Shown here piece by piece: positions 1 through 64,000 of a stretch of 64,000 nt of DNA. A program made the position numbers and the translations under genes. The DNA is from an uncultured bacterium (lineage in GTDB: Bacteria > Hinthialibacterota > Hinthialibacteria > Hinthialibacterales > Hinthialibacteraceae). Within the stretch, counting starts at the first letter, position 1. The number at the start of each line of letters is the position of its first letter. The notes under the pieces were generated by a model, which worked only from the letters and a program-made list of their open reading frames with translations, was not told the origin of the DNA and ran no database searches. Location: NCBI GenBank assembly GCA_964419335.1, contig CAYQOX010000004.1, forward strand, positions 31,310-95,309, given 5' to 3'.

Positions 1-11
1 CACAGGAAACC

Positions 12-1286
12 TTGCCCCACAACCTACTCGTCGTCACCGTGGGTGAGGAGCCTGTCAATAATTTATGGTGTGATGTCGAGTCGCTCTCTTCTCCTCCATG
101 GGGCATCGCGGGATGGGAAACGATTGCGGGCAAGGTATATGCCATGCATGAGGAAGGAGGCGAAGCCACCGTCTCCATTCTTCATGAGGAAACCGGTGAA
201 CCTCTGTATGTCAAATCAATTCAGTATCCGAGCTCACGTGAATCCATCAATTCGCAGTCTTACTTCTTTTCAGCGCGTTTTACAGATTTATTACCCAAAG
301 AGGAAAATGTCGCCCCTCCCGAAGTCTTAGATTTCTCGATCCACCTTGAACCCGATGATCCTCTCCCTTTGGATAATCGTCTCTCGCTCACCGTGCCAGC
401 CATCGACCGTTTTCGCTATGCCCTTTTAGACCAATCTCAAGAATCGCAAGAAGTCGTAACGATATTACAAACAGCCATTAATCCTATGCGTGATTCCAGT
501 CAAGCGCCTCCGATCGAAACGGAAATCCTTACCCCCCCCTTCGATCTAGAGAATGCTTCTCCGCATCTTCTCCTCGTCGCGAAAACCCTGAACGAATCAT
601 GGGCACCCACCCAAACCAACCAGGTTCTGGAATATGTACGAAATGGCGGCTCAGTTATCGTATTCACAGGTGCGGCTGAATCCCAGGATCCCGAGTGGGA
701 GGCTTTTCTAGAAGAACTGGGGTGGTTATGGAAAAATGAGGATCCCGCAGTAGAAGAAAACTCCCTCTCAGTAACCGGTTCGGATATCTTGGCGCAATCG
801 CTTTCTACCTGGGAAAACGAAATGTGGAACCCATGGATTGGAGAACGGCATGGGACCTTACGTGGAACCCCACTCGTATCCTATCGGGTGGGCGATGAGA
901 CCCACCACTTAGTGAGTGAAACCGTACTCGGAAAAGGGAAAATCTGGCTCGCGAACTCCAGTCTGGAACCAAATGGAGATACGCTTCTATCCCCCCTCTT
1001 GCCCGCCTTTTTATGGGAAACCGGCAAAGAGCAAGCGCGGGATCACCAAACGTACGATTTTTCCATCCCTGCCCCGAGTGAAGAATCCAATCTCACCTTA
1101 CTCACAGAACAAGAAAAACAGGAATTAGAAGATAACTATGGCATTCAATTCGCAGAGTTGAGTAATCTACGCGAAGCACTCGATAATCTATACGGAGGTA
1201 CAGACTTGCGTCTGTTATTGATTTTCCTCTGCGTGGTGTTAGGAGTAACCGAATCATGGATGTCCAATCGCTTGGCCTCGTTATAA
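12..1286 (+). CDS. Hypothetical protein with C-terminal transmembrane anchor; probably 5'-partial
   Basis: The ORF begins at a TTG and there is no in-frame stop upstream, so it likely continues beyond the window start. The C-terminus is hydrophobic (LRLLLIFLCVVLGVTESW). I recognised no catalytic motif. Confidence 0.4.
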   Translation: MPHNLLVVTVGEEPVNNLWCDVESLSSPPWGIAGWETIAGKVYAMHEEGGEATVSILHEETGEPLYVKSIQYPSSRESINSQSYFFSARFTDLLPKEENVAPPEVLDFSIHLEPDDPLPLDNRLSLTVPAIDRFRYALLDQSQESQEVVTILQTAINPMRDSSQAPPIETEILTPPFDLENASPHLLLVAKTLNESWAPTQTNQVLEYVRNGGSVIVFTGAAESQDPEWEAFLEELGWLWKNEDPAVEENSLSVTGSDILAQSLSTWENEMWNPWIGERHGTLRGTPLVSYRVGDETHHLVSETVLGKGKIWLANSSLEPNGDTLLSPLLPAFLWETGKEQARDHQTYDFSIPAPSEESNLTLLTEQEKQELEDNYGIQFAELSNLREALDNLYGGTDLRLLLIFLCVVLGVTESWMSNRLASL

Positions 1287-1319
1287 ACCATCAATCTATG
1301 TTTACCCGCATAAAATGAG

Positions 1320-3149
1320 ATGAACCATTTGGAAAAATACTTTTCACAACGGGATTTGATCCTCACGAGTTTTTTGCTTGGTGTGATGGTGTTGCTTGCC
1401 CCCCTTTTTCCCCAACTCTCTCACCCAAAGTTTGAATTTTTCTTTCGTTCATGCCTCTATTTGATGATGGCGATCCTCTTCGTTCGCGTAGGGGTTTCTT
1501 CTGCGATGGCTCGCTGGAAAACCCTCCCGTGGCTCTTCCCCGCCCTTTTGGGTTTGCTCTGGTTCATGTTCACCATAACATACTCACCCGCCATGTATCG
1601 TGCCACAGAGAAACTCTCCTTAATGATTGCGGCATTGCTTCTATTGTTGATTTTGTATACCTTTCCTTTTTCCAATAAAACATTCACCCTTTTGGCTTGG
1701 TGCCTTGCCACAGGGGGATTGTTGGCCGCCCTGCAGGGACTATATAGGCAATGGATTGGTTTTGATGAATTTATCAACCAAATGAAGATGTACTCCCTGT
1801 ACGATGAAGAAATGCGCCGCGAAATGATCGTCTCCCTCGAAGCCAATCGGGCCATGGGACGGTTTAGTAATCCCAATCATCTGGCGGGCTATCTGGTTCT
1901 CACGCTATGGGTATTGTGGTATTTATGGAAGCAACAGCAATCCCGCATTCTAATCACACTATACTGCATTCCTATTTTCATAGGTATTTACCAAACCTTT
2001 TCACGCAGCGGTTTTCTGGCTTTCGTTTTAACTCTTTTTCTCATCACAGGTTATGAAATGGGGCAAAGGGGTTGGTTCCAAAAAATCCGAGATCATCTGA
2101 AACCTTTTCTCGTCATGGTGTCGCTCGCATTTCTTCTTGTAGGAGGAACCTTCCTCGCCTTGATTCTTTTTCGACCCGCTTGGATTCCTGAAACTCTCTT
2201 GGGTGGAAGATTACTGACGATCTCCACGATCGTTGCCCGGATTCACTTCTTCCGGGGAGCGTTAAGTATTATCGAACAATATCCTATTATCGGCGTTGGT
2301 CCAGAAGGTTTTGAATCCTACTACAGCCAAATCCTACGCCCCGGCGATGCAGAATCGCGATATGTCCATAATTGGTTTCTTGAATCTGCGGTGGAAGGTG
2401 GCATCCTGGCCACGTTTCTCCTCTTTTGGTTCCTAGGCTCGATAATCCTGTATTTATATCGTAAAAAAGGAAAATTATCTTCTTCGGCTCTATTCACCGC
2501 TTTCGGCACCGGCTCGATTTTTCTTTTATTTTCTTTAATCGATTTCACCAATAATCTCATGGAATATTGGATCATTCCACTCTTCTTCCTCGCGAGGATC
2601 GACCGCCAATCTTTCACCCAACGCACATCCCCAACCTGGATCAAGGGAATAGGATATGCACTTTGTATTTTCTTGGCCTGTGCATGGCTCTTATTAGGCT
2701 TATGCCGTTATCTTAACGAAACCTATCGCGAACAAGGCCAGATCCTGACGATGGACGACCAACCCCGCGCCGCGATTCAAGCCTATGAAAAAGCAGTTTT
2801 GTTTGATCGGAGCGATGCCGAATCATGGCGTGATCTGAGCCGAGTGTGGGCACAACTCCCCTCTCCCCAAGCAAAATTTCAGTGGCTGCGATGTGCGCGA
2901 ATGGCGGTGAAATGGGCACCCCGACGCGCCTCCATGCATGCTGACTTGGCCGACGCCCTCTTCGTGCTAGGATATACGGAGCGCGCTTTGGAAGAAATTC
3001 GAACCGCGCAGCAACTCTTTCCTGCACGTCCCATTTATTACAAGCAACATGCCCACATGCTTGAACAATTGGGACTCGAAGAAGAGGCGCAAAAGAAGAT
3101 TCAAGAAGCCCAAACCCTTGAGAAGCTGATCGAGCAAAGAAAATTATGA
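1320..3149 (+). CDS. Polytopic membrane protein with an O-antigen ligase/polymerase (Wzy_C-like) domain and C-terminal TPR repeats
   Basis: There are many hydrophobic segments and an FSRSGFLAF-type Wzy_C motif. The C-terminal 150 aa are TPR-like (AIQAYEKAVLFD..., ALFVLGYTERALEE...). Confidence 0.6.
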   Translation: MNHLEKYFSQRDLILTSFLLGVMVLLAPLFPQLSHPKFEFFFRSCLYLMMAILFVRVGVSSAMARWKTLPWLFPALLGLLWFMFTITYSPAMYRATEKLSLMIAALLLLLILYTFPFSNKTFTLLAWCLATGGLLAALQGLYRQWIGFDEFINQMKMYSLYDEEMRREMIVSLEANRAMGRFSNPNHLAGYLVLTLWVLWYLWKQQQSRILITLYCIPIFIGIYQTFSRSGFLAFVLTLFLITGYEMGQRGWFQKIRDHLKPFLVMVSLAFLLVGGTFLALILFRPAWIPETLLGGRLLTISTIVARIHFFRGALSIIEQYPIIGVGPEGFESYYSQILRPGDAESRYVHNWFLESAVEGGILATFLLFWFLGSIILYLYRKKGKLSSSALFTAFGTGSIFLLFSLIDFTNNLMEYWIIPLFFLARIDRQSFTQRTSPTWIKGIGYALCIFLACAWLLLGLCRYLNETYREQGQILTMDDQPRAAIQAYEKAVLFDRSDAESWRDLSRVWAQLPSPQAKFQWLRCARMAVKWAPRRASMHADLADALFVLGYTERALEEIRTAQQLFPARPIYYKQHAHMLEQLGLEEEAQKKIQEAQTLEKLIEQRKL

Positions 3150-4054
3150 ACACAACAGCCCCTTTCTCCTTACTCCCCAATGTCCATCCTCGTAGGAAAA
3201 CCCGCCAAATGTTCGTTCGCGATGTCCCCGTCGGTGGCGAAACACCTATTGCAGTCCAAACCATGGTCAAAGTCCCTACGACCGATTACGACGCGGTTAT
3301 GCGTGAATTAGAATCGTGCATCTCCATTCAACCCCAAGAACTACCCGATCGAGAACAAAATATCCTTGAAGAATTAGGTTGTTGGGAAGATGCATGCAGA
3401 CTGGCTCCATTTCATTGCGATATTAATCGCGTGAGTGTGCCCGAAGAAGAATCGGCGGCAGTCTTCGAAAAAATTGTAGCGAATTCTCCTATTCCCTTGG
3501 TTTCGGACATTCATTTTCGTCCTCCGATGGCTGTGGCGGCTTTACAAGCAGGTACAGATAAAATCCGCATCAATCCCGGTAACATTCGTGATCCCAAACT
3601 TTTACGCCAAATCGCACGGGAAGCCATTGATCGAGGAACCCCTATGCGCATTGGCGTCAATGCGGGTTCGCTCGATAAAGATCTGCTCAAGCAATATGGG
3701 GATCATTCCGCAGAAGCATTGGCGATCAGCGCTCAAAACTCGGTGAAACTCATGGAAGAAGAAGGGGTGAAGGATATTGTCGTTTCGCTCAAGGCGAACG
3801 ATGCTCGATGGACGATCGACGCGTACCGCCTTTTCGCCCAAAAAAATGACTACCCCTTACACCTCGGAGTGACCGAAGCAGGATGCGGCCGCGCTGCTGT
3901 AATTAATTCATGGGCGGGACTCGGTTCGCTTTTGCAATTAGGAATCGGGGATACCATCCGTATTTCACTGACCGAAGATTCCAGACTGGAAGTGGTCGTG
4001 GGGCATCTACTTTTACATTACCTTGGCCTACCACGCCATGAGCACAGTAAATAA
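3146..4054 (+). CDS. ispG: IspG/GcpE (HMBPP synthase) homolog, N-terminal TIM-barrel domain only; no C-terminal 4Fe-4S domain
   Basis: It aligns to IspG from the N-terminal region (RRKTRQMFVRDVPVGGETPIAVQTM) through RIGVNAGSL and GIGDTIRISLTED. It then stops, with no CxxC...C cluster domain and no room for one before the convergent gene at 4130. Confidence 0.6.
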   Translation: MNTTAPFSLLPNVHPRRKTRQMFVRDVPVGGETPIAVQTMVKVPTTDYDAVMRELESCISIQPQELPDREQNILEELGCWEDACRLAPFHCDINRVSVPEEESAAVFEKIVANSPIPLVSDIHFRPPMAVAALQAGTDKIRINPGNIRDPKLLRQIAREAIDRGTPMRIGVNAGSLDKDLLKQYGDHSAEALAISAQNSVKLMEEEGVKDIVVSLKANDARWTIDAYRLFAQKNDYPLHLGVTEAGCGRAAVINSWAGLGSLLQLGIGDTIRISLTEDSRLEVVVGHLLLHYLGLPRHEHSK

Positions 4055-4129
4055 AAGAAATAAAAACGCCGGGAGGGTTAATCGAATGGCCTCACCGGCG
4101 CTTCTCTTTAACTACGGCCAAAAAAAATC

Positions 4130-5290
4130 TCATTTCTGATCGCTGCTGGACCCTACGATGATGTTATCATCACCAAAGTTTTCCACCGAAGCGCTCTTTT
4201 CATAAAAGTGAATTGCATTTTCCTTGATCCCTTGAGCCGTATAAAAGGGGCTAGAAGAATCAAGCGGCAAATGTACGGTTGTATCGAATGTCGCGGATTG
4301 ATAAATCGCGGTAATTAATTCCATGGTTTTGCGCCCTTCTTCTCCGCTGACAAGAACCTCACTGCCGGTTTCAATCGCCGTCAACATATTATCAAACTCA
4401 CCTTCATATAATTCATATTGCAAATTTGGAAGGCTTTCATATTTCTCGTTGATTTCTTTTTCCGTATCCGGATCCCTATCGGGAAAGCCATTGCTGCGCG
4501 ACTTGGAAGCATACACTTTCCAAGGGAAAGAAATTCGTGCTTTTTCTCCCTGAAACACCAATTGCTGCTCTTCGCCATGATGCACAACAGAACTGGTAAT
4601 TTGTGCCAAAGCGTTGTTGTCATATTTCAAAATAGCCATAGAAAGGTCTTCTACTTCCGCGTTGTCATGGGCTACGTTGGTCATGATGGCGCGTACCTCC
4701 TTCGGCATGCCCATCATCCATTGGAACATGTCGATATGGTGTACCGCATGGTTAAGCGTACAACCACCGCCTTCTTTTTCCCATGTGCCGCGCCACCATA
4801 GGTCATAATAACAATGGCCACGCCACCAGAACGATTCCACATGAGCGGCCAAAATATTGCCTGCAAGGCCTGAATCAAGGATCATTTTCAGCTTTTGAAT
4901 TGGATTCCGGAAGCGGTTTTGGGCAATGATGGCTAAATTTTTACCGTTTTTCTTGACTGCCTGAAGCATGGCGTCACATTCCGCCAAACTCGAAGCCATC
5001 GGCTTTTCACAAATCACATGCTTCCCTGCGTTCAAGCAATCCACGGTAATTTGTGAGTGGGTATAAGGCGGTGTGCAAACGGAGACCAGGTCGAGACTAT
5101 CATCCTCCAGCATTTTTTTGTAATCATCATAAATTTCTACATGAAGCCCTAATTCGTCTTTTTTGGCCTGGGCTTTTTCGGGATAAGTATCGGACAGGGC
5201 TTTAAGTTGACAACGATCGGAAAATTTCTTGTACGTTTCCGCATGGGTTCGAGATATCCCACCGGCTCCAATAATGGCTACATTCAACAT
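4130..5290 (-). CDS. Gfo/Idh/MocA family oxidoreductase (cytoplasmic)
   Basis: It has an N-terminal Rossmann motif (MLNVAIIGAGGISRTHAE) and the GFO_IDH_MocA C-terminal fold pattern. Confidence 0.8.
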   Translation of the reverse strand: MLNVAIIGAGGISRTHAETYKKFSDRCQLKALSDTYPEKAQAKKDELGLHVEIYDDYKKMLEDDSLDLVSVCTPPYTHSQITVDCLNAGKHVICEKPMASSLAECDAMLQAVKKNGKNLAIIAQNRFRNPIQKLKMILDSGLAGNILAAHVESFWWRGHCYYDLWWRGTWEKEGGGCTLNHAVHHIDMFQWMMGMPKEVRAIMTNVAHDNAEVEDLSMAILKYDNNALAQITSSVVHHGEEQQLVFQGEKARISFPWKVYASKSRSNGFPDRDPDTEKEINEKYESLPNLQYELYEGEFDNMLTAIETGSEVLVSGEEGRKTMELITAIYQSATFDTTVHLPLDSSSPFYTAQGIKENAIHFYEKSASVENFGDDNIIVGSSSDQK

Positions 5291-5430
5291 CGCTTTTTCC
5301 TCACTTTATTTATCTTTAGGATTGATTACATGCCAATAACAATAATCGTACATTCATCATAACCGAACTTCTTTTTTCAGTGAACACACGAAACGGTTGA
5401 ACCTGCCCGTACATAACCTATAGTATTCAT

Positions 5431-6630
5431 GTGATAAAACTATACTGGAAAAATGGAAAGCCAATGACAAAATACGAATGGATCAAGTCTCTCTTAGCGG
5501 GAGAAAAAAATCTGCCCATCCCTCAACACTGGATGTCGTTTTTCAATGGCGAGGTCGCCCGTCGTCTCACTCCTCCAGAATGTCACTATTACCCAATGTG
5601 GATCTATGACGTGCCTGAGTATTATGATATGTCACCCATGGGGCCAGAGGCATTGGAACGCATGATCAAGTTCAATCAGTACACCGGGCGTTGTTTCGCT
5701 TGCCTAGGTAAAGGAGCCAACATCTGCTTCGGCCATGGCGGGCCTGGAGAGTTCTTTTCCCGCCTTATCCATAAGGATGAAAACGAATTGGTCGTGGAAT
5801 ACGAAACCGGGGTGCGTGCTCAGGTGCGATTCGATCCTCATTTCTATCACCATTTCGATCACCCAGTGCACACGATGGAAGATCTGGAAAAATTAGAACT
5901 GCCCGATCCGGCCAATCCCGCGCGTTACGAAGGTTTTGCCGAGGATGTGAAATACTTAAAAGCCCGAGGCGAGTATGTCATTGCTTCCCTGAACGGCTTT
6001 TTCTCCGGCATTCATTATTTTCTGCGCGAATATACCGAAACCCTTATGGGATTGATCACCGAGCCGGAACTAACCAAAGCCATCACGAAAAAATTGGGTG
6101 AATGGAATCTCACCGCCGCGCGTAAAATGATTGAAGCGGGCGCCGATTGTATCGACCTTTGCGATGATCTCGGGACAAAAAAATCGTTACTAATGAACCC
6201 CGAAATATACCGTGAAGTCTTCAAACCATGGCATAAACGCCTATGTGAGGAAGTGCATGAATTAGGCGGTGATGTGCATCTGCATACTCATGGAGCAGTA
6301 GGAAAAATCCTGCCCGATTTGGCAGAATGCGGCTTTGATTTCATTAATCCCTTCGATCCCGAGGAAAAACATGATATTCCCCAACTCATGCGCGAGTATT
6401 CCCAACATTTTATCATCGTAGGTGGCTTCCCCACCAGTTTTTGGGAATGGGATGCGCAACAACAGAATGATTATCTCAAATACATGGGCGATTTAGGCAA
6501 GGAATACGGGCGATTGATCTTCATGGATTCCGGCGGGGTTCCCGATAATGTTACGAAAGAAGACTTCGATCGTATCAATCGTGTCAGCCGCGAAGTTCGG
6601 GGGATCCCCGAAAGTGGGAATTTTGTGTAA
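5431..6630 (+). CDS. Uroporphyrinogen-decarboxylase-fold protein (MtaA/CmuA-like methyltransferase family)
   Basis: It has URO-D-like architecture and motifs (DLCDDLG, FINPFDP). The internal Met at 5464 is an alternative start. Confidence 0.5.
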   Translation: MIKLYWKNGKPMTKYEWIKSLLAGEKNLPIPQHWMSFFNGEVARRLTPPECHYYPMWIYDVPEYYDMSPMGPEALERMIKFNQYTGRCFACLGKGANICFGHGGPGEFFSRLIHKDENELVVEYETGVRAQVRFDPHFYHHFDHPVHTMEDLEKLELPDPANPARYEGFAEDVKYLKARGEYVIASLNGFFSGIHYFLREYTETLMGLITEPELTKAITKKLGEWNLTAARKMIEAGADCIDLCDDLGTKKSLLMNPEIYREVFKPWHKRLCEEVHELGGDVHLHTHGAVGKILPDLAECGFDFINPFDPEEKHDIPQLMREYSQHFIIVGGFPTSFWEWDAQQQNDYLKYMGDLGKEYGRLIFMDSGGVPDNVTKEDFDRINRVSREVRGIPESGNFV

Positions 6631-6703
6631 TTCACAACAGTTCGAAAAGTTCGAAACGGGGAGGTTGAAGCAACCTCCCCGTTTTTTATTGTATCCAGTG
6701 AAG

Positions 6704-7951
6704 TCAGAGTTTCGGCAATTCCCAAGGATCACGCCGGGGACGATCGAGGTAGGTATTCGCATCGTCATCGTCGATAAAGACTTCTTTCTTCGGATCCCAC
6801 GTTAATTTGCGTGCTGTCCAGCGCACGAGATTCATAAAGTGGCACATGGTCGTAGAACGATGGGCTTCTTCGACATCGGCGATAGGCCGTTCACGGCTTT
6901 TCACGCAATCAATGAAGTTTTGCTGATGGTTTCGGCTTACTTCCAATTTTTCTTTGAGATCCAACTCATCAAGATCAATCTCGGGATCGGTCTTATAGCG
7001 GCCGCGATCAATCAAAATCGTCCCATCTTCACATTCAAAGAAGCCGCCGCCAGCGGGTCCCTTATTATCCATCCTTACCTCGACCCCATCTTCATAGCGC
7101 ATATGAACAGGACGGTATAAATCTCGATAGCTGCCTTCTGTCCAAATTTCCACCGGTCCCGATTTTACCGTCCCCAAGGCCCATTGCATGATATCGATTC
7201 CATGGGCACCCCAGCCGGTCACTTCACCGCCAGAATAGGGCATAATGGATATCCAGCCGGGTTTTGCCCGTGGTGTGTAAATGTCTGGATGATAACCGCG
7301 CTTTTCGGCCGGTCCCAACCACATATCCCAATCCAAGCCTTCAGGAACCGGATACGAGGAGAACGGCTGATCCCAAGGACTTTCGTAATTGGCTCCATGA
7401 ACCACTTTCACTTTGCCAAACACTTCATTACGCACCAATTCGCAGCCTATCCGGCAATTGGTCATGGAACGCTGCTGGCTCCCGCACTGAACGATACGCT
7501 CATTTTTACGTGCGGCTTTCACCATCGCGCGGCCTTCAGCAATGGTCAGGGTCATGGGTTTTTCCACGTAAACATCTTTGCCCGCCATGCAAGCATGGAT
7601 GGAATTAAGCGCATGCCAATGGTCTGGTGTAGCCACAATGACCGCGTCTACATCCTTGTCTTCCAGCAGATCGCGATAATCCTGATATGTCTTCCAATCC
7701 TTCCCCGCAGCGACTTTGTCCATGCGTTTTTTGTTCACATCGCTAATAGCAACGAACTGCGAACCTTGGGTGCGGCTGAAATCCCCCATCAGCTGCTGTC
7801 CTCTGCGTCCCGGGCCGATCACACCGAGTCCTACGGTATCATTTGCCCCCCAAACTTTCTCCGACACCAACATCGGCGCAGTCACCGCGAGTGCGCTGCC
7901 ACTCCCACGTTTGATGAAGGAACGTCGTGTGATAAAACTTTTGTTCGTCAT
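6704..7951 (-). CDS. Gfo/Idh/MocA family oxidoreductase with Tat signal peptide
   Basis: It has a twin-arginine leader (TRRSFIKRGSGSALAV). It has the GFO Rossmann and C-terminal domains. Confidence 0.8.
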   Translation of the reverse strand: MTNKSFITRRSFIKRGSGSALAVTAPMLVSEKVWGANDTVGLGVIGPGRRGQQLMGDFSRTQGSQFVAISDVNKKRMDKVAAGKDWKTYQDYRDLLEDKDVDAVIVATPDHWHALNSIHACMAGKDVYVEKPMTLTIAEGRAMVKAARKNERIVQCGSQQRSMTNCRIGCELVRNEVFGKVKVVHGANYESPWDQPFSSYPVPEGLDWDMWLGPAEKRGYHPDIYTPRAKPGWISIMPYSGGEVTGWGAHGIDIMQWALGTVKSGPVEIWTEGSYRDLYRPVHMRYEDGVEVRMDNKGPAGGGFFECEDGTILIDRGRYKTDPEIDLDELDLKEKLEVSRNHQQNFIDCVKSRERPIADVEEAHRSTTMCHFMNLVRWTARKLTWDPKKEVFIDDDDANTYLDRPRRDPWELPKL

Positions 7952-7973
7952 AACACTTTCCTCCTAGCTATGA

Positions 7974-9044
7974 TTATGCTTTTTCATTTCCGATGCGTTG
8001 TAAGACGGCGCGCATATAACCCAGCGCATAAGCCTTCCCCGCGTGCCATGGCGCGTCGCATGTCATTTGGGGTGTATGATCAGGAATCAACACACCGTCA
8101 AATTGGTTTTGATGTAAGATCTTCATTATCCGATACACATCCACATCGCCTTCGTCGATGAATACCTCATGATATCTGGGTACTTTCCCTTTTACATTCC
8201 GTAAATGGACATAGGCGATCGCATTCTGGCGGCTATATTGATCGGTATATTCGTAAATATCACCCTCTTGCATCTCTTGCAGCGTTCCCACGCAGTACTC
8301 AAGCGTATTCGAAGGGCTAGGGACGAGATCCAAAAGTTTTTGATACATCCCAGGTTGATACACAAGCCGGGCGTGCCCACGCAACGTGGGCATGGGTGGA
8401 TCATCGGGATGGGCCGCCAATTTGACTCCTGCTTCTTCTGCGACGGGAATCACTTCTTGAAGGAACCTCTGCAGACGATTCCATAATTGCTCGTGGGTTA
8501 CCGGATTATGATCACCTTCCTCGGCTTGGGGATCATAAACCATGTTCCAAATATGCCCCTTGGGAATCGGAGTTTCCTTTGGGCCTTCCTCACCAAGAAA
8601 AGCCACGGAAGTGGCCTTTCCCCGCGCCCAAGGACCATTAACATGCCCCCAGACACCAGCGATACTAAAGTTATAGCCCATAATGGGGATCCCTACTTTT
8701 CCTAAGCGGCGAATCATGGTTTTCACGTCTTCGATTTGTTGATCTCGTTTTGGGCCATCGAGCAAAATATCATACCAATGCGAAGGGTCGAAATTCTCGA
8801 TCGCCTCCAGTTGCAATCCTTCCTCATTGATCGAATGTTTTAGATCCCTGAGTTCTTCTTCGTTCCAGAGTTGACCTTGATTTGCAGAGATCCCCCAATT
8901 ACGCTTCTCATCCGTGCCATGCAAAAGTTCACCGGAAAAATAATTAACCAAATGGGCTACGATATGAGTACATCCCGCTTGTCGTGCAAACTGAAAGTTT
9001 TCCTTCGTCAGCATATGACGGTATAAACCTAAACCAATCTTCAT
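7974..9044 (-). CDS. uxuA: Mannonate dehydratase
   Basis: It has strong UxuA signatures: IPVAEEAGVKLAAHPDDPP, GDVDVYRIMKIL and IPDHTPQM. Confidence 0.75.
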   Translation of the reverse strand: MKIGLGLYRHMLTKENFQFARQAGCTHIVAHLVNYFSGELLHGTDEKRNWGISANQGQLWNEEELRDLKHSINEEGLQLEAIENFDPSHWYDILLDGPKRDQQIEDVKTMIRRLGKVGIPIMGYNFSIAGVWGHVNGPWARGKATSVAFLGEEGPKETPIPKGHIWNMVYDPQAEEGDHNPVTHEQLWNRLQRFLQEVIPVAEEAGVKLAAHPDDPPMPTLRGHARLVYQPGMYQKLLDLVPSPSNTLEYCVGTLQEMQEGDIYEYTDQYSRQNAIAYVHLRNVKGKVPRYHEVFIDEGDVDVYRIMKILHQNQFDGVLIPDHTPQMTCDAPWHAGKAYALGYMRAVLQRIGNEKA

Positions 9045-9059
9045 AAAACGCGCCTTTCT

Positions 9060-9821
9060 CTAAAAACCAATGCTCGTACCGCCATCCACAGGAAGAACCA
9101 CACCGGTAATATACTTCGCCGCGGGAGAGCATAAATACACGGAAGCATACCCAATGTCCTCTGCTTCGCCCATTCGATTCATGGGCGTACGGCTAAGTAC
9201 TTTGTTCAATCGTTCAGGATCATTCGAAAAGGCTTTCCGGGTGATATCACTCGTGATAAATCCTGGAGCGATCGCATTGACACGAACCCCATGAGGCGAA
9301 AACTCGGTTGCGAGAGTCCGCACCAGGCCTAGATAAGCGGACTTCGCCGCAGAATAAGCGACCGTCAGGGGAAGGCCAAAGAGTGAGGCCATAGAAGCCG
9401 TAAAAAGAATCGAGCCATGTTTCTGTTCCAGCATGAAAGGAACGAGGGTTTTGGTTAACGCAAACGCCCCCATGACATGCGTATTTAATACATTCGTAAA
9501 CTCTTCGTAAGTCGTCTCGATCGCCGCTTTTTTTAGGTGAATGCCAGCATTATTAACTAAGATCGTAGGCATCCCCATGCGCTCTTTGATCCGCTGAAGC
9601 AGTTCAGGCACTTGATCTAACTGAGTCACATCGAACACTTCATAAGTTGCCCGTGACCCCATAGTGTCTACCGCTTCTTGCAAGACACTTTCACGACGTC
9701 CCACAAGTATGACGTTCGCCCCCGCTTGGGCCATACATTGCGCCGTCGCCAATCCTAAACCACTTCCCCCTCCAGTGATTAATGCGACTTCATTTTCTAG
9801 AGAAAAAGGTTGTGGAATCAT
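9060..9821 (-). CDS. SDR-family oxidoreductase, KduD/IdnO-like (2-deoxy-D-gluconate 3-dehydrogenase / gluconate 5-dehydrogenase type)
   Basis: It has a TGGGSGLG cofactor motif, NNAG, and a YSAAK catalytic Tyr/Lys. The N-terminus ([12 protein letters not shown]) resembles KduD (FSLEGKVAVVTG). Confidence 0.65.
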
Positions 9822-9850
9822 ACGCCTCCTTTATTAAACAAATCTCGTTT

Positions 9851-10984
9851 TCATCCTTGTGAAACTACGTTTTTGATTTGATTTACATTATACGGGGGGA
9901 TGCCGGTAGACTGCCTTTCCATGAGTTGGGCCCCCAGCATGATGGTTTCTTGAATTTTTTTTGGTTCCTCCAACCGTCTAAGCAATAACTGCAAGGCGCG
10001 TATCCCCATCTCTTGTTTTTCTACGTGCACAGTGGTCAAACTGGGGCGGCAATTCTCGGCTATTGAAACATTATCAATCCCGCAGACACTAACCTCGTCA
10101 GGGATACGATAGCCTTGGTCTTGCAACGCATTCATTGCACCAATCGCAATAAGATCACTCCCACCGACAACGGCTGTAAACTCCATCTTTTGCTCCAATG
10201 CCTTTTGGATCATCTCCCTGCCGCAAGAAGAATTTTTCCCGCCTTTTAGAATGGATACCTCACCCGCAAATTCTTTGTAAAAACCACGCAAGCGATCTTC
10301 ATGCGCGATATTGTCCGCTTCACCGCTAAGATAAAGCGTTTGTTTATGTCCTAGTTTCACTAAATGACGTGCCAGTAAACGCCCAAATTGGCTTTGTTCC
10401 GAGGTCACCGTATCGAAAGGATAATCATCATTGCGATAATTGAGAAAAACGCACGGCATATAAATCTGCATCATATAATCTAAAAATGCCTTGGGCATTT
10501 GTCCCGCGATAATCAACCCCGAAAGTTGGCGTAACAAGGCTTGCTGTTCCAAAGGGCATTGTTCAGATTGAAGATCCTCTCCCTTGATGAAGGCTAAATG
10601 CACATGCTGTTTTTGCGCCTCGTGGGTTACTCCCATCAGGACTTGAGAATAAAACGGATCCTCATCGATGTAGCGTTCCGGCCGCAGGGCAAAACCGATC
10701 GAGCGATCGATACTTTTCCGCATCGATTCCTTGGCGACAATGAAAGTCCCTCGCCCCCGCACCGCTTCCACCAATCCTAATTGGCTCAGCTGTTCGATCG
10801 ATTTCCTCACAGTCATTCGACTCAATCCCGTGATTTGGCAAATTTCATTCTCTGTGGGAAGAAATTCACCTATTTGCACTTCCTCGCTCTGGATAATATT
10901 CACCATCTGATCACAAAGTTGGCGATAGGTGGGAATCGGGGAATATCGATCTATTTGTATTGAAAACTTTGATAAATCTTTCAA
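9851..10984 (-). CDS. Transcriptional regulator with a GntR-type wHTH fused to a LacI/periplasmic-binding-protein-like sugar-binding domain (AraR-like architecture)
   Basis: The N-terminus has a GntR HTH (LPTENEICQITGLSRMTVRKSIEQL). The C-terminal 280 aa have a PBP type-1 fold pattern. Confidence 0.65.
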   Translation of the reverse strand: MKDLSKFSIQIDRYSPIPTYRQLCDQMVNIIQSEEVQIGEFLPTENEICQITGLSRMTVRKSIEQLSQLGLVEAVRGRGTFIVAKESMRKSIDRSIGFALRPERYIDEDPFYSQVLMGVTHEAQKQHVHLAFIKGEDLQSEQCPLEQQALLRQLSGLIIAGQMPKAFLDYMMQIYMPCVFLNYRNDDYPFDTVTSEQSQFGRLLARHLVKLGHKQTLYLSGEADNIAHEDRLRGFYKEFAGEVSILKGGKNSSCGREMIQKALEQKMEFTAVVGGSDLIAIGAMNALQDQGYRIPDEVSVCGIDNVSIAENCRPSLTTVHVEKQEMGIRALQLLLRRLEEPKKIQETIMLGAQLMERQSTGIPPYNVNQIKNVVSQG

Positions 10985-11159
10985 AACTTCGCCTCTCTAT
11001 TAGAAACGTTCAACCGTATACTTTCTATCTTTGATACCATATACAAACTGTTATGTCAAGCAACCTCCTCATACAGAAAAATACAAATTAACTTTTGACA
11101 CCTCTATGAATTACTCAATGATTCCCGTAAATTTTATAAAAAATTTCTATGATGAATGC

Positions 11160-11188
11160 TTGACATTCAATCGAACATATTATATGGT
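11160..11188 (+). promoter_or_regulatory. Candidate sigma70-like promoter for the secreted repeat-protein gene (TTGACA-N17-TATGGT)
   Basis: There is TTGACA at 11160-11165 and a -10-like hexamer 17 nt downstream, in an AT-rich intergenic region. Confidence 0.25.
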
Positions 11189-11293
11189 CGAAGAGATATG
11201 ACCTTTTGTATATACATTTATTGGATAATGATCTTGTCATCGATGTTCATTCAGTCTCTCTGAATGAAAAATTATAAACAGGAGGAAGAGTGT

Positions 11294-13123
11294 ATGAATA
11301 GGAAATGGATAGGGTACATATTCTTAGGAATGGTCCTTGCGTTGCCTGGAGCAGCTCAAGACATTGAAATGTTCTTTGGGTCAGACGTACTTGAAGAAAC
11401 AACCGATGAGTACGGCAATACGTATGTGACCACACCTGTGGATGCGGTTATTCCCCTGCCTGAGGGTTTTGGAGAGTCACCGGAACTGGAACTGGAAGGA
11501 CTCATAGTTGATCCCGCCTATATTTATGAGACCTACACCGATGATGCAGGAAATTCCTACACCACAGTAGCGCAGGATGATTCCCTTTCACCAGAAGAAG
11601 TCTTCGTTGAAGGGGGACCCGACGATGATAACTTATGGAATCTTCGTGGCGCCGCTATGCCGGATATGGGAGTTCTAGAATCGTACGCACCCTCAGAGAC
11701 CGAAGACGCACCCCCAGTGCAAACCACAGTCACCATGGGGGAAGCGGGGACCTACAATGTTTATCTATGGTATGGTGATATCGGCGCAGCGAATCCTGAT
11801 GATGATGCCGATAATCCCACCCCCATCAATGCAGGCCTCGAAGGCGAAGATATGCAAACCTTTTTACAGGCCGATGGGGTATTGATCACGGATGAATACG
11901 GTTGGAATGTTCTCGAAGTCCAGTTAGGAACCGTGACCCTCGAAGCGGGCGAAAGTTTTAGCGTTATTATTGACGATCACTTTGGAGAGGGTGCGCGTTC
12001 CGCCTACCTCGGTCTTCGAATCAGCACTGGCCCCATTTATGATCCCCCGGAGCCTCCATCCTATGATTTCCATCAAGATGATAAGTGGTTAAGTTACACA
12101 GTCGCGGGAGAACGAACACTCTTGCTTTCCAATGGTCCAGGCGCCGATGAAGACGCTCCTGAACTGACGACCGAAATCACTTTAGGACATGCGGGAACCT
12201 ACGAGGTGATTTTCCACTTCATGGATTCCAATAATTTTCCTGATCAAGGTTGGATTCGGGCGGCTCTCGATGATAACGACCCCCAAGATTACGGTGCGGG
12301 ACATCCTGACGCTGTACGTGCCACCGGCGGAACCTCCCCAGCCTATCCTTGGATTGACGGGACCTTTACCGGAGGTATGTTCTGGTACACAGCGGTTATG
12401 GGTACTGTAGAAGCCGAAGCAGGGGATACCATCACCCTGTCGATTGATGACGCTCAAGGCACTGCCGCTGAGCCTTACATCGCTTCGGTCTTTGAAGGCA
12501 TCACCCTTCGTGTACTTGAAGGGGGTCCTCCCATCACAGAAATACGAGTTTCACCAGGCGAATTTGAATGGTTCACCGACAAGAACGGGAATCAATATCG
12601 TACCTGGGCGATGGATGAAGACGCCTATCCGAATTTAGAGGATTGGCTCACCGACCATGCGAGCAGCAGCAGCGATAATAAATGGAATATTCGTGATGAC
12701 CTTGGAATCTTTGGTCCCATCATCGAATCCTTCCCGGGCGGCGGAACCGAAGATGCACCGCCTTTACGCACTACGGTAATTCCTTCTGAAGGGGGAACCT
12801 ATGATGTCTACTATTACTTCGGTGATACCGGTGCATCCGATCCAGAAGAAAACTTGGAACTACCTCATCCCACTTGGGTGTATTTCGAAGGAGAGGATCC
12901 GCAAACCCTCGTGGCCGGGGATGGGGAGTTCGTCGGCTTACACGGATATAACACGTATGAAATTTATCTAGGCCAGATTACGGTTGAAGCCGGAGAAGAG
13001 GTCAATGTGATCATCGACGATGGATTCGAACATGAACTCTCGGTGGATGGTTCACGTTCGGTGTATTGCGGTTTGCTGCTGGAAACGGCTGAGACTTCTG
13101 TCGATGATTGGGAACTTTTCTAA
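11294..13123 (+). CDS. Secreted, highly acidic protein with three internal ~150-aa tandem repeats; function unknown
   Basis: The ATG at 11294 is preceded by GGAGGA at 11281-11286. The signal peptide is MNRKWIGYIFLGMVLALPGAAQ. The repeats carry WN[LI]R, [DE]DAPP..TT[VI]..G.AGTY.V....GD and [VL]EAG[ED]..[VL]IIDD.F...S.Y.GL blocks. The ORF track starts the ORF at 11264. Confidence 0.6.
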   Translation: MNRKWIGYIFLGMVLALPGAAQDIEMFFGSDVLEETTDEYGNTYVTTPVDAVIPLPEGFGESPELELEGLIVDPAYIYETYTDDAGNSYTTVAQDDSLSPEEVFVEGGPDDDNLWNLRGAAMPDMGVLESYAPSETEDAPPVQTTVTMGEAGTYNVYLWYGDIGAANPDDDADNPTPINAGLEGEDMQTFLQADGVLITDEYGWNVLEVQLGTVTLEAGESFSVIIDDHFGEGARSAYLGLRISTGPIYDPPEPPSYDFHQDDKWLSYTVAGERTLLLSNGPGADEDAPELTTEITLGHAGTYEVIFHFMDSNNFPDQGWIRAALDDNDPQDYGAGHPDAVRATGGTSPAYPWIDGTFTGGMFWYTAVMGTVEAEAGDTITLSIDDAQGTAAEPYIASVFEGITLRVLEGGPPITEIRVSPGEFEWFTDKNGNQYRTWAMDEDAYPNLEDWLTDHASSSSDNKWNIRDDLGIFGPIIESFPGGGTEDAPPLRTTVIPSEGGTYDVYYYFGDTGASDPEENLELPHPTWVYFEGEDPQTLVAGDGEFVGLHGYNTYEIYLGQITVEAGEEVNVIIDDGFEHELSVDGSRSVYCGLLLETAETSVDDWELF

Positions 13124-13179
13124 ATCAGATTTACATATAATCACGCTTTTATAGCGTATTTTACCCCCCCTCTTATATA

Positions 13180-13220
13180 AGAAGCCAGCGGCTCATGAGC
13201 TCGCTGGCTTCCTTTTATTA
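13180..13220 (+). terminator. Rho-independent terminator between convergent genes
   Basis: There is a 10-bp stem (GAAGCCAGCG...CGCTGGCTTC) followed by CTTTTATTATTAT. Confidence 0.6.
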
Positions 13221-13258
13221 TTATGCGTTTTGTGATGTTTCCTCAGGAAAGAAAGTGA

Positions 13259-14503
13259 CTATTTCTTTACTTGAAAAATCCCGACAAGGCCATGGCTGTT
13301 TCCATTTCCCCGTTGCAGCGCCGCTTCTAAATCCCGCAGCAAGAAACCCAATTGCATCTCTAATACATCCGCCCGCACATCATCGGTGTAAAAACATTCC
13401 AGATGCTCTACCATCCCACGAAAGCGATCTACTGTTTTTTGGGCAATCTCGGGAGGATTCTCAAGATTGATTTCTGGAGTGCGATTTTCTCCGTAAATCA
13501 TCATCGCGCATTGAGCAATAACATAATTCCACGCACCGAAAGCGTGCTGGAAAAATGCATTTTCCCGCTGTAACTGCTCATGGGGATGATAATCAATCAG
13601 CAACTCGGTTAAATCGGTTCGTTGGCTACGTTCGAACAACGAATTGACCGTTTGCCGCATAATCTTTGAATGCTTATTATAATCGCCAGTATCCATGTGC
13701 CTGCCGATAAAGACAGAGCGATCAAAAAAGCCTTGTACATCTAAAGTATTACCGGTTTGGCGACACACCTCTTCGATGACATATTTCTTTACTTCGTCCT
13801 GGGTCACGAGACGCAAATGCAAGGGGCTCAGTTCTACCTTGTCTCGTTCCTCGGGTGGATAAATGTAGGAAATGTAGTATTCCATCCATTGTTCTTGGGA
13901 TAGATCATCATCCCAAAGTTCCTGCCACTCGTAGGAATAACGCCCTAGCCAATCACCCAGGATAACAGAACCATCCTCGGCATGATCCATGATATCATTC
14001 AATAAACGTATAGTTTCATCACGATGGAGATGAGATAAGGTTCCATATGATGCGAAGTAGATGTCAAAAGGCTCAGAATCGATCGCGTTGGGGAGCCCTT
14101 GCGAAAGATTGCCTTGGAAAAACTTCATTTTGGGGTCATGTCCCCAACGTTCGGCGTTTTGGTTTAAAAGGTCCTGATTGAGGTCAACACCGGTGTAATT
14201 CTCTACATCTTCGTAAGAAATCACGCGATTACGATTGCATTGCAATTCGTAAGCCTCCGCCGGTATTTCCATGAACATTTCAAATCCATCCCCGCTGCCA
14301 CAACCTAAATCAAGAATCCTCAACCCCCGTCCTTGCTTACGCGCATGTTGCATGCGCTGAGCGACATAGGGTTTCATATATTGACGCGTAAGAGCGTCTT
14401 CCCAATACAAACGAACGTGATCATATTTGGAATAATACGATTTCCCACGGTCATATTTCCCACTGGTGACCGCCTGGGAATACGCATCATTGGATTGACT
14501 CAT
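13259..14503 (-). CDS. Class I SAM-dependent methyltransferase
   Basis: It has SAM-binding motif I (RILDLGCGSGDG). It lies 63 nt downstream of the corrinoid-protein gene. Confidence 0.65.
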   Translation of the reverse strand: MSQSNDAYSQAVTSGKYDRGKSYYSKYDHVRLYWEDALTRQYMKPYVAQRMQHARKQGRGLRILDLGCGSGDGFEMFMEIPAEAYELQCNRNRVISYEDVENYTGVDLNQDLLNQNAERWGHDPKMKFFQGNLSQGLPNAIDSEPFDIYFASYGTLSHLHRDETIRLLNDIMDHAEDGSVILGDWLGRYSYEWQELWDDDLSQEQWMEYYISYIYPPEERDKVELSPLHLRLVTQDEVKKYVIEEVCRQTGNTLDVQGFFDRSVFIGRHMDTGDYNKHSKIMRQTVNSLFERSQRTDLTELLIDYHPHEQLQRENAFFQHAFGAWNYVIAQCAMMIYGENRTPEINLENPPEIAQKTVDRFRGMVEHLECFYTDDVRADVLEMQLGFLLRDLEAALQRGNGNSHGLVGIFQVKK

Positions 14504-14566
14504 AGGGAGATTTTCCTTTTTTTAGTTGTATACTCAATTTTTGGAGCGTATGGAACCCATCGAGCG

Positions 14567-15241
14567 TTAGCTGGCTTTCTCCAATTTCTCGATGGTGTCG
14601 AAGGCATCTTCACAATACATATTGGCGCCAATTTTTTCGGCATATTCCGGTGATACCGGCGCGCCGCCAACGAGAACGACAACCGAGTCACGCAAGCCCT
14701 GATCATTCAATAAATCAATGACTTCTTTCATATGCCCCATGGTGGTCGTCAACAGAGCAGAAAGGCCGAGATATTTGGGTTGGATTTCTTTTACTTTTTC
14801 TACAATCTTATCCGCTTTCACCCCGGTGCCCATATCAACAACTTCGAAACCCGCACCCCGCAGCATGGTAGCCACGATATTCTTTCCAATATCATGCAAG
14901 TCCCCTTCGACGGTGGCTAGAAGAAATTTCCCCTTGCTGTGAATATCCTTCCCTTTAAGGTGCGGTTCTAAAATCCCCATGGCTTCCCCGACACATTCTG
15001 CCGCGGCGAGCATATCAGGAATGAGGTAATCACCATTTTCATACCGGCGTCCCACTTCTTCCATACCGGGATTGAGGGCTTCGTTAAGAATCTCATTCGG
15101 TGGAATGTTCTGATTAATAGCCTCTTCGACTAACTCCATGACCCCCGGCTGTCCTTCCATATCGCCGTCAAAACCTTCGTCTTCTTGATCGATCCGTCCT
15201 AGAATTACGTTTTCTTTTATTTTTTTGAGGAGATCGTTCAT
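14567..15241 (-). CDS. Corrinoid (cobalamin-binding) protein, MtgC/MttC-like
   Basis: It has a B12-binding-2 cap plus a B12-binding domain with DxHxxG (DLHDIG), SALLTTT and GG motifs. Confidence 0.85.
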   Translation of the reverse strand: MNDLLKKIKENVILGRIDQEDEGFDGDMEGQPGVMELVEEAINQNIPPNEILNEALNPGMEEVGRRYENGDYLIPDMLAAAECVGEAMGILEPHLKGKDIHSKGKFLLATVEGDLHDIGKNIVATMLRGAGFEVVDMGTGVKADKIVEKVKEIQPKYLGLSALLTTTMGHMKEVIDLLNDQGLRDSVVVLVGGAPVSPEYAEKIGANMYCEDAFDTIEKLEKAS

Positions 15242-15321
15242 GGTTCTAATCCTTATCCTTATATCCAGTATGTTAATTGTTTACAATTTTCATTTCGTCC
15301 GTTAAAGAGCGTACATGAGGC

Positions 15322-16851
15322 TCATATTTGAAAAGACTCGAAGGGCAACAATCCTTCGATCTTATTATATACCGATTCAACAATCGATTCATGCGGTAGA
15401 TTCGCCGGTTCTTGCCAATACTGTTGTAAGCGATCATACGCCTTTGACAAAACCAGATCCTCTTTCTCGGGGGTCTCAAAAGCATAGGGAGCGGAAACAA
15501 GTCCTTCTTTCCGGGCTTTTCGAATGTAGCGAGCAAAAAGTTGGGTTGAGGAGGCCGTAACCTGACGCACTTCCTCGACCGCTTTTTCCGCTTCCTTCAT
15601 GCCAAACACCGGCTGGCGGATAATCTGGCGCACAATGCCAATATGCTCATCATCTAGCACCGCTTGCAAGGGAGAAAACACATTCGTTTTATCCAGCAAG
15701 CCAAAAGCATAGTGGATATATTGTGCCCCGGCTTGGGCTACCGCCAATTGCGAAAAGACTTTTTCGATTGTCGCCTGCATTCCTGGAACCTTAGCATCCC
15801 CCACGCCCGCGGTGGAATAGCAAGGAACTCCATAGTATTCAGCCATCTGGATGCAATCTTGGTTATAATGAACGAACTCGGGAGCGCCATAAAGATCATG
15901 CAGATTATCCAATCGTGCACGCACCGGTACCGCTCCATAGAGCACCGGAGCCCCGGGATTCACCAATTGCGCCAAAGTGATGCCCGCTAGAATCTCAGCG
16001 TTGATCATTGCGACCATCCCTTCTTCACGGACAGGTGCGGTAGAGCCTCCCTGGGGAGAACTGGAAAGCACCACGGGAGCGCCTTTTTTGGCGATGGCGA
16101 TCATTTTTTCCGTAGTATCGTCCACCATCTGCAAGGGACTTTTGATGATGCAGGTAATGAAGGAAACCAGCGGGCTTTGTATAAAGTTTTCTCGGCCGCC
16201 CGAGATCAATTCAGCAAGCTGTAAAACCGTATCCAGATTTTTTACATCGGTTAATCCCGCCATTACATGCTTTTGCATATAAAGCAGAGAGGCGAAAAAG
16301 ACATTTACATCTTTATTACTTTCATTGATGCCTTCATCCTGAATGTTGACATTACGAATGAAGAAATCAACGTTATCTAAGCGGTTACAAAGTTTTGCTG
16401 ATTTACACAAATTCGCGATATTTCCCCGATTTTCGACATACACGGGAAGTTTACGTACATCGTTAGAGTTTTTGCGATTAACAAATTCTTCCATCTCCGT
16501 ATCGAGGAAGATGTTGGTCTCCGAACCGGTACCAAAATAAACCAAAGGCTCGTTGGCGTTGAGTTTGAGCGTATTCGACTCGTCTCGCGCGCCAAGCAAT
16601 ACTTCATCCGGCGCTTGTCGCACGGCATCATCAACCACATGAGCAGGAATCCGTACTTTCCAGGAATCCTCGCCGGCTGGTTCAACAGAACAGCCGTTTT
16701 GTTGAAACACCTCGACGGCCTTTTTGTTAAAGCAATGCACCCCGGGTTCGCTTAGCATTGCCAGCGAAGCTTTATGAATCGCCTGGACCTGCTCATTCGA
16801 CAACCGTCTAAGCGGTTGAACCAAGGTACCTTTTCTATAGTTTTGTTCCAT
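15322..16851 (-). CDS. MttB-superfamily (trimethylamine methyltransferase family) substrate:corrinoid methyltransferase, non-pyrrolysine type
   Basis: It is 509 aa with MttB-like conserved blocks (GAPVLYGAVP, YYGVPCYSTAGVGDAK). The reading frame is uninterrupted, with no in-frame amber codon. Confidence 0.75.
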   Translation of the reverse strand: MEQNYRKGTLVQPLRRLSNEQVQAIHKASLAMLSEPGVHCFNKKAVEVFQQNGCSVEPAGEDSWKVRIPAHVVDDAVRQAPDEVLLGARDESNTLKLNANEPLVYFGTGSETNIFLDTEMEEFVNRKNSNDVRKLPVYVENRGNIANLCKSAKLCNRLDNVDFFIRNVNIQDEGINESNKDVNVFFASLLYMQKHVMAGLTDVKNLDTVLQLAELISGGRENFIQSPLVSFITCIIKSPLQMVDDTTEKMIAIAKKGAPVVLSSSPQGGSTAPVREEGMVAMINAEILAGITLAQLVNPGAPVLYGAVPVRARLDNLHDLYGAPEFVHYNQDCIQMAEYYGVPCYSTAGVGDAKVPGMQATIEKVFSQLAVAQAGAQYIHYAFGLLDKTNVFSPLQAVLDDEHIGIVRQIIRQPVFGMKEAEKAVEEVRQVTASSTQLFARYIRKARKEGLVSAPYAFETPEKEDLVLSKAYDRLQQYWQEPANLPHESIVESVYNKIEGLLPFESFQI

Positions 16852-16873
16852 TGTTCACTTCTCCGATTGCTAT

Positions 16874-17686
16874 TTACTCTTCAAAAACCCCTTTGCGCGA
16901 CCCCCGGCCAAAACGTCGGCAAAAACGATCCTTGCCCGCGATGAGGGGACCTAACAAAACCGCCTGTTGAATTTCCTTACGGGTAGGATCACAGAAGGCA
17001 GAATCCAATCCACAGGCTAGCGCAGCGATCAAAAAAGCACTATTAATCTTCTGCCGGTGAGGTAATCCATAAGAAAGATTTGATAATCCCACCGTGGTTT
17101 TCACCTTCGGGAATTCTTGCTTAATCGCCTGCACGGTATCAATCACGATGCGTGCGTATTTATGATTCGAAGACAGCGGCATCGTCAAGGCATCAAAGTA
17201 AAGATTCTCTTCCAGAACGCCCATATCGAGTGCTTTTTGTCGAATCGCACGGCAATGTTCTATCCGGTCTTCTTTGGTTTCTGGCATCGATTCTCCATCC
17301 ATCAAGAGAGCAACCACCGGGGCTTTATGCTCTACAGCGATAGGTAAGAGAGAATTCAATATCGAATCCACATTCTTGACCGAGTTAAGAATCCATTCTC
17401 TGCGCCCGGCCAAATGTTGGGCACCTGTGCGAATCACATCCACCGAGGCCGAATCCAGAATCAGCGGTTTGTCGGTCGCGTCTAGGGCAATATCGATAAG
17501 CCAACACATATCCTCCGCTTCTTTTTCGATGTCACCATCTGGATTCCCGGCATTTAAATCGATGTAATGCGCGCCGGCTTCATTCTGATCGTTAATCTGT
17601 TTGCGAATAATTTCTTCATTCTTCTCCGCAATCGCATTGCGGATTGATTTTCGTGTAGCATTGATTTTTTCGCCAAATACAATCAT
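16874..17686 (-). CDS. Pterin-binding methyl-THF:corrinoid methyltransferase (MetH pterin-binding domain / MtgA-like)
   Basis: It aligns to the MetH pterin-binding domain (GEKINATRKSI ~ GERTNVTGSAKF; AGAHYIDLNAG ~ GAQIIDINMD; ILDSASVDVI ~ MIDSSKWDVI). Confidence 0.8.
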   Translation of the reverse strand: MIVFGEKINATRKSIRNAIAEKNEEIIRKQINDQNEAGAHYIDLNAGNPDGDIEKEAEDMCWLIDIALDATDKPLILDSASVDVIRTGAQHLAGRREWILNSVKNVDSILNSLLPIAVEHKAPVVALLMDGESMPETKEDRIEHCRAIRQKALDMGVLEENLYFDALTMPLSSNHKYARIVIDTVQAIKQEFPKVKTTVGLSNLSYGLPHRQKINSAFLIAALACGLDSAFCDPTRKEIQQAVLLGPLIAGKDRFCRRFGRGSRKGVFEE

Positions 17687-17748
17687 GGTTCCTCTATTTT
17701 TATTACTTTTGAACTCGTTTTGCTTGGTAAGATCAATTTAGATTGGTA

Positions 17749-19188
17749 CTATCGAACTTCAGGAAATCGATCTTTAATTTTTTGAGAAAGAAGATCATCG
17801 ATATAGCATGTTTCATTATCTTCTAGAACCTGCTTAACCTGAGAATGGGCTCGATCTTGGGTTGTTAAGGAACCTTGTTGCTCCCATAATTCACGCTTAT
17901 CGCGATTGGTTAATGTGGGAACATAATGTTCCTTCTTGAAGTGGCGCCGTGTGTGTCTAACCGCCACAAAATTCCCTCCCGGGCCTACCTGTTTAATAGT
18001 ATCAAAGGCCAATGTATTTTCATCGACAACAATGCCTTTGACTGCCCGCTTCACCATACCAATAATCTCATCGTCAATGACTAACTTTTCCTTGCTGACA
18101 GTCATGGCAAATTCCATAAGTCCGGCAGCATCATGAATAAAATCACCGCCGCTCAATCCCACCAGCATATTGTTCACGGTTGATTCATAGCCGCATTGGG
18201 CATCCAAGGTTTTGGAATCACTGATCCCTGCGGTGGAATAATACGGAAAGCCATAGTAACGAGCCAACTGTCCCGTAGCGGCATTGATCATTCCACTTTC
18301 TACCGGTCCTCCGAGGTAGCCAACATCGTGCATATTCACAGTGGTAGACACACTCCCATATAAGACTGGAGCCCCTGGATTAGCGAGTTGGGTTACCATG
18401 ATATTAATTAATCCATCACAGTTCTGAATCACCAGGGTTCCTGCCAAGGTGACGGGAGAGGTCGCACCGCAAAGCGGCTCTACCGGCACCGCTGCTGGGA
18501 TCCCCTTGCGTGCCATTTGGATCATGAATTGCCCATATTTACTATCCAACCGTAAAGGGCTAATGCTGCAGGCGATCATCGATATGATCGGCCGCTGGCG
18601 CAAGGCTTCCTCTCCCCCAGCAACCATTTCCGCCATTTCAATGGTCTTGAAAATACCTTCGGAGGTATAAACACCTCCCATAATGGGCTTTTTTGTATAT
18701 TTCATGCCCGCGTAAAACCGGTTCACATCGACGTCTTCTACCGGAATCTCATTGGGATACGTCGGCAGAAGCATAAAATCGATATTATTAAGCCGGTCAG
18801 CCAAACGAATCACATCCATCAAGTCTTGCAGATTGGCTTCACGTTTCTCTTGGGTTTCGTGATCTAGAATAAATAACGCGGTTCCACCGGTACCAAAATA
18901 AGAATGACCGGCACCCAAAGTAATGTTGTATCGATCTTCTCGCCCATAAAGAGTAATTTGATTAGGAGCAGAAGAAATAATTTTTTTAACTAAGTCTTCT
19001 TTGATTCGAACAATACGGTTTTCATCATCGGTTTGGGCACCCGCTTTTTTGAAGAGTTGAAACGCTTCTTCATCTTGAACTTCAAAGCCGACCTCTTCAA
19101 ATACGCGCATGCTGGTTTCATGAATCTGCCGTAAATCATCTTGACTCAGAGGTTCGTACTGAAAACGTTGCTTTGTATGATGTTGCAT
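17749..19188 (-). CDS. MttB-superfamily methyltransferase, second paralog (non-pyrrolysine)
   Basis: It is 479 aa and collinear with the first paralog (GAPVLYGSVS, YYGFPYYSTAGISDSK). The reading frame is uninterrupted. Confidence 0.75.
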   Translation of the reverse strand: MQHHTKQRFQYEPLSQDDLRQIHETSMRVFEEVGFEVQDEEAFQLFKKAGAQTDDENRIVRIKEDLVKKIISSAPNQITLYGREDRYNITLGAGHSYFGTGGTALFILDHETQEKREANLQDLMDVIRLADRLNNIDFMLLPTYPNEIPVEDVDVNRFYAGMKYTKKPIMGGVYTSEGIFKTIEMAEMVAGGEEALRQRPIISMIACSISPLRLDSKYGQFMIQMARKGIPAAVPVEPLCGATSPVTLAGTLVIQNCDGLINIMVTQLANPGAPVLYGSVSTTVNMHDVGYLGGPVESGMINAATGQLARYYGFPYYSTAGISDSKTLDAQCGYESTVNNMLVGLSGGDFIHDAAGLMEFAMTVSKEKLVIDDEIIGMVKRAVKGIVVDENTLAFDTIKQVGPGGNFVAVRHTRRHFKKEHYVPTLTNRDKRELWEQQGSLTTQDRAHSQVKQVLEDNETCYIDDLLSQKIKDRFPEVR

Positions 19189-19202
19189 GAAATTCCTTTC
19201 AC

Positions 19203-19874
19203 TTAAACTCTTCTATGAGGGCAATTTTTGCGCTTACAATTACGACAAAGATTGCGTAGTTCCATTTCTGAATTGGCATTACATATCCCAAAAACTCCTG
19301 AAACAGATTTCGTAGGAGACATCAAATAGGTATCCGAGAGTTTGACCCCAATTTTTTCATGCGGAATGAGACCAAAGAGTTTCTTTTGTTCACGTATAGA
19401 CCAATCACAATACCCAGGACTGTAACGATAGGTCGTTGTTCGATCTTCGGGGAGTTTTTTACGGATATATTCCTGCATGTACTCGGCCGCTTCTTCAGCG
19501 GCCGCTGAAGCTACCAAATTCAATAAATACCCATAGTGTGGCCGACGTTTCATCGCTTTTTTGACTAAGTCATCGATTTCTTTTCCCACGGTAGTCAGAA
19601 ACACGGCCACCTTATCACAATCATTAAACATCTCCTTCAGATTTTTGCTGCTAAAATTCAAATCCTTTGATGATTTCTTATCTTTTTGGCTCCGAAGAGG
19701 AATAATACGGTAAATGCCTTGAGGCTTGATATGGGAAAGCACTTCCCGAATTGCTTTTTTCAATTGAGTTTTCGTTCTTTGAGAAACCTTACCATCTTCA
19801 CCCTCTAAAATTGTGTCCAACAAATGTTTTTCGGATAATTTAACTGGAATAGAGTCGATTTCTTCAACAGACAT
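19203..19874 (-). CDS. Stand-alone homolog of the methionine synthase (MetH) reactivation/AdoMet-binding domain; putative corrinoid reactivation protein
   Basis: RYSPGYCDWSIREQKKLFGLI and LMSPTKSVSGVFG resemble the MetH activation-domain blocks FGYPACPDHSEK...WEL and MWPGASVSGWYF. The C-terminus is Cys-rich. Confidence 0.55.
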   Translation of the reverse strand: MSVEEIDSIPVKLSEKHLLDTILEGEDGKVSQRTKTQLKKAIREVLSHIKPQGIYRIIPLRSQKDKKSSKDLNFSSKNLKEMFNDCDKVAVFLTTVGKEIDDLVKKAMKRRPHYGYLLNLVASAAAEEAAEYMQEYIRKKLPEDRTTTYRYSPGYCDWSIREQKKLFGLIPHEKIGVKLSDTYLMSPTKSVSGVFGICNANSEMELRNLCRNCKRKNCPHRRV

Positions 19875-20043
19875 AGCATACCATCTCCTTTAAAATTTTT
19901 TTAAAGCTTTCCTTCGTGGTATCACTCGTTATGCAAGAAGAGAAGAGAATTTTTTTTACTGTGAAGGTTTTCAAATATACGCCCTTGCGTTTGCGTATGT
20001 TCCCTCACAAACCACTATAAAACAAAATTGTGTTGAAATTCCC

Positions 20044-20078
20044 TACCGGAGAAATAATCTTCTATTATTTCTCCGGTA
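20044..20078. promoter_or_regulatory. Perfect 14-bp inverted repeat with a 5-nt spacer in the 5' region of the corrinoid methyltransferase operon
   Basis: ACCGGAGAAATAAT-CTTCT-ATTATTTCTCCGGT (15 bp with the flanking T/A). It lies about 170 nt upstream of the first gene start at 19874. Confidence 0.4.
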
Positions 20079-20304
20079 TAAAACACCTTCATAAACAACA
20101 TTCATGGAATCATTTTCATCGCTGGATGATATTATTATAATATTATCACGATGAAAGTATAGGGGTAAAAACAGTTTTGTGTGGGTTTGAACAATAAAAA
20201 TCCAATTATCGCACTGTTTTCATTAGACTTATACATATTTCGGGAATTTTAAAATAATATAGAATCCTATATGTATTTTTGATAATTGTATTCTTATTAT
20301 ACCA

Positions 20305-20344
20305 CAAGAGATAGCAAAAGCCCGTGAAGAGTGACCTTCACGGG
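20305..20344 (-). terminator. Rho-independent terminator downstream of the HEAT-repeat gene
   Basis: On the minus strand there is a CCCGTGAAG-GTCACT-CTTCACGGG hairpin followed by CTTTTGCTATCT. Confidence 0.5.
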
Positions 20345-20478
20345 CTGGTTTCATTCAGTGGTGTGACTCACCGGGCCTCGCTAGGGCCTAATCGCAAGAT
20401 AGCGAGCTTGGAAAGTATTGGAGGAGAGGAACATAATCATCTAAATAAATATTCCTTATTATGATTATTATGAATGCT

Positions 20479-21396
20479 TCAAGTTTGAGCTAAGGCGGCC
20501 AAGTTTTTCTTTGCGGTTTCTGCTACTTGTTGATTCTCACTTTTTACGCATTGTTTCAACAACTTGGACGCTTCCTCGCTGCCAATGGTACCTAAGGTCT
20601 GTACCATAACGATCTGTTTATCGGTAGAGAGATCATCAAGGACATCCGCGATTGCCTTCACCACGGCATCACTTTTCATTTCTTGAGCCGTAAGCGCTGC
20701 GGCTTGCACCATAGAAAAATCATTGCCTTGAATCGCCTTGATCAGCGTCGGGATTCCTTGTTTTCCTTGGAGCAATACAACACCTCTCAGGCTTCCAGCC
20801 CGAACTTGATGAGGGACCTCGTCGAGAGTGAGTAAATGATTATAAATCTTCAGAGCGATATTTTTCTTCTTTTTAGAGAAGAGTGCCTCGGCACAACGAA
20901 GTAATCCTTCGAAAATATCAACCCGATTTTCTTTATTAGCATCCTCTAGGGCATTCATCAAATCCTTGGAAGCGCGTTCAGTTCCAATAGAACCCAAAGC
21001 ACGGGCAGCGGCACTTTTTATTTTGGAATCTTCGCATTTCAAATGTTCCGCGACAAGTTGATCGGCCTTTTCATCGCGCCGAAATCCTACGGAGCCAATA
21101 ACGCCAACAAGCGGCAATCCTTTAACTTTTTTCAATGCTTCACGCAAGACTTCATCCACAGCAGGATCAGGGTTGGGCTCCAACCCATAGCGAGCCATAT
21201 GCGATAATTCTTCATCGTCCAATAATTGGGCCAACGGTTTGATGGATTTCTTCGTACCGATAACCCCCAACTCCCGGCAAGCATCGACTTTGTCTTTTCG
21301 TGAAGCCTCAGAGGATTGTAAAACCGCAATCAATTGCTCTTCTTTATCGTTCTCTGTGGCTGCATGTAATGCAGCTTGTAATTTTGTTTGTTTCAT
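20479..21396 (-). CDS. HEAT/PBS-lyase-type repeat protein
   Basis: It has repeated ~30-aa units (ACRELGVIGTKKSIKPLAQLL, AARALGSIGTERASKDLMNAL, VQTLGTIGSEEASKLL). Confidence 0.6.
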   Translation of the reverse strand: MKQTKLQAALHAATENDKEEQLIAVLQSSEASRKDKVDACRELGVIGTKKSIKPLAQLLDDEELSHMARYGLEPNPDPAVDEVLREALKKVKGLPLVGVIGSVGFRRDEKADQLVAEHLKCEDSKIKSAAARALGSIGTERASKDLMNALEDANKENRVDIFEGLLRCAEALFSKKKKNIALKIYNHLLTLDEVPHQVRAGSLRGVVLLQGKQGIPTLIKAIQGNDFSMVQAAALTAQEMKSDAVVKAIADVLDDLSTDKQIVMVQTLGTIGSEEASKLLKQCVKSENQQVAETAKKNLAALAQT

Positions 21397-21417
21397 GAGA
21401 AATCTCCTTCTCGTCCT

Positions 21418-22743
21418 TTATATAATCCACGGTTCACGTTGAGCGCGTGAACGCAGGCGATTGGCTTGAGGATCATCGATAAATTCTTCCTTCACTGGGT
21501 CATAGCGCATATCCCTTTTGAGCCACATGCAAATATTGGCCGCATGGACAGTGGTCATGGAGTTATGCATCATCACAGGATTGGCCACCGTTTGTCGCCG
21601 GGATTTAATGCAATCCAAGAGATTGCGCCAATGATTCATAGGACGTTGGGTGCGTTGCATATAATTATTGACCAGTTTATCGAAATCCTTCAACATTTCA
21701 GAATCGGACACATCAGGCTTTTCATATCCATCAGCGATCGATACCCATCCATCTGTGCCAACATAACGAACTCCGCAGGATCCTTCCCAGCCTTCCAAGG
21801 CCAAGACCATTTTTATTCCATTTTTAAAATGAACCGTCATTCCATCTCCTGTAGGGTTATCTACATAGTTATATTCCACCGGAGAAGTATCCCAAGCGTC
21901 GATCGCCACTTGGCATTGTGCGAAGGTGTGGGCACCCCATTCCCCAATACAGCTGGTATGAAAATCATAATGCCCACGCCATCCGCCTTTGATGTATTGT
22001 TCATTGAAGGGACGCCAGGGACAGGGACCCAACCACGCATCCCAATCGACTTCCTCTTCAGGCGGTAGGGATTGTTCAGGAAGCCAATCATGGGTCATCA
22101 TCGCATCATGCCAGGGAGCGATGTGGGCATATACGGTGTGCACATCACCTAAGCGTCCGGTTCGAACGAGTTCATTTGCGAATGTAAAATTGGCCTCGCT
22201 TAAACGTTGTGTCCCGGTTTGGTAAACGCGTCCATGCCGAGCGGCTGTTTCAACAACCGCCTGCCCCTCCGCGATGGTCATGCTAGAAGGTTTTTCGGTA
22301 TAAATATCTTTCCCCGCGCGCATCGCCATGATCGACGCGACTGCATGCCAACGATCGCCCGTCGCGATCAGAACCGCGTCGATATCGGTGCGTTCCTCCA
22401 AGAATTCACGAATATCGCTGTAGAGTTTACAGTCAGTATTATCATAGCGAGCATCCACAATCTTTTTCACTTCTTCCCGTCTTGATTTTTGTGGATCACA
22501 ATTGGCGACAAAACGCAAGTCATCTTCTTGCAAAAACTTCCGCATGTCATATTGACCACGCCCGCCAATACCGATTCCCCCCATGATGATCTTTTCATTG
22601 GGTGGAACGGCTCCATGTCGCCCTAGCACGCTGGTAGGAAGAACAAGAGGAGCCATGGCAATTGCACCGACCTGAGCACTTGTCTTAATAAACTGGCGAC
22701 GATTGGGTTGCAACGGTTTCTTCGAATGTTTCGATTCGGTCAT
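21418..22743 (-). CDS. Gfo/Idh/MocA family oxidoreductase with Tat signal peptide
   Basis: It has a Tat leader (NRRQFIKTSAQVGAIAMA). The GFO fold motifs are present. Confidence 0.8.
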   Translation of the reverse strand: MTESKHSKKPLQPNRRQFIKTSAQVGAIAMAPLVLPTSVLGRHGAVPPNEKIIMGGIGIGGRGQYDMRKFLQEDDLRFVANCDPQKSRREEVKKIVDARYDNTDCKLYSDIREFLEERTDIDAVLIATGDRWHAVASIMAMRAGKDIYTEKPSSMTIAEGQAVVETAARHGRVYQTGTQRLSEANFTFANELVRTGRLGDVHTVYAHIAPWHDAMMTHDWLPEQSLPPEEEVDWDAWLGPCPWRPFNEQYIKGGWRGHYDFHTSCIGEWGAHTFAQCQVAIDAWDTSPVEYNYVDNPTGDGMTVHFKNGIKMVLALEGWEGSCGVRYVGTDGWVSIADGYEKPDVSDSEMLKDFDKLVNNYMQRTQRPMNHWRNLLDCIKSRRQTVANPVMMHNSMTTVHAANICMWLKRDMRYDPVKEEFIDDPQANRLRSRAQREPWII

Positions 22744-22920
22744 TGGATAGCCTCCAAACTTTGGCTTTGGTATTTTTTTCGGGTGTGATTATCAAAACAA
22801 GTTCCCAATTCTTTCACGAGCCGTTTAAACCAGAAACAAGGCATAACAATCCCACCCAAACGATCATAACAAATTATTCAAAGACAAATAAAGCGGTAAG
22901 ATACTCATGGAGCCAAATTA

Positions 22921-22958
22921 ATAAAAAAAGCCTGCAAGGGATTTTCACCCTTAGGCTT
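22921..22958 (-). terminator. Intrinsic-terminator-like hairpin plus U-tract on the minus strand in an intergenic region
   Basis: Read on the minus strand there is an AAGCCTAAGGG-TGAAAAT-CCCTTGCAGGCTT hairpin followed by TTTTTTTAT. Confidence 0.4.
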
Positions 22959-23130
22959 CAATCAATTGACAAACACACAATTCCCTTCCCCGCAAGATCA
23001 TGAGGGAACGCAGCCGCGGTCTATCAGAGACCGCTTTAAGAATTGGAAGTACACTCGATATTTTATTTCTATATTTCGTCATATAACGTAATGCAGTCTC
23101 TTGCTCGATAGGGTCAACATGAGACCCTCT

Positions 23131-23166
23131 GTTTTTATAAAAAAAACGGAGACCTATAGCCTCCGT
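23131..23166 (-). terminator. Rho-independent terminator of the DUF1080 gene
   Basis: On the minus strand there is an ACGGAGGCTATAGGTCTCCGT hairpin followed by TTTTTTTTT, about 30 nt after the stop at 23197. On the plus strand, GGGTCAACATGAGACCC plus TCTGTTTTT lies just upstream, giving terminator-like structures on both strands. Confidence 0.65.
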
Positions 23167-23196
23167 CATTCTACCAATGGGAAAAAGGTGAATCGA

Positions 23197-24003
23197 TTAT
23201 TTCAGTGGTAAAATCTCCACTTTACGAAACTCCACCGGATGACTTTCCGATTGGAGCGAGATATAGCCTTCGTGAATCATCGTATCTTTTTCATCAATAT
23301 TAGCGACTTCTATATAATGCTTCGTATTGTTGTCGCTTGTATCCAACTGAGGTTTTTCGTACTGCAACACCACGTCATCATCGATAATATGCTTGATGAC
23401 TTCATTCCCGTGCACTTCCACCATAACCGTCACCCATTGATCCCCATGATAAGTCTCTGAGGATGAAGAAGTACAATGCTGGGTGATTAACTCGCCCTCC
23501 ATCTCCACATGGGTTCCCGGAGTGCACAGGTTGCCGGTCGTGCGCTCGCCAGAGCCACCTCCACCCAAGAGTTGCACTTCAATACTCACAGGGAAGTCCT
23601 GATCCTTGGTCATCGTTTTTGGCGGCTGGCAATGAAGCATGATCCCGCTGTTGCGAAACGCCCATCCCGCGCCATCTTCCATTTGCTCACCGATGAATCG
23701 ATATTCTACCCGCAATAAATAATGCGAAAATTTTTCCTTATAAAAAATATGGCCAAAACGGTTATTAAATTGATCATACTCATCGTACGACACTTTCAAC
23801 AAACCATCTTCAACCCGGAACGTGTTCTTGTAATTGTCGCCCAATTCGTGGTTACGAATTTTAACTTTCCAATCCTTCAAATCCTTGCCATTGAAAAGCG
23901 GGATCCAGTCCTTCTCTTCTTCATTGGCGAAGGTTCCCAAAGAAACCGAAAAAATCAGAGCGAAAACCAAGACACCTACAAATATTGAATATTTCTTTTG
24001 CAT
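23197..24003 (-). CDS. Secreted DUF1080 (3-keto-disaccharide hydrolase-like) domain protein
   Basis: There is an AGGAGA RBS before the ATG at 24003. The signal peptide is MQKKYSIFVGVLVFALIFSVSLGTFA. The IPLFNGKDLKDWKV motif is typical of DUF1080. Confidence 0.6.
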   Translation of the reverse strand: MQKKYSIFVGVLVFALIFSVSLGTFANEEEKDWIPLFNGKDLKDWKVKIRNHELGDNYKNTFRVEDGLLKVSYDEYDQFNNRFGHIFYKEKFSHYLLRVEYRFIGEQMEDGAGWAFRNSGIMLHCQPPKTMTKDQDFPVSIEVQLLGGGGSGERTTGNLCTPGTHVEMEGELITQHCTSSSSETYHGDQWVTVMVEVHGNEVIKHIIDDDVVLQYEKPQLDTSDNNTKHYIEVANIDEKDTMIHEGYISLQSESHPVEFRKVEILPLK

Positions 24004-24098
24004 ATTCTCTTCTCCTAATAAAATTAGCCTATTCTGCGGCAAGACCTGCGTTTTCAGGAAAAATCCCCAGTGGGAAAACACCGGATTGTCCCTGCCGA

Positions 24099-25493
24099 TT
24101 ATTCCTTTAAACGATTGATACGAGACTCAACCAAGGTTGAAAGACTCCCTCCGAATTCATGGATCATTTCCATTATCATTCGTTGTTCATATTCCAAGGG
24201 AGTATCCATCAATTGTTTGGACATTTCTAATATCCCATGAATCGGCGTTTGTATATCACTCGACACACTTTGCAATTCTTCTAATTGCTGTCTGTTATTT
24301 TCCTCGACTTTTTTTTGTTCTTCCATTAAGGAACTAATATCATGACAATTCAAGATCACCCCTTGATATTCATCACCTTTATAAATGGCCTGAATGTTGA
24401 TCATACACTGCCGATCGCCTATATTGGCATAAAGTATGGGCTTATTATCTTGATCCACATGTTTAAGTTCGTACAAAGTGGCATAAAGATCAAGGCCAAA
24501 GATTTCTCTAACCAATTGTGTGAGGGAATAATTTTTTAAAAATTCTTTCGGAGTTTGCATCAAATCAAGGATCCATTGGTTGATTTCAATAATCCGATCC
24601 TCTTGATCCGCAAGAATAACCCCTTCATCCATACGATTCACAATCGAATGAAGAATCGCGGTTTGTGATTCCAAAGCCAGTTGATGTTCGCGGATTTTCT
24701 TTTCGTTTTCCTTTCGCTCGGTAATATCTCTTGCAATGAGCGCAAAATATTCCCCTGTATCCAAACAGACATAGGCATAAGAAAGATCGACATGCAATCG
24801 GTTTTGGGAGGTATCGATCAAGGTTTTCTCTTCCGTAACCGTTTTATTCAGCAAAATATTTTGATAAATATCATACCATTTCATCCCGCGATATTCAGCG
24901 ACGATCTCCTTTAAAGGAAGCGAAAGAAGCGCTTCCCGCGAAAACCCTAACTTTTCATAGGCAGAACGATTGCAATCAACGATCGTGCCTTCTCTAGCAT
25001 TGATGATAAAAATAAGATCATGGCTCAAATCTAAAATGGCTTGAAACTCTTTATTCGCGCGTTCAAAATCTTTAAGCGTTTTTTCACGTTCGAGCTGACT
25101 TTGAACTTGGATCTCACGATTTTCATGAAACCCTGCGGCTCTGCTTAATTTCTGTTCAATTGAATCAATTGTCATTTGGTGCTTTTGAACATAGTCAAAA
25201 ATACCTTGTTTGATCGCTTCTACCGCTTCTTCCACTTCGGCATAACCTGTGAGAATCAAAATCGCCGCGGTGGGTTCTTTTTGTAAAATATGCTGTGCTA
25301 GTTCAACCCCCGCCGGACCTGGCATAACAACATCGACAATACAAATTTGGAAGTGATGATTTTCAAGCAATTGGAGTGCCTGTTTTCCATCTTCAGCTTC
25401 CATATAGTTCCATTGCAACCCCTCACAAATTCTCGATAATAATCCACGAATCATCTCATCATCATCGGCAATGAGTACAGAATAAGTGTCCAT
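24099..25493 (-). CDS. Response-regulator receiver + PAS domains + C-terminal DHp (HisKA)-like helix, with no ATP-binding kinase domain
   Basis: The REC domain has LIADDD...IVDVVMPG...K. There is an internal PAS-like region. The C-terminus has SSDIQTPIHGILEMSKQL (H-box-like, but the canonical His position is Ser/Asp). The protein ends without N/G1/G2 boxes. The ATG at 25493 is preceded by GAGGTGG. Confidence 0.6.
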   Translation of the reverse strand: MDTYSVLIADDDEMIRGLLSRICEGLQWNYMEAEDGKQALQLLENHHFQICIVDVVMPGPAGVELAQHILQKEPTAAILILTGYAEVEEAVEAIKQGIFDYVQKHQMTIDSIEQKLSRAAGFHENREIQVQSQLEREKTLKDFERANKEFQAILDLSHDLIFIINAREGTIVDCNRSAYEKLGFSREALLSLPLKEIVAEYRGMKWYDIYQNILLNKTVTEEKTLIDTSQNRLHVDLSYAYVCLDTGEYFALIARDITERKENEKKIREHQLALESQTAILHSIVNRMDEGVILADQEDRIIEINQWILDLMQTPKEFLKNYSLTQLVREIFGLDLYATLYELKHVDQDNKPILYANIGDRQCMINIQAIYKGDEYQGVILNCHDISSLMEEQKKVEENNRQQLEELQSVSSDIQTPIHGILEMSKQLMDTPLEYEQRMIMEMIHEFGGSLSTLVESRINRLKE

Positions 25494-25536
25494 AATCCAC
25501 CTCAATCGACTTTATGAAATTTCTTGGATGCAATAC

Positions 25537-27321
25537 TTAGGACTTTTTGTTTTTTAGTTTCGTTATGATTTCTGTGGCTTTTTCCCATAGCCCCTGCTCC
25601 GCATAGAAAGCCGCCATTTCTTCTAGCAAGGCAGAATTGTCTTTCTGCAAGGCTAAGGCATGTTCATACGCTGCTTGGGCTTCTTCGTTGTGATGCTTTT
25701 TACGATGAGCACGTGCCAACAAAAGATGAACTTGAAACTCTTGGGGATTAATGTTTCGCGCTTGCTCTAATTGGGCAATGGCTTCATTGGTTTTGTTCAA
25801 CGCCAGTAGAGATTGACTTACAGAAAGTAAAAGAGAAACCGATTTAGGATTCTTAGCCAGAACCGGTTGCAACGTATCCAACGCCTCCTGCCACTGTTCT
25901 AACTCCACATAAATAGTTCCTAACAAAATGATCAAGGAAAGGGACTGGGGCTGTGCCTTAATTCCCTCTTGTAAAACCTGGATCGCTTCATGAGGAAGTT
26001 CCAACTGCCGATAGGTAATCGCTAAATATTGGAAAATTGAAACCTCCGGATTTCCGTTTTCCATCAAATGTGTGAGTGAGGGAATGGCCTTATCCCATTC
26101 CTTTAAATGTACATAAGAGAGCGCAAGGGATTTGACGCACTCCCAATCTTCTTTTTGCTTTTGAACATAACTTTCCAACGCTTCGGGTACACGGGAAAAA
26201 AGTTTTTGTTCAAAAAGAATTCTTCCCCATTCTCTCCGGTAGGATACATGGTCGGGAAAAGCACGCACCAATACTTCATACGCATTCGAGGCTTGTTTCA
26301 GGTTCCCATTCTTATACCAATAATCGGCTAAGCGTTTACGCAACGAATGATCCTCAGGACATAATCGTAACACTTCAGCCAAAGCCGTGTAAGCATTTTT
26401 TTCATCTCGTTGACGAAAGAAGACATTGGCAAGAGTGCGATACGTTTCTGGTTCCTCTTTGTATAAATACAAGGCATAACAAAGTTCAGAAACCGCCTGT
26501 TTGTATTTCCCCTGCTTGAAATACTGACGGGCTGTTTTACGAGTCTGCGAATGGACCACCCGTGCGGCTCCCCGGTTGGCTCTCACCAATTTTTCGATCA
26601 GATTTTTGTAAAAAGCCACACGTTTTTCATACGGGTTGCCATCTTTGGTTCTTTCCTGGCTGAGCCGGATAATTTGGCGCTTTTGTTGATCTTCTAACGT
26701 TGTCAAACAGGCCATAAACAAGTTACGAACACTTTCCTCATTTTCCAAATCATTCGAAATATTGGTTTCAATGGTATCAAAATACCCCAGAAGATCATCC
26801 ATCACGAAATCCAAATCATTCCTTACTTTGTAGGCTACCTGGCGCATACGAGCCAAGGATATCGTATTTTGGTGATCGAGTTTTTCTTCCACTTCGGCCG
26901 AGGAAAAATGATCCAGAGTTTTTTCCATTTTTTGGAGCAACTTTTTTTTCTCAAGAAACACTTGCATGCGTTCCATGAACGTATGCATGATTTGTTCAGT
27001 TTTCTGAGAAATCACCCGCTTGGTTTGCAGAGTACACAATTGATTATTATATCGCGTTATGAGGGACTCGATCTCATTGGCATAGCCATCCCGGCATAAT
27101 CGCTTAAATTCTTGCTGAAATTCCTTGCGTTCATCCGATTTGCGACTGGCCGTTTGAATCGATTTACGCAGCGATTGCAATAATTCCGTACGCTTCTGCC
27201 CGGATTGCAAACGTTCTCTCTCGGCACGCCGGAGATCATCCTGATACTCCTGCAGATCAGCGCTCGATACGAGAGTATCTTCCTTAAGAGCATCGGTGAT
27301 AGAATGAGATGAATCGTTCAT
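25537..27321 (-). CDS. TPR-repeat protein with a ~300-aa N-terminal coiled-coil/unknown region
   Basis: It has at least 8 TPR-like units (YYKNGNLKQASNAYEVLVRAFP..., AIQVLQEGIKAQPQ...). It overlaps the upstream gene by 4 nt. Confidence 0.6.
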   Translation of the reverse strand: MNDSSHSITDALKEDTLVSSADLQEYQDDLRRAERERLQSGQKRTELLQSLRKSIQTASRKSDERKEFQQEFKRLCRDGYANEIESLITRYNNQLCTLQTKRVISQKTEQIMHTFMERMQVFLEKKKLLQKMEKTLDHFSSAEVEEKLDHQNTISLARMRQVAYKVRNDLDFVMDDLLGYFDTIETNISNDLENEESVRNLFMACLTTLEDQQKRQIIRLSQERTKDGNPYEKRVAFYKNLIEKLVRANRGAARVVHSQTRKTARQYFKQGKYKQAVSELCYALYLYKEEPETYRTLANVFFRQRDEKNAYTALAEVLRLCPEDHSLRKRLADYWYKNGNLKQASNAYEVLVRAFPDHVSYRREWGRILFEQKLFSRVPEALESYVQKQKEDWECVKSLALSYVHLKEWDKAIPSLTHLMENGNPEVSIFQYLAITYRQLELPHEAIQVLQEGIKAQPQSLSLIILLGTIYVELEQWQEALDTLQPVLAKNPKSVSLLLSVSQSLLALNKTNEAIAQLEQARNINPQEFQVHLLLARAHRKKHHNEEAQAAYEHALALQKDNSALLEEMAAFYAEQGLWEKATEIITKLKNKKS

Positions 27322-29078
27322 CGCGTTTGGGCTTTCTTATCTTTTGGTAATTCTTGATAAGGAAATTGGACAATCTCGTCGCCCTGCTTTACGAAGATTG
27401 CCGGTCCGGTGGGTTTCTTAACCTCAAACTCCACCCCTTGGATTTCAACAATCGTTCCCGGAAAAATATTGTGTCGCGCACGGACGGTTCTGGATTTACG
27501 CAAGCAATTATCATATTGCGCTTGTAATCCGTCATTTTCCTGGTGTAATTCTTCCAGATTTTTTTGGGCTTTTTCCAACATTTCTTGCGCCCGCTTTCTG
27601 GATTCTTCAATATCGTCTTGAGGCGTATCAAATTGGCTTTGCCGTTGTTTTAAGATATCCAATACTTGATGACATTTGTCCAGGGCTTCTTCCTGTTCGG
27701 CGATTTTTTCTTGGGTTTCGATGATCATAGACGCAATATCCTCCGCACGTCCTCCCAAGCGAATCACAGTCTTTACTCCGAGTTCAGAGCCGATATTCGA
27801 AGCGATTACATTTGAATCAGCGATTATCTCGCCTCCTACAATGTTTCCCGGATGGCCGCTCACGACCACATCTTCGCCTGCATTAATCTGGGAATGGGTA
27901 ATTTCTGTTTCAGCGGTAATACTATTTAAACTATTGGCGGTGGCATTGGCAATAAATTTCGCCGTAATATCACCATTGGCCTCTAGAACCGCTTTCCCTT
28001 TCCCCTGAACCCCACCCAACACCGTAATGGCTTCTTTGGCTTCTAAATAAGCCCCTTCGACGATTTTCCCTACATGAATATCCTTCTCCGTTTTTATAGA
28101 AAAGCCCGTTAGCACATCACCATTTACAATAACCGATACTTTGGTAGAAATATTCCCGGTTTTATATGAGATGCTTTCCGATATTTTCAATGCCGGTTCA
28201 AGATGAATCACACCCTCTCGCTTGGTTATACAACAATCCTCAGTGGCCACCAGATGTAAATCATCATCGGAAATCTTCGTATAGTTCATTTGGGGAAACT
28301 GGGCTGCCTGCGGTTCACGGGCAGGAATCTCACGTCCCAACACCGTATATCCTGACTTCCCCGATACTGGTGGGATTTTTTTCGCCAAGACCCCACCCGC
28401 TTGGATATATTCATATAAATTAATATCCTTGTAAGAAACCTTATGTTGATCGACTTCTTTGGGCTTGTAGTTTAAATCATCCACGTGAAGCGTATATTCA
28501 ATCCGTCCATCTTTTCCCTTGGTCGGTAATTTTCCCTTTGCTACACATACTTCTTCATCAAATTGGCGTTCGGTAAACAGATCACGTATAACGTCCTTCT
28601 TAATCCCATGAGTGATGCCCACATTGTTTAAATATTGAAATACAAGATCTTCATCGAAGAACATTTCATCTTGGGTTTCAATCATGACATAAGCCGTCAT
28701 GCCATTAGAACTTACGCGGATATGCGGCCCTAATAACTGGATCGCTTGAACCAGGAATTGAGGCAGACCGGATTTAGCATCCATCTCCACATTCAATTGC
28801 TGTACCAATATCTTACGAGGAATATGAAAAAAAGTTTTTCGCATTGAACGGATACTATTTTGTAAGGTTTCGCGTAAACGTTCGTTGGACATGGTTTCTT
28901 GAATAAATCCCAATGTATCCAAGAAAGATAACAAATTTTCGATCTCCATCGTGTAAGATTTCAATTTCGCTTCAGGACTCGCTTTCAGTCCTTTAAGCAA
29001 TTCTTCCAACCCATCACTCAAAATTTGAAAGACCTGTACATAATCCACGTTCTGTCCGGTTTGCATTTGGCTTGCCAT
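27318..29078 (-). CDS. DUF342/FapA-like beta-solenoid protein with C-terminal coiled coil
   Basis: It has Gly/Val/Ile-rich solenoid repeats (GNIVGGEIIADSNVIASNIGSELGVKTVIRLGG) followed by a coiled coil (EQEEALDKCHQVLDILKQRQ). Confidence 0.5.
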   Translation of the reverse strand: MASQMQTGQNVDYVQVFQILSDGLEELLKGLKASPEAKLKSYTMEIENLLSFLDTLGFIQETMSNERLRETLQNSIRSMRKTFFHIPRKILVQQLNVEMDAKSGLPQFLVQAIQLLGPHIRVSSNGMTAYVMIETQDEMFFDEDLVFQYLNNVGITHGIKKDVIRDLFTERQFDEEVCVAKGKLPTKGKDGRIEYTLHVDDLNYKPKEVDQHKVSYKDINLYEYIQAGGVLAKKIPPVSGKSGYTVLGREIPAREPQAAQFPQMNYTKISDDDLHLVATEDCCITKREGVIHLEPALKISESISYKTGNISTKVSVIVNGDVLTGFSIKTEKDIHVGKIVEGAYLEAKEAITVLGGVQGKGKAVLEANGDITAKFIANATANSLNSITAETEITHSQINAGEDVVVSGHPGNIVGGEIIADSNVIASNIGSELGVKTVIRLGGRAEDIASMIIETQEKIAEQEEALDKCHQVLDILKQRQSQFDTPQDDIEESRKRAQEMLEKAQKNLEELHQENDGLQAQYDNCLRKSRTVRARHNIFPGTIVEIQGVEFEVKKPTGPAIFVKQGDEIVQFPYQELPKDKKAQTR

Positions 29079-29100
29079 TGAACTTCATCTCCTGGCTTTA

Positions 29101-30201
29101 TTACCCATTATCTTGTTTCTCCTGATAAACCATTCGATGAGATGAGGATATTTCACTCGATTGTTCCGATTGGGCACTTTCTTTATCTTTTGATTCAACA
29201 AATTCAGTCCATGCGGTTCTAAATAAATCCACGTATCCCACGATTTTATTAAATAGCGGCGTCAAATAGGTTTGATCGGCTTCTTTGAAAAGATCCTTAT
29301 TTTCCAACAATTCATCAGGGGGATAATGCTCAAATTTTTCAAAATAAAGTTTGCCTTTATTCAAGAGAGAACGAATTTCTTTTGAACATTGAACTAAATT
29401 CTCTGAGACTTCTCCTTCTTGGTCATGATACAAGATTTCTTCCAGATGCTGGGTGAGCGTTTGTTCTCCTTGGTCAAGGAGATTGAACTGAAATTGAAAA
29501 AGCTGTTGCTTACTTAACAAAAATTCCCGCCGATACTCTTTGGCTTTACGTATATACGGCTCCAAGCGTTTCTGCTTCGCTAGGTATTCATCCATGTGGC
29601 GGTCACAAAACGATTGACAGAGATCCACATTCGACAAATTATCCTTATTTAATGAATCCACCATATTGGAGGTCGCATCTTCCATTTCTTGTAGAATGGG
29701 ATCCTGTTGCTTTTTTCGTTGAATTGCGTTCTCCAAAATGCGATACTCCCGCGCATGGCTGACCGACATATTTTGGATGCACTCTAAATTGCGAAGTAAG
29801 GCTGTGAATGCCCCGCTTTCTTCAGGAGAAACTTTGCGGATTGTGTGAATCAAGGAGCGGCATGCTTCCACCCGCCGGTTGATCTCGCTGGTTAAGCTAT
29901 CTTCTCCCCGTACAGTCCTTTTTTGATATTTTTTCCCGGACAATTTCCGCTGCTTGGAAAGAATCTCATTCATTTCTTCCACTGTGATCCAGACCACTCG
30001 ACCGCCGCGAATGGTTTTTACCATATTTTCAGGATTGACCCCTTGCTGCTTGGCTTTATGGGTGGATACAGCGGCATCGATGTCCCCAAGCATTTTATGA
30101 ATCTCTTCCATAGAATACTGGTTGCGGACAGAAATAGATTTTTTTTCGTTCGGTTCTTTTTTCTTTGTCTTGGAACCATGTTTCATACCGTTAAATAACA
30201 C
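29101..30201 (-). CDS. Hypothetical coiled-coil protein (operon partner of the histidine kinase)
   Basis: I recognised no domain. It is Lys/Glu-rich. The ORF starts at GTG, and an alternative ATG lies at 30186. Confidence 0.4.
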   Translation of the reverse strand: MLFNGMKHGSKTKKKEPNEKKSISVRNQYSMEEIHKMLGDIDAAVSTHKAKQQGVNPENMVKTIRGGRVVWITVEEMNEILSKQRKLSGKKYQKRTVRGEDSLTSEINRRVEACRSLIHTIRKVSPEESGAFTALLRNLECIQNMSVSHAREYRILENAIQRKKQQDPILQEMEDATSNMVDSLNKDNLSNVDLCQSFCDRHMDEYLAKQKRLEPYIRKAKEYRREFLLSKQQLFQFQFNLLDQGEQTLTQHLEEILYHDQEGEVSENLVQCSKEIRSLLNKGKLYFEKFEHYPPDELLENKDLFKEADQTYLTPLFNKIVGYVDLFRTAWTEFVESKDKESAQSEQSSEISSSHRMVYQEKQDNG

Positions 30202-30219
30202 CTCATTACGGAGAATGGT

Positions 30220-32577
30220 TTAGTGAATGGATTCTTGAGTCTGGTTTAATATTGTTCGAATTGTTTTGAGTAAATCATCTTGGGTAAACGGTTTTTGGAT
30301 GAATGGCATCTCCTTCTCTAAAATCCCATGGCGAATAACCGCTTCACTGGTATAACCGGACATATAAAGGACGGGTAAGTTGGGTCGGAGGCTATGGATA
30401 CGTTCCATCAATTGCCTCCCGCTCATACCCGGCATGACCACATCGGTGATAATCAAGTCCACGGAATCATCCGTTTGGCAAAGTTGAATTGCTTCTGCCC
30501 CTTCCTTAGCGACTTTCATTCTATACCCATAAGCAGCAAGTCCACGTTGTAGTAGTTTTCGTACTTCCGCATCATCCTCGACAATGAGAATTGTCTCATT
30601 GCCTTGTAAAGTAGAGAAATCATCTGAATTCTTTTCCTTCATTGTAGCCTTAGGTTCACAGCGGGGAAAATAGATTTTAAAACTCGTTCCATACCCCGGT
30701 TCACTATAAACATGAATGACCCCATTATTATGTTGTACAATACCATACACCGTCGATAATCCCAAACCGGTTCCTGCTTTTCCCTTCGTCGTGAAGAAAG
30801 GTTCGAAAATACGCCGCTTGATCGCAGGCTCCATACCCACCCCGGTATCGGTGACAGTCATCAACACGTACTCCCCTTCTTTCAACGCAGGCAGAGTTTC
30901 TCCCAAGGGGTTGTTTACGGTTACATTCTTAATATCAATGGTCAATTTGCCTCCATGGGGCATGGCATCACGAGCATTCACCGCAAGATTCATAACAATC
31001 TGTTCCATGTTCCCGGGATCAATTTTTACCGACCCAATATCTTTCTCAATGACGGTGAGTAATTCGATATCTTCGCCAATCAAGCGCCGCAGCATTTTAT
31101 CCATATTTTCGAATATTTCTCTCAGGCGAATCACTTGAGGCTGCATCACCTGACGCCGGCTGAAAGTCAGTAACTGCCGGATTAATACTGCAGCACGATC
31201 AGCGGCTTTTTTGATTACTTCAATATCATGCGCTAATCGTAAATCCCCTTGGCTTCTCTTAATCAAAAAATCGCTATAGCTGTTGATCACCATCAATAAG
31301 TTATTAAAATCGTGAGCGACTCCGCCGGCTAATTGTCCCACGGCTTCCATCTTTTGTGATTGCAAAAACTGCTCTTGCAGTTTCTTCTTTTCCGTAATAT
31401 CCCAAAAAATCCCTTGAACCCCAGTGGCATTCCCCTCATGATCGAAGATTGGGGTTTTGGTCACATGGACAACGCATTTTTCTCCGCTTTTAGTGATATT
31501 TTCTTCTTCCACCTCTAAAGTTTGTCCGGTTTGCAATACTTTATGATCATCCTGCTGAAACTTGACTGAAAGAGATGGAGGAAAAAGATCCGTGTCGGTT
31601 TTCCCAAAAATCTCCTCTTGCGTTTTTCCGACAAATTGGCAAAAGCGGGAATTCGCAAAGGTAAACTCTCCCCGTTCATTTTTACGAAAGATATTTTGGG
31701 GTAAATTTTCTACCAAAGAGAAATATAAAAATTCTGATTCGATGAGTTTCTTTTCCGCCTCAACCCGATCGCTGATATCGAGCACGCCGGCAATAGCACC
31801 TTTGAATTGACCGCGACTATCGCTTACAGGAGAAGCGGCAATAAGAGCACTGAAAGTAGTCCCATCTTTACGCTTTAAGAGAATATCGTGAACTTCTTTC
31901 ACACCTTCTTTGCGTCGTTCTATATTCTTTTTGCATTTCTCGATATCATCCTCAGCAATAAACGCTAATAAATGTTTTCCGATCATCTCATCGACTTCAT
32001 ACCCCAACATTTCCGCCATCCGCGGGGTAACAAAATCGGTATAGGCGTCTTTATCAATCGACCAAATTCCCTCATAAAGACTGTTTAGCAAGAGTTGATA
32101 GCGTCTCTCACCTTCATTAAGCGCCTTTTCCATCTTTAGAGTTTCAGTGTTATCTCGAATCGTGATCTCCTGCAGCATAGCATGCCGCTCGATGGCATAA
32201 CGTAGTTGACGTTCGAGAAAAGGACGCGTAATTTCACTTTTGATAAGATAATCTTGGGCGCCTTTCTTTAAGAGCGATAAAGCCCTCTCTTGATCCTCAT
32301 CCTCGGCCAAAAGCACAATAGGAATATCCGGGAGAAGTTCACAAACGCGATCGAACCCTTCTTCACCAACGGAATCCTCTTGTTCTAAATCAAGCAAAAT
32401 GACATCAAACGCAGTATTTTCCAAATGTTGCTTAGCCTGTTCTACACTCTCTGCCCAAGTCGCTTGAATCGAGTGGGTAGAATTCTCTTTTTCTGAAATA
32501 CGAAATAATGGCTGAATCAAATAGCCATAATTTTCATCCTTTTCAATAAACAACGCATGAATATTGGAAACTTTCAA
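30220..32577 (-). CDS. Hybrid sensor histidine kinase (pseudo-receiver - PAS x3 - HisKA - HATPase_c - receiver)
   Basis: It has an H-box (VAHDFNNLL), an N-box (NLAVNARDAMPHGG), G1 (DTGVGM) and G2 (GTGLGLS). The C-terminal REC has IVEDD...ITDVVMPG. The N-terminal REC-like domain has an EKDE pocket in place of DD. Confidence 0.85.
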   Translation of the reverse strand: MKVSNIHALFIEKDENYGYLIQPLFRISEKENSTHSIQATWAESVEQAKQHLENTAFDVILLDLEQEDSVGEEGFDRVCELLPDIPIVLLAEDEDQERALSLLKKGAQDYLIKSEITRPFLERQLRYAIERHAMLQEITIRDNTETLKMEKALNEGERRYQLLLNSLYEGIWSIDKDAYTDFVTPRMAEMLGYEVDEMIGKHLLAFIAEDDIEKCKKNIERRKEGVKEVHDILLKRKDGTTFSALIAASPVSDSRGQFKGAIAGVLDISDRVEAEKKLIESEFLYFSLVENLPQNIFRKNERGEFTFANSRFCQFVGKTQEEIFGKTDTDLFPPSLSVKFQQDDHKVLQTGQTLEVEEENITKSGEKCVVHVTKTPIFDHEGNATGVQGIFWDITEKKKLQEQFLQSQKMEAVGQLAGGVAHDFNNLLMVINSYSDFLIKRSQGDLRLAHDIEVIKKAADRAAVLIRQLLTFSRRQVMQPQVIRLREIFENMDKMLRRLIGEDIELLTVIEKDIGSVKIDPGNMEQIVMNLAVNARDAMPHGGKLTIDIKNVTVNNPLGETLPALKEGEYVLMTVTDTGVGMEPAIKRRIFEPFFTTKGKAGTGLGLSTVYGIVQHNNGVIHVYSEPGYGTSFKIYFPRCEPKATMKEKNSDDFSTLQGNETILIVEDDAEVRKLLQRGLAAYGYRMKVAKEGAEAIQLCQTDDSVDLIITDVVMPGMSGRQLMERIHSLRPNLPVLYMSGYTSEAVIRHGILEKEMPFIQKPFTQDDLLKTIRTILNQTQESIH

Positions 32578-32997
32578 TGTATTATACCTATCCGTAATAT
32601 GTGTAAAATTCTATTCTACCATGGTTGCCTCACAACAATCATTACTCTTTCTGATTAAAAACAATCCGTTTCTTCGCTTTTCGAAAGCGAACCTTTTCTT
32701 TAGTCAAATAATAAAATATCTTTAAAATTATTTAACATATAGCAAACCTCCTTTGAAGTATACTCGAATTCTAGAAAAAATATATCGGGAAATTAATGAA
32801 ATTTATGTAATGAATAATCCTACAAAATCGTAGGAATATCACTTCAAGGGATCATGATATATCTTGCAATTCATTTTCAGTCTACAGGATCCAAGAGAAA
32901 GATAATTGCATCTTTTCGTTACATCCTGGCAGGATTAGATAGATTTACGAAAAAGACAAACAACGATTGGTGAAAGTTTATAGAGGTGCACATATAT

Positions 32998-33021
32998 AGG
33001 AGGAGGACTTAACCTCCTCCT
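32998..33021 (-). terminator. Stable hairpin 27 nt downstream of the sppA stop; weak U-tract
   Basis: There is a 9-bp stem (AGGAGGAGG-ACTTAA-CCTCCTCCT). On the minus strand the following sequence is UAUAUAUG. Confidence 0.3.
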
Positions 33022-33047
33022 GAGGTGTGATAGGTCGCATGAAAAAA

Positions 33048-34235
33048 TTAATAAGGAAAACGATACTGTAAGGGGGAGCGTACTTTGCCTTGATCCGTTA
33101 ATGCCATTAAACCTTTTGTGAGTAAATCAAACCAGCTGAGTTCTCGTTTTACTTTTTCAACCACGGTGGGCTCTCCCTCAAGGCCGGCTAAACTCGCGGC
33201 CAGTTTGATCGCATCTTCCAGAGTGCCAATTTCATCCACCAGGCCGATCGAGTGCGCTTGACGCCCTGTATAAATTTTCCCTTGAGCAATCGATTTAGCA
33301 TAAAGGACTATGGTATCTTCACTTACACCAAAATTAAGGTTTTCGATATCTTTCAATTTTTCTCGTATTTCGGTAGCATTTTGAATTTCACCGGCTGAAG
33401 TAGCACTTTGAGTCGCTTCGGCCATGGTAACATCCGCAATCTCTAAAGCTCCGGTGGCTTCGTCAACCGATTCTGACTGAACACTCTGATGCTCGGTTTT
33501 GTAATAATCTTTCTTTTGTTGGACTCTTTTAATTAAATCGACCACATCTTCCGTGAAGGGATATCCATTCATTTCATCGATACTTTTTTCCAGCAGCAAC
33601 TTTTCGAACGATTGTTTTCTACCCTCCACCACGGCTTCAATAAATTGCATGTAGGTATCATCGATCACCCCTTGCATCATCTCCCGCTCATAGGGTTCAA
33701 GTTCACGTTCCATTGAGCCAAAGTCCTTGTATTTCCCGGCTTTAATCGTCTCGTAATCGAGACCGATTTTTTCCAATAATTCTTTAGCCTGCAAAAATTT
33801 GGAATATACCCCGATGCTACCTGTTAATGTTCCCTGAGAAGAAACGATTTTGTCGGCATCACAGACTGCGTAATACCCCCCCGAAGCCGCAACCGAACCA
33901 AACGAAGCCACTACAATCTTATTATGCTTCTCTCTCACATCCCGCAGTGCATCATAAAGTTCCTGCGATGGGGTTACGGCACCTCCAGGACTATCGACTC
34001 GAGTTACGATCGCCGCGATACTCGAATCTTTCCCATAATCACGAATTTGATCGACCCAATCTTCGACATCATAAAGGACCCCTTCAATCCGTACTAACGC
34101 CACTCGTTTACCGCCAAGGAAATTGGGAGTGCTGCCTTTCATCACGACCACTGCAAGAGTCACAATCAAGCCAATCAAGATGATAATAACAATGAAAAAC
34201 GTCAAAAGTATGAGAATTCCTGTACTTTTCTTCAT
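33048..34235 (-). CDS. sppA: Signal peptide peptidase SppA (S49 family), membrane-anchored
   Basis: It has an N-terminal TM segment. The S49 motifs are VVASFGSVAASGGYY and GSIGV. Confidence 0.8.
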   Translation of the reverse strand: MKKSTGILILLTFFIVIIILIGLIVTLAVVVMKGSTPNFLGGKRVALVRIEGVLYDVEDWVDQIRDYGKDSSIAAIVTRVDSPGGAVTPSQELYDALRDVREKHNKIVVASFGSVAASGGYYAVCDADKIVSSQGTLTGSIGVYSKFLQAKELLEKIGLDYETIKAGKYKDFGSMERELEPYEREMMQGVIDDTYMQFIEAVVEGRKQSFEKLLLEKSIDEMNGYPFTEDVVDLIKRVQQKKDYYKTEHQSVQSESVDEATGALEIADVTMAEATQSATSAGEIQNATEIREKLKDIENLNFGVSEDTIVLYAKSIAQGKIYTGRQAHSIGLVDEIGTLEDAIKLAASLAGLEGEPTVVEKVKRELSWFDLLTKGLMALTDQGKVRSPLQYRFPY

Positions 34236-34274
34236 AATACGCTTTAGCCCTTTTCTTTTTTCCGTGTAATATAT

Positions 34275-35444
34275 GTGAAAAGATATAGTATTATAACAAT
34301 CTTAGCAATAAAAATTGTGCTGGAACCAAGAACCATGCCTTACGAATACGTGTATTTATTTCTCGTTGGGAGTATAACCTCTTTCATCGCCACGCCTTTC
34401 TTTCGCAAGCTGGCTCTTTCACTCAATATTACCGATCATCCATCCGATCGAAAAATCCACCGCCAGCCGGTTCCCTATCTGGGTGGTTTGAGTTTTCATT
34501 GTGTGTTTAGTGTCGGATTACTATTCCTTTTTCTCTTCATGCCTTATACCCTCGGCCAGACCGATACACTAAACCATTTGATACTATTATACCTTATCGC
34601 GACCGCCTTTCTTATCCTGGGGATCATTGATGATATTTATTCCATTTCGGCTTCGATCAAACTGGTAATCCAAAGCCTATTGTGTATCATCCTAGTAGCC
34701 TTCGGTTTTTCCATCACTCAAATGACCAGTCCCTTCGGGGGAATCATTCCTTTAGGCTGGTTTGGTACCATTGTATCGTTTTTTTGGATACTGACTATTG
34801 TTAACGCGATTAATTTCATCGATGGATTAGACGGCTTAGCAGGCGGCGTGGTTTTCTTCGCTGCTTTGGCCAATCTCCTTATTTCCTTGTTCGAATGGCA
34901 GAACTATATCTGTTTGGTTTCTCTACTACTTATGGCTGGAGTATTGGGCTTTCTGCCCTTCAATTTTTCCTCCAAGAAAAAGATTTTCATGGGCGATGCT
35001 GGAAGTCTCTACCTGGGCGTATGGCTAGCGGGAAGTTCGCTGGAAAGCAATGTGAAATCCTCCACCGTGATGTCGTTATCTCTCCCACTCGTCATTCTAT
35101 CTATCCCTTTATTGGATGCACTCTTGACCATCGTACGCCGTGGTAGAAAAGGCCGTCATTTTTTCAAGGCTGACCGCGAACATATTCATCATCGCATCAT
35201 CCGCCTAGGGTTTAGTGACTTACAAGCCGTATGCTTTCTTTATGGACTTTGTTTTTTACTCTCGATGTCGGCGGTTTTAGCCGCTCAATTGCCTAATCGC
35301 TATTCTTTTTTATTCATCTTTGTATTTCTCGCGGCGATCACGTGGGGATTGATCGTCTTTAATGCATTTGAGAACCGTCTCATAGGTTCTCAATCAATTA
35401 CCCCCGCATCCGAATCACCAGCACCACCACGAAAACCGCAATAA
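34275..35444 (+). CDS. Polyprenyl-phosphate sugar-1-phosphate transferase (MraY/WecA family)
   Basis: It has 10-11 TM segments with IIDDIYS (DDxxD-type) and NAINFIDGLDGLAGG motifs. The internal Met at 34335 is an alternative start. Confidence 0.75.
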   Translation: MKRYSIITILAIKIVLEPRTMPYEYVYLFLVGSITSFIATPFFRKLALSLNITDHPSDRKIHRQPVPYLGGLSFHCVFSVGLLFLFLFMPYTLGQTDTLNHLILLYLIATAFLILGIIDDIYSISASIKLVIQSLLCIILVAFGFSITQMTSPFGGIIPLGWFGTIVSFFWILTIVNAINFIDGLDGLAGGVVFFAALANLLISLFEWQNYICLVSLLLMAGVLGFLPFNFSSKKKIFMGDAGSLYLGVWLAGSSLESNVKSSTVMSLSLPLVILSIPLLDALLTIVRRGRKGRHFFKADREHIHHRIIRLGFSDLQAVCFLYGLCFLLSMSAVLAAQLPNRYSFLFIFVFLAAITWGLIVFNAFENRLIGSQSITPASESPAPPRKPQ

Positions 35445-36192
35445 ACAAGATCACTGCGCCTAAGATAATCCCTTGTAACCAATCCCACCCTTCGGGTTCC
35501 ACCACTCGTTCCGGCAACTGCAATTCGACTTCGTTGGATGCGTTGCCACTTGAAAAGGAGGTACTACCACTTTCAGGAAAAGTGACGCTAAGTTCAATGC
35601 GATCCGTTACGGGATATTGCAAATCCACCATTTTTTCATAATCGAATGGTTCATAGTCTTCATACGGAATATTTCCATTAAAGGTCACCCCGCTGCTGGT
35701 TTGGAATTTAACTTGTTTCCAACCCACCCGGGGGAAATTATCATCTTTATATACAAAAGATAGAGGCTCTCCTATGGGTAGGGTATCCGGTAAAGAGCAT
35801 AAATAGCCCAGATCGATTTTGATCACATTGATCCCATTATGCCCAATAAAACTATAGGCATCTCCTACCTTGAAACGCGGTTCCAAGGTAAAGTCTCCAA
35901 GCTGAATGGTTTGATTCTCCGCATATTGTTTGGCCCGCTGCTGGATGAAGGCATCCCGTTCTTCTTCCGAAATTTTGCCATCATCATTGGCATCCAGCTG
36001 TTGGGCCGCTTTCTCTGTCGGTTTTAATCCCAATATCACCTCATATAAAATCATGAGATGGGTTTGGGTCATGGTTAGATTGGCATAGCGATCGATACTC
36101 TCAGGATCGAGAGCGTGCGAGTGACTTCGCTGGCAACCCTTAATCATGCAGAGTAGAATCAGTCCCAATGTTACAACGTTTTTTTTCATCAT
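35398..36192 (-). CDS. Signal-peptide protein with an EF-hand-like Ca-binding loop and a C-terminal TM anchor
   Basis: It has an N-terminal signal sequence (MMKKNVVTLGLILLCMIKGC). DANDDGKISEEE matches the EF-hand loop consensus. The C-terminus is hydrophobic (ILGAVILFIAVFVVVLVI). It overlaps the upstream DUF1015 gene by 4 nt. Confidence 0.5.
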   Translation of the reverse strand: MMKKNVVTLGLILLCMIKGCQRSHSHALDPESIDRYANLTMTQTHLMILYEVILGLKPTEKAAQQLDANDDGKISEEERDAFIQQRAKQYAENQTIQLGDFTLEPRFKVGDAYSFIGHNGINVIKIDLGYLCSLPDTLPIGEPLSFVYKDDNFPRVGWKQVKFQTSSGVTFNGNIPYEDYEPFDYEKMVDLQYPVTDRIELSVTFPESGSTSFSSGNASNEVELQLPERVVEPEGWDWLQGIILGAVILFIAVFVVVLVIRMRG

Positions 36193-37508
36193 TCTTGACT
36201 GGAATCCGCGACCGAACGCATAACTAAGCCTGTGGGAATTTTGGGATAAAAATCGGTCGACTTTTGCGGCATTCGCACCCCATGAAGAGAAACATCAAAA
36301 ACGGTTTGCGGCGGGATTCCCGCCAGCAGAAAAGCCGCATCATAATCCCCTGTATTGACCAGTTCAATCGCTTCTTCCTCCTCACGAATGTATTTAGTAT
36401 TGGAATGCATGGTTTCTTTATCCAATTGTAAACAATGTTCAAACAATAATTGATGTAAAAGGGTTACGTTAAGCCCCCGTAATGCGGGGTGAACCTCTTT
36501 CAAAGGAGGAATTTCTACATCTTTTTTGGGAGAAAGCACCCAACCTTGCTCCTTCCCAACAACCACGATTCCCTGTTGATTCGTCGTCGCTTGCAGCTGC
36601 TTCCGGACCATTGCACCACTGCGTTCGGGTAAAGACTCAATCGTAAAGAAATCTAAACATTTCTCGGTTACTTTGTTGACCCAATCGTTGGGCAATCCCG
36701 AAACAACCCGATGGGTGGGAAGCACCAGCAAGCCGGGACTTTTGGAGGGGACGATGAAGACCATTTGGCTGCCCCAAGGTTCCTTTTGAGGATCTTTGCC
36801 GGTTTTATCGCGCATTTCCCGGCAATAATTCTTTGCGGTTTCATGGCGATGATGACCATCCGCGATGACCAACGTGCATTGTTCCATAAACTTGGAAGCC
36901 TTCTTCACGGCCGTATCATCGTTTATAGCCAAAAGCGCATGTTCTTGCTCTTCTTCATCACGAAAGCGGAACAATTCCTCTGTCGCCTGAGAGAAAATCT
37001 CATTCCACGCATCTACCTCTCCATCCCCAAATAAGAAAATCGGCGATAAATTGGCTTGAGTCTCACGAATCAAACGTAATCGATCCGCTTTTGGCCCTTC
37101 AAAGGTATGCTCATGCGAATGTGGGCCGCCCTGTTCTTCCAATTGTAACGCCCCAAACAAGCCGGTACGTGTCCATGTTTCCCCTTTGTAGGTGTACGTT
37201 TGCTGATAAACATAAAAACAAGGCGGATCCTCAACCAAGACATTATCTCTACGCCACATACGCCAAAGTTGAGCGGCTTCCCTATACCAGTCTTGAGAGA
37301 TCGTATCGGTAGATTGGGTCATTGTATCGATTTCGTTGTCACTTGGCGGGGGGAGAATGAGTTTGACCACATTATGCTCATCGCGTTCCCATAAGGCTTC
37401 GCGTTCTTCAGAGGTGATTTTGTCATAGGGAGGCGAAATTAACTCGGCCAATGAATTCTTCTTTTCTGTATTAAAACGGATTCCTGAAAAAGGTTTAATT
37501 TGCGCCAT
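36189..37508 (-). CDS. DUF1015 family protein
   Basis: It has the hallmark ADGHHR motif (LVIADGHHRHETA) and is about 440 aa. Confidence 0.7.
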   Translation of the reverse strand: MAQIKPFSGIRFNTEKKNSLAELISPPYDKITSEEREALWERDEHNVVKLILPPPSDNEIDTMTQSTDTISQDWYREAAQLWRMWRRDNVLVEDPPCFYVYQQTYTYKGETWTRTGLFGALQLEEQGGPHSHEHTFEGPKADRLRLIRETQANLSPIFLFGDGEVDAWNEIFSQATEELFRFRDEEEQEHALLAINDDTAVKKASKFMEQCTLVIADGHHRHETAKNYCREMRDKTGKDPQKEPWGSQMVFIVPSKSPGLLVLPTHRVVSGLPNDWVNKVTEKCLDFFTIESLPERSGAMVRKQLQATTNQQGIVVVGKEQGWVLSPKKDVEIPPLKEVHPALRGLNVTLLHQLLFEHCLQLDKETMHSNTKYIREEEEAIELVNTGDYDAAFLLAGIPPQTVFDVSLHGVRMPQKSTDFYPKIPTGLVMRSVADSSQE

Positions 37509-37717
37509 AATAAGTTTTATCCTTTAAATTTGTTGTACTATATCCCTAGATTCCATTCCCAAACACACGGGGATAATAAACAATTATTGATTGATACTTC
37601 ACTAAAAATATTATAGAGTGTGGGATGATCAATAGAACAAACTATTATTATATACCAAGATTTTTATAGGCGAACGGTATCACAACGCCAAACTTTATTA
37701 GGAGTTTTAATCAACGC

Positions 37718-40387
37718 CTAGTCCATCATGCGCGAAGAAAGCATTTCATGAACTTCACGTTGATAATGTTGAAACTCATCTTGTGATTCAGATGAACTTT
37801 CGGTAGGTTCTGTTCCTTTGATAAAAGGAATCCTCTGAGTATCTTTCTTATTTTCAGAAGCAAGCTTCCCGGTTTTAGGATCAATATCCTCAAAAACAAT
37901 ATTGGAGGGTGGAGAAATTTCACCAAATAATTCGGGATGCGTCTCATAGGCCTTTTGCATAAAATCCATCCAGACGGGTAGAGCCACTTTCGAACCCGTC
38001 ATTTTTCTACCCAAGGATTGCCCAAACGTATCATACCCAAGATAAACAATACATAGTAAATCCTTCGTATAACCCGCAAACCAGGCATAGACACAATCAT
38101 CCGTCGTCCCTGTTTTCCCCACACACCAGAAGGGTAACTCGGTTGCGTCTTGGGCAGTTCCTTCCTCCACAACTCCACGCAGCATATGTGTTGTAAGATA
38201 GGCATTTTCAGGGGAGAGACGATGTACAGGATAAGAAGGGGGATCGAACTCATAAAGCAAAGTTGGAGTATCTCGATGCGCCTCGCGTCGTTGATAGACT
38301 TTTTCTACCATATGTAAGGGGATAAAATCGCCTCCATTGGCCAACACCGAATAGGCCTGAGCCAACTGTATCGGAGTGACACCCGCTGTACCCAAGGCAA
38401 TCGATAAATTCGATTCATCAATAGGTAATTCAAAGGTATAGCGGCAGAAATTACGCAAATGCTGAATCCCTTCGCTGCGGCTTCCCATGTAGTTATCCAA
38501 GAGCCACACGCTGGCCGCATTCATGGAATGAATCAAAGCATTCCGCAGCATCACTCGACCATAATATTCACCTTCGAAGTTCCTAGGTGTCCATCCCCGC
38601 CAAAATTCTTTTTTCTCATCTTTAACCATAGAAGCCAGCGTCCAATTTTGATCGGGAGCAGCCAGCGCGGCGGTATAGAGTAAAGGTTTGAAAGCACTCC
38701 CAGGTTGGACCGTGACCGCTTGCATAGCGCGATTAAATTGTCCCCCATGCGTATTATCATTGTAATCATACCCTCCCATCATAGCCAACACTTTTCCTGT
38801 AGAAGGTTGGACTGCGATTAATGCACCCTGGACATACTGATCCTCGGCGACCCTCAGGTGAATTTCACCGTCTTCTTCAACGGCCAAGGTGCGGAGAAAA
38901 AACCCTTCCTTTAACAATCCAAATTCATCGTACCAAGTCTCTTGCAAATCTACCTTCATAGGAAGAGGATTTTCTCCCCCGTTCACATTCAACAATTTAA
39001 CCTCGATGGTCCCTGTTTCTTCATCAAAATCGGACACCGCTTTGGCATCATAGACCCCACCTGCTTGGAGGGTATTTGGACTGTTATAATTCGCCCATCG
39101 ATAAGAAGAATGTCCCCAGTTTTTTCCTCCAAATTCTCTACGGCGCCGTTCATGTTTTTCGATTCCTTCTCGCAGACTCGACTCGGCGGCTTCTTGCAAC
39201 GCGACATCCATGGTGGTATGGATATCAATTCCTTGTCCATAAAGTTCAATCGGCATTCCGTTGAAATCGTCAAATTTGTTGCTGACAAACTGTCGCCGTA
39301 CCGCAGAAGAAAAGTAGGGATACCGGGCAATCTGGGGACGTCGTACACTGCGTGACCTAACTTCAAACGGCTCGGTAACCGCATGATCAAATTCTTCTTG
39401 GGTAATCACTCCTTCGCGCCTCATGACTTTGAGCACCACTTCGGTGCGTTTTTGGGCTTGCTCAGGTTTACGTACCGGTGAATAAGCATTCGGACGTTGC
39501 AACATCCCCGCAAACAATGCACATTCTTTCAATGATAAATCGGAAATATGTTTCCCAAAATAAAATTCGGCTGCATTGGCCACCCCATAAATATTCCCAC
39601 CCAGAAAGACTTGATTTAAATAGATTTCCAATATTTCGTCTTTGGTGTAGCGTTTCTCGATTTGTAAAGCAAGCAGTACTTCGAAGATTTTCTGGGTAAA
39701 GGTCTTTAATCCGGTTTGCGGCAGCTGATAGGGGAGATGATCATTGAGGATTAAATCCTCTGCTAATTGCATCGTGATGGTGCTTCCTCCCTGCTCTCGT
39801 CTGCCAGTGCGAAGATCATGATAAGCAGCGCGTATAAACGCACGGGGACTAATGCCGAAATGCTTATAGAAACGAATATCTTCCAAGGTAATGACAGCAT
39901 CAATTAAATCCTTGGGCATTTCAGCCAGGGGCACCATTTCCCGGTTTTGTCTTTGGTTAAAAAAATCCGCGATTAATTCATTCTGCTCATCCCCTGAAAA
40001 CATGCGCGAAGGCATCCAAGGACTATAATCTTCCAAATAGGGTATCGTGGGTAATTGATCTAAATAAATATTAAGGATTCCGATGCCAACACCCGCAGTG
40101 GTTCCCGCCAACAGAGAGAAAAGACAAAGCATCAACGCCAGCGGCTTCCAGAACGACCGTTTTTTTCTCTCTTTGGCATTAGCCCCATAAGCGGTATCTT
40201 CTACGGATTTATCTTCTGAAGAGTTGGCTTGGTTCATCATGGAAATATCAGGTAAATCATGTTCAAAGCCATACGGTGAATCCTGAGTACGCTTCTTCTG
40301 CTTCTTGGCCAATTTTTTTTGGATATTTTCCAACTCGCTTTTTAAAGGCGGCAATTTTGATTTGGATTCTGATTTATTCTTTTTCAT
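37718..40387 (-). CDS. Class A penicillin-binding protein (PBP1A-type transglycosylase/transpeptidase) with an extended N-terminal cytoplasmic tail
   Basis: The glycosyltransferase motifs are EDIRFYKHFG and GGSTITMQLA. The transpeptidase motifs are GSAFKP (SxxK), HSMN (SxN) and KTGTT. A TM segment lies at about aa 80-105. Confidence 0.85.
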   Translation of the reverse strand: MKKNKSESKSKLPPLKSELENIQKKLAKKQKKRTQDSPYGFEHDLPDISMMNQANSSEDKSVEDTAYGANAKERKKRSFWKPLALMLCLFSLLAGTTAGVGIGILNIYLDQLPTIPYLEDYSPWMPSRMFSGDEQNELIADFFNQRQNREMVPLAEMPKDLIDAVITLEDIRFYKHFGISPRAFIRAAYHDLRTGRREQGGSTITMQLAEDLILNDHLPYQLPQTGLKTFTQKIFEVLLALQIEKRYTKDEILEIYLNQVFLGGNIYGVANAAEFYFGKHISDLSLKECALFAGMLQRPNAYSPVRKPEQAQKRTEVVLKVMRREGVITQEEFDHAVTEPFEVRSRSVRRPQIARYPYFSSAVRRQFVSNKFDDFNGMPIELYGQGIDIHTTMDVALQEAAESSLREGIEKHERRRREFGGKNWGHSSYRWANYNSPNTLQAGGVYDAKAVSDFDEETGTIEVKLLNVNGGENPLPMKVDLQETWYDEFGLLKEGFFLRTLAVEEDGEIHLRVAEDQYVQGALIAVQPSTGKVLAMMGGYDYNDNTHGGQFNRAMQAVTVQPGSAFKPLLYTAALAAPDQNWTLASMVKDEKKEFWRGWTPRNFEGEYYGRVMLRNALIHSMNAASVWLLDNYMGSRSEGIQHLRNFCRYTFELPIDESNLSIALGTAGVTPIQLAQAYSVLANGGDFIPLHMVEKVYQRREAHRDTPTLLYEFDPPSYPVHRLSPENAYLTTHMLRGVVEEGTAQDATELPFWCVGKTGTTDDCVYAWFAGYTKDLLCIVYLGYDTFGQSLGRKMTGSKVALPVWMDFMQKAYETHPELFGEISPPSNIVFEDIDPKTGKLASENKKDTQRIPFIKGTEPTESSSESQDEFQHYQREVHEMLSSRMMD

Positions 40388-40461
40388 ACGTTTTAACGCC
40401 AGCGATCAAAGATAATTATTGGTAAAGATTATACCATAAAATCATGTACTTTAGAAAACAG

Positions 40462-41427
40462 TTATGCCATCTGTAAAATGACTTTCTTGCTTCCTTTTTC
40501 CTTTGCTTTTTCCCAGGCTTTCTCTGCTTCTTCGATAGAATAGATACTTTCGATAAGCCGTTCGACAGGAACCGCACGTTTGGCTAGCATCTTTAACGCA
40601 GGTTGAAATCGTCCGCAACGCGAGCCCACGACCGTCACTTCATCAATTACCGCTGGAGTCAGATCCACCGCTTCGGCTTTTGCCATGGTGCTCTTCAAAA
40701 CAATCACACCTCGTGGTCGCACTAACTGCATCGCGTTGATAAGCCCCTGAGTTTTTCCAGTGGCATCGACCACATAATCCCATTGTTTAAAGTGTTCTTT
40801 TGGCAATTCACTTTCAGTCACAATTTCGGCCTTATCTGCCGCTAACTCTAATTTATCACGATGATGTCCCACCAGCATTAACTCACCCTGATGACGACCG
40901 GCAAACGCAAAAAGGCACATCAATCCCAGTTTTCCATCCCCCAGCACACATACTCGCTCATGAGGTTGAACCTGGCATTGCTCAAAAATCTCCAAGGCGG
41001 CGGCCAAGGGTTCAGTAAAAACCGCTTCTTCATCAGGGATCGCCTCGGGTACAGAAAAGAGATTTCTATGCGGCAGGGTAACATACTCCGCCATACATCC
41101 ATCGCGTCCCAGGATACCCAACACCGTGCGATTGGGACAATGGCGTTCCATATCACTCTTGCACCAGCGACAAGTACCGCATCCAGCGTTAATCTCGCCA
41201 ACAACACGGGTTCCCTTCAAACCCGCGGGGCTGTTCTCTGCCAATTCCCCTACAAACTCATGTCCCAACACGCCTTCGTATCCCATATAACCTTGTGTTA
41301 ACTCTAAATCCGTTTGGCAAATACCGGCCATTCGGACTTGGATTAACGACTCACTTTCTTTCCCTTCCGGTTCAGGATAATTTGTATCCAAGGCTAAGCC
41401 TGTTGATCTAACGACGAGTGCTTTCAT
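40462..41427 (-). CDS. Zinc-dependent medium-chain alcohol/polyol dehydrogenase
   Basis: It has GHEFVGEL, a structural-zinc Cys cluster (CGTCRWC...C) and a GxGxxG cofactor fold. Confidence 0.7.
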   Translation of the reverse strand: MKALVVRSTGLALDTNYPEPEGKESESLIQVRMAGICQTDLELTQGYMGYEGVLGHEFVGELAENSPAGLKGTRVVGEINAGCGTCRWCKSDMERHCPNRTVLGILGRDGCMAEYVTLPHRNLFSVPEAIPDEEAVFTEPLAAALEIFEQCQVQPHERVCVLGDGKLGLMCLFAFAGRHQGELMLVGHHRDKLELAADKAEIVTESELPKEHFKQWDYVVDATGKTQGLINAMQLVRPRGVIVLKSTMAKAEAVDLTPAVIDEVTVVGSRCGRFQPALKMLAKRAVPVERLIESIYSIEEAEKAWEKAKEKGSKKVILQMA

Positions 41428-41585
41428 GAGACCATTCCATTCCTACTTTGATTAACGTTTGGTTGACTATTAGGTTATGATGCGTGAAATTCTGATCAAG
41501 TCATCACATGGTTAAAAATAACAATCCGCCCGTCGTCTCGTATATCAATAATAGACAAACGGGCGGAGGGAATAAATATAGTCTC

Positions 41586-42851
41586 TTAAGCAGGAATAAT
41601 CTCGCGTTTGATAGGATCGAACATCATCATTCGACGTTCTACACAAGCGCGATCTCCTAAAATCACGGCGACTCCTTGTTTGTAACCTTTATCCATGTCT
41701 GCATTAGGCTGTTCCCGATCACGTATACATTTTAGCCAATTCACCATATGATCATCTTGTTCAATATCTTCAACCTCGGTACCTTCTTTCACTTTATTGG
41801 GATGCTCGCTGCCCTCACCGGACACCCGCGGATTAATCCCTAGCCGATCATTACCATCGGGCATATCGATGCTCATGGTGCCTTGGCTGCCAAAAAACAT
41901 CGTATAGTCATTGGCTGCGTTCCCAAAATGGGTGGTGTAAGAAGTCACAAATCCCTCTGGATACTCTAAAATGACTGTGGTGGTATCGGGTGCGGTACGT
42001 TGCGATTCAGAAGTCGGTGAAAAAATCCCTGCATGTCCAACCGCAAAGCGTGGAAAATCGCATTCCAAACAATAATGAATAAAATCGCTGAAATGACTCA
42101 TCCATCCCCCAACGGTGCCGTTGGTAAAATCTAAATACCCCATCCAAGCCCCATGTTGATCTTGATTAAAAGGACGATAATTTCGATTATACAAAAACTC
42201 CCGCCAGCGGGTTTGCTTCTCACTCTCGGGACCTTGGTAATGATTCCAATAAGGCAGGTAATGACTACGGCTTTCCTCCACACGCAGAATCTTGCCTAAT
42301 TGTCCCGATTGTAAAAACGCTTTTGTCCCTGCCGCTCCTTGGCTGCTGCGTCCTTGGGTTCCATGCTGAACCACGCAATCGGAGGCTTTCACGACATCAT
42401 AGGTTTGGTTCAATATCTCCAAATCCAGGGCGATCGGTTTTTCCACATAGGCATCTTTTCCAGCCCGTACTGCATCTATTAAATGAGGGCAATGCAAATG
42501 ATCAGGTGTAGCGATAACAACCGCGTCAACCTCAGGATCCTCCAGAAGCGCTTGATGATCACGATAGATTGTGGGCTGGAGTTCGAATCGCTGTTCCACA
42601 AAATTGGCCGCCGATTCAACTTTGTCTTTCCACACATCGCATACCGCTACGATTTCTACAGGAACTTCTTGAGAAGCGCGGTGAATCCATCCCATATGGA
42701 AACTGCCTCGCCCCCCACATCCTATAATCCCAACTCGTATTTTTTCATTCGCACTATATACCCGCTTAGGCTGTAGTTGGCTCCATACCGCGGCTGAACT
42801 CACCGCCGCGCCGGTTTTGATAAAATCTCTGCGATTGGGTTTATGATTCAT
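41586..42851 (-). CDS. Gfo/Idh/MocA family oxidoreductase with Tat signal peptide
   Basis: It has a Tat leader (NRRDFIKTGAAVSSAAVWS). The GFO motifs are present. Confidence 0.8.
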   Translation of the reverse strand: MNHKPNRRDFIKTGAAVSSAAVWSQLQPKRVYSANEKIRVGIIGCGGRGSFHMGWIHRASQEVPVEIVAVCDVWKDKVESAANFVEQRFELQPTIYRDHQALLEDPEVDAVVIATPDHLHCPHLIDAVRAGKDAYVEKPIALDLEILNQTYDVVKASDCVVQHGTQGRSSQGAAGTKAFLQSGQLGKILRVEESRSHYLPYWNHYQGPESEKQTRWREFLYNRNYRPFNQDQHGAWMGYLDFTNGTVGGWMSHFSDFIHYCLECDFPRFAVGHAGIFSPTSESQRTAPDTTTVILEYPEGFVTSYTTHFGNAANDYTMFFGSQGTMSIDMPDGNDRLGINPRVSGEGSEHPNKVKEGTEVEDIEQDDHMVNWLKCIRDREQPNADMDKGYKQGVAVILGDRACVERRMMMFDPIKREIIPA

Positions 42852-42865
42852 GATTCACCTCTGTA

Positions 42866-43696
42866 TTAAATCAAATTGTTTAGATGTTCTAAACTTTTCT
42901 GCGCTTGCTCAATGGTCCCACACTCTACCGAAAGCACCAAATCCCGGTTTAAAGGTTTCAATAGGTCTACCACTTTTTTCCAGTCAATCACACCTTCGCC
43001 GCAGGCAACTCCAACTGGAACCCCAGTCACCTTTCCTCGCTCTTCTAATTGCACTCCACCAATGTCTTTAGCATGCACATGAATCAGGCGATCCTTCAAT
43101 TTCTCCAACTTCATATAAGGATCAATTCCGGAAATATACGCATTCCCGGTATCATAATTAATTTGCAAATAAGGGGAATCAACTAAATTCGCAATCCGTA
43201 ACAGCCCTTCAATTTCCTTGGAATAAATCTGATGATTTTCCACTCCTACATAAATGCCATATCGTTCCGCTGTCTTCATAACCTGCGTCAGCGTGTATTT
43301 CATCATTTGAAACGCGGTTTCATCATCCATCCAATCGGGTTTTACCCCTTCATCGGTATTGACGACCGAAGTCCCTACATCCGAAGCAAAACGAATCGCC
43401 CGTTGTAAATATGGAACACTAATCTCGGGTCGCATTAAGGGGCAATGGGCTGAGAGTCCAGAGATTTGCACGCCATGTTTGTCACAAATTTCCTTCATTA
43501 GAAGAGGGTCTTCTTCCATACTAAATGAATGAAAATACCCGGCTTCACTGAGCAATTCCCGCCCGTTATGTACCATCGGCTCAACGTACTCATAACCAAT
43601 TTCCGCTGCGATTTTAACCCCTTCAGCAAAGGATTTATCATGGCTACGAACGAATTCCATATTAATTCCAGCATATAATGTACCCATTCTTTTCAT
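42866..43696 (-). CDS. Sugar phosphate isomerase/epimerase (xylose-isomerase-like TIM barrel)
   Basis: It is 276 aa with an AP-endonuclease-2/xylose-isomerase-like pattern (HVHAKD, VENH). It lies 14 nt downstream of the GFO gene. Confidence 0.65.
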   Translation of the reverse strand: MKRMGTLYAGINMEFVRSHDKSFAEGVKIAAEIGYEYVEPMVHNGRELLSEAGYFHSFSMEEDPLLMKEICDKHGVQISGLSAHCPLMRPEISVPYLQRAIRFASDVGTSVVNTDEGVKPDWMDDETAFQMMKYTLTQVMKTAERYGIYVGVENHQIYSKEIEGLLRIANLVDSPYLQINYDTGNAYISGIDPYMKLEKLKDRLIHVHAKDIGGVQLEERGKVTGVPVGVACGEGVIDWKKVVDLLKPLNRDLVLSVECGTIEQAQKSLEHLNNLI

Positions 43697-43774
43697 CCTC
43701 CAAATCGTTTAGACCTATTTTTCACTCTTTCATCCCATCATACACTATGCCTAGGTGGAAAGGAAAGTCATGTC

Positions 43775-44320
43775 ATGCTCGAATATGCTTTAGTTTTAGG
43801 GATATGTATTTTGGGAAGTATCATCATGCAGGCCATGGGTTGGCCAACCGCCTTGTGGATGCTATGCATCATTGTCCTCACTCTTCCCACTCTTTATGCT
43901 GCTTACGCAGGAGCGCCCTATGTTCCCACGGATCCAAAGACGGTTCAATCCATGATTCAATTAGCAGAAATTGTCCCTGGAGAGCGGGTAATCGATCTAG
44001 GTTGTGGTGATGGAAGATTGATCCAAGCCGCCCAAGCAGCGGGAGCGAAAGCGAAGGGATATGAGGTCTCACTCTATCTTTTTATTCTCGGCCGCTTTAT
44101 AAAAAATTTGGATGTACGTTTCAAAGATTTATGGAAAGTCGATGTGTCGGAAGCTGATGTTATTTTTTGTTATTTAAACCCACGCACTCTTGCCCGCTTC
44201 GAACAAGAACTATGGCCACAATGCAAACCAGGATGCCGAGTGATCCTTAACACCTTCGCCTTGCCCCACGTTAACCCTACTAAGAAGGTCGGCACAATTT
44301 ATCGATACGATAAAACCTAA
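43775..44320 (+). CDS. Small class I SAM-dependent methyltransferase with N-terminal TM helices
   Basis: It has motif I (VIDLGCGDGRL). Two hydrophobic segments lie at the N-terminus. Confidence 0.6.
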   Translation: MLEYALVLGICILGSIIMQAMGWPTALWMLCIIVLTLPTLYAAYAGAPYVPTDPKTVQSMIQLAEIVPGERVIDLGCGDGRLIQAAQAAGAKAKGYEVSLYLFILGRFIKNLDVRFKDLWKVDVSEADVIFCYLNPRTLARFEQELWPQCKPGCRVILNTFALPHVNPTKKVGTIYRYDKT

Positions 44321-44383
44321 GTTCACATGAAAAAAGCCTTCCTTACGAATGGAAGGCTCTTCCAATACGAAAAAAGAGAACAA

Positions 44384-44608
44384 TTAGGACAAAATCCCTT
44401 CAATTTCTTCAAAAACTTGTTCATCCGTAAAGAGATTTTGACGAGCTGCCCCTGAAGGACAAGCCGCTACACATGTTCCACAACCTTTACATAAAGCCTC
44501 ATCGATGACGGAAATCTTTTTCTCCGATTCATCAGATATAGCATCATATGGACACACCGAAACACAAGTTCTACATCCACTACAATGATCTTCTACAATA
44601 TAGGCCGT
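44384..44608 (-). pseudogene. 2x[4Fe-4S] ferredoxin ORF lacking a canonical start codon (ACG where ATG is expected)
   Basis: The minus-strand translation is TAYIVEDHCSGCRTCVSVCPYD...ALCKGCGTCVAACPSG..., with a stop at 44384-44386. The stop-to-stop frame 44387-44641 has no ATG, GTG or TTG. The ferredoxin-typical MAYI start is encoded as ACG-GCC-TAT. Confidence 0.5.
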
Positions 44609-44721
44609 GTTCGGTTCCAGTTCAAACTGACCCTTCTTAACTCACCCTCTTTTTTGTCCAAACAATGGGGAGGGGGTCATCATTCGTAAATACTAGCAAA
44701 CATACAAAATCACTATTAACC

Positions 44722-46830
44722 TTAATAAACCATCCAATCAATGCTCGTATCGGTGGTGATTGAACCGCTCTGGGGTTCTGCGTCTTCAAGACCGTCTTGC
44801 GTATTTACGATGTGGATAGGGGCTTTACCTTGGCTGTCAGACTTAAGCCGAAAACGCAGATGCAGCAAGATTCCCGAATCCATGATAGCATTCCCATTTA
44901 AACGGGCGGCAGAAATACGCACCAAAGCCGGCTCGATCTCCTCTGCGCCTACTAAGCCGTAAGATTGCGACAAGGTGCCCTGTGTCTCCATTCCAAGATA
45001 GTCTAATTTCGTGCGGTCATATTCGACTTCAAGCATATAAGTTTCGATCTCTTTATCGGTTTGGAGAAAAACTGGGACGAGAACTTCCTCTTCCGGGGCC
45101 GCCGCAATCTCGCCTATGTCCAAGGTAAGTGCCGAAGCCGATCGTGTCGCGTAGGAATTTACTTTGCCGGATAGATCAATCCGTCCCAAGGAAGCTTCAA
45201 ATATGATTTGAACGTCAATTGGGGTTATACGAGAATCGCTGTTGACATCGGCCGCCCACCGTTGGTAATGGGTGAAAGTCCCCTTATTCAAAGTCATATC
45301 AAAAGCCGTTTGTACATCCATGGGGCTAACTTCACCATTTCCATCAATATCGCCTTTGAACCCGACTGCGATCCGTATCGGGCTTGTGGAATGGCCTTCC
45401 AACCCATCGGAAAGATTCGAAAGCGTAATATCCAAGGAATTCCCTGAGGTGATTTCCTCGTTGACTTCGAATGAGACAAACAGCAAGAAGCCCGTACCCG
45501 AGGCTTCTCCTCCAGCTAACGCTACCGCTGAAACGTTGATTTTCCCCTCGGCATATTCATAGCCATCCGCCAACCCCCAATCAGAGATAAGGCTATTACT
45601 GATAGAGACCTCGTTGATATAAGTTAAGATCTCGGGATCATATTCTAAATTGAAACTAAATGCCTTTGTTGGCTCTAGATCCTGAACCCGTATTGGCACC
45701 AACACGGTTTCACCGGGTTGGCTTCCCATCGAGCCACCGCCGAGTTTGGGGTCTTTAGGTTCCTCGCCAGGATCTTCACTTGGATAAAAATCGTTGAGAC
45801 TCCACATCATTACTCGGCCATCACGACTGGCGGTCATCAATCTGCGGCTAGTGGAGAAAAACTTCAGAGTATGAACTTTATCCGTATGACCCACAAGAGT
45901 GCGTAAGGGGGAGTCGTCCTCTTCAATATCCCATATTTTGACCTCTCCACCTTTATCTGCCGTCACCACCCATTTTTCATCAGGGGAGATCGCCACCGCC
46001 GTGATCCCTGCGGTGTGAGATTGGAAGGTCATGTCAGGCTGAGGGTCTTCTCCATTAGGTTCTTCAGGTACCTCCCATAACATCGCGCTCCGATCATCGC
46101 TGCCGGTAATAAAGTACTGCCCATCCGAAGAAAAAGCCACAGCATTAACAGAGGCATTGTGGGCTTTAAAGCGCTGTATGGGCGCCTGGCTTTCTGTAGA
46201 CCAGAGGATGGCCTCCCGATCATTGCTAACAGTAACAAAAACATCCCCCTGAGGAGAGGCCGCAACATTTTTTACATCCGAACGATGGCCAAAATAGGTT
46301 TGCAGCAATTCCTCGCCTTCTAAGTCCCACAATTTCGAAGTGTTATCCAAACTGGCGGTAACAGCAGTGCTACCATCGGGTAAAAAAGCAGCCGCAGCAA
46401 TATGCGAGAGATGGCCTGTGAGCGAAGTGACTTCCTCGCCTGTTTCCGTATACCAGAGACGTAAATTCTGCCCTGCTCCCCCGGTTAATAATTGATAGCC
46501 ATCCGGGGAAAAAGCAACGGTTTTCACGGTATCGGTGTGTCCTTTGTACCATTGCAAAGGCTCGCTGGTGTCGGAAACCTCCCATAGGATCGCACCGATA
46601 TCACCTCCCGTGACGATAAAGGCTCCGTCGTTCGACCAGTCGGCCGCTTCAAGCCGCCCCAAACCACGAATGATTTTGGTCGGAGTATTATCGATAGGAT
46701 CAATGTCTAATTCCTCTTCTTCCTGCGCCAGAGCCCAGGGAAGAATGATGAACAGGAAAAAGAGGCTTATTAGCCAACGTATAGATATTCTATTATGGAT
46801 AGTATTATCCTCATTCAAGTTTGTGATCAT
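44722..46830 (-). CDS. Secreted WD40 beta-propeller protein with C-terminal cohesin - dockerin - cohesin-like modules
   Basis: It has a signal peptide (LISLFFLFIILPWALAQ). There are at least 7 WD40-like repeats (GHTDTVKTVAFSPDG, WD/LW dipeptides). There is a paired dockerin-type Ca loop (DIDGNGEVSPMDV, DVNSDSRITPIDV). Cohesin-like beta-sandwich segments flank it. Confidence 0.65.
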   Translation of the reverse strand: MITNLNEDNTIHNRISIRWLISLFFLFIILPWALAQEEEELDIDPIDNTPTKIIRGLGRLEAADWSNDGAFIVTGGDIGAILWEVSDTSEPLQWYKGHTDTVKTVAFSPDGYQLLTGGAGQNLRLWYTETGEEVTSLTGHLSHIAAAAFLPDGSTAVTASLDNTSKLWDLEGEELLQTYFGHRSDVKNVAASPQGDVFVTVSNDREAILWSTESQAPIQRFKAHNASVNAVAFSSDGQYFITGSDDRSAMLWEVPEEPNGEDPQPDMTFQSHTAGITAVAISPDEKWVVTADKGGEVKIWDIEEDDSPLRTLVGHTDKVHTLKFFSTSRRLMTASRDGRVMMWSLNDFYPSEDPGEEPKDPKLGGGSMGSQPGETVLVPIRVQDLEPTKAFSFNLEYDPEILTYINEVSISNSLISDWGLADGYEYAEGKINVSAVALAGGEASGTGFLLFVSFEVNEEITSGNSLDITLSNLSDGLEGHSTSPIRIAVGFKGDIDGNGEVSPMDVQTAFDMTLNKGTFTHYQRWAADVNSDSRITPIDVQIIFEASLGRIDLSGKVNSYATRSASALTLDIGEIAAAPEEEVLVPVFLQTDKEIETYMLEVEYDRTKLDYLGMETQGTLSQSYGLVGAEEIEPALVRISAARLNGNAIMDSGILLHLRFRLKSDSQGKAPIHIVNTQDGLEDAEPQSGSITTDTSIDWMVY

Positions 46831-47039
46831 GATTAACCTCGCCCATAAAACGCGCGCAAAATAACCAAACGTGTTTTAATGAATTGTAATACTTTTTGAA
46901 TTGGACTTACAATACATTTCAAATCAAACCAAGAAGTATTAATACAATATCCCTGTTTAGTAGAAGTGACAAAAAAGAGATGTAAGAATTTGTAAGTTTA
47001 TTGCGGAGAGATATTTACTACTTGCACGGTTGTATTTCT

Positions 47040-47660
47040 TCAAGAGTCATTGGTTTGACGGTTTTCCGGTGGAAGTAATTCATCGATGGAGAAAATAGGG
47101 TCATAATCAACGCCGATTTCAGCGAAGGCTTCTCGCCCGCCCTGCTGACGATCTACCAGGGCAAACACTTTCACTACCTCAGCGTCTAGTTCGCGCAGCG
47201 TTTGTATCGCCTTAATGGCGGAACCACCTGTGGTTATGACATCGTCGACCACTGCCACCCGTTTCCCTTTTACTTCGGCTCCCTCGACCCTGTTTTGGGT
47301 ACCATGCTTTTTGGCTTCTTTACGTACCATAAAACACGGAAGGTTTTGCTCGGTGGTAAAACTGAGGTTTGCAACCCCTCCGCCAATGGGATCGGCACCC
47401 AATGTAGGCCCACCAAGGGCATCGAGATTTAGTTCTCGGCATCGTTCCAGCAAAAGCAAGGAGAAGTAAAACAGCCCTCTGGGATCGCATGTAGTTTTTT
47501 TGCCATCGATGTAATAGGTAGATTTTTTGCCCGAGGCAAGAATAAAAGGTTGATCCGGCGGCGCCAACCGCAGCGATTGATTGATGACAATTTGCTTTAA
47601 CAATTCGCGGATCATGCTCTCATCCACGTTAGGCGTAATTTTCTTTATTATTGAATCCAT
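47040..47660 (-). CDS. pyrE: Orotate phosphoribosyltransferase
   Basis: It has the PRTase motif VAVVDDVITTGGSA and a PyrE-like N-terminus (FILASGKKSTYYIDGK). Confidence 0.7.
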   Translation of the reverse strand: MDSIIKKITPNVDESMIRELLKQIVINQSLRLAPPDQPFILASGKKSTYYIDGKKTTCDPRGLFYFSLLLLERCRELNLDALGGPTLGADPIGGGVANLSFTTEQNLPCFMVRKEAKKHGTQNRVEGAEVKGKRVAVVDDVITTGGSAIKAIQTLRELDAEVVKVFALVDRQQGGREAFAEIGVDYDPIFSIDELLPPENRQTNDS

Positions 47661-47773
47661 TTAACTTACCTCATCAAATTTCCTAAAAGTTCAGGCTTTA
47701 TCTACTTGAGTTTTCCTGTCATACAACTGCTTTAAAACTAATTATTTCTACAAAAGTAGAGAAAAAATTATTG

Positions 47774-50008
47774 CTAAGGTAATCCCTTCAGCCAGCGCAT
47801 ATACCATTCCAAAATTAGGAAGAAAAACAAGATAACGGCAATCCACCATTTTTCACCCAGGAAACGGCTTTGCATTTCCTCACGCACCAAAGAGGAAACG
47901 GGTAAATTATCGGCAAGTTCATCCCATGCAGGGAAATTGGCATACTCACCGCCAGTCGATTGGGCAATGGAGCGTAGATCCCTTACATTCTGTGAAAGTT
48001 GATAAGATTCAAGAAGATTGGCCTCAACTTGAAACGTAGTCGTTGATTCATCAATACGGCTTTCAATGCGATACGTACCAGTCTGAGTCGGAGTAAAACG
48101 CTCGCGAAAACGGTTCGCTCCATGTTCTTCCGGTGAGAGCCACAAAGAATGAGAACGATCTGGTCCCTGAATAGTCACCGGCACTCCAGCAAGAGTGCTG
48201 TTAGAAACCTCGGGAGAAGCGACATAATTGACTTCGACGGTTTCATATTCTTCATAAAGATATTTGTTTGTAAACAGTTGAGCTTCATTCGTACGCAATC
48301 CCGGTTTGCATTGGTATAAAGTTTTCAGCCAGAAAGGCGTAACAATATCATTATCAACCATCATTCTCCAGCGCCAAAAAGTATTGGCGCGGGTGGTCAA
48401 TATACGCCCCAAGCCAAAGCGATGTTCGACCAAAAGAGGCAATTCCTCGTTCGTCGATGAGATCCCCGTAAGTAAAGTTCTCCCCGTGATACTCTGGCTT
48501 CCCGATTGAAAATAGGGGTTAAGAGGAGGTAAGTTTCCATCGCTATTTCTTCGAAAAACAGAAGAATATTCATTGTCTTCGGTAACCACCTGAACAGGTT
48601 GCATTGCAGGACGATAGGTTTGGCGGATCGGCGCAGGTAAAATGTCTTGCAATTGAGGTGAATAAGGATTTTCATTCATCGGGCCTGGCACCAGCAAGAC
48701 TCCCCCCCCGTTTTCAACATATTCGCGCAAGGACTGGGAAAATTCCACCCTTTCCATATCAAGATGGAAGTTATGAAGTACGACCACCGCCCACCGATCC
48801 AAGCGTAAGCCTATTTCTTGTAACGATTCAAAATCGGGTATTTCCTCGAATTCTTCTTCCGAAGAATCTTGTAAATGACGCTCGACCCAATTGCGATCTC
48901 CCAAGAGGGATAAGCCATTCTGATGCACAAGAAAGGGAGCAACCAAGAGATGATCCTGCTCCTCAAAAGCGCGCTTCATGAACTTAAACTCCCAATCCGG
49001 GGCTGAGGTGAGTAAAAGAATATCATCTTTGGCTTCCCGAACTTGAATACCTCGGCGTATACGGTTGTTATCAGTGAACAACTCTTCCTGAAGCGGTGGA
49101 ACCCGTACAGTAAAAATATATTGTCCCTCCGGAAGAGAAGGGAGATCGGTCTCGACAGTGGCTTCCTGAGTATCAGGATTGAAAGTAAAATCAACCTCAT
49201 CATAAAACACTTCTTCATCATCTTGGCTCTCACCCCGAATCTCCAATGGATAGGTCCCCGAAGGAGTCATTCCCCGCGCGATGACATGAGCCCGAAGGGG
49301 AATTGATTCATCAGAACGAGCTTGCTCGGGTAAAACCACATGATCCACAATCAAATCTGCCGTTTCCTGCGTAGAACCAAGGCCAAAAGTATAGATCCGC
49401 TGATTGGCAATTTGCCCTTCTTCTTGGGCGGCCGAAAGCACTCCATCGGCTGTGGCTACAGGATTATTTCCATAGTTCCAACGGCCATCTGTAAACAATA
49501 ATAAATACGATGCTGCCTGAGATTTATGCGAGTCTTCAAAAAAATCAATCACGGAAGAAAGATCGGTAAGATGAAATGCAGGAGTAGCATTCCGGGGAAT
49601 CTGTGAACTCCAAGTCGATGAATCCCCGCGAGCCTGAAAGGCATCCGAAAATACCATGAAGCGGGTATGAAACCCCTCAGATTCCCATTCATCCAACAAT
49701 CCATCGGATTGCAGGCGATCCAAAGTTTGCTGCCAACGCGATAAATCCTCGTTGGAGGATTGAGAAGGATCAATGGGAAAGGACATACTTTTGGAATCGT
49801 CAAGAGCGATATACAATGTGGGTGCGGTGGTCATCTGTAGCATTTCTCGTATTTGAGGATTGGTCATCAAAACCAATAGTAATCCCAGAAAAACGAGACG
49901 ACAAACCATCAAGCCGGTGCGCATACCAGAAGAAATCGGCGCATCCAAACACCGAAGCGAATAAAGATAGACTATAACACATAAGACAAGAATTGTGAGA
50001 AGGATCAA
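47774..50008 (-). CDS. BatA-like membrane protein with a vWA domain and C-terminal TM anchor
   Basis: It has two N-terminal TM helices. The vWA MIDAS motif is LYIALDDSKSMS. The C-terminal TM segment is WWIAVILFFFLILEWY. Confidence 0.55.
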   Translation of the reverse strand: MILLTILVLCVIVYLYSLRCLDAPISSGMRTGLMVCRLVFLGLLLVLMTNPQIREMLQMTTAPTLYIALDDSKSMSFPIDPSQSSNEDLSRWQQTLDRLQSDGLLDEWESEGFHTRFMVFSDAFQARGDSSTWSSQIPRNATPAFHLTDLSSVIDFFEDSHKSQAASYLLLFTDGRWNYGNNPVATADGVLSAAQEEGQIANQRIYTFGLGSTQETADLIVDHVVLPEQARSDESIPLRAHVIARGMTPSGTYPLEIRGESQDDEEVFYDEVDFTFNPDTQEATVETDLPSLPEGQYIFTVRVPPLQEELFTDNNRIRRGIQVREAKDDILLLTSAPDWEFKFMKRAFEEQDHLLVAPFLVHQNGLSLLGDRNWVERHLQDSSEEEFEEIPDFESLQEIGLRLDRWAVVVLHNFHLDMERVEFSQSLREYVENGGGVLLVPGPMNENPYSPQLQDILPAPIRQTYRPAMQPVQVVTEDNEYSSVFRRNSDGNLPPLNPYFQSGSQSITGRTLLTGISSTNEELPLLVEHRFGLGRILTTRANTFWRWRMMVDNDIVTPFWLKTLYQCKPGLRTNEAQLFTNKYLYEEYETVEVNYVASPEVSNSTLAGVPVTIQGPDRSHSLWLSPEEHGANRFRERFTPTQTGTYRIESRIDESTTTFQVEANLLESYQLSQNVRDLRSIAQSTGGEYANFPAWDELADNLPVSSLVREEMQSRFLGEKWWIAVILFFFLILEWYMRWLKGLP

Positions 50009-50150
50009 TCGAGACTATCCTTTCTATTCAATCAATTTCAGAATGGGATATCTTTTATTTTACTTGTTCTATAAGTCGCACCATATCCAATCGTAATCTC
50101 TCGTGGCTGACAAGGGGAAAGAAAGCCGGTAAATTCTTTCTTCTTTAAGA

Positions 50151-50819
50151 ATGAATTTATCAATAAATTATAAAATTATACGTTATTTTTTTAGAGAAGG
50201 CATGATGAAGAATTCGAACGAGATCCACGAACATGGGCAATGGTTCATTCGATATCGCGATAAGGGCGATATCCGGGCTTTCGAACATCTAATGGATGTG
50301 TATCATAAGCCTTTATTTAACTATTTATTACGAATTCTACATAATAAAGAAACGGCGGAAGACGCGTTACAAGAAGTATGGATCAAAATAATTCGGCAAA
50401 AGGAACAATACAAAGATCAAGGGAAATTTTCCTCGTGGGCCTATCGAATCGCGCATAACTACTGTTTGGATTATTTTCGTAAACAAAATTGTCGCGCCGA
50501 TTCGAAAGAGGATGCGGAAGATGAGAAAGGAAATGCTTATTTAGATCGAATTTCCGGCGATAGCCCGTCTCCCTATGACCACATCGAGGAAAAGGAACTG
50601 ATCCAATTGGTGGAAAGGACACTAAAGCAACTCCCTATGGCGATTCGAGAAGTGTATCTCCTGAGAACGTATCATCAGATGCCTTTTAAAGAAATCGCCG
50701 AAATTCAAGACGCACCCTTGGGAACCGTGCTTTCACGAATGAATCAGGCGATTAAACGAATTCAGCCAGAAATCGAAAATTATTTACAACAAAGCGAAAC
50801 ATCGGTAAAAATGGCCTGA
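50151..50819 (+). CDS. ECF-type RNA polymerase sigma factor
   Basis: It has sigma70 region 2 (FEHLMDVYHKPLFNYLLRIL...AEDALQEVWIKI) and region 4 (EVYLLRTYHQMPFKEIAEIQDAPLGTVLSRMNQA). The likely true start is the Met at about 50202. Confidence 0.8.
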   Translation: MNLSINYKIIRYFFREGMMKNSNEIHEHGQWFIRYRDKGDIRAFEHLMDVYHKPLFNYLLRILHNKETAEDALQEVWIKIIRQKEQYKDQGKFSSWAYRIAHNYCLDYFRKQNCRADSKEDAEDEKGNAYLDRISGDSPSPYDHIEEKELIQLVERTLKQLPMAIREVYLLRTYHQMPFKEIAEIQDAPLGTVLSRMNQAIKRIQPEIENYLQQSETSVKMA

Positions 50820-50837
50820 AGACGAGGTAATAGAACC

Positions 50838-51344
50838 ATGAAGATTAAACCTTTATTCCAAGATAGCAATTTGGAGGAACCCCTCGCTCCAGAACAAATG
50901 CTGGAGATGATGGATATTGCCGATGAAAACCCAAAAAAACGTGCGTTTTTGAATCAGTGTGCCATTGATCCAAGCCAAAAAAAGGATTGGGAGGATTTGA
51001 ATACCTGTGCCGAATTAGGGAAACATCTTCCCAGCCATAATCCTGAACCAAGCCTGCGCGCACGAATTCTTGAAAACGCATACGCGGAGAGAGACTTTTC
51101 ACCTGCGGCCACAAAGAGCCATTTCTACTCTTATAAACGCAGCCTTAGCGGATGGCGCTGGGCCTGGGCAGCTCTGTTTTTGATTATGAGCTGGGGAACC
51201 TACGGTCATTTTCAGCAACAAGAAATTTCTACAACCGAAATTCAACAATTGGAAAACGAGATCTCCTCTATTTACGAAGAATTAGAGTGGTTACGAGAAG
51301 ACCTTGTTTTAGAAATCGATAATGAAAATGAAGAAACGGCATAA
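50838..51344 (+). CDS. Putative anti-sigma factor (single TM segment)
   Basis: It is the second gene of the ECF operon, 19 nt downstream. It has a central TM segment (WAWAALFLIMSWGTY). There is no recognisable zinc-finger motif. Confidence 0.45.
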   Translation: MKIKPLFQDSNLEEPLAPEQMLEMMDIADENPKKRAFLNQCAIDPSQKKDWEDLNTCAELGKHLPSHNPEPSLRARILENAYAERDFSPAATKSHFYSYKRSLSGWRWAWAALFLIMSWGTYGHFQQQEISTTEIQQLENEISSIYEELEWLREDLVLEIDNENEETA

Positions 51345-51349
51345 GTATC

Positions 51350-52027
51350 ATGACAAATTTACGAAAAAGATACATTCTACTCACACTGTTCATAATTGCT
51401 TTGGCTTTCCCCTTGGCTTGGGGTGTCACTTTCATAAGTGATGAAGAAAAAGAGGACACCTCGATCAGCGAGCAAAAGAAGGACGAAAAGCGCAAAGAAG
51501 AGGCCAATCAAGAGCCGAAGGATCGCCAAGGGCCTCCCCGCCGCGGACAGATGAATCGTGATCGTCCTGCTCCACCTTTTGCTCCAGGCCATGGGATGGG
51601 AATGGGACGACGTGGTCCTCAAGGACCTTTACATGCGCCTGAACGTATCAATCGATTAAGAAAAGAGTTTCCAGAACTGGCTGAAATCATTGAACAAATT
51701 CATCGAGTGAAAGCGAAACTCTTTGAGGCCTCAATCCATTATCATCACTGTGATTCTGAAGAAGAAAAAGCCAAGGAGAAAAAAAAGATCCAAGATTTGC
51801 TAGAAAAAGAATATGAATTGGAAATCCAAAGACAACAAGCCGAAATTGAGTATCTTGAACGGCAAATTGAACGAGTCAAAGAATTGATGAAACGCTTTCG
51901 TAAAGCCAAAGAGAAAATATTGGAATTGCGATTTAAACAACATACAGAGAATATGCCGATTCCTGAAGAGGAAGATTCCTCTACAGAAAAAGAGGAGAGA
52001 GAAGAAGAAAAAGAAGATGAATCTTAA
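51350..52027 (+). CDS. Signal-anchored, highly charged Lys/Glu-rich coiled-coil protein (possible Spy/CpxP-like periplasmic partner of the ECF pair)
   Basis: It has an N-terminal hydrophobic segment (YILLTLFIIALAFPLAWGV) followed by KE-rich heptad-like sequence. It is the third gene of the ECF operon. Confidence 0.4.
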   Translation: MTNLRKRYILLTLFIIALAFPLAWGVTFISDEEKEDTSISEQKKDEKRKEEANQEPKDRQGPPRRGQMNRDRPAPPFAPGHGMGMGRRGPQGPLHAPERINRLRKEFPELAEIIEQIHRVKAKLFEASIHYHHCDSEEEKAKEKKKIQDLLEKEYELEIQRQQAEIEYLERQIERVKELMKRFRKAKEKILELRFKQHTENMPIPEEEDSSTEKEEREEEKEDES

Positions 52028-52092
52028 AGAAAAGGGGCGGTTCTCACCGTCCCTTTTCTTATCTATAAGCCTATTCCTTTCAGTTTTAACCA

Positions 52093-53154
52093 TCACCCCA
52101 GTGGCTGTTTCCAAATCAATTGTTGTTCCACCCGATCGTGCAGTTTGTATTTTTTGATATGGTCGGCAATCTTTTCTCCCCGCACTTCGATTTTATCCAA
52201 ATCCGCTTCTCCCATTTTGGCTTTGTGACAGTAATTCAAATACCCCACATCCTCGAAATCAATCCCCATGAGTTCTAAAGCCACCCGGTCAGCCGCCAGC
52301 CAATCAGGAGAGACCACAGCCACTTTGTGATCCACGGGAGTGCCACCGACTGGGCCATTCCCCTCCATTCCTTCGTAACCATCGATAACCGCCAAATCAG
52401 GATGAAGTTTAGAGCCAAGAGCAAAAAGGTTATAATTCACGCCACGAAAACCGCCGCCATGGGCGATCGGTTTATCGTTCACCGCGCCTTCTTTTCGGCC
52501 GCTTCCCCAACGAAATCCCTCATCTTTGATGGGCGCTCCAAAGACGATATTCTTGAGTGATAAGGTCGTCACAACACGATCATGGGTTTTCATCACGGCC
52601 GCTGAAATAACATAGTTGTCGGGATTGAGGAGCATTGAAGACATACGCACCGCATGCGGTTTAAAATCCCTATCACTCACGACATGGACAATATCAATCG
52701 GTTTTTTGTCTAAATCAATCAATTGAATAGGGTACTTATCCGCCAACTTGAAATAGTTGTAATTGTTGAAACCATCAAAAGTAGGTCCACTAGCCGCTGA
52801 TTCTGCTATTACACAGTTTTCAATCTTGCCGATCGATTTCATGAATTCAAGGATGGCTTCAAGACTGTCCACATGAGTCGCAGAAAGTTGGCGATCGATC
52901 GAGACATTGTTCGGTTTAATGATCACACGACGATCACCGATGTCTTTCTTGATACGCTTCTCGAAGGATTTTAATCCCTTGAATATGTTTTCCGCACGAT
53001 CGTCTCCTGCCGTGAGAGTCACTTGACTTGTTTTATCACTCTTTTCTGCCTCGGCATGAGAAAGAATTGGATTTCGAATCAAGGTAGGGCCTGCTAGCCC
53101 TCCTAAAATAGAAGTTTTAAGAAAATGCCTTCTTGTGCTCGCCATGAGACCCAT
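52093..53154 (-). CDS. Tat-exported DUF362-like protein
   Basis: It has a Tat leader (TRRHFLKTSILGGLAGPT) and a DUF362-like core (RVIIKPNNV). Confidence 0.4.
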   Translation of the reverse strand: MGLMASTRRHFLKTSILGGLAGPTLIRNPILSHAEAEKSDKTSQVTLTAGDDRAENIFKGLKSFEKRIKKDIGDRRVIIKPNNVSIDRQLSATHVDSLEAILEFMKSIGKIENCVIAESAASGPTFDGFNNYNYFKLADKYPIQLIDLDKKPIDIVHVVSDRDFKPHAVRMSSMLLNPDNYVISAAVMKTHDRVVTTLSLKNIVFGAPIKDEGFRWGSGRKEGAVNDKPIAHGGGFRGVNYNLFALGSKLHPDLAVIDGYEGMEGNGPVGGTPVDHKVAVVSPDWLAADRVALELMGIDFEDVGYLNYCHKAKMGEADLDKIEVRGEKIADHIKKYKLHDRVEQQLIWKQPLG

Positions 53155-53359
53155 ATCCTCCTGCTTGGATTTTATAATTCGAAAAAACAGACTTTACCCA
53201 GAATAATCCTATCATAATTTCCTTGCCTTGAAGAGAAAACAAGAAGAAAACCCACTCATTATTACAAATTATTTTTTTGTAATACCAATTCAGTTTTATA
53301 TAAATCCTCTATCGCTTTAGACGGTAAAATCGATTAAGATATCACTCGAAAACGAATTC

Positions 53360-54601
53360 TTGATGAAAGGCTACATCATGAAAAAACAAAGAGTACTCAT
53401 TACGCTATCCTTCTTTATATTTTTCCTTCCGGCTTGGGGATTAGAAATCCAAACGAATGAAAATCCCATTTATGAGCAAGCCCCAAAAACCATAAAAGAA
53501 ACCGACAATGCGATCCTGCAAAAAGTAGGAGAAGGCGACGACACCATTCAGATTCTTCATGTATGGGGAAGCCCGCGTGAGATGGGAAAAGCGGCAGGTA
53601 CGCTCTTGAAAGACGAGATTCATGATTTTGTTGGTTTGGTGATGCAGCGAATGATGAGTGAAATCGAGGGTGGAGAAGAACTCTTGGACAAGGTTTACCA
53701 GCACGCCAAGCCTTATATCCCCGAGGAAATTGAAGAAGAACTTCATGGCATGGCCGAAGGAAGCGGGATCGATTTTCAAACCTTGATGCGTGTTAATTTG
53801 ATTGGTGACGCCTCCGAATGGCATTGTTCCCTTTTCGGCGCTTGGGGGAAAGCGACTCAGTCTACAAATTCGCTTTTGCAATTGCGGGCGTTGGATTACG
53901 AGGTCCACGCCGGAATCCAGCGTTATCCTTTAATTACCATATATCATCCTGACCGTAGACACGCCTTTGCCAATATCGGCTGGATTGGAATGATAGGTGT
54001 GGTAAGTGGTATGTCCTCGGCACAAATAGCGGTCAGCGAAATCGGTGATGATTATGATAAGGAAAATGACTCGTTCGAAGCGATTCCCTTTGTTTTTCTT
54101 CTGCGCCAGGTTCTCCAATATGACAACTCCTTGGAACAAGCTATCGACCGTATTTGCGGTGCGACGAGAAATACCTCGCTGCTCTATGCGGTAGGAGATG
54201 GAAAGAAAGGCGAAGCGCGCTCGTTACAAACCTCACGCACCTTATGTAATGTGTTTGATCCGAGCAATCTAGAACCGATGACTCCTGCCCATCCCCGGAT
54301 TGATGATATCGTTTATTGGGGCATGAGCTGGGATGTACCCGCCTTTGATAAACCACTGCATGATATGTTATTGAAGCATTATGGGAGTTTAACCGGCGAA
54401 GTGACCATTCGTGAAATTCTCCCGACCGTAGGCACAGGCAACTTACAAGTATGTATCTATGATTTAACGAATATGATCTTATGGACCGCAAATGCTAGAG
54501 CCCAAAAAGAAGAAGGTCCCCTGAACGCTTATCAACGTGCATTTGTAAGGCTCGACATGGATGAATTGTTTTCTCAAGAAAAACCCAAAGCCTCAAAGTA
54601 A
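53360..54601 (+). CDS. Secreted Ntn-hydrolase-like protein, possibly peptidase C45 / acyl-CoA:6-APA acyltransferase family
   Basis: It has a signal peptide. The HCSLFGAWGKATQSTNSLLQLRALDY block resembles the C45 nucleophile-Cys region (CS.F.A.G.AT...LL.R.LDY). Confidence 0.4.
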   Translation: MMKGYIMKKQRVLITLSFFIFFLPAWGLEIQTNENPIYEQAPKTIKETDNAILQKVGEGDDTIQILHVWGSPREMGKAAGTLLKDEIHDFVGLVMQRMMSEIEGGEELLDKVYQHAKPYIPEEIEEELHGMAEGSGIDFQTLMRVNLIGDASEWHCSLFGAWGKATQSTNSLLQLRALDYEVHAGIQRYPLITIYHPDRRHAFANIGWIGMIGVVSGMSSAQIAVSEIGDDYDKENDSFEAIPFVFLLRQVLQYDNSLEQAIDRICGATRNTSLLYAVGDGKKGEARSLQTSRTLCNVFDPSNLEPMTPAHPRIDDIVYWGMSWDVPAFDKPLHDMLLKHYGSLTGEVTIREILPTVGTGNLQVCIYDLTNMILWTANARAQKEEGPLNAYQRAFVRLDMDELFSQEKPKASK

Positions 54602-54602
54602 A

Positions 54603-55637
54603 TCAAGGATGAGAGTTTTCCCGGCTGGCTTCCATGAAGGCCTTGATATTCTCGATAGGGGTTTCTTGCGGTAAGTCACATCCTGTACTGAGGATAAAAT
54701 TAGGATAAGGACGCATTGCCTTTAGTAATTCCTTGACTTCGTGCTTCACTTCATGCGGTTCGCCCCGTAGCAAGGTTTGAGTGGGGTTGATATTTCCAAT
54801 CAAAGCCACAGAGACGGGAATCGATTCTGCTACTTTTTTCATGTCTACGCCGACCTCGCTGGAATCAAGGCTGATTCCATGCACATTGGATTCGACCATG
54901 AGTTTGACGAGGTGCATGGTATTACCACACGTATGATAAATGCTGCCAACCCCGCGTTCAGTATTACGTTCAACAATGCGGCGAATGTAGTGGGAGGAAA
55001 ACTGGTTGAACTGCTGAGGACCAAGCATGACAGCCGTAGGTTCAAGCACACAGATTATATCCACGCCTGCGGAGACCAAGAGGTCATTGTATTGCATGAT
55101 GACTTTTGTGGTGAACTCACACAGGTGCGCAAGATCATCGGGATGAAGGATAGTCGCCATAGCGGCATCATCCGCCCCCATAATCAGTGCAGCCAGCGTG
55201 TAAGGGCCAGTGATGTAGGCTCCTTTTAGAATCATCCGCGGTAATTCACGTACCATCAACTTGGCGGTTTCAACATAACCCAACACCCGCGCATCAGCCG
55301 CGATGTTGATCCGCTTCATACGCTCGATTTCACCAAAATCAAATAGATCCTTGGGCACCGTAGCCGTATCGCGACGAGGAAAGACGGTATAACGTCCCAA
55401 AGCGTTGGCTTCAATGGATAAATCCATTAATGGAAAAACCAAATCAGGATGAAAAGTTTCGACATTGGTTTTGATGACTCGAAAGTGTTCGAGGTAGTTT
55501 TGTTGAGCCAATTTAATTTCTGTATCAGCAATATTGACTCCAGGAAATCCGAGTAATGGGGCAACCAATCGTTCATGACGTTCGTACTTAACATAGGCGC
55601 GATCCGCTAAAGTCCATTGTCTCATGTTGTCTCCCAT
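54603..55637 (-). CDS. MtaA/CmuA-like methyltransferase (uroporphyrinogen decarboxylase fold)
   Basis: It is 344 aa with a URO-D family pattern. Its stop is 1 nt from the stop of the convergent gene. Confidence 0.6.
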   Translation of the reverse strand: MGDNMRQWTLADRAYVKYERHERLVAPLLGFPGVNIADTEIKLAQQNYLEHFRVIKTNVETFHPDLVFPLMDLSIEANALGRYTVFPRRDTATVPKDLFDFGEIERMKRINIAADARVLGYVETAKLMVRELPRMILKGAYITGPYTLAALIMGADDAAMATILHPDDLAHLCEFTTKVIMQYNDLLVSAGVDIICVLEPTAVMLGPQQFNQFSSHYIRRIVERNTERGVGSIYHTCGNTMHLVKLMVESNVHGISLDSSEVGVDMKKVAESIPVSVALIGNINPTQTLLRGEPHEVKHEVKELLKAMRPYPNFILSTGCDLPQETPIENIKAFMEASRENSHP

Positions 55638-55792
55638 TAACGATTCAAATTGGCTTTAAGCCAATTTCTAAACCTTTCACCCATACTAGAATTAGGAGGT
55701 CAAAAGGCCCCATTTTCCCATTCAGAAGTCTTAAAATCTTATCGCATTATCATCCCATGAAGCCATTTTGTCGTCAAGCAGATACACCGCAG

Positions 55793-56536
55793 TTATCTTT
55801 TTACCCATTTATAATAATAGGTACGCAATATGAAAATCAAATTACCAAGGAGATAACGCTTCCATAAACGGCGGGGTTCTTTGCATAACCGATGGAACCA
55901 TTCCACTCCCATGCGGCGCATCCACAGAGGTGCGCGTGGAATTTGCTTGGAATAAAAACGAAATAAACCGCCAACCCCTACGCATACCTTCGCCCCCGTC
56001 ACAGAAGCGTGCTCCTCGATCCATTTTTCCTGCTTGGGAACTCCCAACGCGACGAAGAGTATATCCGGATGCGAGTTCCGGATGAATTCTAGTACGTTCA
56101 TTTCTTCTTGCTCTTGATAGTAGCCATGTTGATATCCGGCGAAAATCATACCGGGATATACCGACAAACTGGCTTCTATCATTTTTTCAGCGACCCCTGG
56201 CTCCGCTCCCAACAAAAAGAAGCAGCACTTATGCTCTTGACTTAATTGACATAACCAAGGGTAAAGATCGGTCCCGTTGACATTATCAATCAACGGCGTT
56301 CCTAAAACCCGCGACGCCCATTGAATCCCGGCTCCATCACCGAATACCAGATCGGCGTTTTGTAAGATACGCAAATATTCTGTATCCCGCCTTGCGACAT
56401 TAACGCAATGAGCATTAACGAAAAAAACTTGGGTAGTGCCTTCCTTACGGGAACATTCTAGGATCATCTCAGCAGCTTCTTGCAGGGTGACATTACAAAT
56501 GGGGATATCGAATAAAGTAACGATCGGTTTCTTCAT
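55793..56536 (-). CDS. WecB/TagA/CpsF-family glycosyltransferase (GT26)
   Basis: It has FFVNAHCVNVARRD...VFGDGAGIQWAS, typical of GT26 enzymes. Confidence 0.7.
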   Translation of the reverse strand: MKKPIVTLFDIPICNVTLQEAAEMILECSRKEGTTQVFFVNAHCVNVARRDTEYLRILQNADLVFGDGAGIQWASRVLGTPLIDNVNGTDLYPWLCQLSQEHKCCFFLLGAEPGVAEKMIEASLSVYPGMIFAGYQHGYYQEQEEMNVLEFIRNSHPDILFVALGVPKQEKWIEEHASVTGAKVCVGVGGLFRFYSKQIPRAPLWMRRMGVEWFHRLCKEPRRLWKRYLLGNLIFILRTYYYKWVKR

Positions 56537-57714
56537 AGGCCGTGGGTGATCTTTCGGTAAAAGTCAGGAAGGATAACATGCGGCCGAAAACGAGCAACGC
56601 TTTCGACCGCATGCTCGGGTCGGTAAACTTGAAGCTGCGTGAGTATCGCTTTTAAAGCTTCCGCCAAGGCGTGGGGATTAGCTTCAACGATTTTTCCCGA
56701 ATACCCCTCACGCACAATCTCACGGATTTCTCCACTCGCGGTAGAAACAACTGGCAAGCCACAGGCATGAGCTTCCATGGCAAGGATTGGCATCCCCTCA
56801 TAACGGGACGTCATCAAAAGTGCTCGACTACCCGCCATCAAGTCGGCTAATTTCCATGGGCTTAAGGAGCCCAACCAATGAACAGCATATTCCATATTCA
56901 TCCTCTGGGCTTTTTCCAATATTGAGTGGCGCAAATTTCCATCTCCAGCAATTAACAGGTGGATATCCCTTTCTCGACGAAGTTCGTAGAGAGTATCCAA
57001 CGCCAGTTCTGGATTCTTTTGATATTCCAAACGCCCGGCGAATAATATATACTCATTCTCAGAATCTAAGCCGTATTGTTTCATGTTACGCTTCCAATCC
57101 ATCTCCTCCCCACGAGGGTAATGAAAGTATTCATCCTGAAACCAAGTAGGTAAAAAGTGAATATTCTCTGTTCTGGCGGGATATCTTGCCTGCAAACTCT
57201 CAACTCCCTTACGATTCACAACGAATATTTGATCCGCCCTATTGATCGCCAGGGCTTCGAAGTAGCGATAGACAAAAGGAAGGTAACGCCAACGGACTTC
57301 AGATTTAGAACTTACGATCTCATCGGGATTGCCATGGATACAGAGGATATTTCTAGCCGCAGGAATCGAGGTTAATGCCAGAGGCTCGATACGATGATAG
57401 ATCAAAATATCATCATGAAATACAAAATCATGTTCTCTTAGGCTCAATGGAAACCGAAGAAACAAGGGAAACCAGCGGCGCCGATTAGGTTCCACATCAG
57501 CAAGGGTAGGATAAAAATGGAGCGTTCGTTCCCGAAAAGTTAAAATATGCCATTGGCCTAGGCTGTGTTCTTTGGGGGTTTGGGACGTGCCGATCAAACA
57601 GTTTTCGTATTCTTCAGGAGCATAGCGCAACATCGAACGCACCGCTGATTCGATACCGCCAATTTTGTCTCCCCATGGATCAAAAGGATGTACGGTTACG
57701 AAACGCCGCCTCAT
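56533..57714 (-). CDS. Glycosyltransferase family 4
   Basis: It has the GT4 C-terminal motif EGMPILAMEAHACGLPVVSTASGEIREIV. Confidence 0.7.
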   Translation of the reverse strand: MRRRFVTVHPFDPWGDKIGGIESAVRSMLRYAPEEYENCLIGTSQTPKEHSLGQWHILTFRERTLHFYPTLADVEPNRRRWFPLFLRFPLSLREHDFVFHDDILIYHRIEPLALTSIPAARNILCIHGNPDEIVSSKSEVRWRYLPFVYRYFEALAINRADQIFVVNRKGVESLQARYPARTENIHFLPTWFQDEYFHYPRGEEMDWKRNMKQYGLDSENEYILFAGRLEYQKNPELALDTLYELRRERDIHLLIAGDGNLRHSILEKAQRMNMEYAVHWLGSLSPWKLADLMAGSRALLMTSRYEGMPILAMEAHACGLPVVSTASGEIREIVREGYSGKIVEANPHALAEALKAILTQLQVYRPEHAVESVARFRPHVILPDFYRKITHGL

Positions 57715-58991
57715 GGTTGAATCAAATCCCGCGGTTCATGTCTTTTAGATTCACGGAAAGCAGCGCCGCAGGCAGCAGCAATAACCGCCCACAGCGCATA
57801 TTGATAAGCGGTGGCCGTGATCAGATTGTCATTCATGCTTCCGATCAGCCATGCACAATATAATGCTATTGCGACTAGTACCAAATGACGGGTAGGATGA
57901 GTTTCTGCTTGACGATAAGCTCGTGTTAAAGCATAACCGATGCCAATAAGCCAAGCCAAGAAAGTCAGCAATCCAAAAACGCCGGTTTCAGTTAAGAAAC
58001 GCACGTAATCGTTATGGGGATCATGGCCGATTCCCTCCGGCGTTTTCATGTCGTTAATGCGGGGTGACGTGCGAAGTCCATAGCCAAACCAGGGACGATC
58101 CTTCCATTCACTTAAAAGAAATCGCCAATTTAGCAGCCGCCAAGTCACGGAATTGGTGATCCGTCCAGTTCGCTCGATCTCATCCAAATCCTCGATCTTC
58201 AATTCTTCTTTAATGCGATCTCGACCCGTTGGAGTTGCTACAAACCCCACGATAAACACGATTCCGAGCGCTAAAACAAACCAACGAATAGTTCGACTTT
58301 CCGTAAAGAGTAAAAATAGTCCAGCCCCCCCTAACATGGCTACACCGGTAAAACTAAACGTACCTATCAGTAGAATCATGGCGAGAAAAAATAAGATAGC
58401 CCAAGCGTATTTATACGAACGCCAACGCCAATTCCAATAAAACACACCCATCACCAAAATTACGTAAAAAGCAAAAGGATTGGGATGAACGAAGGTTCCT
58501 TGAATCCGGTGATCACCACGAACGATCGCCCCTTGATGGAAGAGTAATTGGAATAAACCTACCATCGCTGGAATAACAAAAGAGAGAGATAAGAACAGAA
58601 AGATCCGCTGTCCATCTTTCTTCCAGGCATAATGAAAGAGGATCCCAACGATGGGTAAATAACTCAAAAGACGCAGCCATTCACGCAGGCAATAGAGATA
58701 ATCAGCCCCATGTTTGAGCACAGGTACAATTGCCCACAAACCAATAATAGCAAGCCAAAGTACCGTTACTCTAATCAGCGGGATATGTTTTATTTTTATC
58801 CGTTCAGTATGAGGGAGTAAATAAAACCACACCCCTCCAGCCACGAGCACCAAAAGGCTCAATACACTCGCTGGATTGAACCTCAACGATTCCAAGAAAA
58901 ACGTTTCGTCGGTGGTAATATCCAACGAAGGACGTATCACTAATACGATAAAAAGGAACCATTCAATAGCATTTCGTAAGCGTTCGTTCAT
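57711..58991 (-). CDS. O-antigen ligase/polymerase-like (Wzy family) polytopic membrane protein
   Basis: It has about 10 TM segments and a large periplasmic loop. The likely start at 58991 directly abuts the stop of the upstream gene; the ORF-track start at 59051 would overlap by 64 nt. Confidence 0.55.
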   Translation of the reverse strand: MNERLRNAIEWFLFIVLVIRPSLDITTDETFFLESLRFNPASVLSLLVLVAGGVWFYLLPHTERIKIKHIPLIRVTVLWLAIIGLWAIVPVLKHGADYLYCLREWLRLLSYLPIVGILFHYAWKKDGQRIFLFLSLSFVIPAMVGLFQLLFHQGAIVRGDHRIQGTFVHPNPFAFYVILVMGVFYWNWRWRSYKYAWAILFFLAMILLIGTFSFTGVAMLGGAGLFLLFTESRTIRWFVLALGIVFIVGFVATPTGRDRIKEELKIEDLDEIERTGRITNSVTWRLLNWRFLLSEWKDRPWFGYGLRTSPRINDMKTPEGIGHDPHNDYVRFLTETGVFGLLTFLAWLIGIGYALTRAYRQAETHPTRHLVLVAIALYCAWLIGSMNDNLITATAYQYALWAVIAAACGAAFRESKRHEPRDLIQP

Positions 58992-60139
58992 GCGAAGGTA
59001 CGCACCAAGTTTAACCCAATTTCGGGCGTAATTTCGATGGGATTCCCCCACATGCTATTACCCATCGACTTTTCCACCAACTGTTCATGGTCGGACTCGG
59101 GGATCGAGTATTCTTTAAAGTTACTGGGGATGCTGAGTTCTTTATTTAACATGATGATTTCATTGACCACCCAATCGGCATACCCTTGCTTAGACATAGA
59201 CACATCAGGATTTAAAAGTTTACCTAAGTAAATTAATTTATCCGCCACCGCATCACGATTAAAACTTAAAGCATAGGGCAACAAAATCGCACAAGCCTTA
59301 CCATGGGGAATTTCATACATGGCGCCTAAACCGGAAGCGAAGCCATGGGCTAACCCGAGTCCCGCGTTGGCGAGGCATAAGCCGCTCAAAGTACTGGCAA
59401 GCAGCATTTGTTGCCGAACTTCAGCATTGGCCTCTTGATTAACCACCGGCCGGATAGATCGTAAGGCCATTTCCAATCCCCAAATCGCCAAGCGATCCGT
59501 ATAAGGGGTAGCCTTGTGAGAGATATAAGATTCCATTAACTGGGTAATAGCATCCATACCGCTGTAAGCAGCCTGTTGAGGAGGCACTTGGGCGATTAAT
59601 TCACCATCCAGGATCGCAGTATTGGGATAGAGGTAGGGACTACGAAAACTTTTCTTAAACTTTTCTTGGGGTGAAGTAATAACGGCATTCCGGGTCACTT
59701 CAGCTCCGGTTCCCGCGGTCGTGGGAATAGCAACATGATGCAGTCCTGCTTTGGTAACCGGTTTTCCCGCACCCACTCCCTCAAGATAATCGAGAATCTC
59801 CCCGCCATTGGTGACCAATCCGGCAACCGCCTTGCCGAGATCAATGACTGATCCCCCTCCTAAGGAAAGCACAATTTCAGATTTCCACTCAAGAGCCGCT
59901 TTAGTCGCCTGATTGACCATAGAAACCGTCGGTTCCCCCGTAGGCTTAACATACTCGTTGACTTCATACCCCTGTGAATGGAGTGAATGATACACGGACT
60001 GGAAAGAATCTGATTTATGCTGCGATTCTCCTACGACAAAAAAAATACGTTTTCCTAAGCCTTGTATCCAATCTTTCACGGTAAATCGTTTTTCAAGACC
60101 TACCACAAGGCGGGTTGGAGCATAAAAATGGAAATCCAT
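58988..60139 (-). CDS. Iron-containing alcohol dehydrogenase family protein
   Basis: It has Fe-ADH motifs (LGGGSVIDLGKAVA, TTAGTGAEVT). It is the first gene of the glycosyltransferase operon. Confidence 0.75.
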   Translation of the reverse strand: MDFHFYAPTRLVVGLEKRFTVKDWIQGLGKRIFFVVGESQHKSDSFQSVYHSLHSQGYEVNEYVKPTGEPTVSMVNQATKAALEWKSEIVLSLGGGSVIDLGKAVAGLVTNGGEILDYLEGVGAGKPVTKAGLHHVAIPTTAGTGAEVTRNAVITSPQEKFKKSFRSPYLYPNTAILDGELIAQVPPQQAAYSGMDAITQLMESYISHKATPYTDRLAIWGLEMALRSIRPVVNQEANAEVRQQMLLASTLSGLCLANAGLGLAHGFASGLGAMYEIPHGKACAILLPYALSFNRDAVADKLIYLGKLLNPDVSMSKQGYADWVVNEIIMLNKELSIPSNFKEYSIPESDHEQLVEKSMGNSMWGNPIEITPEIGLNLVRTFA

Positions 60140-60556
60140 AAAATCATTATCCCTTTTTTACTAGGCTCTGTATTCCTTTTTTTATACAAGTGAATCATCT
60201 TCAATGATATATTGTCCGCTATTTTCTAGGTATTGAAAAGCGAAACTCGATTTGTGGCAAGGTTTCAACCCTGGACGTTCTCCGCATACGCTTCTACTAT
60301 TTCTCGATATTACTTTGCATTAATTAAATCAGATAAGATGCTTTTATAAAAGAAGCACTTGACCTATATTCCGGTACCTTGTGAACTAAACCACAAGTTT
60401 ATGATTGACTGCAAGGCCGTTTATCTTTTAGTAGTCAAGACGTTTTATAAAGAAGTTCAGAAGGAAACAGTGTTGATAGCAAAAAAGCAAGTAAATTAAG
60501 TATTATCTAAAACAAAGAAGAAATATAGAGTATTTTTACATCAGGAGTCATATTCG

Positions 60557-61735
60557 ATGAGTTCCATCCATTTTGACGTTTTCGCGGGAATTAGCGGTGA
60601 TATGTGCTTAGGTGCATTAGTAGATGTTGGATGCCCGCTTGAAATCTTAACCCAAACACTCTCGCAGCTTGAAATTCCCGGTTTTTCCTTACAAGCAGAA
60701 CGGGTTCAACGCGCCTCGCTGAGCGGAACGAAAATCGATGTTACCGTAGAAGAAGAACAGCACGTGCATCGAAAACTTAAAGATGTATTGGAAATCGTAG
60801 ATCGCATTTCTTGGCCAGGTCGAGTGCGAGAACAAATCGAGGAGGTCTTTACTGCCCTGGCCTCCGCTGAAGCCAAAGTTCATAATCGCTCTATCGAAGA
60901 AATACACTTCCATGAAGTCGGCAGTTACGATGCAATTATAGATATTTCGGGAACTTTGCTCGCTCTTCATAATCTAGGCATCGAAAAAGTAACATGCTCA
61001 AAAATCCACGTGGGCGAAGGGTTTTCAGGAAAAACGCGTCATGGACATCTTCCCTTACCTGTACCGGCTGCAGCCGAATTATTGCAGGGATTTACCCTCT
61101 TCACTCGCGGTGTCCCTATGGAAATGGTGACCCCAACCGGTGCCGCTTTGATACACACATTGGCAAGACAATCTTCTTCCCTTCCCGAAATGAATATTCA
61201 ACGGGTAGGTTATGGGGCAGGAACCCGTGATCTCAAAGAAATTTCCAACCTATTACGGGTGTTTCTCGGCGAATCACCCGGACAAGCCACCCAAACTATA
61301 AGCGTCATAGAAACCAATATTGATGATATGAACCCAGAACATTTTGATCCTTTATTACAACGACTGCTCCAAAAAGGGGCGGTGGATGTGTTTATTACCC
61401 CGGTAATGATGAAGAAAAATCGGCCGGGGCATTTGATCACTGTGTTGACCCCCCCAGAACATAACGAGACGATTAGCCAAATTTTACTCCAGGATACAAC
61501 CTCCATCGGGGTTCGCTCATACACATGTGAACGTAAAGTTTTACAACGGGAAACTTGTGATGTAGAAACTCCTTGGGGACGCGTGAAAGGGAAAGTCTGC
61601 TGGGGATGGGGTGTCGAAAAGCGCTTTACACCGGAATATGAATCGTGTCGTGCCATTCATGAGCGCACAGGAATCCCCATGGCGCGTCTTTACTTTGAAG
61701 CACAATCAGCCTATCAAAAACTAAAGACGGGATAA
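60557..61735 (+). CDS. larC: LarC-family (DUF111) nickel-pincer cofactor nickel-insertion protein
   Basis: It has the characteristic N-terminus FDVFAGISGDMCLGALVDVG and is about 390 aa. Confidence 0.7.
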   Translation: MSSIHFDVFAGISGDMCLGALVDVGCPLEILTQTLSQLEIPGFSLQAERVQRASLSGTKIDVTVEEEQHVHRKLKDVLEIVDRISWPGRVREQIEEVFTALASAEAKVHNRSIEEIHFHEVGSYDAIIDISGTLLALHNLGIEKVTCSKIHVGEGFSGKTRHGHLPLPVPAAAELLQGFTLFTRGVPMEMVTPTGAALIHTLARQSSSLPEMNIQRVGYGAGTRDLKEISNLLRVFLGESPGQATQTISVIETNIDDMNPEHFDPLLQRLLQKGAVDVFITPVMMKKNRPGHLITVLTPPEHNETISQILLQDTTSIGVRSYTCERKVLQRETCDVETPWGRVKGKVCWGWGVEKRFTPEYESCRAIHERTGIPMARLYFEAQSAYQKLKTG

Positions 61736-61741
61736 GCCTCC

Positions 61742-62872
61742 ATGAAATCAAAAAAAATCCAAATCACCATTGCCATTCTTTTTGGAGCATTATGTCTAGT
61801 TCTATTTTGGAATAGTGTAGAAGACTGGTCAGAAGTATGGGCGGCCATGAAACAAGCAAAATGGCGCTACTTAATTGTAGCCGTCATGGTACAATATCTT
61901 TCGATGTTGATCCGTGCCATGCGCTGGCAATCCTTTTTAGGGGATCCCAAGGTTCCGCTAATTCGGCTCTATCTCATTACAAACATTGGCTTTATGTCCA
62001 ATGGAGTATTACCGGCTCGAATGGGCGAGCTGATTCGTCCGTTTCTCGTATGGCGATATACCCAACATGCTTTTCCTACCGCAGTAGCAACCATTGTGGT
62101 TGAGCGAGTGTTTGATTTATTGGGATTATTGTTGATCTTAGCCTTGGTATTATGGATTGCCCCCTTTCCCGTCATGGAAAGTGGACCTGATGTTGAGTTA
62201 AAAAACGATGTTCCAACCTCTGAGATAGAAGAGCAAATTGATTTACCTTCCGATCCGCTCGAATGGGTTCAGGGAGTGGCACTAATGGGGATCGTATTGT
62301 TCCTCGTTCTATTTTCATTCATTTCATTAATGACCTATGCCCCTATATGGAGCCTGCGAGTAGCAACCAAGATTCTATCTCCTTTGCCTACAAAGATCTC
62401 CAAACCATTACTCCAAGCGGTGGTCTCGTTTGAGAAAGGCGCTTCTACCTTCCGAAGGCCATCTTCCCTGTTTTATTGCCTTTTCCTAACTCTCTTTTTA
62501 TGGGTCTCTATGGCCTTTGGAGAGTTAGTGGTCTTATGGGCATTAGGGATCACCAAGGTATCCATGGGAGGAGCCCTTTTCCTTATGATTGGACTATGTT
62601 TTGCCGTGATGTTTCCACAACTGCCGGGCTATATTGGAACCTTTCAATTCGCAACATGGATTATCCTCCACAGAACCTTTTTTGTAGAAAGCAATGTCGC
62701 TGGAGCAGCTGCCTGGGTTTTGTGGCTATCCCAAGTTCCCCCGGTTATTCTTTTAGGCTTCATCTGTTTGGTAATCATGGGGGTCTCTTTTAAGGAGATA
62801 TCGCATGTTAGGGAACATTTACCTAGAGAAATTCAAGAGGAGTTAGAAGAAGACGAGAAACCTCCACTATGA
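61742..62872 (+). CDS. UPF0104 / lysylphosphatidylglycerol-synthase-TM-like (flippase-like) membrane protein
   Basis: It has about 8 TM segments with KWRYLIVAVMVQYLSMLIRAMRWQSFL, typical of the TIGR00374 family. It lies 6 nt downstream of larC. Confidence 0.6.
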   Translation: MKSKKIQITIAILFGALCLVLFWNSVEDWSEVWAAMKQAKWRYLIVAVMVQYLSMLIRAMRWQSFLGDPKVPLIRLYLITNIGFMSNGVLPARMGELIRPFLVWRYTQHAFPTAVATIVVERVFDLLGLLLILALVLWIAPFPVMESGPDVELKNDVPTSEIEEQIDLPSDPLEWVQGVALMGIVLFLVLFSFISLMTYAPIWSLRVATKILSPLPTKISKPLLQAVVSFEKGASTFRRPSSLFYCLFLTLFLWVSMAFGELVVLWALGITKVSMGGALFLMIGLCFAVMFPQLPGYIGTFQFATWIILHRTFFVESNVAGAAAWVLWLSQVPPVILLGFICLVIMGVSFKEISHVREHLPREIQEELEEDEKPPL

Positions 62873-62931
62873 TACAATAACGACCAAGTTGATACATCAT
62901 CACAAAAAGCCTATAGACTTTACGATCGGCT

Positions 62932-63378
62932 ATGAAACTTCCTTATGATCCGGATTTGCAAAAACCTGAAGCACTCCTAGATTGGATAAAGGATATGGAA
63001 GTGGAGATCGATATTCAAACTCTGGATCGCTATCCTACTCCACCGCTAGTTTTTTCTGAATATTACTATGATCCACCCCAGATCACGATTTACCGCTATC
63101 TTCCCATGGAGGACTGGCTCAATCTTATGAGCCAGCATTATGCCGGATATTATGGGCCTTGGTATTTCCTCCATATTGCTTACCGTTTTTATTTTCATTT
63201 AGAAATGAATGGTGATTACGAAGTCCCGCGAACCTGGCTGCATCAATTATTTGGAGTACGGAATACCATTGAAAAACGGGCTTATTACTTTACCCATAAA
63301 ACCTTAGGAACCCTGTTCCCGCCTCAGCGCTTTGATGGAGCAGTCGAACGCTGTTTCCAACCGTGGCAAGTAGGCTAA
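62932..63378 (+). CDS. Hypothetical protein (Tyr/Trp-rich, no recognised domain)
   Basis: It is an ORF of 148 aa. Confidence 0.3.
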   Translation: MKLPYDPDLQKPEALLDWIKDMEVEIDIQTLDRYPTPPLVFSEYYYDPPQITIYRYLPMEDWLNLMSQHYAGYYGPWYFLHIAYRFYFHLEMNGDYEVPRTWLHQLFGVRNTIEKRAYYFTHKTLGTLFPPQRFDGAVERCFQPWQVG

Positions 63379-63471
63379 AATTCAGTACCTATTCAAAAAA
63401 AAACCATCATCTTATTAAAAGACAATGGCAAGGGAGATGGAGAAAAAATGATTACAATCAAGCGAAAGAAA

Positions 63472-64000
63472 TTAGCCCTTGAACTCCTCGAATTCGTCGT
63501 CTGGTTCAGGTAAAGATTTTTTGGCCTGAATAGATTTTTTTGTGGAAGCATAATTGTCACTCCCACTATTCTTTTGTTTCTCTAACTTAAATTGACTAAT
63601 CAACTCTTGTAATGATACCGCCTGGGCGGAAAGTTCTTCACTGGCAGAAGCACACTCTTCGCTGGTGGAGGAATTTTGTTGCGTCACTTCATCCAGTTGT
63701 TGTAGCGATTTACTAATTTGTTCCGCATTTTCAGACTGTTCGTTACAATTTAAATTAATCTGTTGGACAAGTTGAGAAGCATTCTTGATACCAGGAACTA
63801 TTTCTTGAATTAAGTTTCCTGCTTCTTCGGCTTGATGGACGCTGTTTTCCGCGACTTCGCTGATTTCTTTGGCCGCCGTCTGGCTCCGTTCAGCTAATTT
63901 TCGCACTTCGACCGCAACAACAGCAAAGCCTTTCCCCATCTCACCAGCCCGGGCGGCTTCAATGGCGGCATTCAATGCCAACAAATTGGTTTGTTCTGCA
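63472..64000 (-). CDS. Methyl-accepting chemotaxis protein, C-terminal signalling domain (5'-partial)
   Basis: It has the MCP signalling-domain core [34 protein letters not shown]. The reading frame runs off the window end. Confidence 0.75.

Follow-up and report, generated by a model that had tools for sequence, protein, structure and literature searches.

Six adjacent genes on the minus strand of the window (the whole 64-kb stretch of uncultured-bacterium DNA analyzed here) encode what we tentatively read as one operon for a complete THF-linked cobalamin methyl-transfer relay. On the sequence evidence, this relay might act on the N-methyl groups of a single amine of the osmolyte type, and oxidized cobalt would be repaired with SAM; we prefer this reading without holding it firmly. 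Precedent favors the demethylation direction, and methyl-THF-driven N-methylation is its serious rival. We consider the cassette to be a real, uncharacterized variant of a known system, since it recurs with an extra methyltransferase in about 90 loci from uncultured anaerobes.

The six-gene cassette and its boundaries

The open reading frames run from 19874 to 13259, with coordinates exactly as given in an earlier note on this DNA. With their flanking elements, they are as follows.

20319 to 20346, minus strand: intrinsic-terminator-like hairpin closing the upstream HEAT-repeat gene (12-bp stem with 7 GC pairs, then TTTTGCTATCT)
19875 to 20318, minus strand: putative AT-rich operon leader/promoter region of ~440 bp, with inverted repeats
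19203 to 19874, minus strand: ActD, stand-alone MetH-type SAM-binding reactivation protein (Met_synt_B12, 57.3 bits, E 2e-15)
17749 to 19188, minus strand: MttB1, non-pyrrolysine MttB-superfamily methyltransferase of clade 1 (MTTB, 378.5 bits)
16874 to 17686, minus strand: pterin-binding methyltransferase, a methyl-corrinoid:THF, MtgA/MeTr-like MT2 (Pterin_bind, 71.7 bits)
15322 to 16851, minus strand: MttB2, divergent non-pyrrolysine MttB-superfamily methyltransferase of clade 2 (MTTB, 195 bits, profile positions 29 to 421 of 500)
14567 to 15241, minus strand: CoP, base-off/His-on corrinoid (cobalamin) carrier (B12-binding, 94.9 bits; B12-binding_2, 61.7 bits)
13259 to 14503, minus strand: orphan class I SAM-dependent methyltransferase of 414 aa (Methyltransf_25, 34.8 bits)

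Each of the six begins with ATG and has a Shine-Dalgarno-like motif, successive genes are separated by 14, 62, 22, 80 and 63 bp, and none of the six contains an internal stop or an in-frame TAG codon. All of the Pfam matches exceeded the gathering score. The six-gene methyl-transfer relay proposed in the earlier note therefore stood as to reading frames and all six domain assignments, with the expected family matched in each search (MTTB, Pterin_bind, B12-binding and Met_synt_B12), and so did its comparison with MtgABC, in that substrate methyltransferases, a corrinoid protein and a pterin methyltransferase are all present.

The hairpin upstream of the leader would mark the 5′ boundary of the operon. 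The leader itself holds a perfect palindrome with 15-nt arms (20044 to 20078) and an AT-rich one (20127 to 20148), which are possible operator sites; it matched no Rfam family and is not conserved in the closest relatives.

Substrate, carrier and repair proteins

Both MttB proteins had been called non-pyrrolysine members of their superfamily, and this was borne out by the clean amber check and by the residue at the pyrrolysine position of Methanosarcina barkeri MttB, which is Ile in MttB1 (479 aa) and Val in MttB2 (509 aa). The two paralogs align end to end with the solved MtgB and MttB chains. MttB1 is 34% identical to MtgB and 37% identical to M. barkeri MttB, and it scored 454.5 bits against TIGR02369, below the cutoff of 525. 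MttB2 is 23% identical to MtgB, and its AF2 model (pLDDT 89.1) matched 7xcl_A in Foldseek with TM scores of 0.82/0.85 over 511 columns.

The glycine-betaine contacts of MtgB are Y97, R312, H348 and F356, and the R312L and H348E substitutions each abolish activity (PMC13080624). These positions read G/Y/D/A in MttB1, with Asp in place of H348, and S/Y/Y/T in MttB2. When 121 members of each clade were counted, the first signature was kept in 120 to 121 of clade 1 and the second in 111 to 121 of clade 2; the two clades are large, distinct, conserved and uncharacterized. The carboxylate-binding R312 is reported to be conserved in MtcB, MtpB, MthB and MtyB (PMC13080624), whereas both cassette proteins have Tyr there, as does the pyrrolysine enzyme MttB. 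Because both MttBs lack all four MtgB contacts, and do so near-invariantly across their clades, the earlier suggestion that they act on a betaine and then on its demethylated product is unsupported.

CoP carries the DxHxxG (GDLHDIG), SxL and GG motifs; it scored 199.5 bits against TIGR02370, below all equivalog cutoffs, and far under both MtgC models. The pterin methyltransferase scored 242.7 bits against NCBIfam PRK07535, slightly below the cutoff of 259, and also matched the MetH folate domain. For ActD, a profile built from three cassette proteins (those of the window, L001 and L003) found TM0269 of Thermotoga maritima (1J6R) as its best PDB match, over almost the full length (E 5e-11), and the SAM-binding RxxxGY motif (R-x-S-P-G-Y) is conserved. 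The cassette, the scanned window ORFs and the annotated neighbors showed no RamA-type activase, and together these results agree with the earlier description of 19203 to 19874 as a stand-alone MetH-type reactivation protein. ActD also has a four-Cys motif (C156 in SPGYCDW; C210, C213 and C218 in CxxCxxxxCxxRR), which does not vary among 24 cassette homologues and has no counterpart in TM0269.

Distribution of the cassette and its orphan methyltransferase

The ~90 loci retain the cassette gene order, and the arrangement is not due to chance, because the same genes occur in the same order in many unrelated contigs. Among the 30 loci with at least 7 kb of sequence upstream of the SAM methyltransferase, MttB2 was present in 28, MttB1 in 27, CoP in 24, the pterin methyltransferase in 21 and ActD in 19. 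Named records include Aminicenantes, Thermodesulfobacteriota, Planctomycetota and Verrucomicrobiota metagenome-assembled genomes. A PVC origin of the window is plausible, one related locus being labeled Verrucomicrobiota and some homologues Planctomycetota. The cassette itself is no PVC oddity and occurs in many lineages beyond that group. Many of the loci presumably come from saline or hypersaline sediments, to go by their sample names.

At the 53 loci with downstream sequence, AsnB homologues follow the SAM methyltransferase in 36, and OpuA/OsmF-like betaine-type ABC importers lie within or beside the operon in 17. One of the AsnB types is a genuine asparagine synthase, scoring 578.7 bits for PRK09431 (cutoff 499), and sister loci also encode OsmF-like binding proteins of the glycine-betaine type; the 64-kb window has neither an AsnB nor an OpuA gene. 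MetV/MetF (MTHFR) genes lie downstream of the cassette in L017 and L020, as fragments in L013 and, in the available sequence of L021, as the first gene only, while L101, which has no SAM methyltransferase, carries MTHFR fragments after AsnB fragments. Type II loci carry GCS2 ligase and Aldedh-like genes. A lysine-2,3-aminomutase-like gene adjoins L008.

No other gene of the cassette is as tightly linked or as diagnostic as the SAM methyltransferase, which the earlier note had treated as a mere sixth member. Its immediate upstream neighbor is CoP or MttB2 in 67 of 68 loci, and its family has sharp limits, with 395 clusters found among 1.84 billion representatives. Nine of its arginines and many of its aromatic residues are invariant; its AF2 model (pLDDT 89.1) shows a Rossmann core with a C-terminal helical extension, and fold searches returned generic methyltransferase matches only. 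In some genomes it is fused to a Cys-type AsnB, and in another protein it is fused to Usp. A fusion operon includes an OpuA-type transporter but lacks MttB, with MarR and Na/H exchanger genes nearby. MttB and CoP are absent upstream of it in L102, whose sequence ends before the downstream side. A third MttB (MttB3) occupies its position in Dethiobacter alkaliphilus and Marispirochaeta, the only two loci with this architecture, and in all loci compared, MttB3 and the SAM methyltransferase were mutually exclusive.

Direction of methyl transfer and known systems

On our preferred reading, the two MttBs would each demethylate their own form of a single cationic amine, the forms being different methylation states or close variants, and the amine would be held without the carboxylate anchoring used for glycine betaine. 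The methyl group would pass to Co(I) of the common corrinoid protein, from which the pterin methyltransferase would hand it to THF to form methyl-THF. An osmolyte-like compound is the probable amine, and in sister loci its metabolism would also draw on asparagine synthase homologues and OpuA-type ABC import. Should Co(I) be oxidized to Co(II), ActD would restore it by reductive methylation with SAM, possibly with electrons passing through its Cys4 site. The SAM methyltransferase may add methyl groups to compounds of that same family, in which case the operon would control both sides of the methylation state. In favor of this reading are the completeness of the relay, the MttB fold of MttB2, the regular co-occurrence of the cassette genes, the betaine-type importers, the MTHFR genes after the cassette, the likeness of ActD to TM0269 together with the lack of a RamA-type activase, and the stepwise demethylation proposed for the two MT1s of strain DCMF (PMC9768040). 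Both paralogs are homologous to the solved demethylases MtgB and MttB, and to our knowledge, every characterized member of the superfamily is a substrate:corrinoid demethylase. The members described in the literature act in this way (PMC13080624, PMC8604678).

Several considerations argue against demethylation. An irreversible SAM methyltransferase cotranscribed with demethylases of the same compound would imply a futile cycle unless the two were separately controlled, MttB1 and MttB2 lack the aromatic and basic substrate contacts of MtgB, and ATP-driven importers with ATP-consuming AsnB/GCS2 ligases would seem wasteful if methyl groups were gathered for catabolism alone. By standard free energies, THF is an unfavorable acceptor for methyl groups of tertiary or secondary amines. 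In the biosynthetic direction, which we regard as unlikely but as the serious rival, the pterin methyltransferase would load the corrinoid protein with methyl groups from methyl-THF, and MttB1 and MttB2 would use methyl-Co(III) for the first two N-methylations of an amine, probably one derived from asparagine by the AsnB homologues of sister loci. The SAM methyltransferase, able only to methylate, would then perform the last and thermodynamically hardest step, quaternization, and the OpuA transporter would recapture or import the finished solute, a cheap, folate-paid N-methylated osmolyte. That 67 of 68 loci have this enzyme embedded in the operon supports such a pathway, as do its Usp fusion, the AsnB homologues and asparagine synthase after it, the GCS2 ligase and Aldedh-like genes and the aminomutase-like gene. 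The presence of MttB3 exactly at its position suggests that both do equivalent, methylating chemistry, although only two loci have this arrangement. The AsnB fusions with an OpuA-type transporter and no MttB indicate that the methyltransferase/AsnB pair is autonomous and apparently biosynthetic. Also in favor are the MetH-style, SAM-dependent repair in place of a RamA ATPase, active sites closer to that of pyrrolysine MttB (a nonquaternary-amine enzyme) than to those of the betaine enzymes and the presumed saline origin of many loci. On the free energies of methanogenesis, transfer from methyl-THF to an amine would yield about −20 kJ/mol and quaternization would be about neutral. Against biosynthesis, we know of no MttB-family enzyme or corrinoid protein system that N-methylates an amine physiologically, the searched literature held no asparagine betaine or similar microbial solute as a counterpart of the product and the window lacks AsnB and OpuA. 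D. alkaliphilus, by contrast, is a soda-lake isolate in whose genome paper betaine transporters are listed and genes for osmolyte synthesis go unmentioned (PMC5609068), which favors this direction.

A classical pairing of an MtgB-like glycine-betaine MttB with one for dimethylglycine or another carboxylate betaine (proline betaine, carnitine or γ-butyrobetaine), the SAM methyltransferase being an unrelated passenger, would fit the MtgABC-like architecture, the OsmF-like binding proteins, the proposal made for strain DCMF (PMC9768040) and the routine use of the name mtgB in metagenomic studies (PMC6081815). We consider it improbable, given the replacement of all four validated contacts, including R312 and H348 (PMC13080624), the low identities to MtgB, the distance of CoP from both MtgC models and the evidence that the methyltransferase is no passenger. 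Equally improbable is an action of the 414-aa enzyme on the machinery itself, as a SAM:corrinoid-protein methylase (methylating cobalt for catalysis or repair) or a protein methyltransferase acting on MttB2 or CoP: its place directly after these genes would fit, and its invariant arginines and aromatics suggest a large or anionic partner, but its fusion partners are AsnB and Usp rather than CoP or MttB, it occurs without MttB or CoP nearby in the fusion operon (and likewise upstream in L102), ActD already provides SAM-dependent repair in type I loci and the fold matches are generic. Least credible of all is a split methionine synthase, in which methyl-THF would methylate homocysteine through the corrinoid protein, the MttBs replacing the homocysteine-binding module. 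Three of the four MetH modules (folate, cobalamin and reactivation) are indeed present as separate proteins, and the Ruegeria/Phaeobacter split MetH has subunits in common with glycine-betaine demethylation (PMC12478193). However, neither the cassette nor its conserved neighbors contain an S-methyl_trans/homocysteine-binding domain or a MetE-like core synthase, homology gives the MttBs no Zn-thiolate-type site, and linkage is to osmolyte-type transporters rather than methionine genes.

Among known systems, MtgB/MtgC/MtgA of Desulfitobacterium hafniense (PDB 2QNE, 9YCE) likewise combines, in adjacent genes, a non-pyrrolysine TIM-barrel MT1 of the MttB family, a His-on corrinoid protein and a pterin-binding MT2. 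The cassette differs in having two MT1s, from other clades and with the glycine-betaine contacts replaced, in its repair by a TM0269-like SAM protein instead of a RamA-type ATPase and in its orphan SAM methyltransferase. MttB/MttC of M. barkeri (PDB 7XCL to 7XCN) provides the best structural match of MttB2 and shares the FGTG motif and the Tyr at the R312 position, but the cassette enzymes lack pyrrolysine, their acceptor side is THF rather than coenzyme M, and their context is bacterial.

The "Ca. Formimonas warabiya" DCMF cluster has two MtgB-like MT1s with one MtgA, for which stepwise demethylation has been proposed, so two MT1s on one MT2 are not new (PMC9768040). It differs in having two corrinoid proteins and BCCT transporters, and its description includes no SAM methyltransferase, AsnB homologue or TM0269-like protein (PMC9768040). 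Several MttB-family MT1s (MtcB, MtpB, MtyB and MthB) also feed one corrinoid protein (MtqC) and one THF methyltransferase (MtqA) in Eubacterium limosum, but there the MT1s are reported to retain the Arg equivalent to R312 (PMC13080624), a single methyl is taken from a quaternary amine, and activation is by the ATP-dependent RamQ. In Ruegeria pomeroyi and Phaeobacter inhibens, split MetH and MtgBCD share separate MetH-like modules with MttB-family enzymes, and both directions have been proposed for the pterin methyltransferase; these aerobic Alphaproteobacteria use RamA and DUF1638 for reactivation, a CmuA-like corrinoid protein and a homocysteine module (PMC12478193). TM0269 (PDB 1J6R), the reactivation subunit of T. 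maritima methionine synthase, is like ActD a stand-alone Met_synt_B12-type protein of ~215 aa, whereas ActD is partnered with an MttB-type relay instead of MetH and adds the Cys in SPGYCDW and the C-terminal CxxCxxxxCxxRR tail.

The six-gene cassette and its products

The earlier note had described six co-directional genes, and we found all of them on the minus strand of the window at exactly the coordinates it gave, each with an ATG start codon and a Shine-Dalgarno-like motif. As it had also predicted, the gene products matched the Pfam families MTTB, Pterin_bind, B12-binding, and Met_synt_B12, and all six Pfam matches exceeded the respective gathering scores (25 for MTTB).

Genes of the cassette in the order ActD to SAM_MT, with protein lengths and Pfam matches
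19203-19874, minus strand: ActD, MetH-type reactivation protein, 223 aa; Met_synt_B12, 57.3 bits, E 2e-15
17749-19188, minus strand: MttB1, first MttB paralog, 479 aa; MTTB, 378.5 bits
16874-17686, minus strand: Pterin, predicted methyl-corrinoid:THF methyltransferase (MT2), 270 aa; Pterin_bind, 71.7 bits
15322-16851, minus strand: MttB2, divergent MttB paralog, 509 aa; MTTB, 195 bits
14567-15241, minus strand: CoP, corrinoid protein, 224 aa; B12-binding, 94.9 bits, and B12-binding_2, 61.7 bits
13259-14503, minus strand: SAM_MT, class I SAM methyltransferase, 414 aa; Methyltransf_25, 34.8 bits

The six frames are free of internal stops and in-frame TAG and are full length relative to solved homologues, so that no amber codon had been overlooked. 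The intergenic gaps, from ActD to SAM_MT, are 14, 62, 22, 80, and 63 bp. Upstream, a strong terminator hairpin (20346-20319) closes a HEAT-repeat gene and is separated from ActD by an AT-rich leader of ~440 bp. The hairpin and leader in front of six tightly spaced genes make a single transcription unit likely, and from their arrangement the genes look like one.

Two palindromes lie inside the leader, and both are candidate operators. The one at 20044-20078 has perfect 15-nt arms (TACCGGAGAAATAAT and ATTATTTCTCCGGTA) around a 5-nt spacer, and the second, at 20127-20148, is a 15-nt AT-rich palindrome. The leader, both palindromes included, showed no conservation in a comparison with the three closest loci, and no Rfam family matched anywhere in the window, its 440-bp leader included, with E values of up to 1 allowed. 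On these two grounds, we dropped a riboswitch or leader RNA as an explanation for this region.

Elsewhere in the window, Pfam gave no match for the large ORFs at 11264-13123 (plus strand, 619 aa), 47774-50008 (minus strand, 744 aa), and 12-1286 (plus strand, 424 aa); the first of them converges on the end of the operon. Two ORFs (5431-6630, plus strand, 79 bits; 54603-55637, minus strand, 189 bits) belong to the URO-D family, which covers HemE as well as MtaA/MtbA-type methylcobamide methyltransferases. The mlp gene clusters (PMC10418091) involve the UroD family and were set aside as unrelated. The label "PVC-like" for this stretch was based on its Gfo/Idh/MocA and DUF1080 genes and on one Verrucomicrobiota-labeled relative.

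NCBIfam models agreed with these assignments at the level of protein class, and every cassette protein scored below the cutoff of any named orthologous group. The product of 19203-19874 had been taken for a stand-alone MetH-type reactivation protein, a view upheld by its match to PF02965, its alignment to 1J6R, and its retention of the RxxxGY motif. With a profile built from the window ActD and its counterparts at two related loci (L001 and L003), the best solved relative was 1J6R, Thermotoga maritima TM0269 (E 5e-11), with residues 5-198 aligned onto 17-206. TM0269 is the stand-alone reactivation subunit of the split MetH of T. maritima. The SAM-binding RxxxGY motif reads RYSPGY in the window, and among 24 cassette ActD homologues the SPGY core never varies and 20 retain the Arg. 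All 24 further have a Cys within SPGYCDW and end in a CxxCxxxxCxxRR tail, whereas TM0269 has neither. These cysteines form a candidate four-Cys metal or Fe-S site beside the SAM pocket, and ActD is predicted to methylate Co(II) reductively, drawing on SAM and an electron donor. No gene for a RamA- or RACE-like ATPase occurs among the annotated neighbors in the window or at related loci.

In CoP, the DxHxxG (GDLHDIG), SxL, and GG motifs of the base-off/His-on cobalamin-binding type can be read in the translation. It scored 199.5 bits with TIGR02370 (cutoff, 215.3) and 179 and 162 bits with the MtgC models (cutoffs, 370 and 310); it belongs to the class of methyltransferase-cognate corrinoid proteins, outside the named orthologous groups. 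The Pterin protein corresponds to the Pterin_bind TIM barrel of ~265 aa typical of its class and matches both MeTr/AcsE-type and MetH folate-module models; it scored 242.7 bits with PRK07535, slightly below the cutoff of 259, and matched the MetH folate region with an E value of 3.7e-31.

In SAM_MT, motif I is intact (RILDLGCGSGDG), and the protein shows the marks of class I SAM methyltransferases: a Rossmann fold, a motif I rich in glycine (LDLGCGSG), and an acidic residue at post-I. Its confident structural model (pLDDT 89.1) has the class I Rossmann core and, at the C terminus, a helical extension. When 1.84 billion cluster representatives were searched exhaustively with a profile, the family had only 395 members at an E value of ≤1e-3 and 145 at 1e-30, a sharply bounded family for a class I methyltransferase profile.

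Two MttB clades and their active sites

Both large ORFs had been assigned to the MttB superfamily (PF06253), and this assignment is supported by MTTB scores of 378.5 and 195 bits and by alignments over approximately their full lengths with MtgB of Desulfitobacterium hafniense (2QNE/9YCE) and MttB of Methanosarcina barkeri (7XCL). In phmmer comparisons, MttB1 matched 2QNE with an E value of 1.7e-87 and 7XCL with 8.2e-78, and the corresponding values for MttB2 were 9.3e-36 and 8.2e-41; residues 10-465 of MttB1 can be aligned to MtgB. MttB1 is 34% identical to MtgB and 37% to M. barkeri MttB, MttB2 is 23% and 26.5% identical to the same proteins, and the two paralogs are 28% identical to each other. 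An AlphaFold (AF2) model of MttB2 (pLDDT 89.1) superposed on chain A of 7XCL with TM scores of 0.82/0.85 over 511 columns, so that MttB2, its C-terminal extension included, is by its predicted structure a genuine TIM-barrel protein of the MttB fold. From the family and the adjoining CoP, MttB1 and MttB2 are predicted to transfer methyl groups between a substrate and the corrinoid cobalt, that is, to be substrate methyltransferases (MT1s). They could conceivably do so as a heterodimer, because MttB and MtgB are dimers in which the C-terminal arm of one subunit completes the active site of its partner (PMC13080624).

Neither paralog is of the pyrrolysine type, as had been proposed: there is no in-frame TAG, and the pyrrolysine column holds Ile in MttB1 and Val in MttB2. 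Together with scores of 454.5 (MttB1) and 264.5 bits (MttB2) against the cutoff of 525 of TIGR02369, the equivalog model of pyrrolysine MttB, this rules out a pyrrolysine-type trimethylamine methyltransferase.

Picking et al. 2026 (PMC13080624) established the contacts of MtgB with glycine betaine through mutants and a structure with the ligand in place. The cation-pi contacts come from Y97 and F356, whereas R312 and H348 hold the carboxylate; R312L and H348E each abolish activity. According to the same authors, R312 is conserved in MtcB, MtpB, MthB, and MtyB (PMC13080624). We aligned 244 sequences, comprising the window paralogs, the best 120 matches of each, MtgB, and M. barkeri MttB, and read out these columns.

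Residues at the MtgB contact columns and at the pyrrolysine position
MtgB: Y97, Y; R312, R; H348, H; F356, F; pyrrolysine position, L
Clade 1 (MttB1): Y97, G; R312, Y; H348, D; F356, A; pyrrolysine position, I
Clade 2 (MttB2): Y97, S; R312, Y; H348, Y; F356, T; pyrrolysine position, V

The pattern is kept in 120 to 121 of the 121 aligned sequences of clade 1 and in 111 to 121 of the 121 of clade 2, and the Tyr at the R312 column is present in all 121 of each. In a second alignment, the Y97 column held T, likewise a nonaromatic residue. The Tyr at the R312 column and an FGTG motif are common to both paralogs and pyrrolysine MttB. MttB1 and MttB2 therefore define separate clades, each internally conserved.

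All four contact columns differ from MtgB in both paralogs, which excludes an identity as MtgB glycine betaine methyltransferases, and the Tyr in place of the R312-equivalent Arg, judged by the published statement on that residue (PMC13080624), likewise excludes the carboxylate-betaine group (MtcB, MtpB, and MtyB, and also MthB). The clade-specific residues at these columns suggest that the substrates would be bound otherwise than any characterized betaine. With the glycine-betaine contacts replaced in both paralogs, the proposal that they act on a betaine and then on its demethylated product finds no support in the sequences.

Gene neighborhoods of the cassette

MttB1 has at least 7035 homologues at an E value of ≤1e-10 among 8000 candidates scored, the best at 79% identity; MttB2 has 1942 at ≤1e-20 and SAM_MT 1281 at ≤1e-3. 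Named matches come from Aminicenantes, Thermodesulfobacteriota/Deltaproteobacteria, Planctomycetota, Spirochaetota, Thermodesulfovibrionales, and one Hodarchaeota metagenome-assembled genome. We examined ~100 loci (86 nonredundant) by tblastn mapping and ORF clustering; judging from the sample names, we take many of them to come from saline sediment.

Two gene orders recur. Type I, to which the window belongs, reads (MarR)-ActD-MttB1-Pterin-MttB2-CoP-SAM_MT-AsnB-(OpuA ABC importer), where AsnB is an asparagine-synthase homologue and OpuA a betaine-type importer. Type II reads (Aldedh-like, GCS2 ligase)-MttB1-(DUF362+Fer4)-MttB2-SAM_MT-OpuA-(MarC)-AsnB, and corrinoid, pterin, and ActD genes are absent nearby.

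Genes found in the 30 loci whose sequence reaches 7 kb or more upstream of SAM_MT (lower bounds, many contigs being incomplete; MttB1 and MttB2, and likewise AsnB_a and AsnB_b, were told apart at related loci by the best tblastn score)
MttB2: 28 of 30
MttB1: 27 of 30
CoP: 24 of 30
Pterin: 21 of 30
ActD: 19 of 30
MarR: 9 of 30

The gene directly upstream of SAM_MT is CoP or MttB2 in 67 of the 68 loci with at least 1 kb upstream. Among the 53 loci with at least 2 kb downstream, where the frequencies are again lower bounds, an AsnB homologue lies within 2.5 kb of SAM_MT in 36, an OpuA-type transporter follows in 17, and MetV/MetF in 3. All of these are missing downstream in five of the 53, including the window, and a tblastn search of all 64 kb of the window found neither AsnB nor OpuA nor MTHFR genes. 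The binding proteins of the cassette-linked transporters are OsmF/OpuAC-like. The AsnB homologues fall into two groups. One, with the N terminus MCGI, is a genuine glutamine-dependent asparagine synthase (PRK09431, 578.7 bits versus a cutoff of 499); the other is a paralog (354.5 bits) in which a different residue stands in for the nucleophilic Cys, so that the N terminus reads MSG or, at some type II loci, MAG.

Natural AsnB-SAM_MT fusions occur in two proteins from the profile search, P0392 (934 aa) and P0400 (901 aa). P0392 keeps the Cys nucleophile (MCGI), and the P0400 record begins downstream of that position; a third protein, P0425, fuses a universal stress protein (Usp) to SAM_MT. The P0392 operon contains an ABC ATPase, a permease-OpuAC fusion, and an MFS gene, with MarR and a Na/H exchanger nearby, and there is no MttB or corrinoid gene within 10 kb of it. 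MttB is also absent upstream of another distant SAM_MT member (L102). These two loci imply that the SAM_MT-AsnB-OpuA set can function independently of MttB.

The order MttB1-Pterin-MttB2-CoP-MttB3-AsnB, in which a third MttB paralog occupies the SAM_MT slot, was found in Dethiobacter alkaliphilus AHT1, a cultured soda-lake bacterium (L099 9001-18224, ACJM01000005.1; without SAM_MT or ActD), and in one Marispirochaeta genome (L101). MttB3 is 24 to 32% identical to the other MttBs, and its signature, T/C/S/V/V, marks a further MttB clade; no MttB3-type gene was seen in any SAM_MT-bearing locus examined. The Dethiobacter AsnB, whose N terminus is the only one of the two that can be read, is of the Cys-to-Ser type and is followed by AP_endonuc_2 and CN_hydrolase genes, and the Marispirochaeta AsnB is in fragments followed by MTHFR fragments.

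Several loci carry further genes. In type II loci, which lack ActD, proteins with DUF362 and 4Fe-4S ferredoxin domains are encoded immediately before MttB2 or in the interval separating it from MttB1 (L046 6389-7627; L010 35-1039) and could be an alternative redox partner; a DUF362 protein is also encoded in the window (52093-53154, minus strand). In five to six type II loci (L027 1730-4343; L046 1499-4142), MttB1 comes after genes for an Aldedh-like protein of ~424 aa and for a GCS2 carboxylate-amine ligase of ~452 aa. An 840-aa KamA/lysine-2,3-aminomutase-like radical SAM protein follows an MttB2-CoP-SAM_MT-OpuA block at L008 7651-10173. Since methanogens begin the synthesis of the osmolyte N-epsilon-acetyl-beta-lysine with lysine-2,3-aminomutase, this neighborhood would hint at an osmoadaptation island. 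At L041 (7379-11997) and L045 (16191-20342), a second Pterin-CoP-MttB-MttB cluster lies a few kilobases downstream of the cassette, forming methyltransferase islands. An Aminicenantes locus (L013 9689-12111, CP070627.1) holds a 98-aa B12-binding fragment, an intact SAM_MT, a DUF5981 (MetV-like) gene, and a 142-aa MTHFR fragment, and from these remnants looks like a decayed cassette.

Direction of methyl transfer and relation to known systems

The relay is complete: it has a pair of MT1s, a corrinoid carrier, an MT2 on the THF side, and repair of the SAM type, and it is strictly conserved together with SAM_MT. We infer that MttB1, MttB2, and SAM_MT would handle consecutive methylation states of a single cationic amine, and the tie of that amine to AsnB chemistry and OpuA-type transport suggests that it is osmolyte-like. 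For the direction, we rank demethylation first (substrate methyl to Co(I) to THF), at somewhat short of an even chance. To our knowledge, every characterized member of the MttB superfamily transfers a methyl group from substrate to Co(I). Such transfer is described for the members in PMC13080624 and PMC8604678, and in strain DCMF two MT1s and one MT2 were proposed for stepwise demethylation (PMC9768040). The paper on MtyB contains nothing on the reversibility of MttB-family half-reactions.

Biosynthesis is a strong competitor, which we hold to be possible though less likely than not. Methyl-THF would charge CoP, MttB1 and MttB2 would carry out the first two methylations of an amine derived from asparagine, and SAM_MT, or MttB3 in Dethiobacter-type loci, would carry out the last. 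Only this reading accounts for the cotranscription of an irreversible methylating enzyme with the MttBs, and it also accommodates the in situ exchange of SAM_MT for a third MttB, the fusion of SAM_MT to a real asparagine synthase, the accompanying ATP-driven importers and ATP-consuming ligases, and repair of the MetH rather than the RamA style. On the basis of the standard free energies for methane formation from methanol, methylamines, and methyl-H4MPT, passing a methyl group from methyl-THF to an amine should yield roughly -20 kJ/mol and quaternization should be about neutral, which would fit two cobalamin steps plus one SAM step. Biosynthesis lacks precedent, however, as we know of no case of cobalamin-dependent amine N-methylation; the literature yielded no N-methylated product for it and nothing on MttB with asparagine synthase, on asparagine or aspartate betaines, or on Dethiobacter osmolytes; and its MttB3 evidence comes from two loci. 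That SAM_MT acts on the cassette machinery and not on a small-molecule substrate seems improbable, and we think equally little of the glycine-betaine/dimethylglycine version in the earlier note, given the altered contact residues. A split methionine synthase, in which no homocysteine module is present, was rejected as highly improbable.

In anoxic metagenomes, MttB genes of the non-pyrrolysine type rank with the commonest "methylotrophy" markers and are routinely labeled glycine-betaine demethylases (e.g., PMC6081815). Here, two large, always paired clades without the betaine-binding residues travel with the orphan SAM_MT, AsnB homologues, and ATP-driven osmolyte transporters. If the cassette demethylates, as we tentatively prefer, it would act on an unrecognized methylated nitrogen compound, which would bear on methylamine and methane precursors in saline sediments. 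If instead the biosynthetic reading is true, folate-paid methyl groups would build a previously unknown N-methylated compatible solute mostly without SAM, an energy-saving osmolyte route for anaerobes that live in soda lakes and saline sediments. No earlier pathway would have methylated amines by way of cobalamin, so that this one would be the first of its kind, a chemistry new to cobalamin and categorically new for the MttB superfamily. The availability of D. alkaliphilus AHT1 in culture with the three-MttB version opens the MttB side of the question to direct test. For SAM-dependent cobalt repair of the TM0269 type, the cassette also adds a second partner, and the repair protein there carries a candidate metal site of its own.

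We found no literature description of the cassette, its two MttB clades, the SAM_MT family, or a Cys-rich ActD. By sequence, its proteins fall within the MttB superfamily (MttB2 also by its modeled fold), the corrinoid-protein class, the MeTr/MtgA class, and PF02965, and outside MtgB, the carboxylate-betaine group, and pyrrolysine MttB. MtgABC is the closest known system in logic, pyrrolysine MttB is the closest in structure and active site, and TM0269 is the closest relative of the first gene. The three-component design is thus a known one, and what is new is the MT1 clades, the repair partner, and the integrated SAM_MT.
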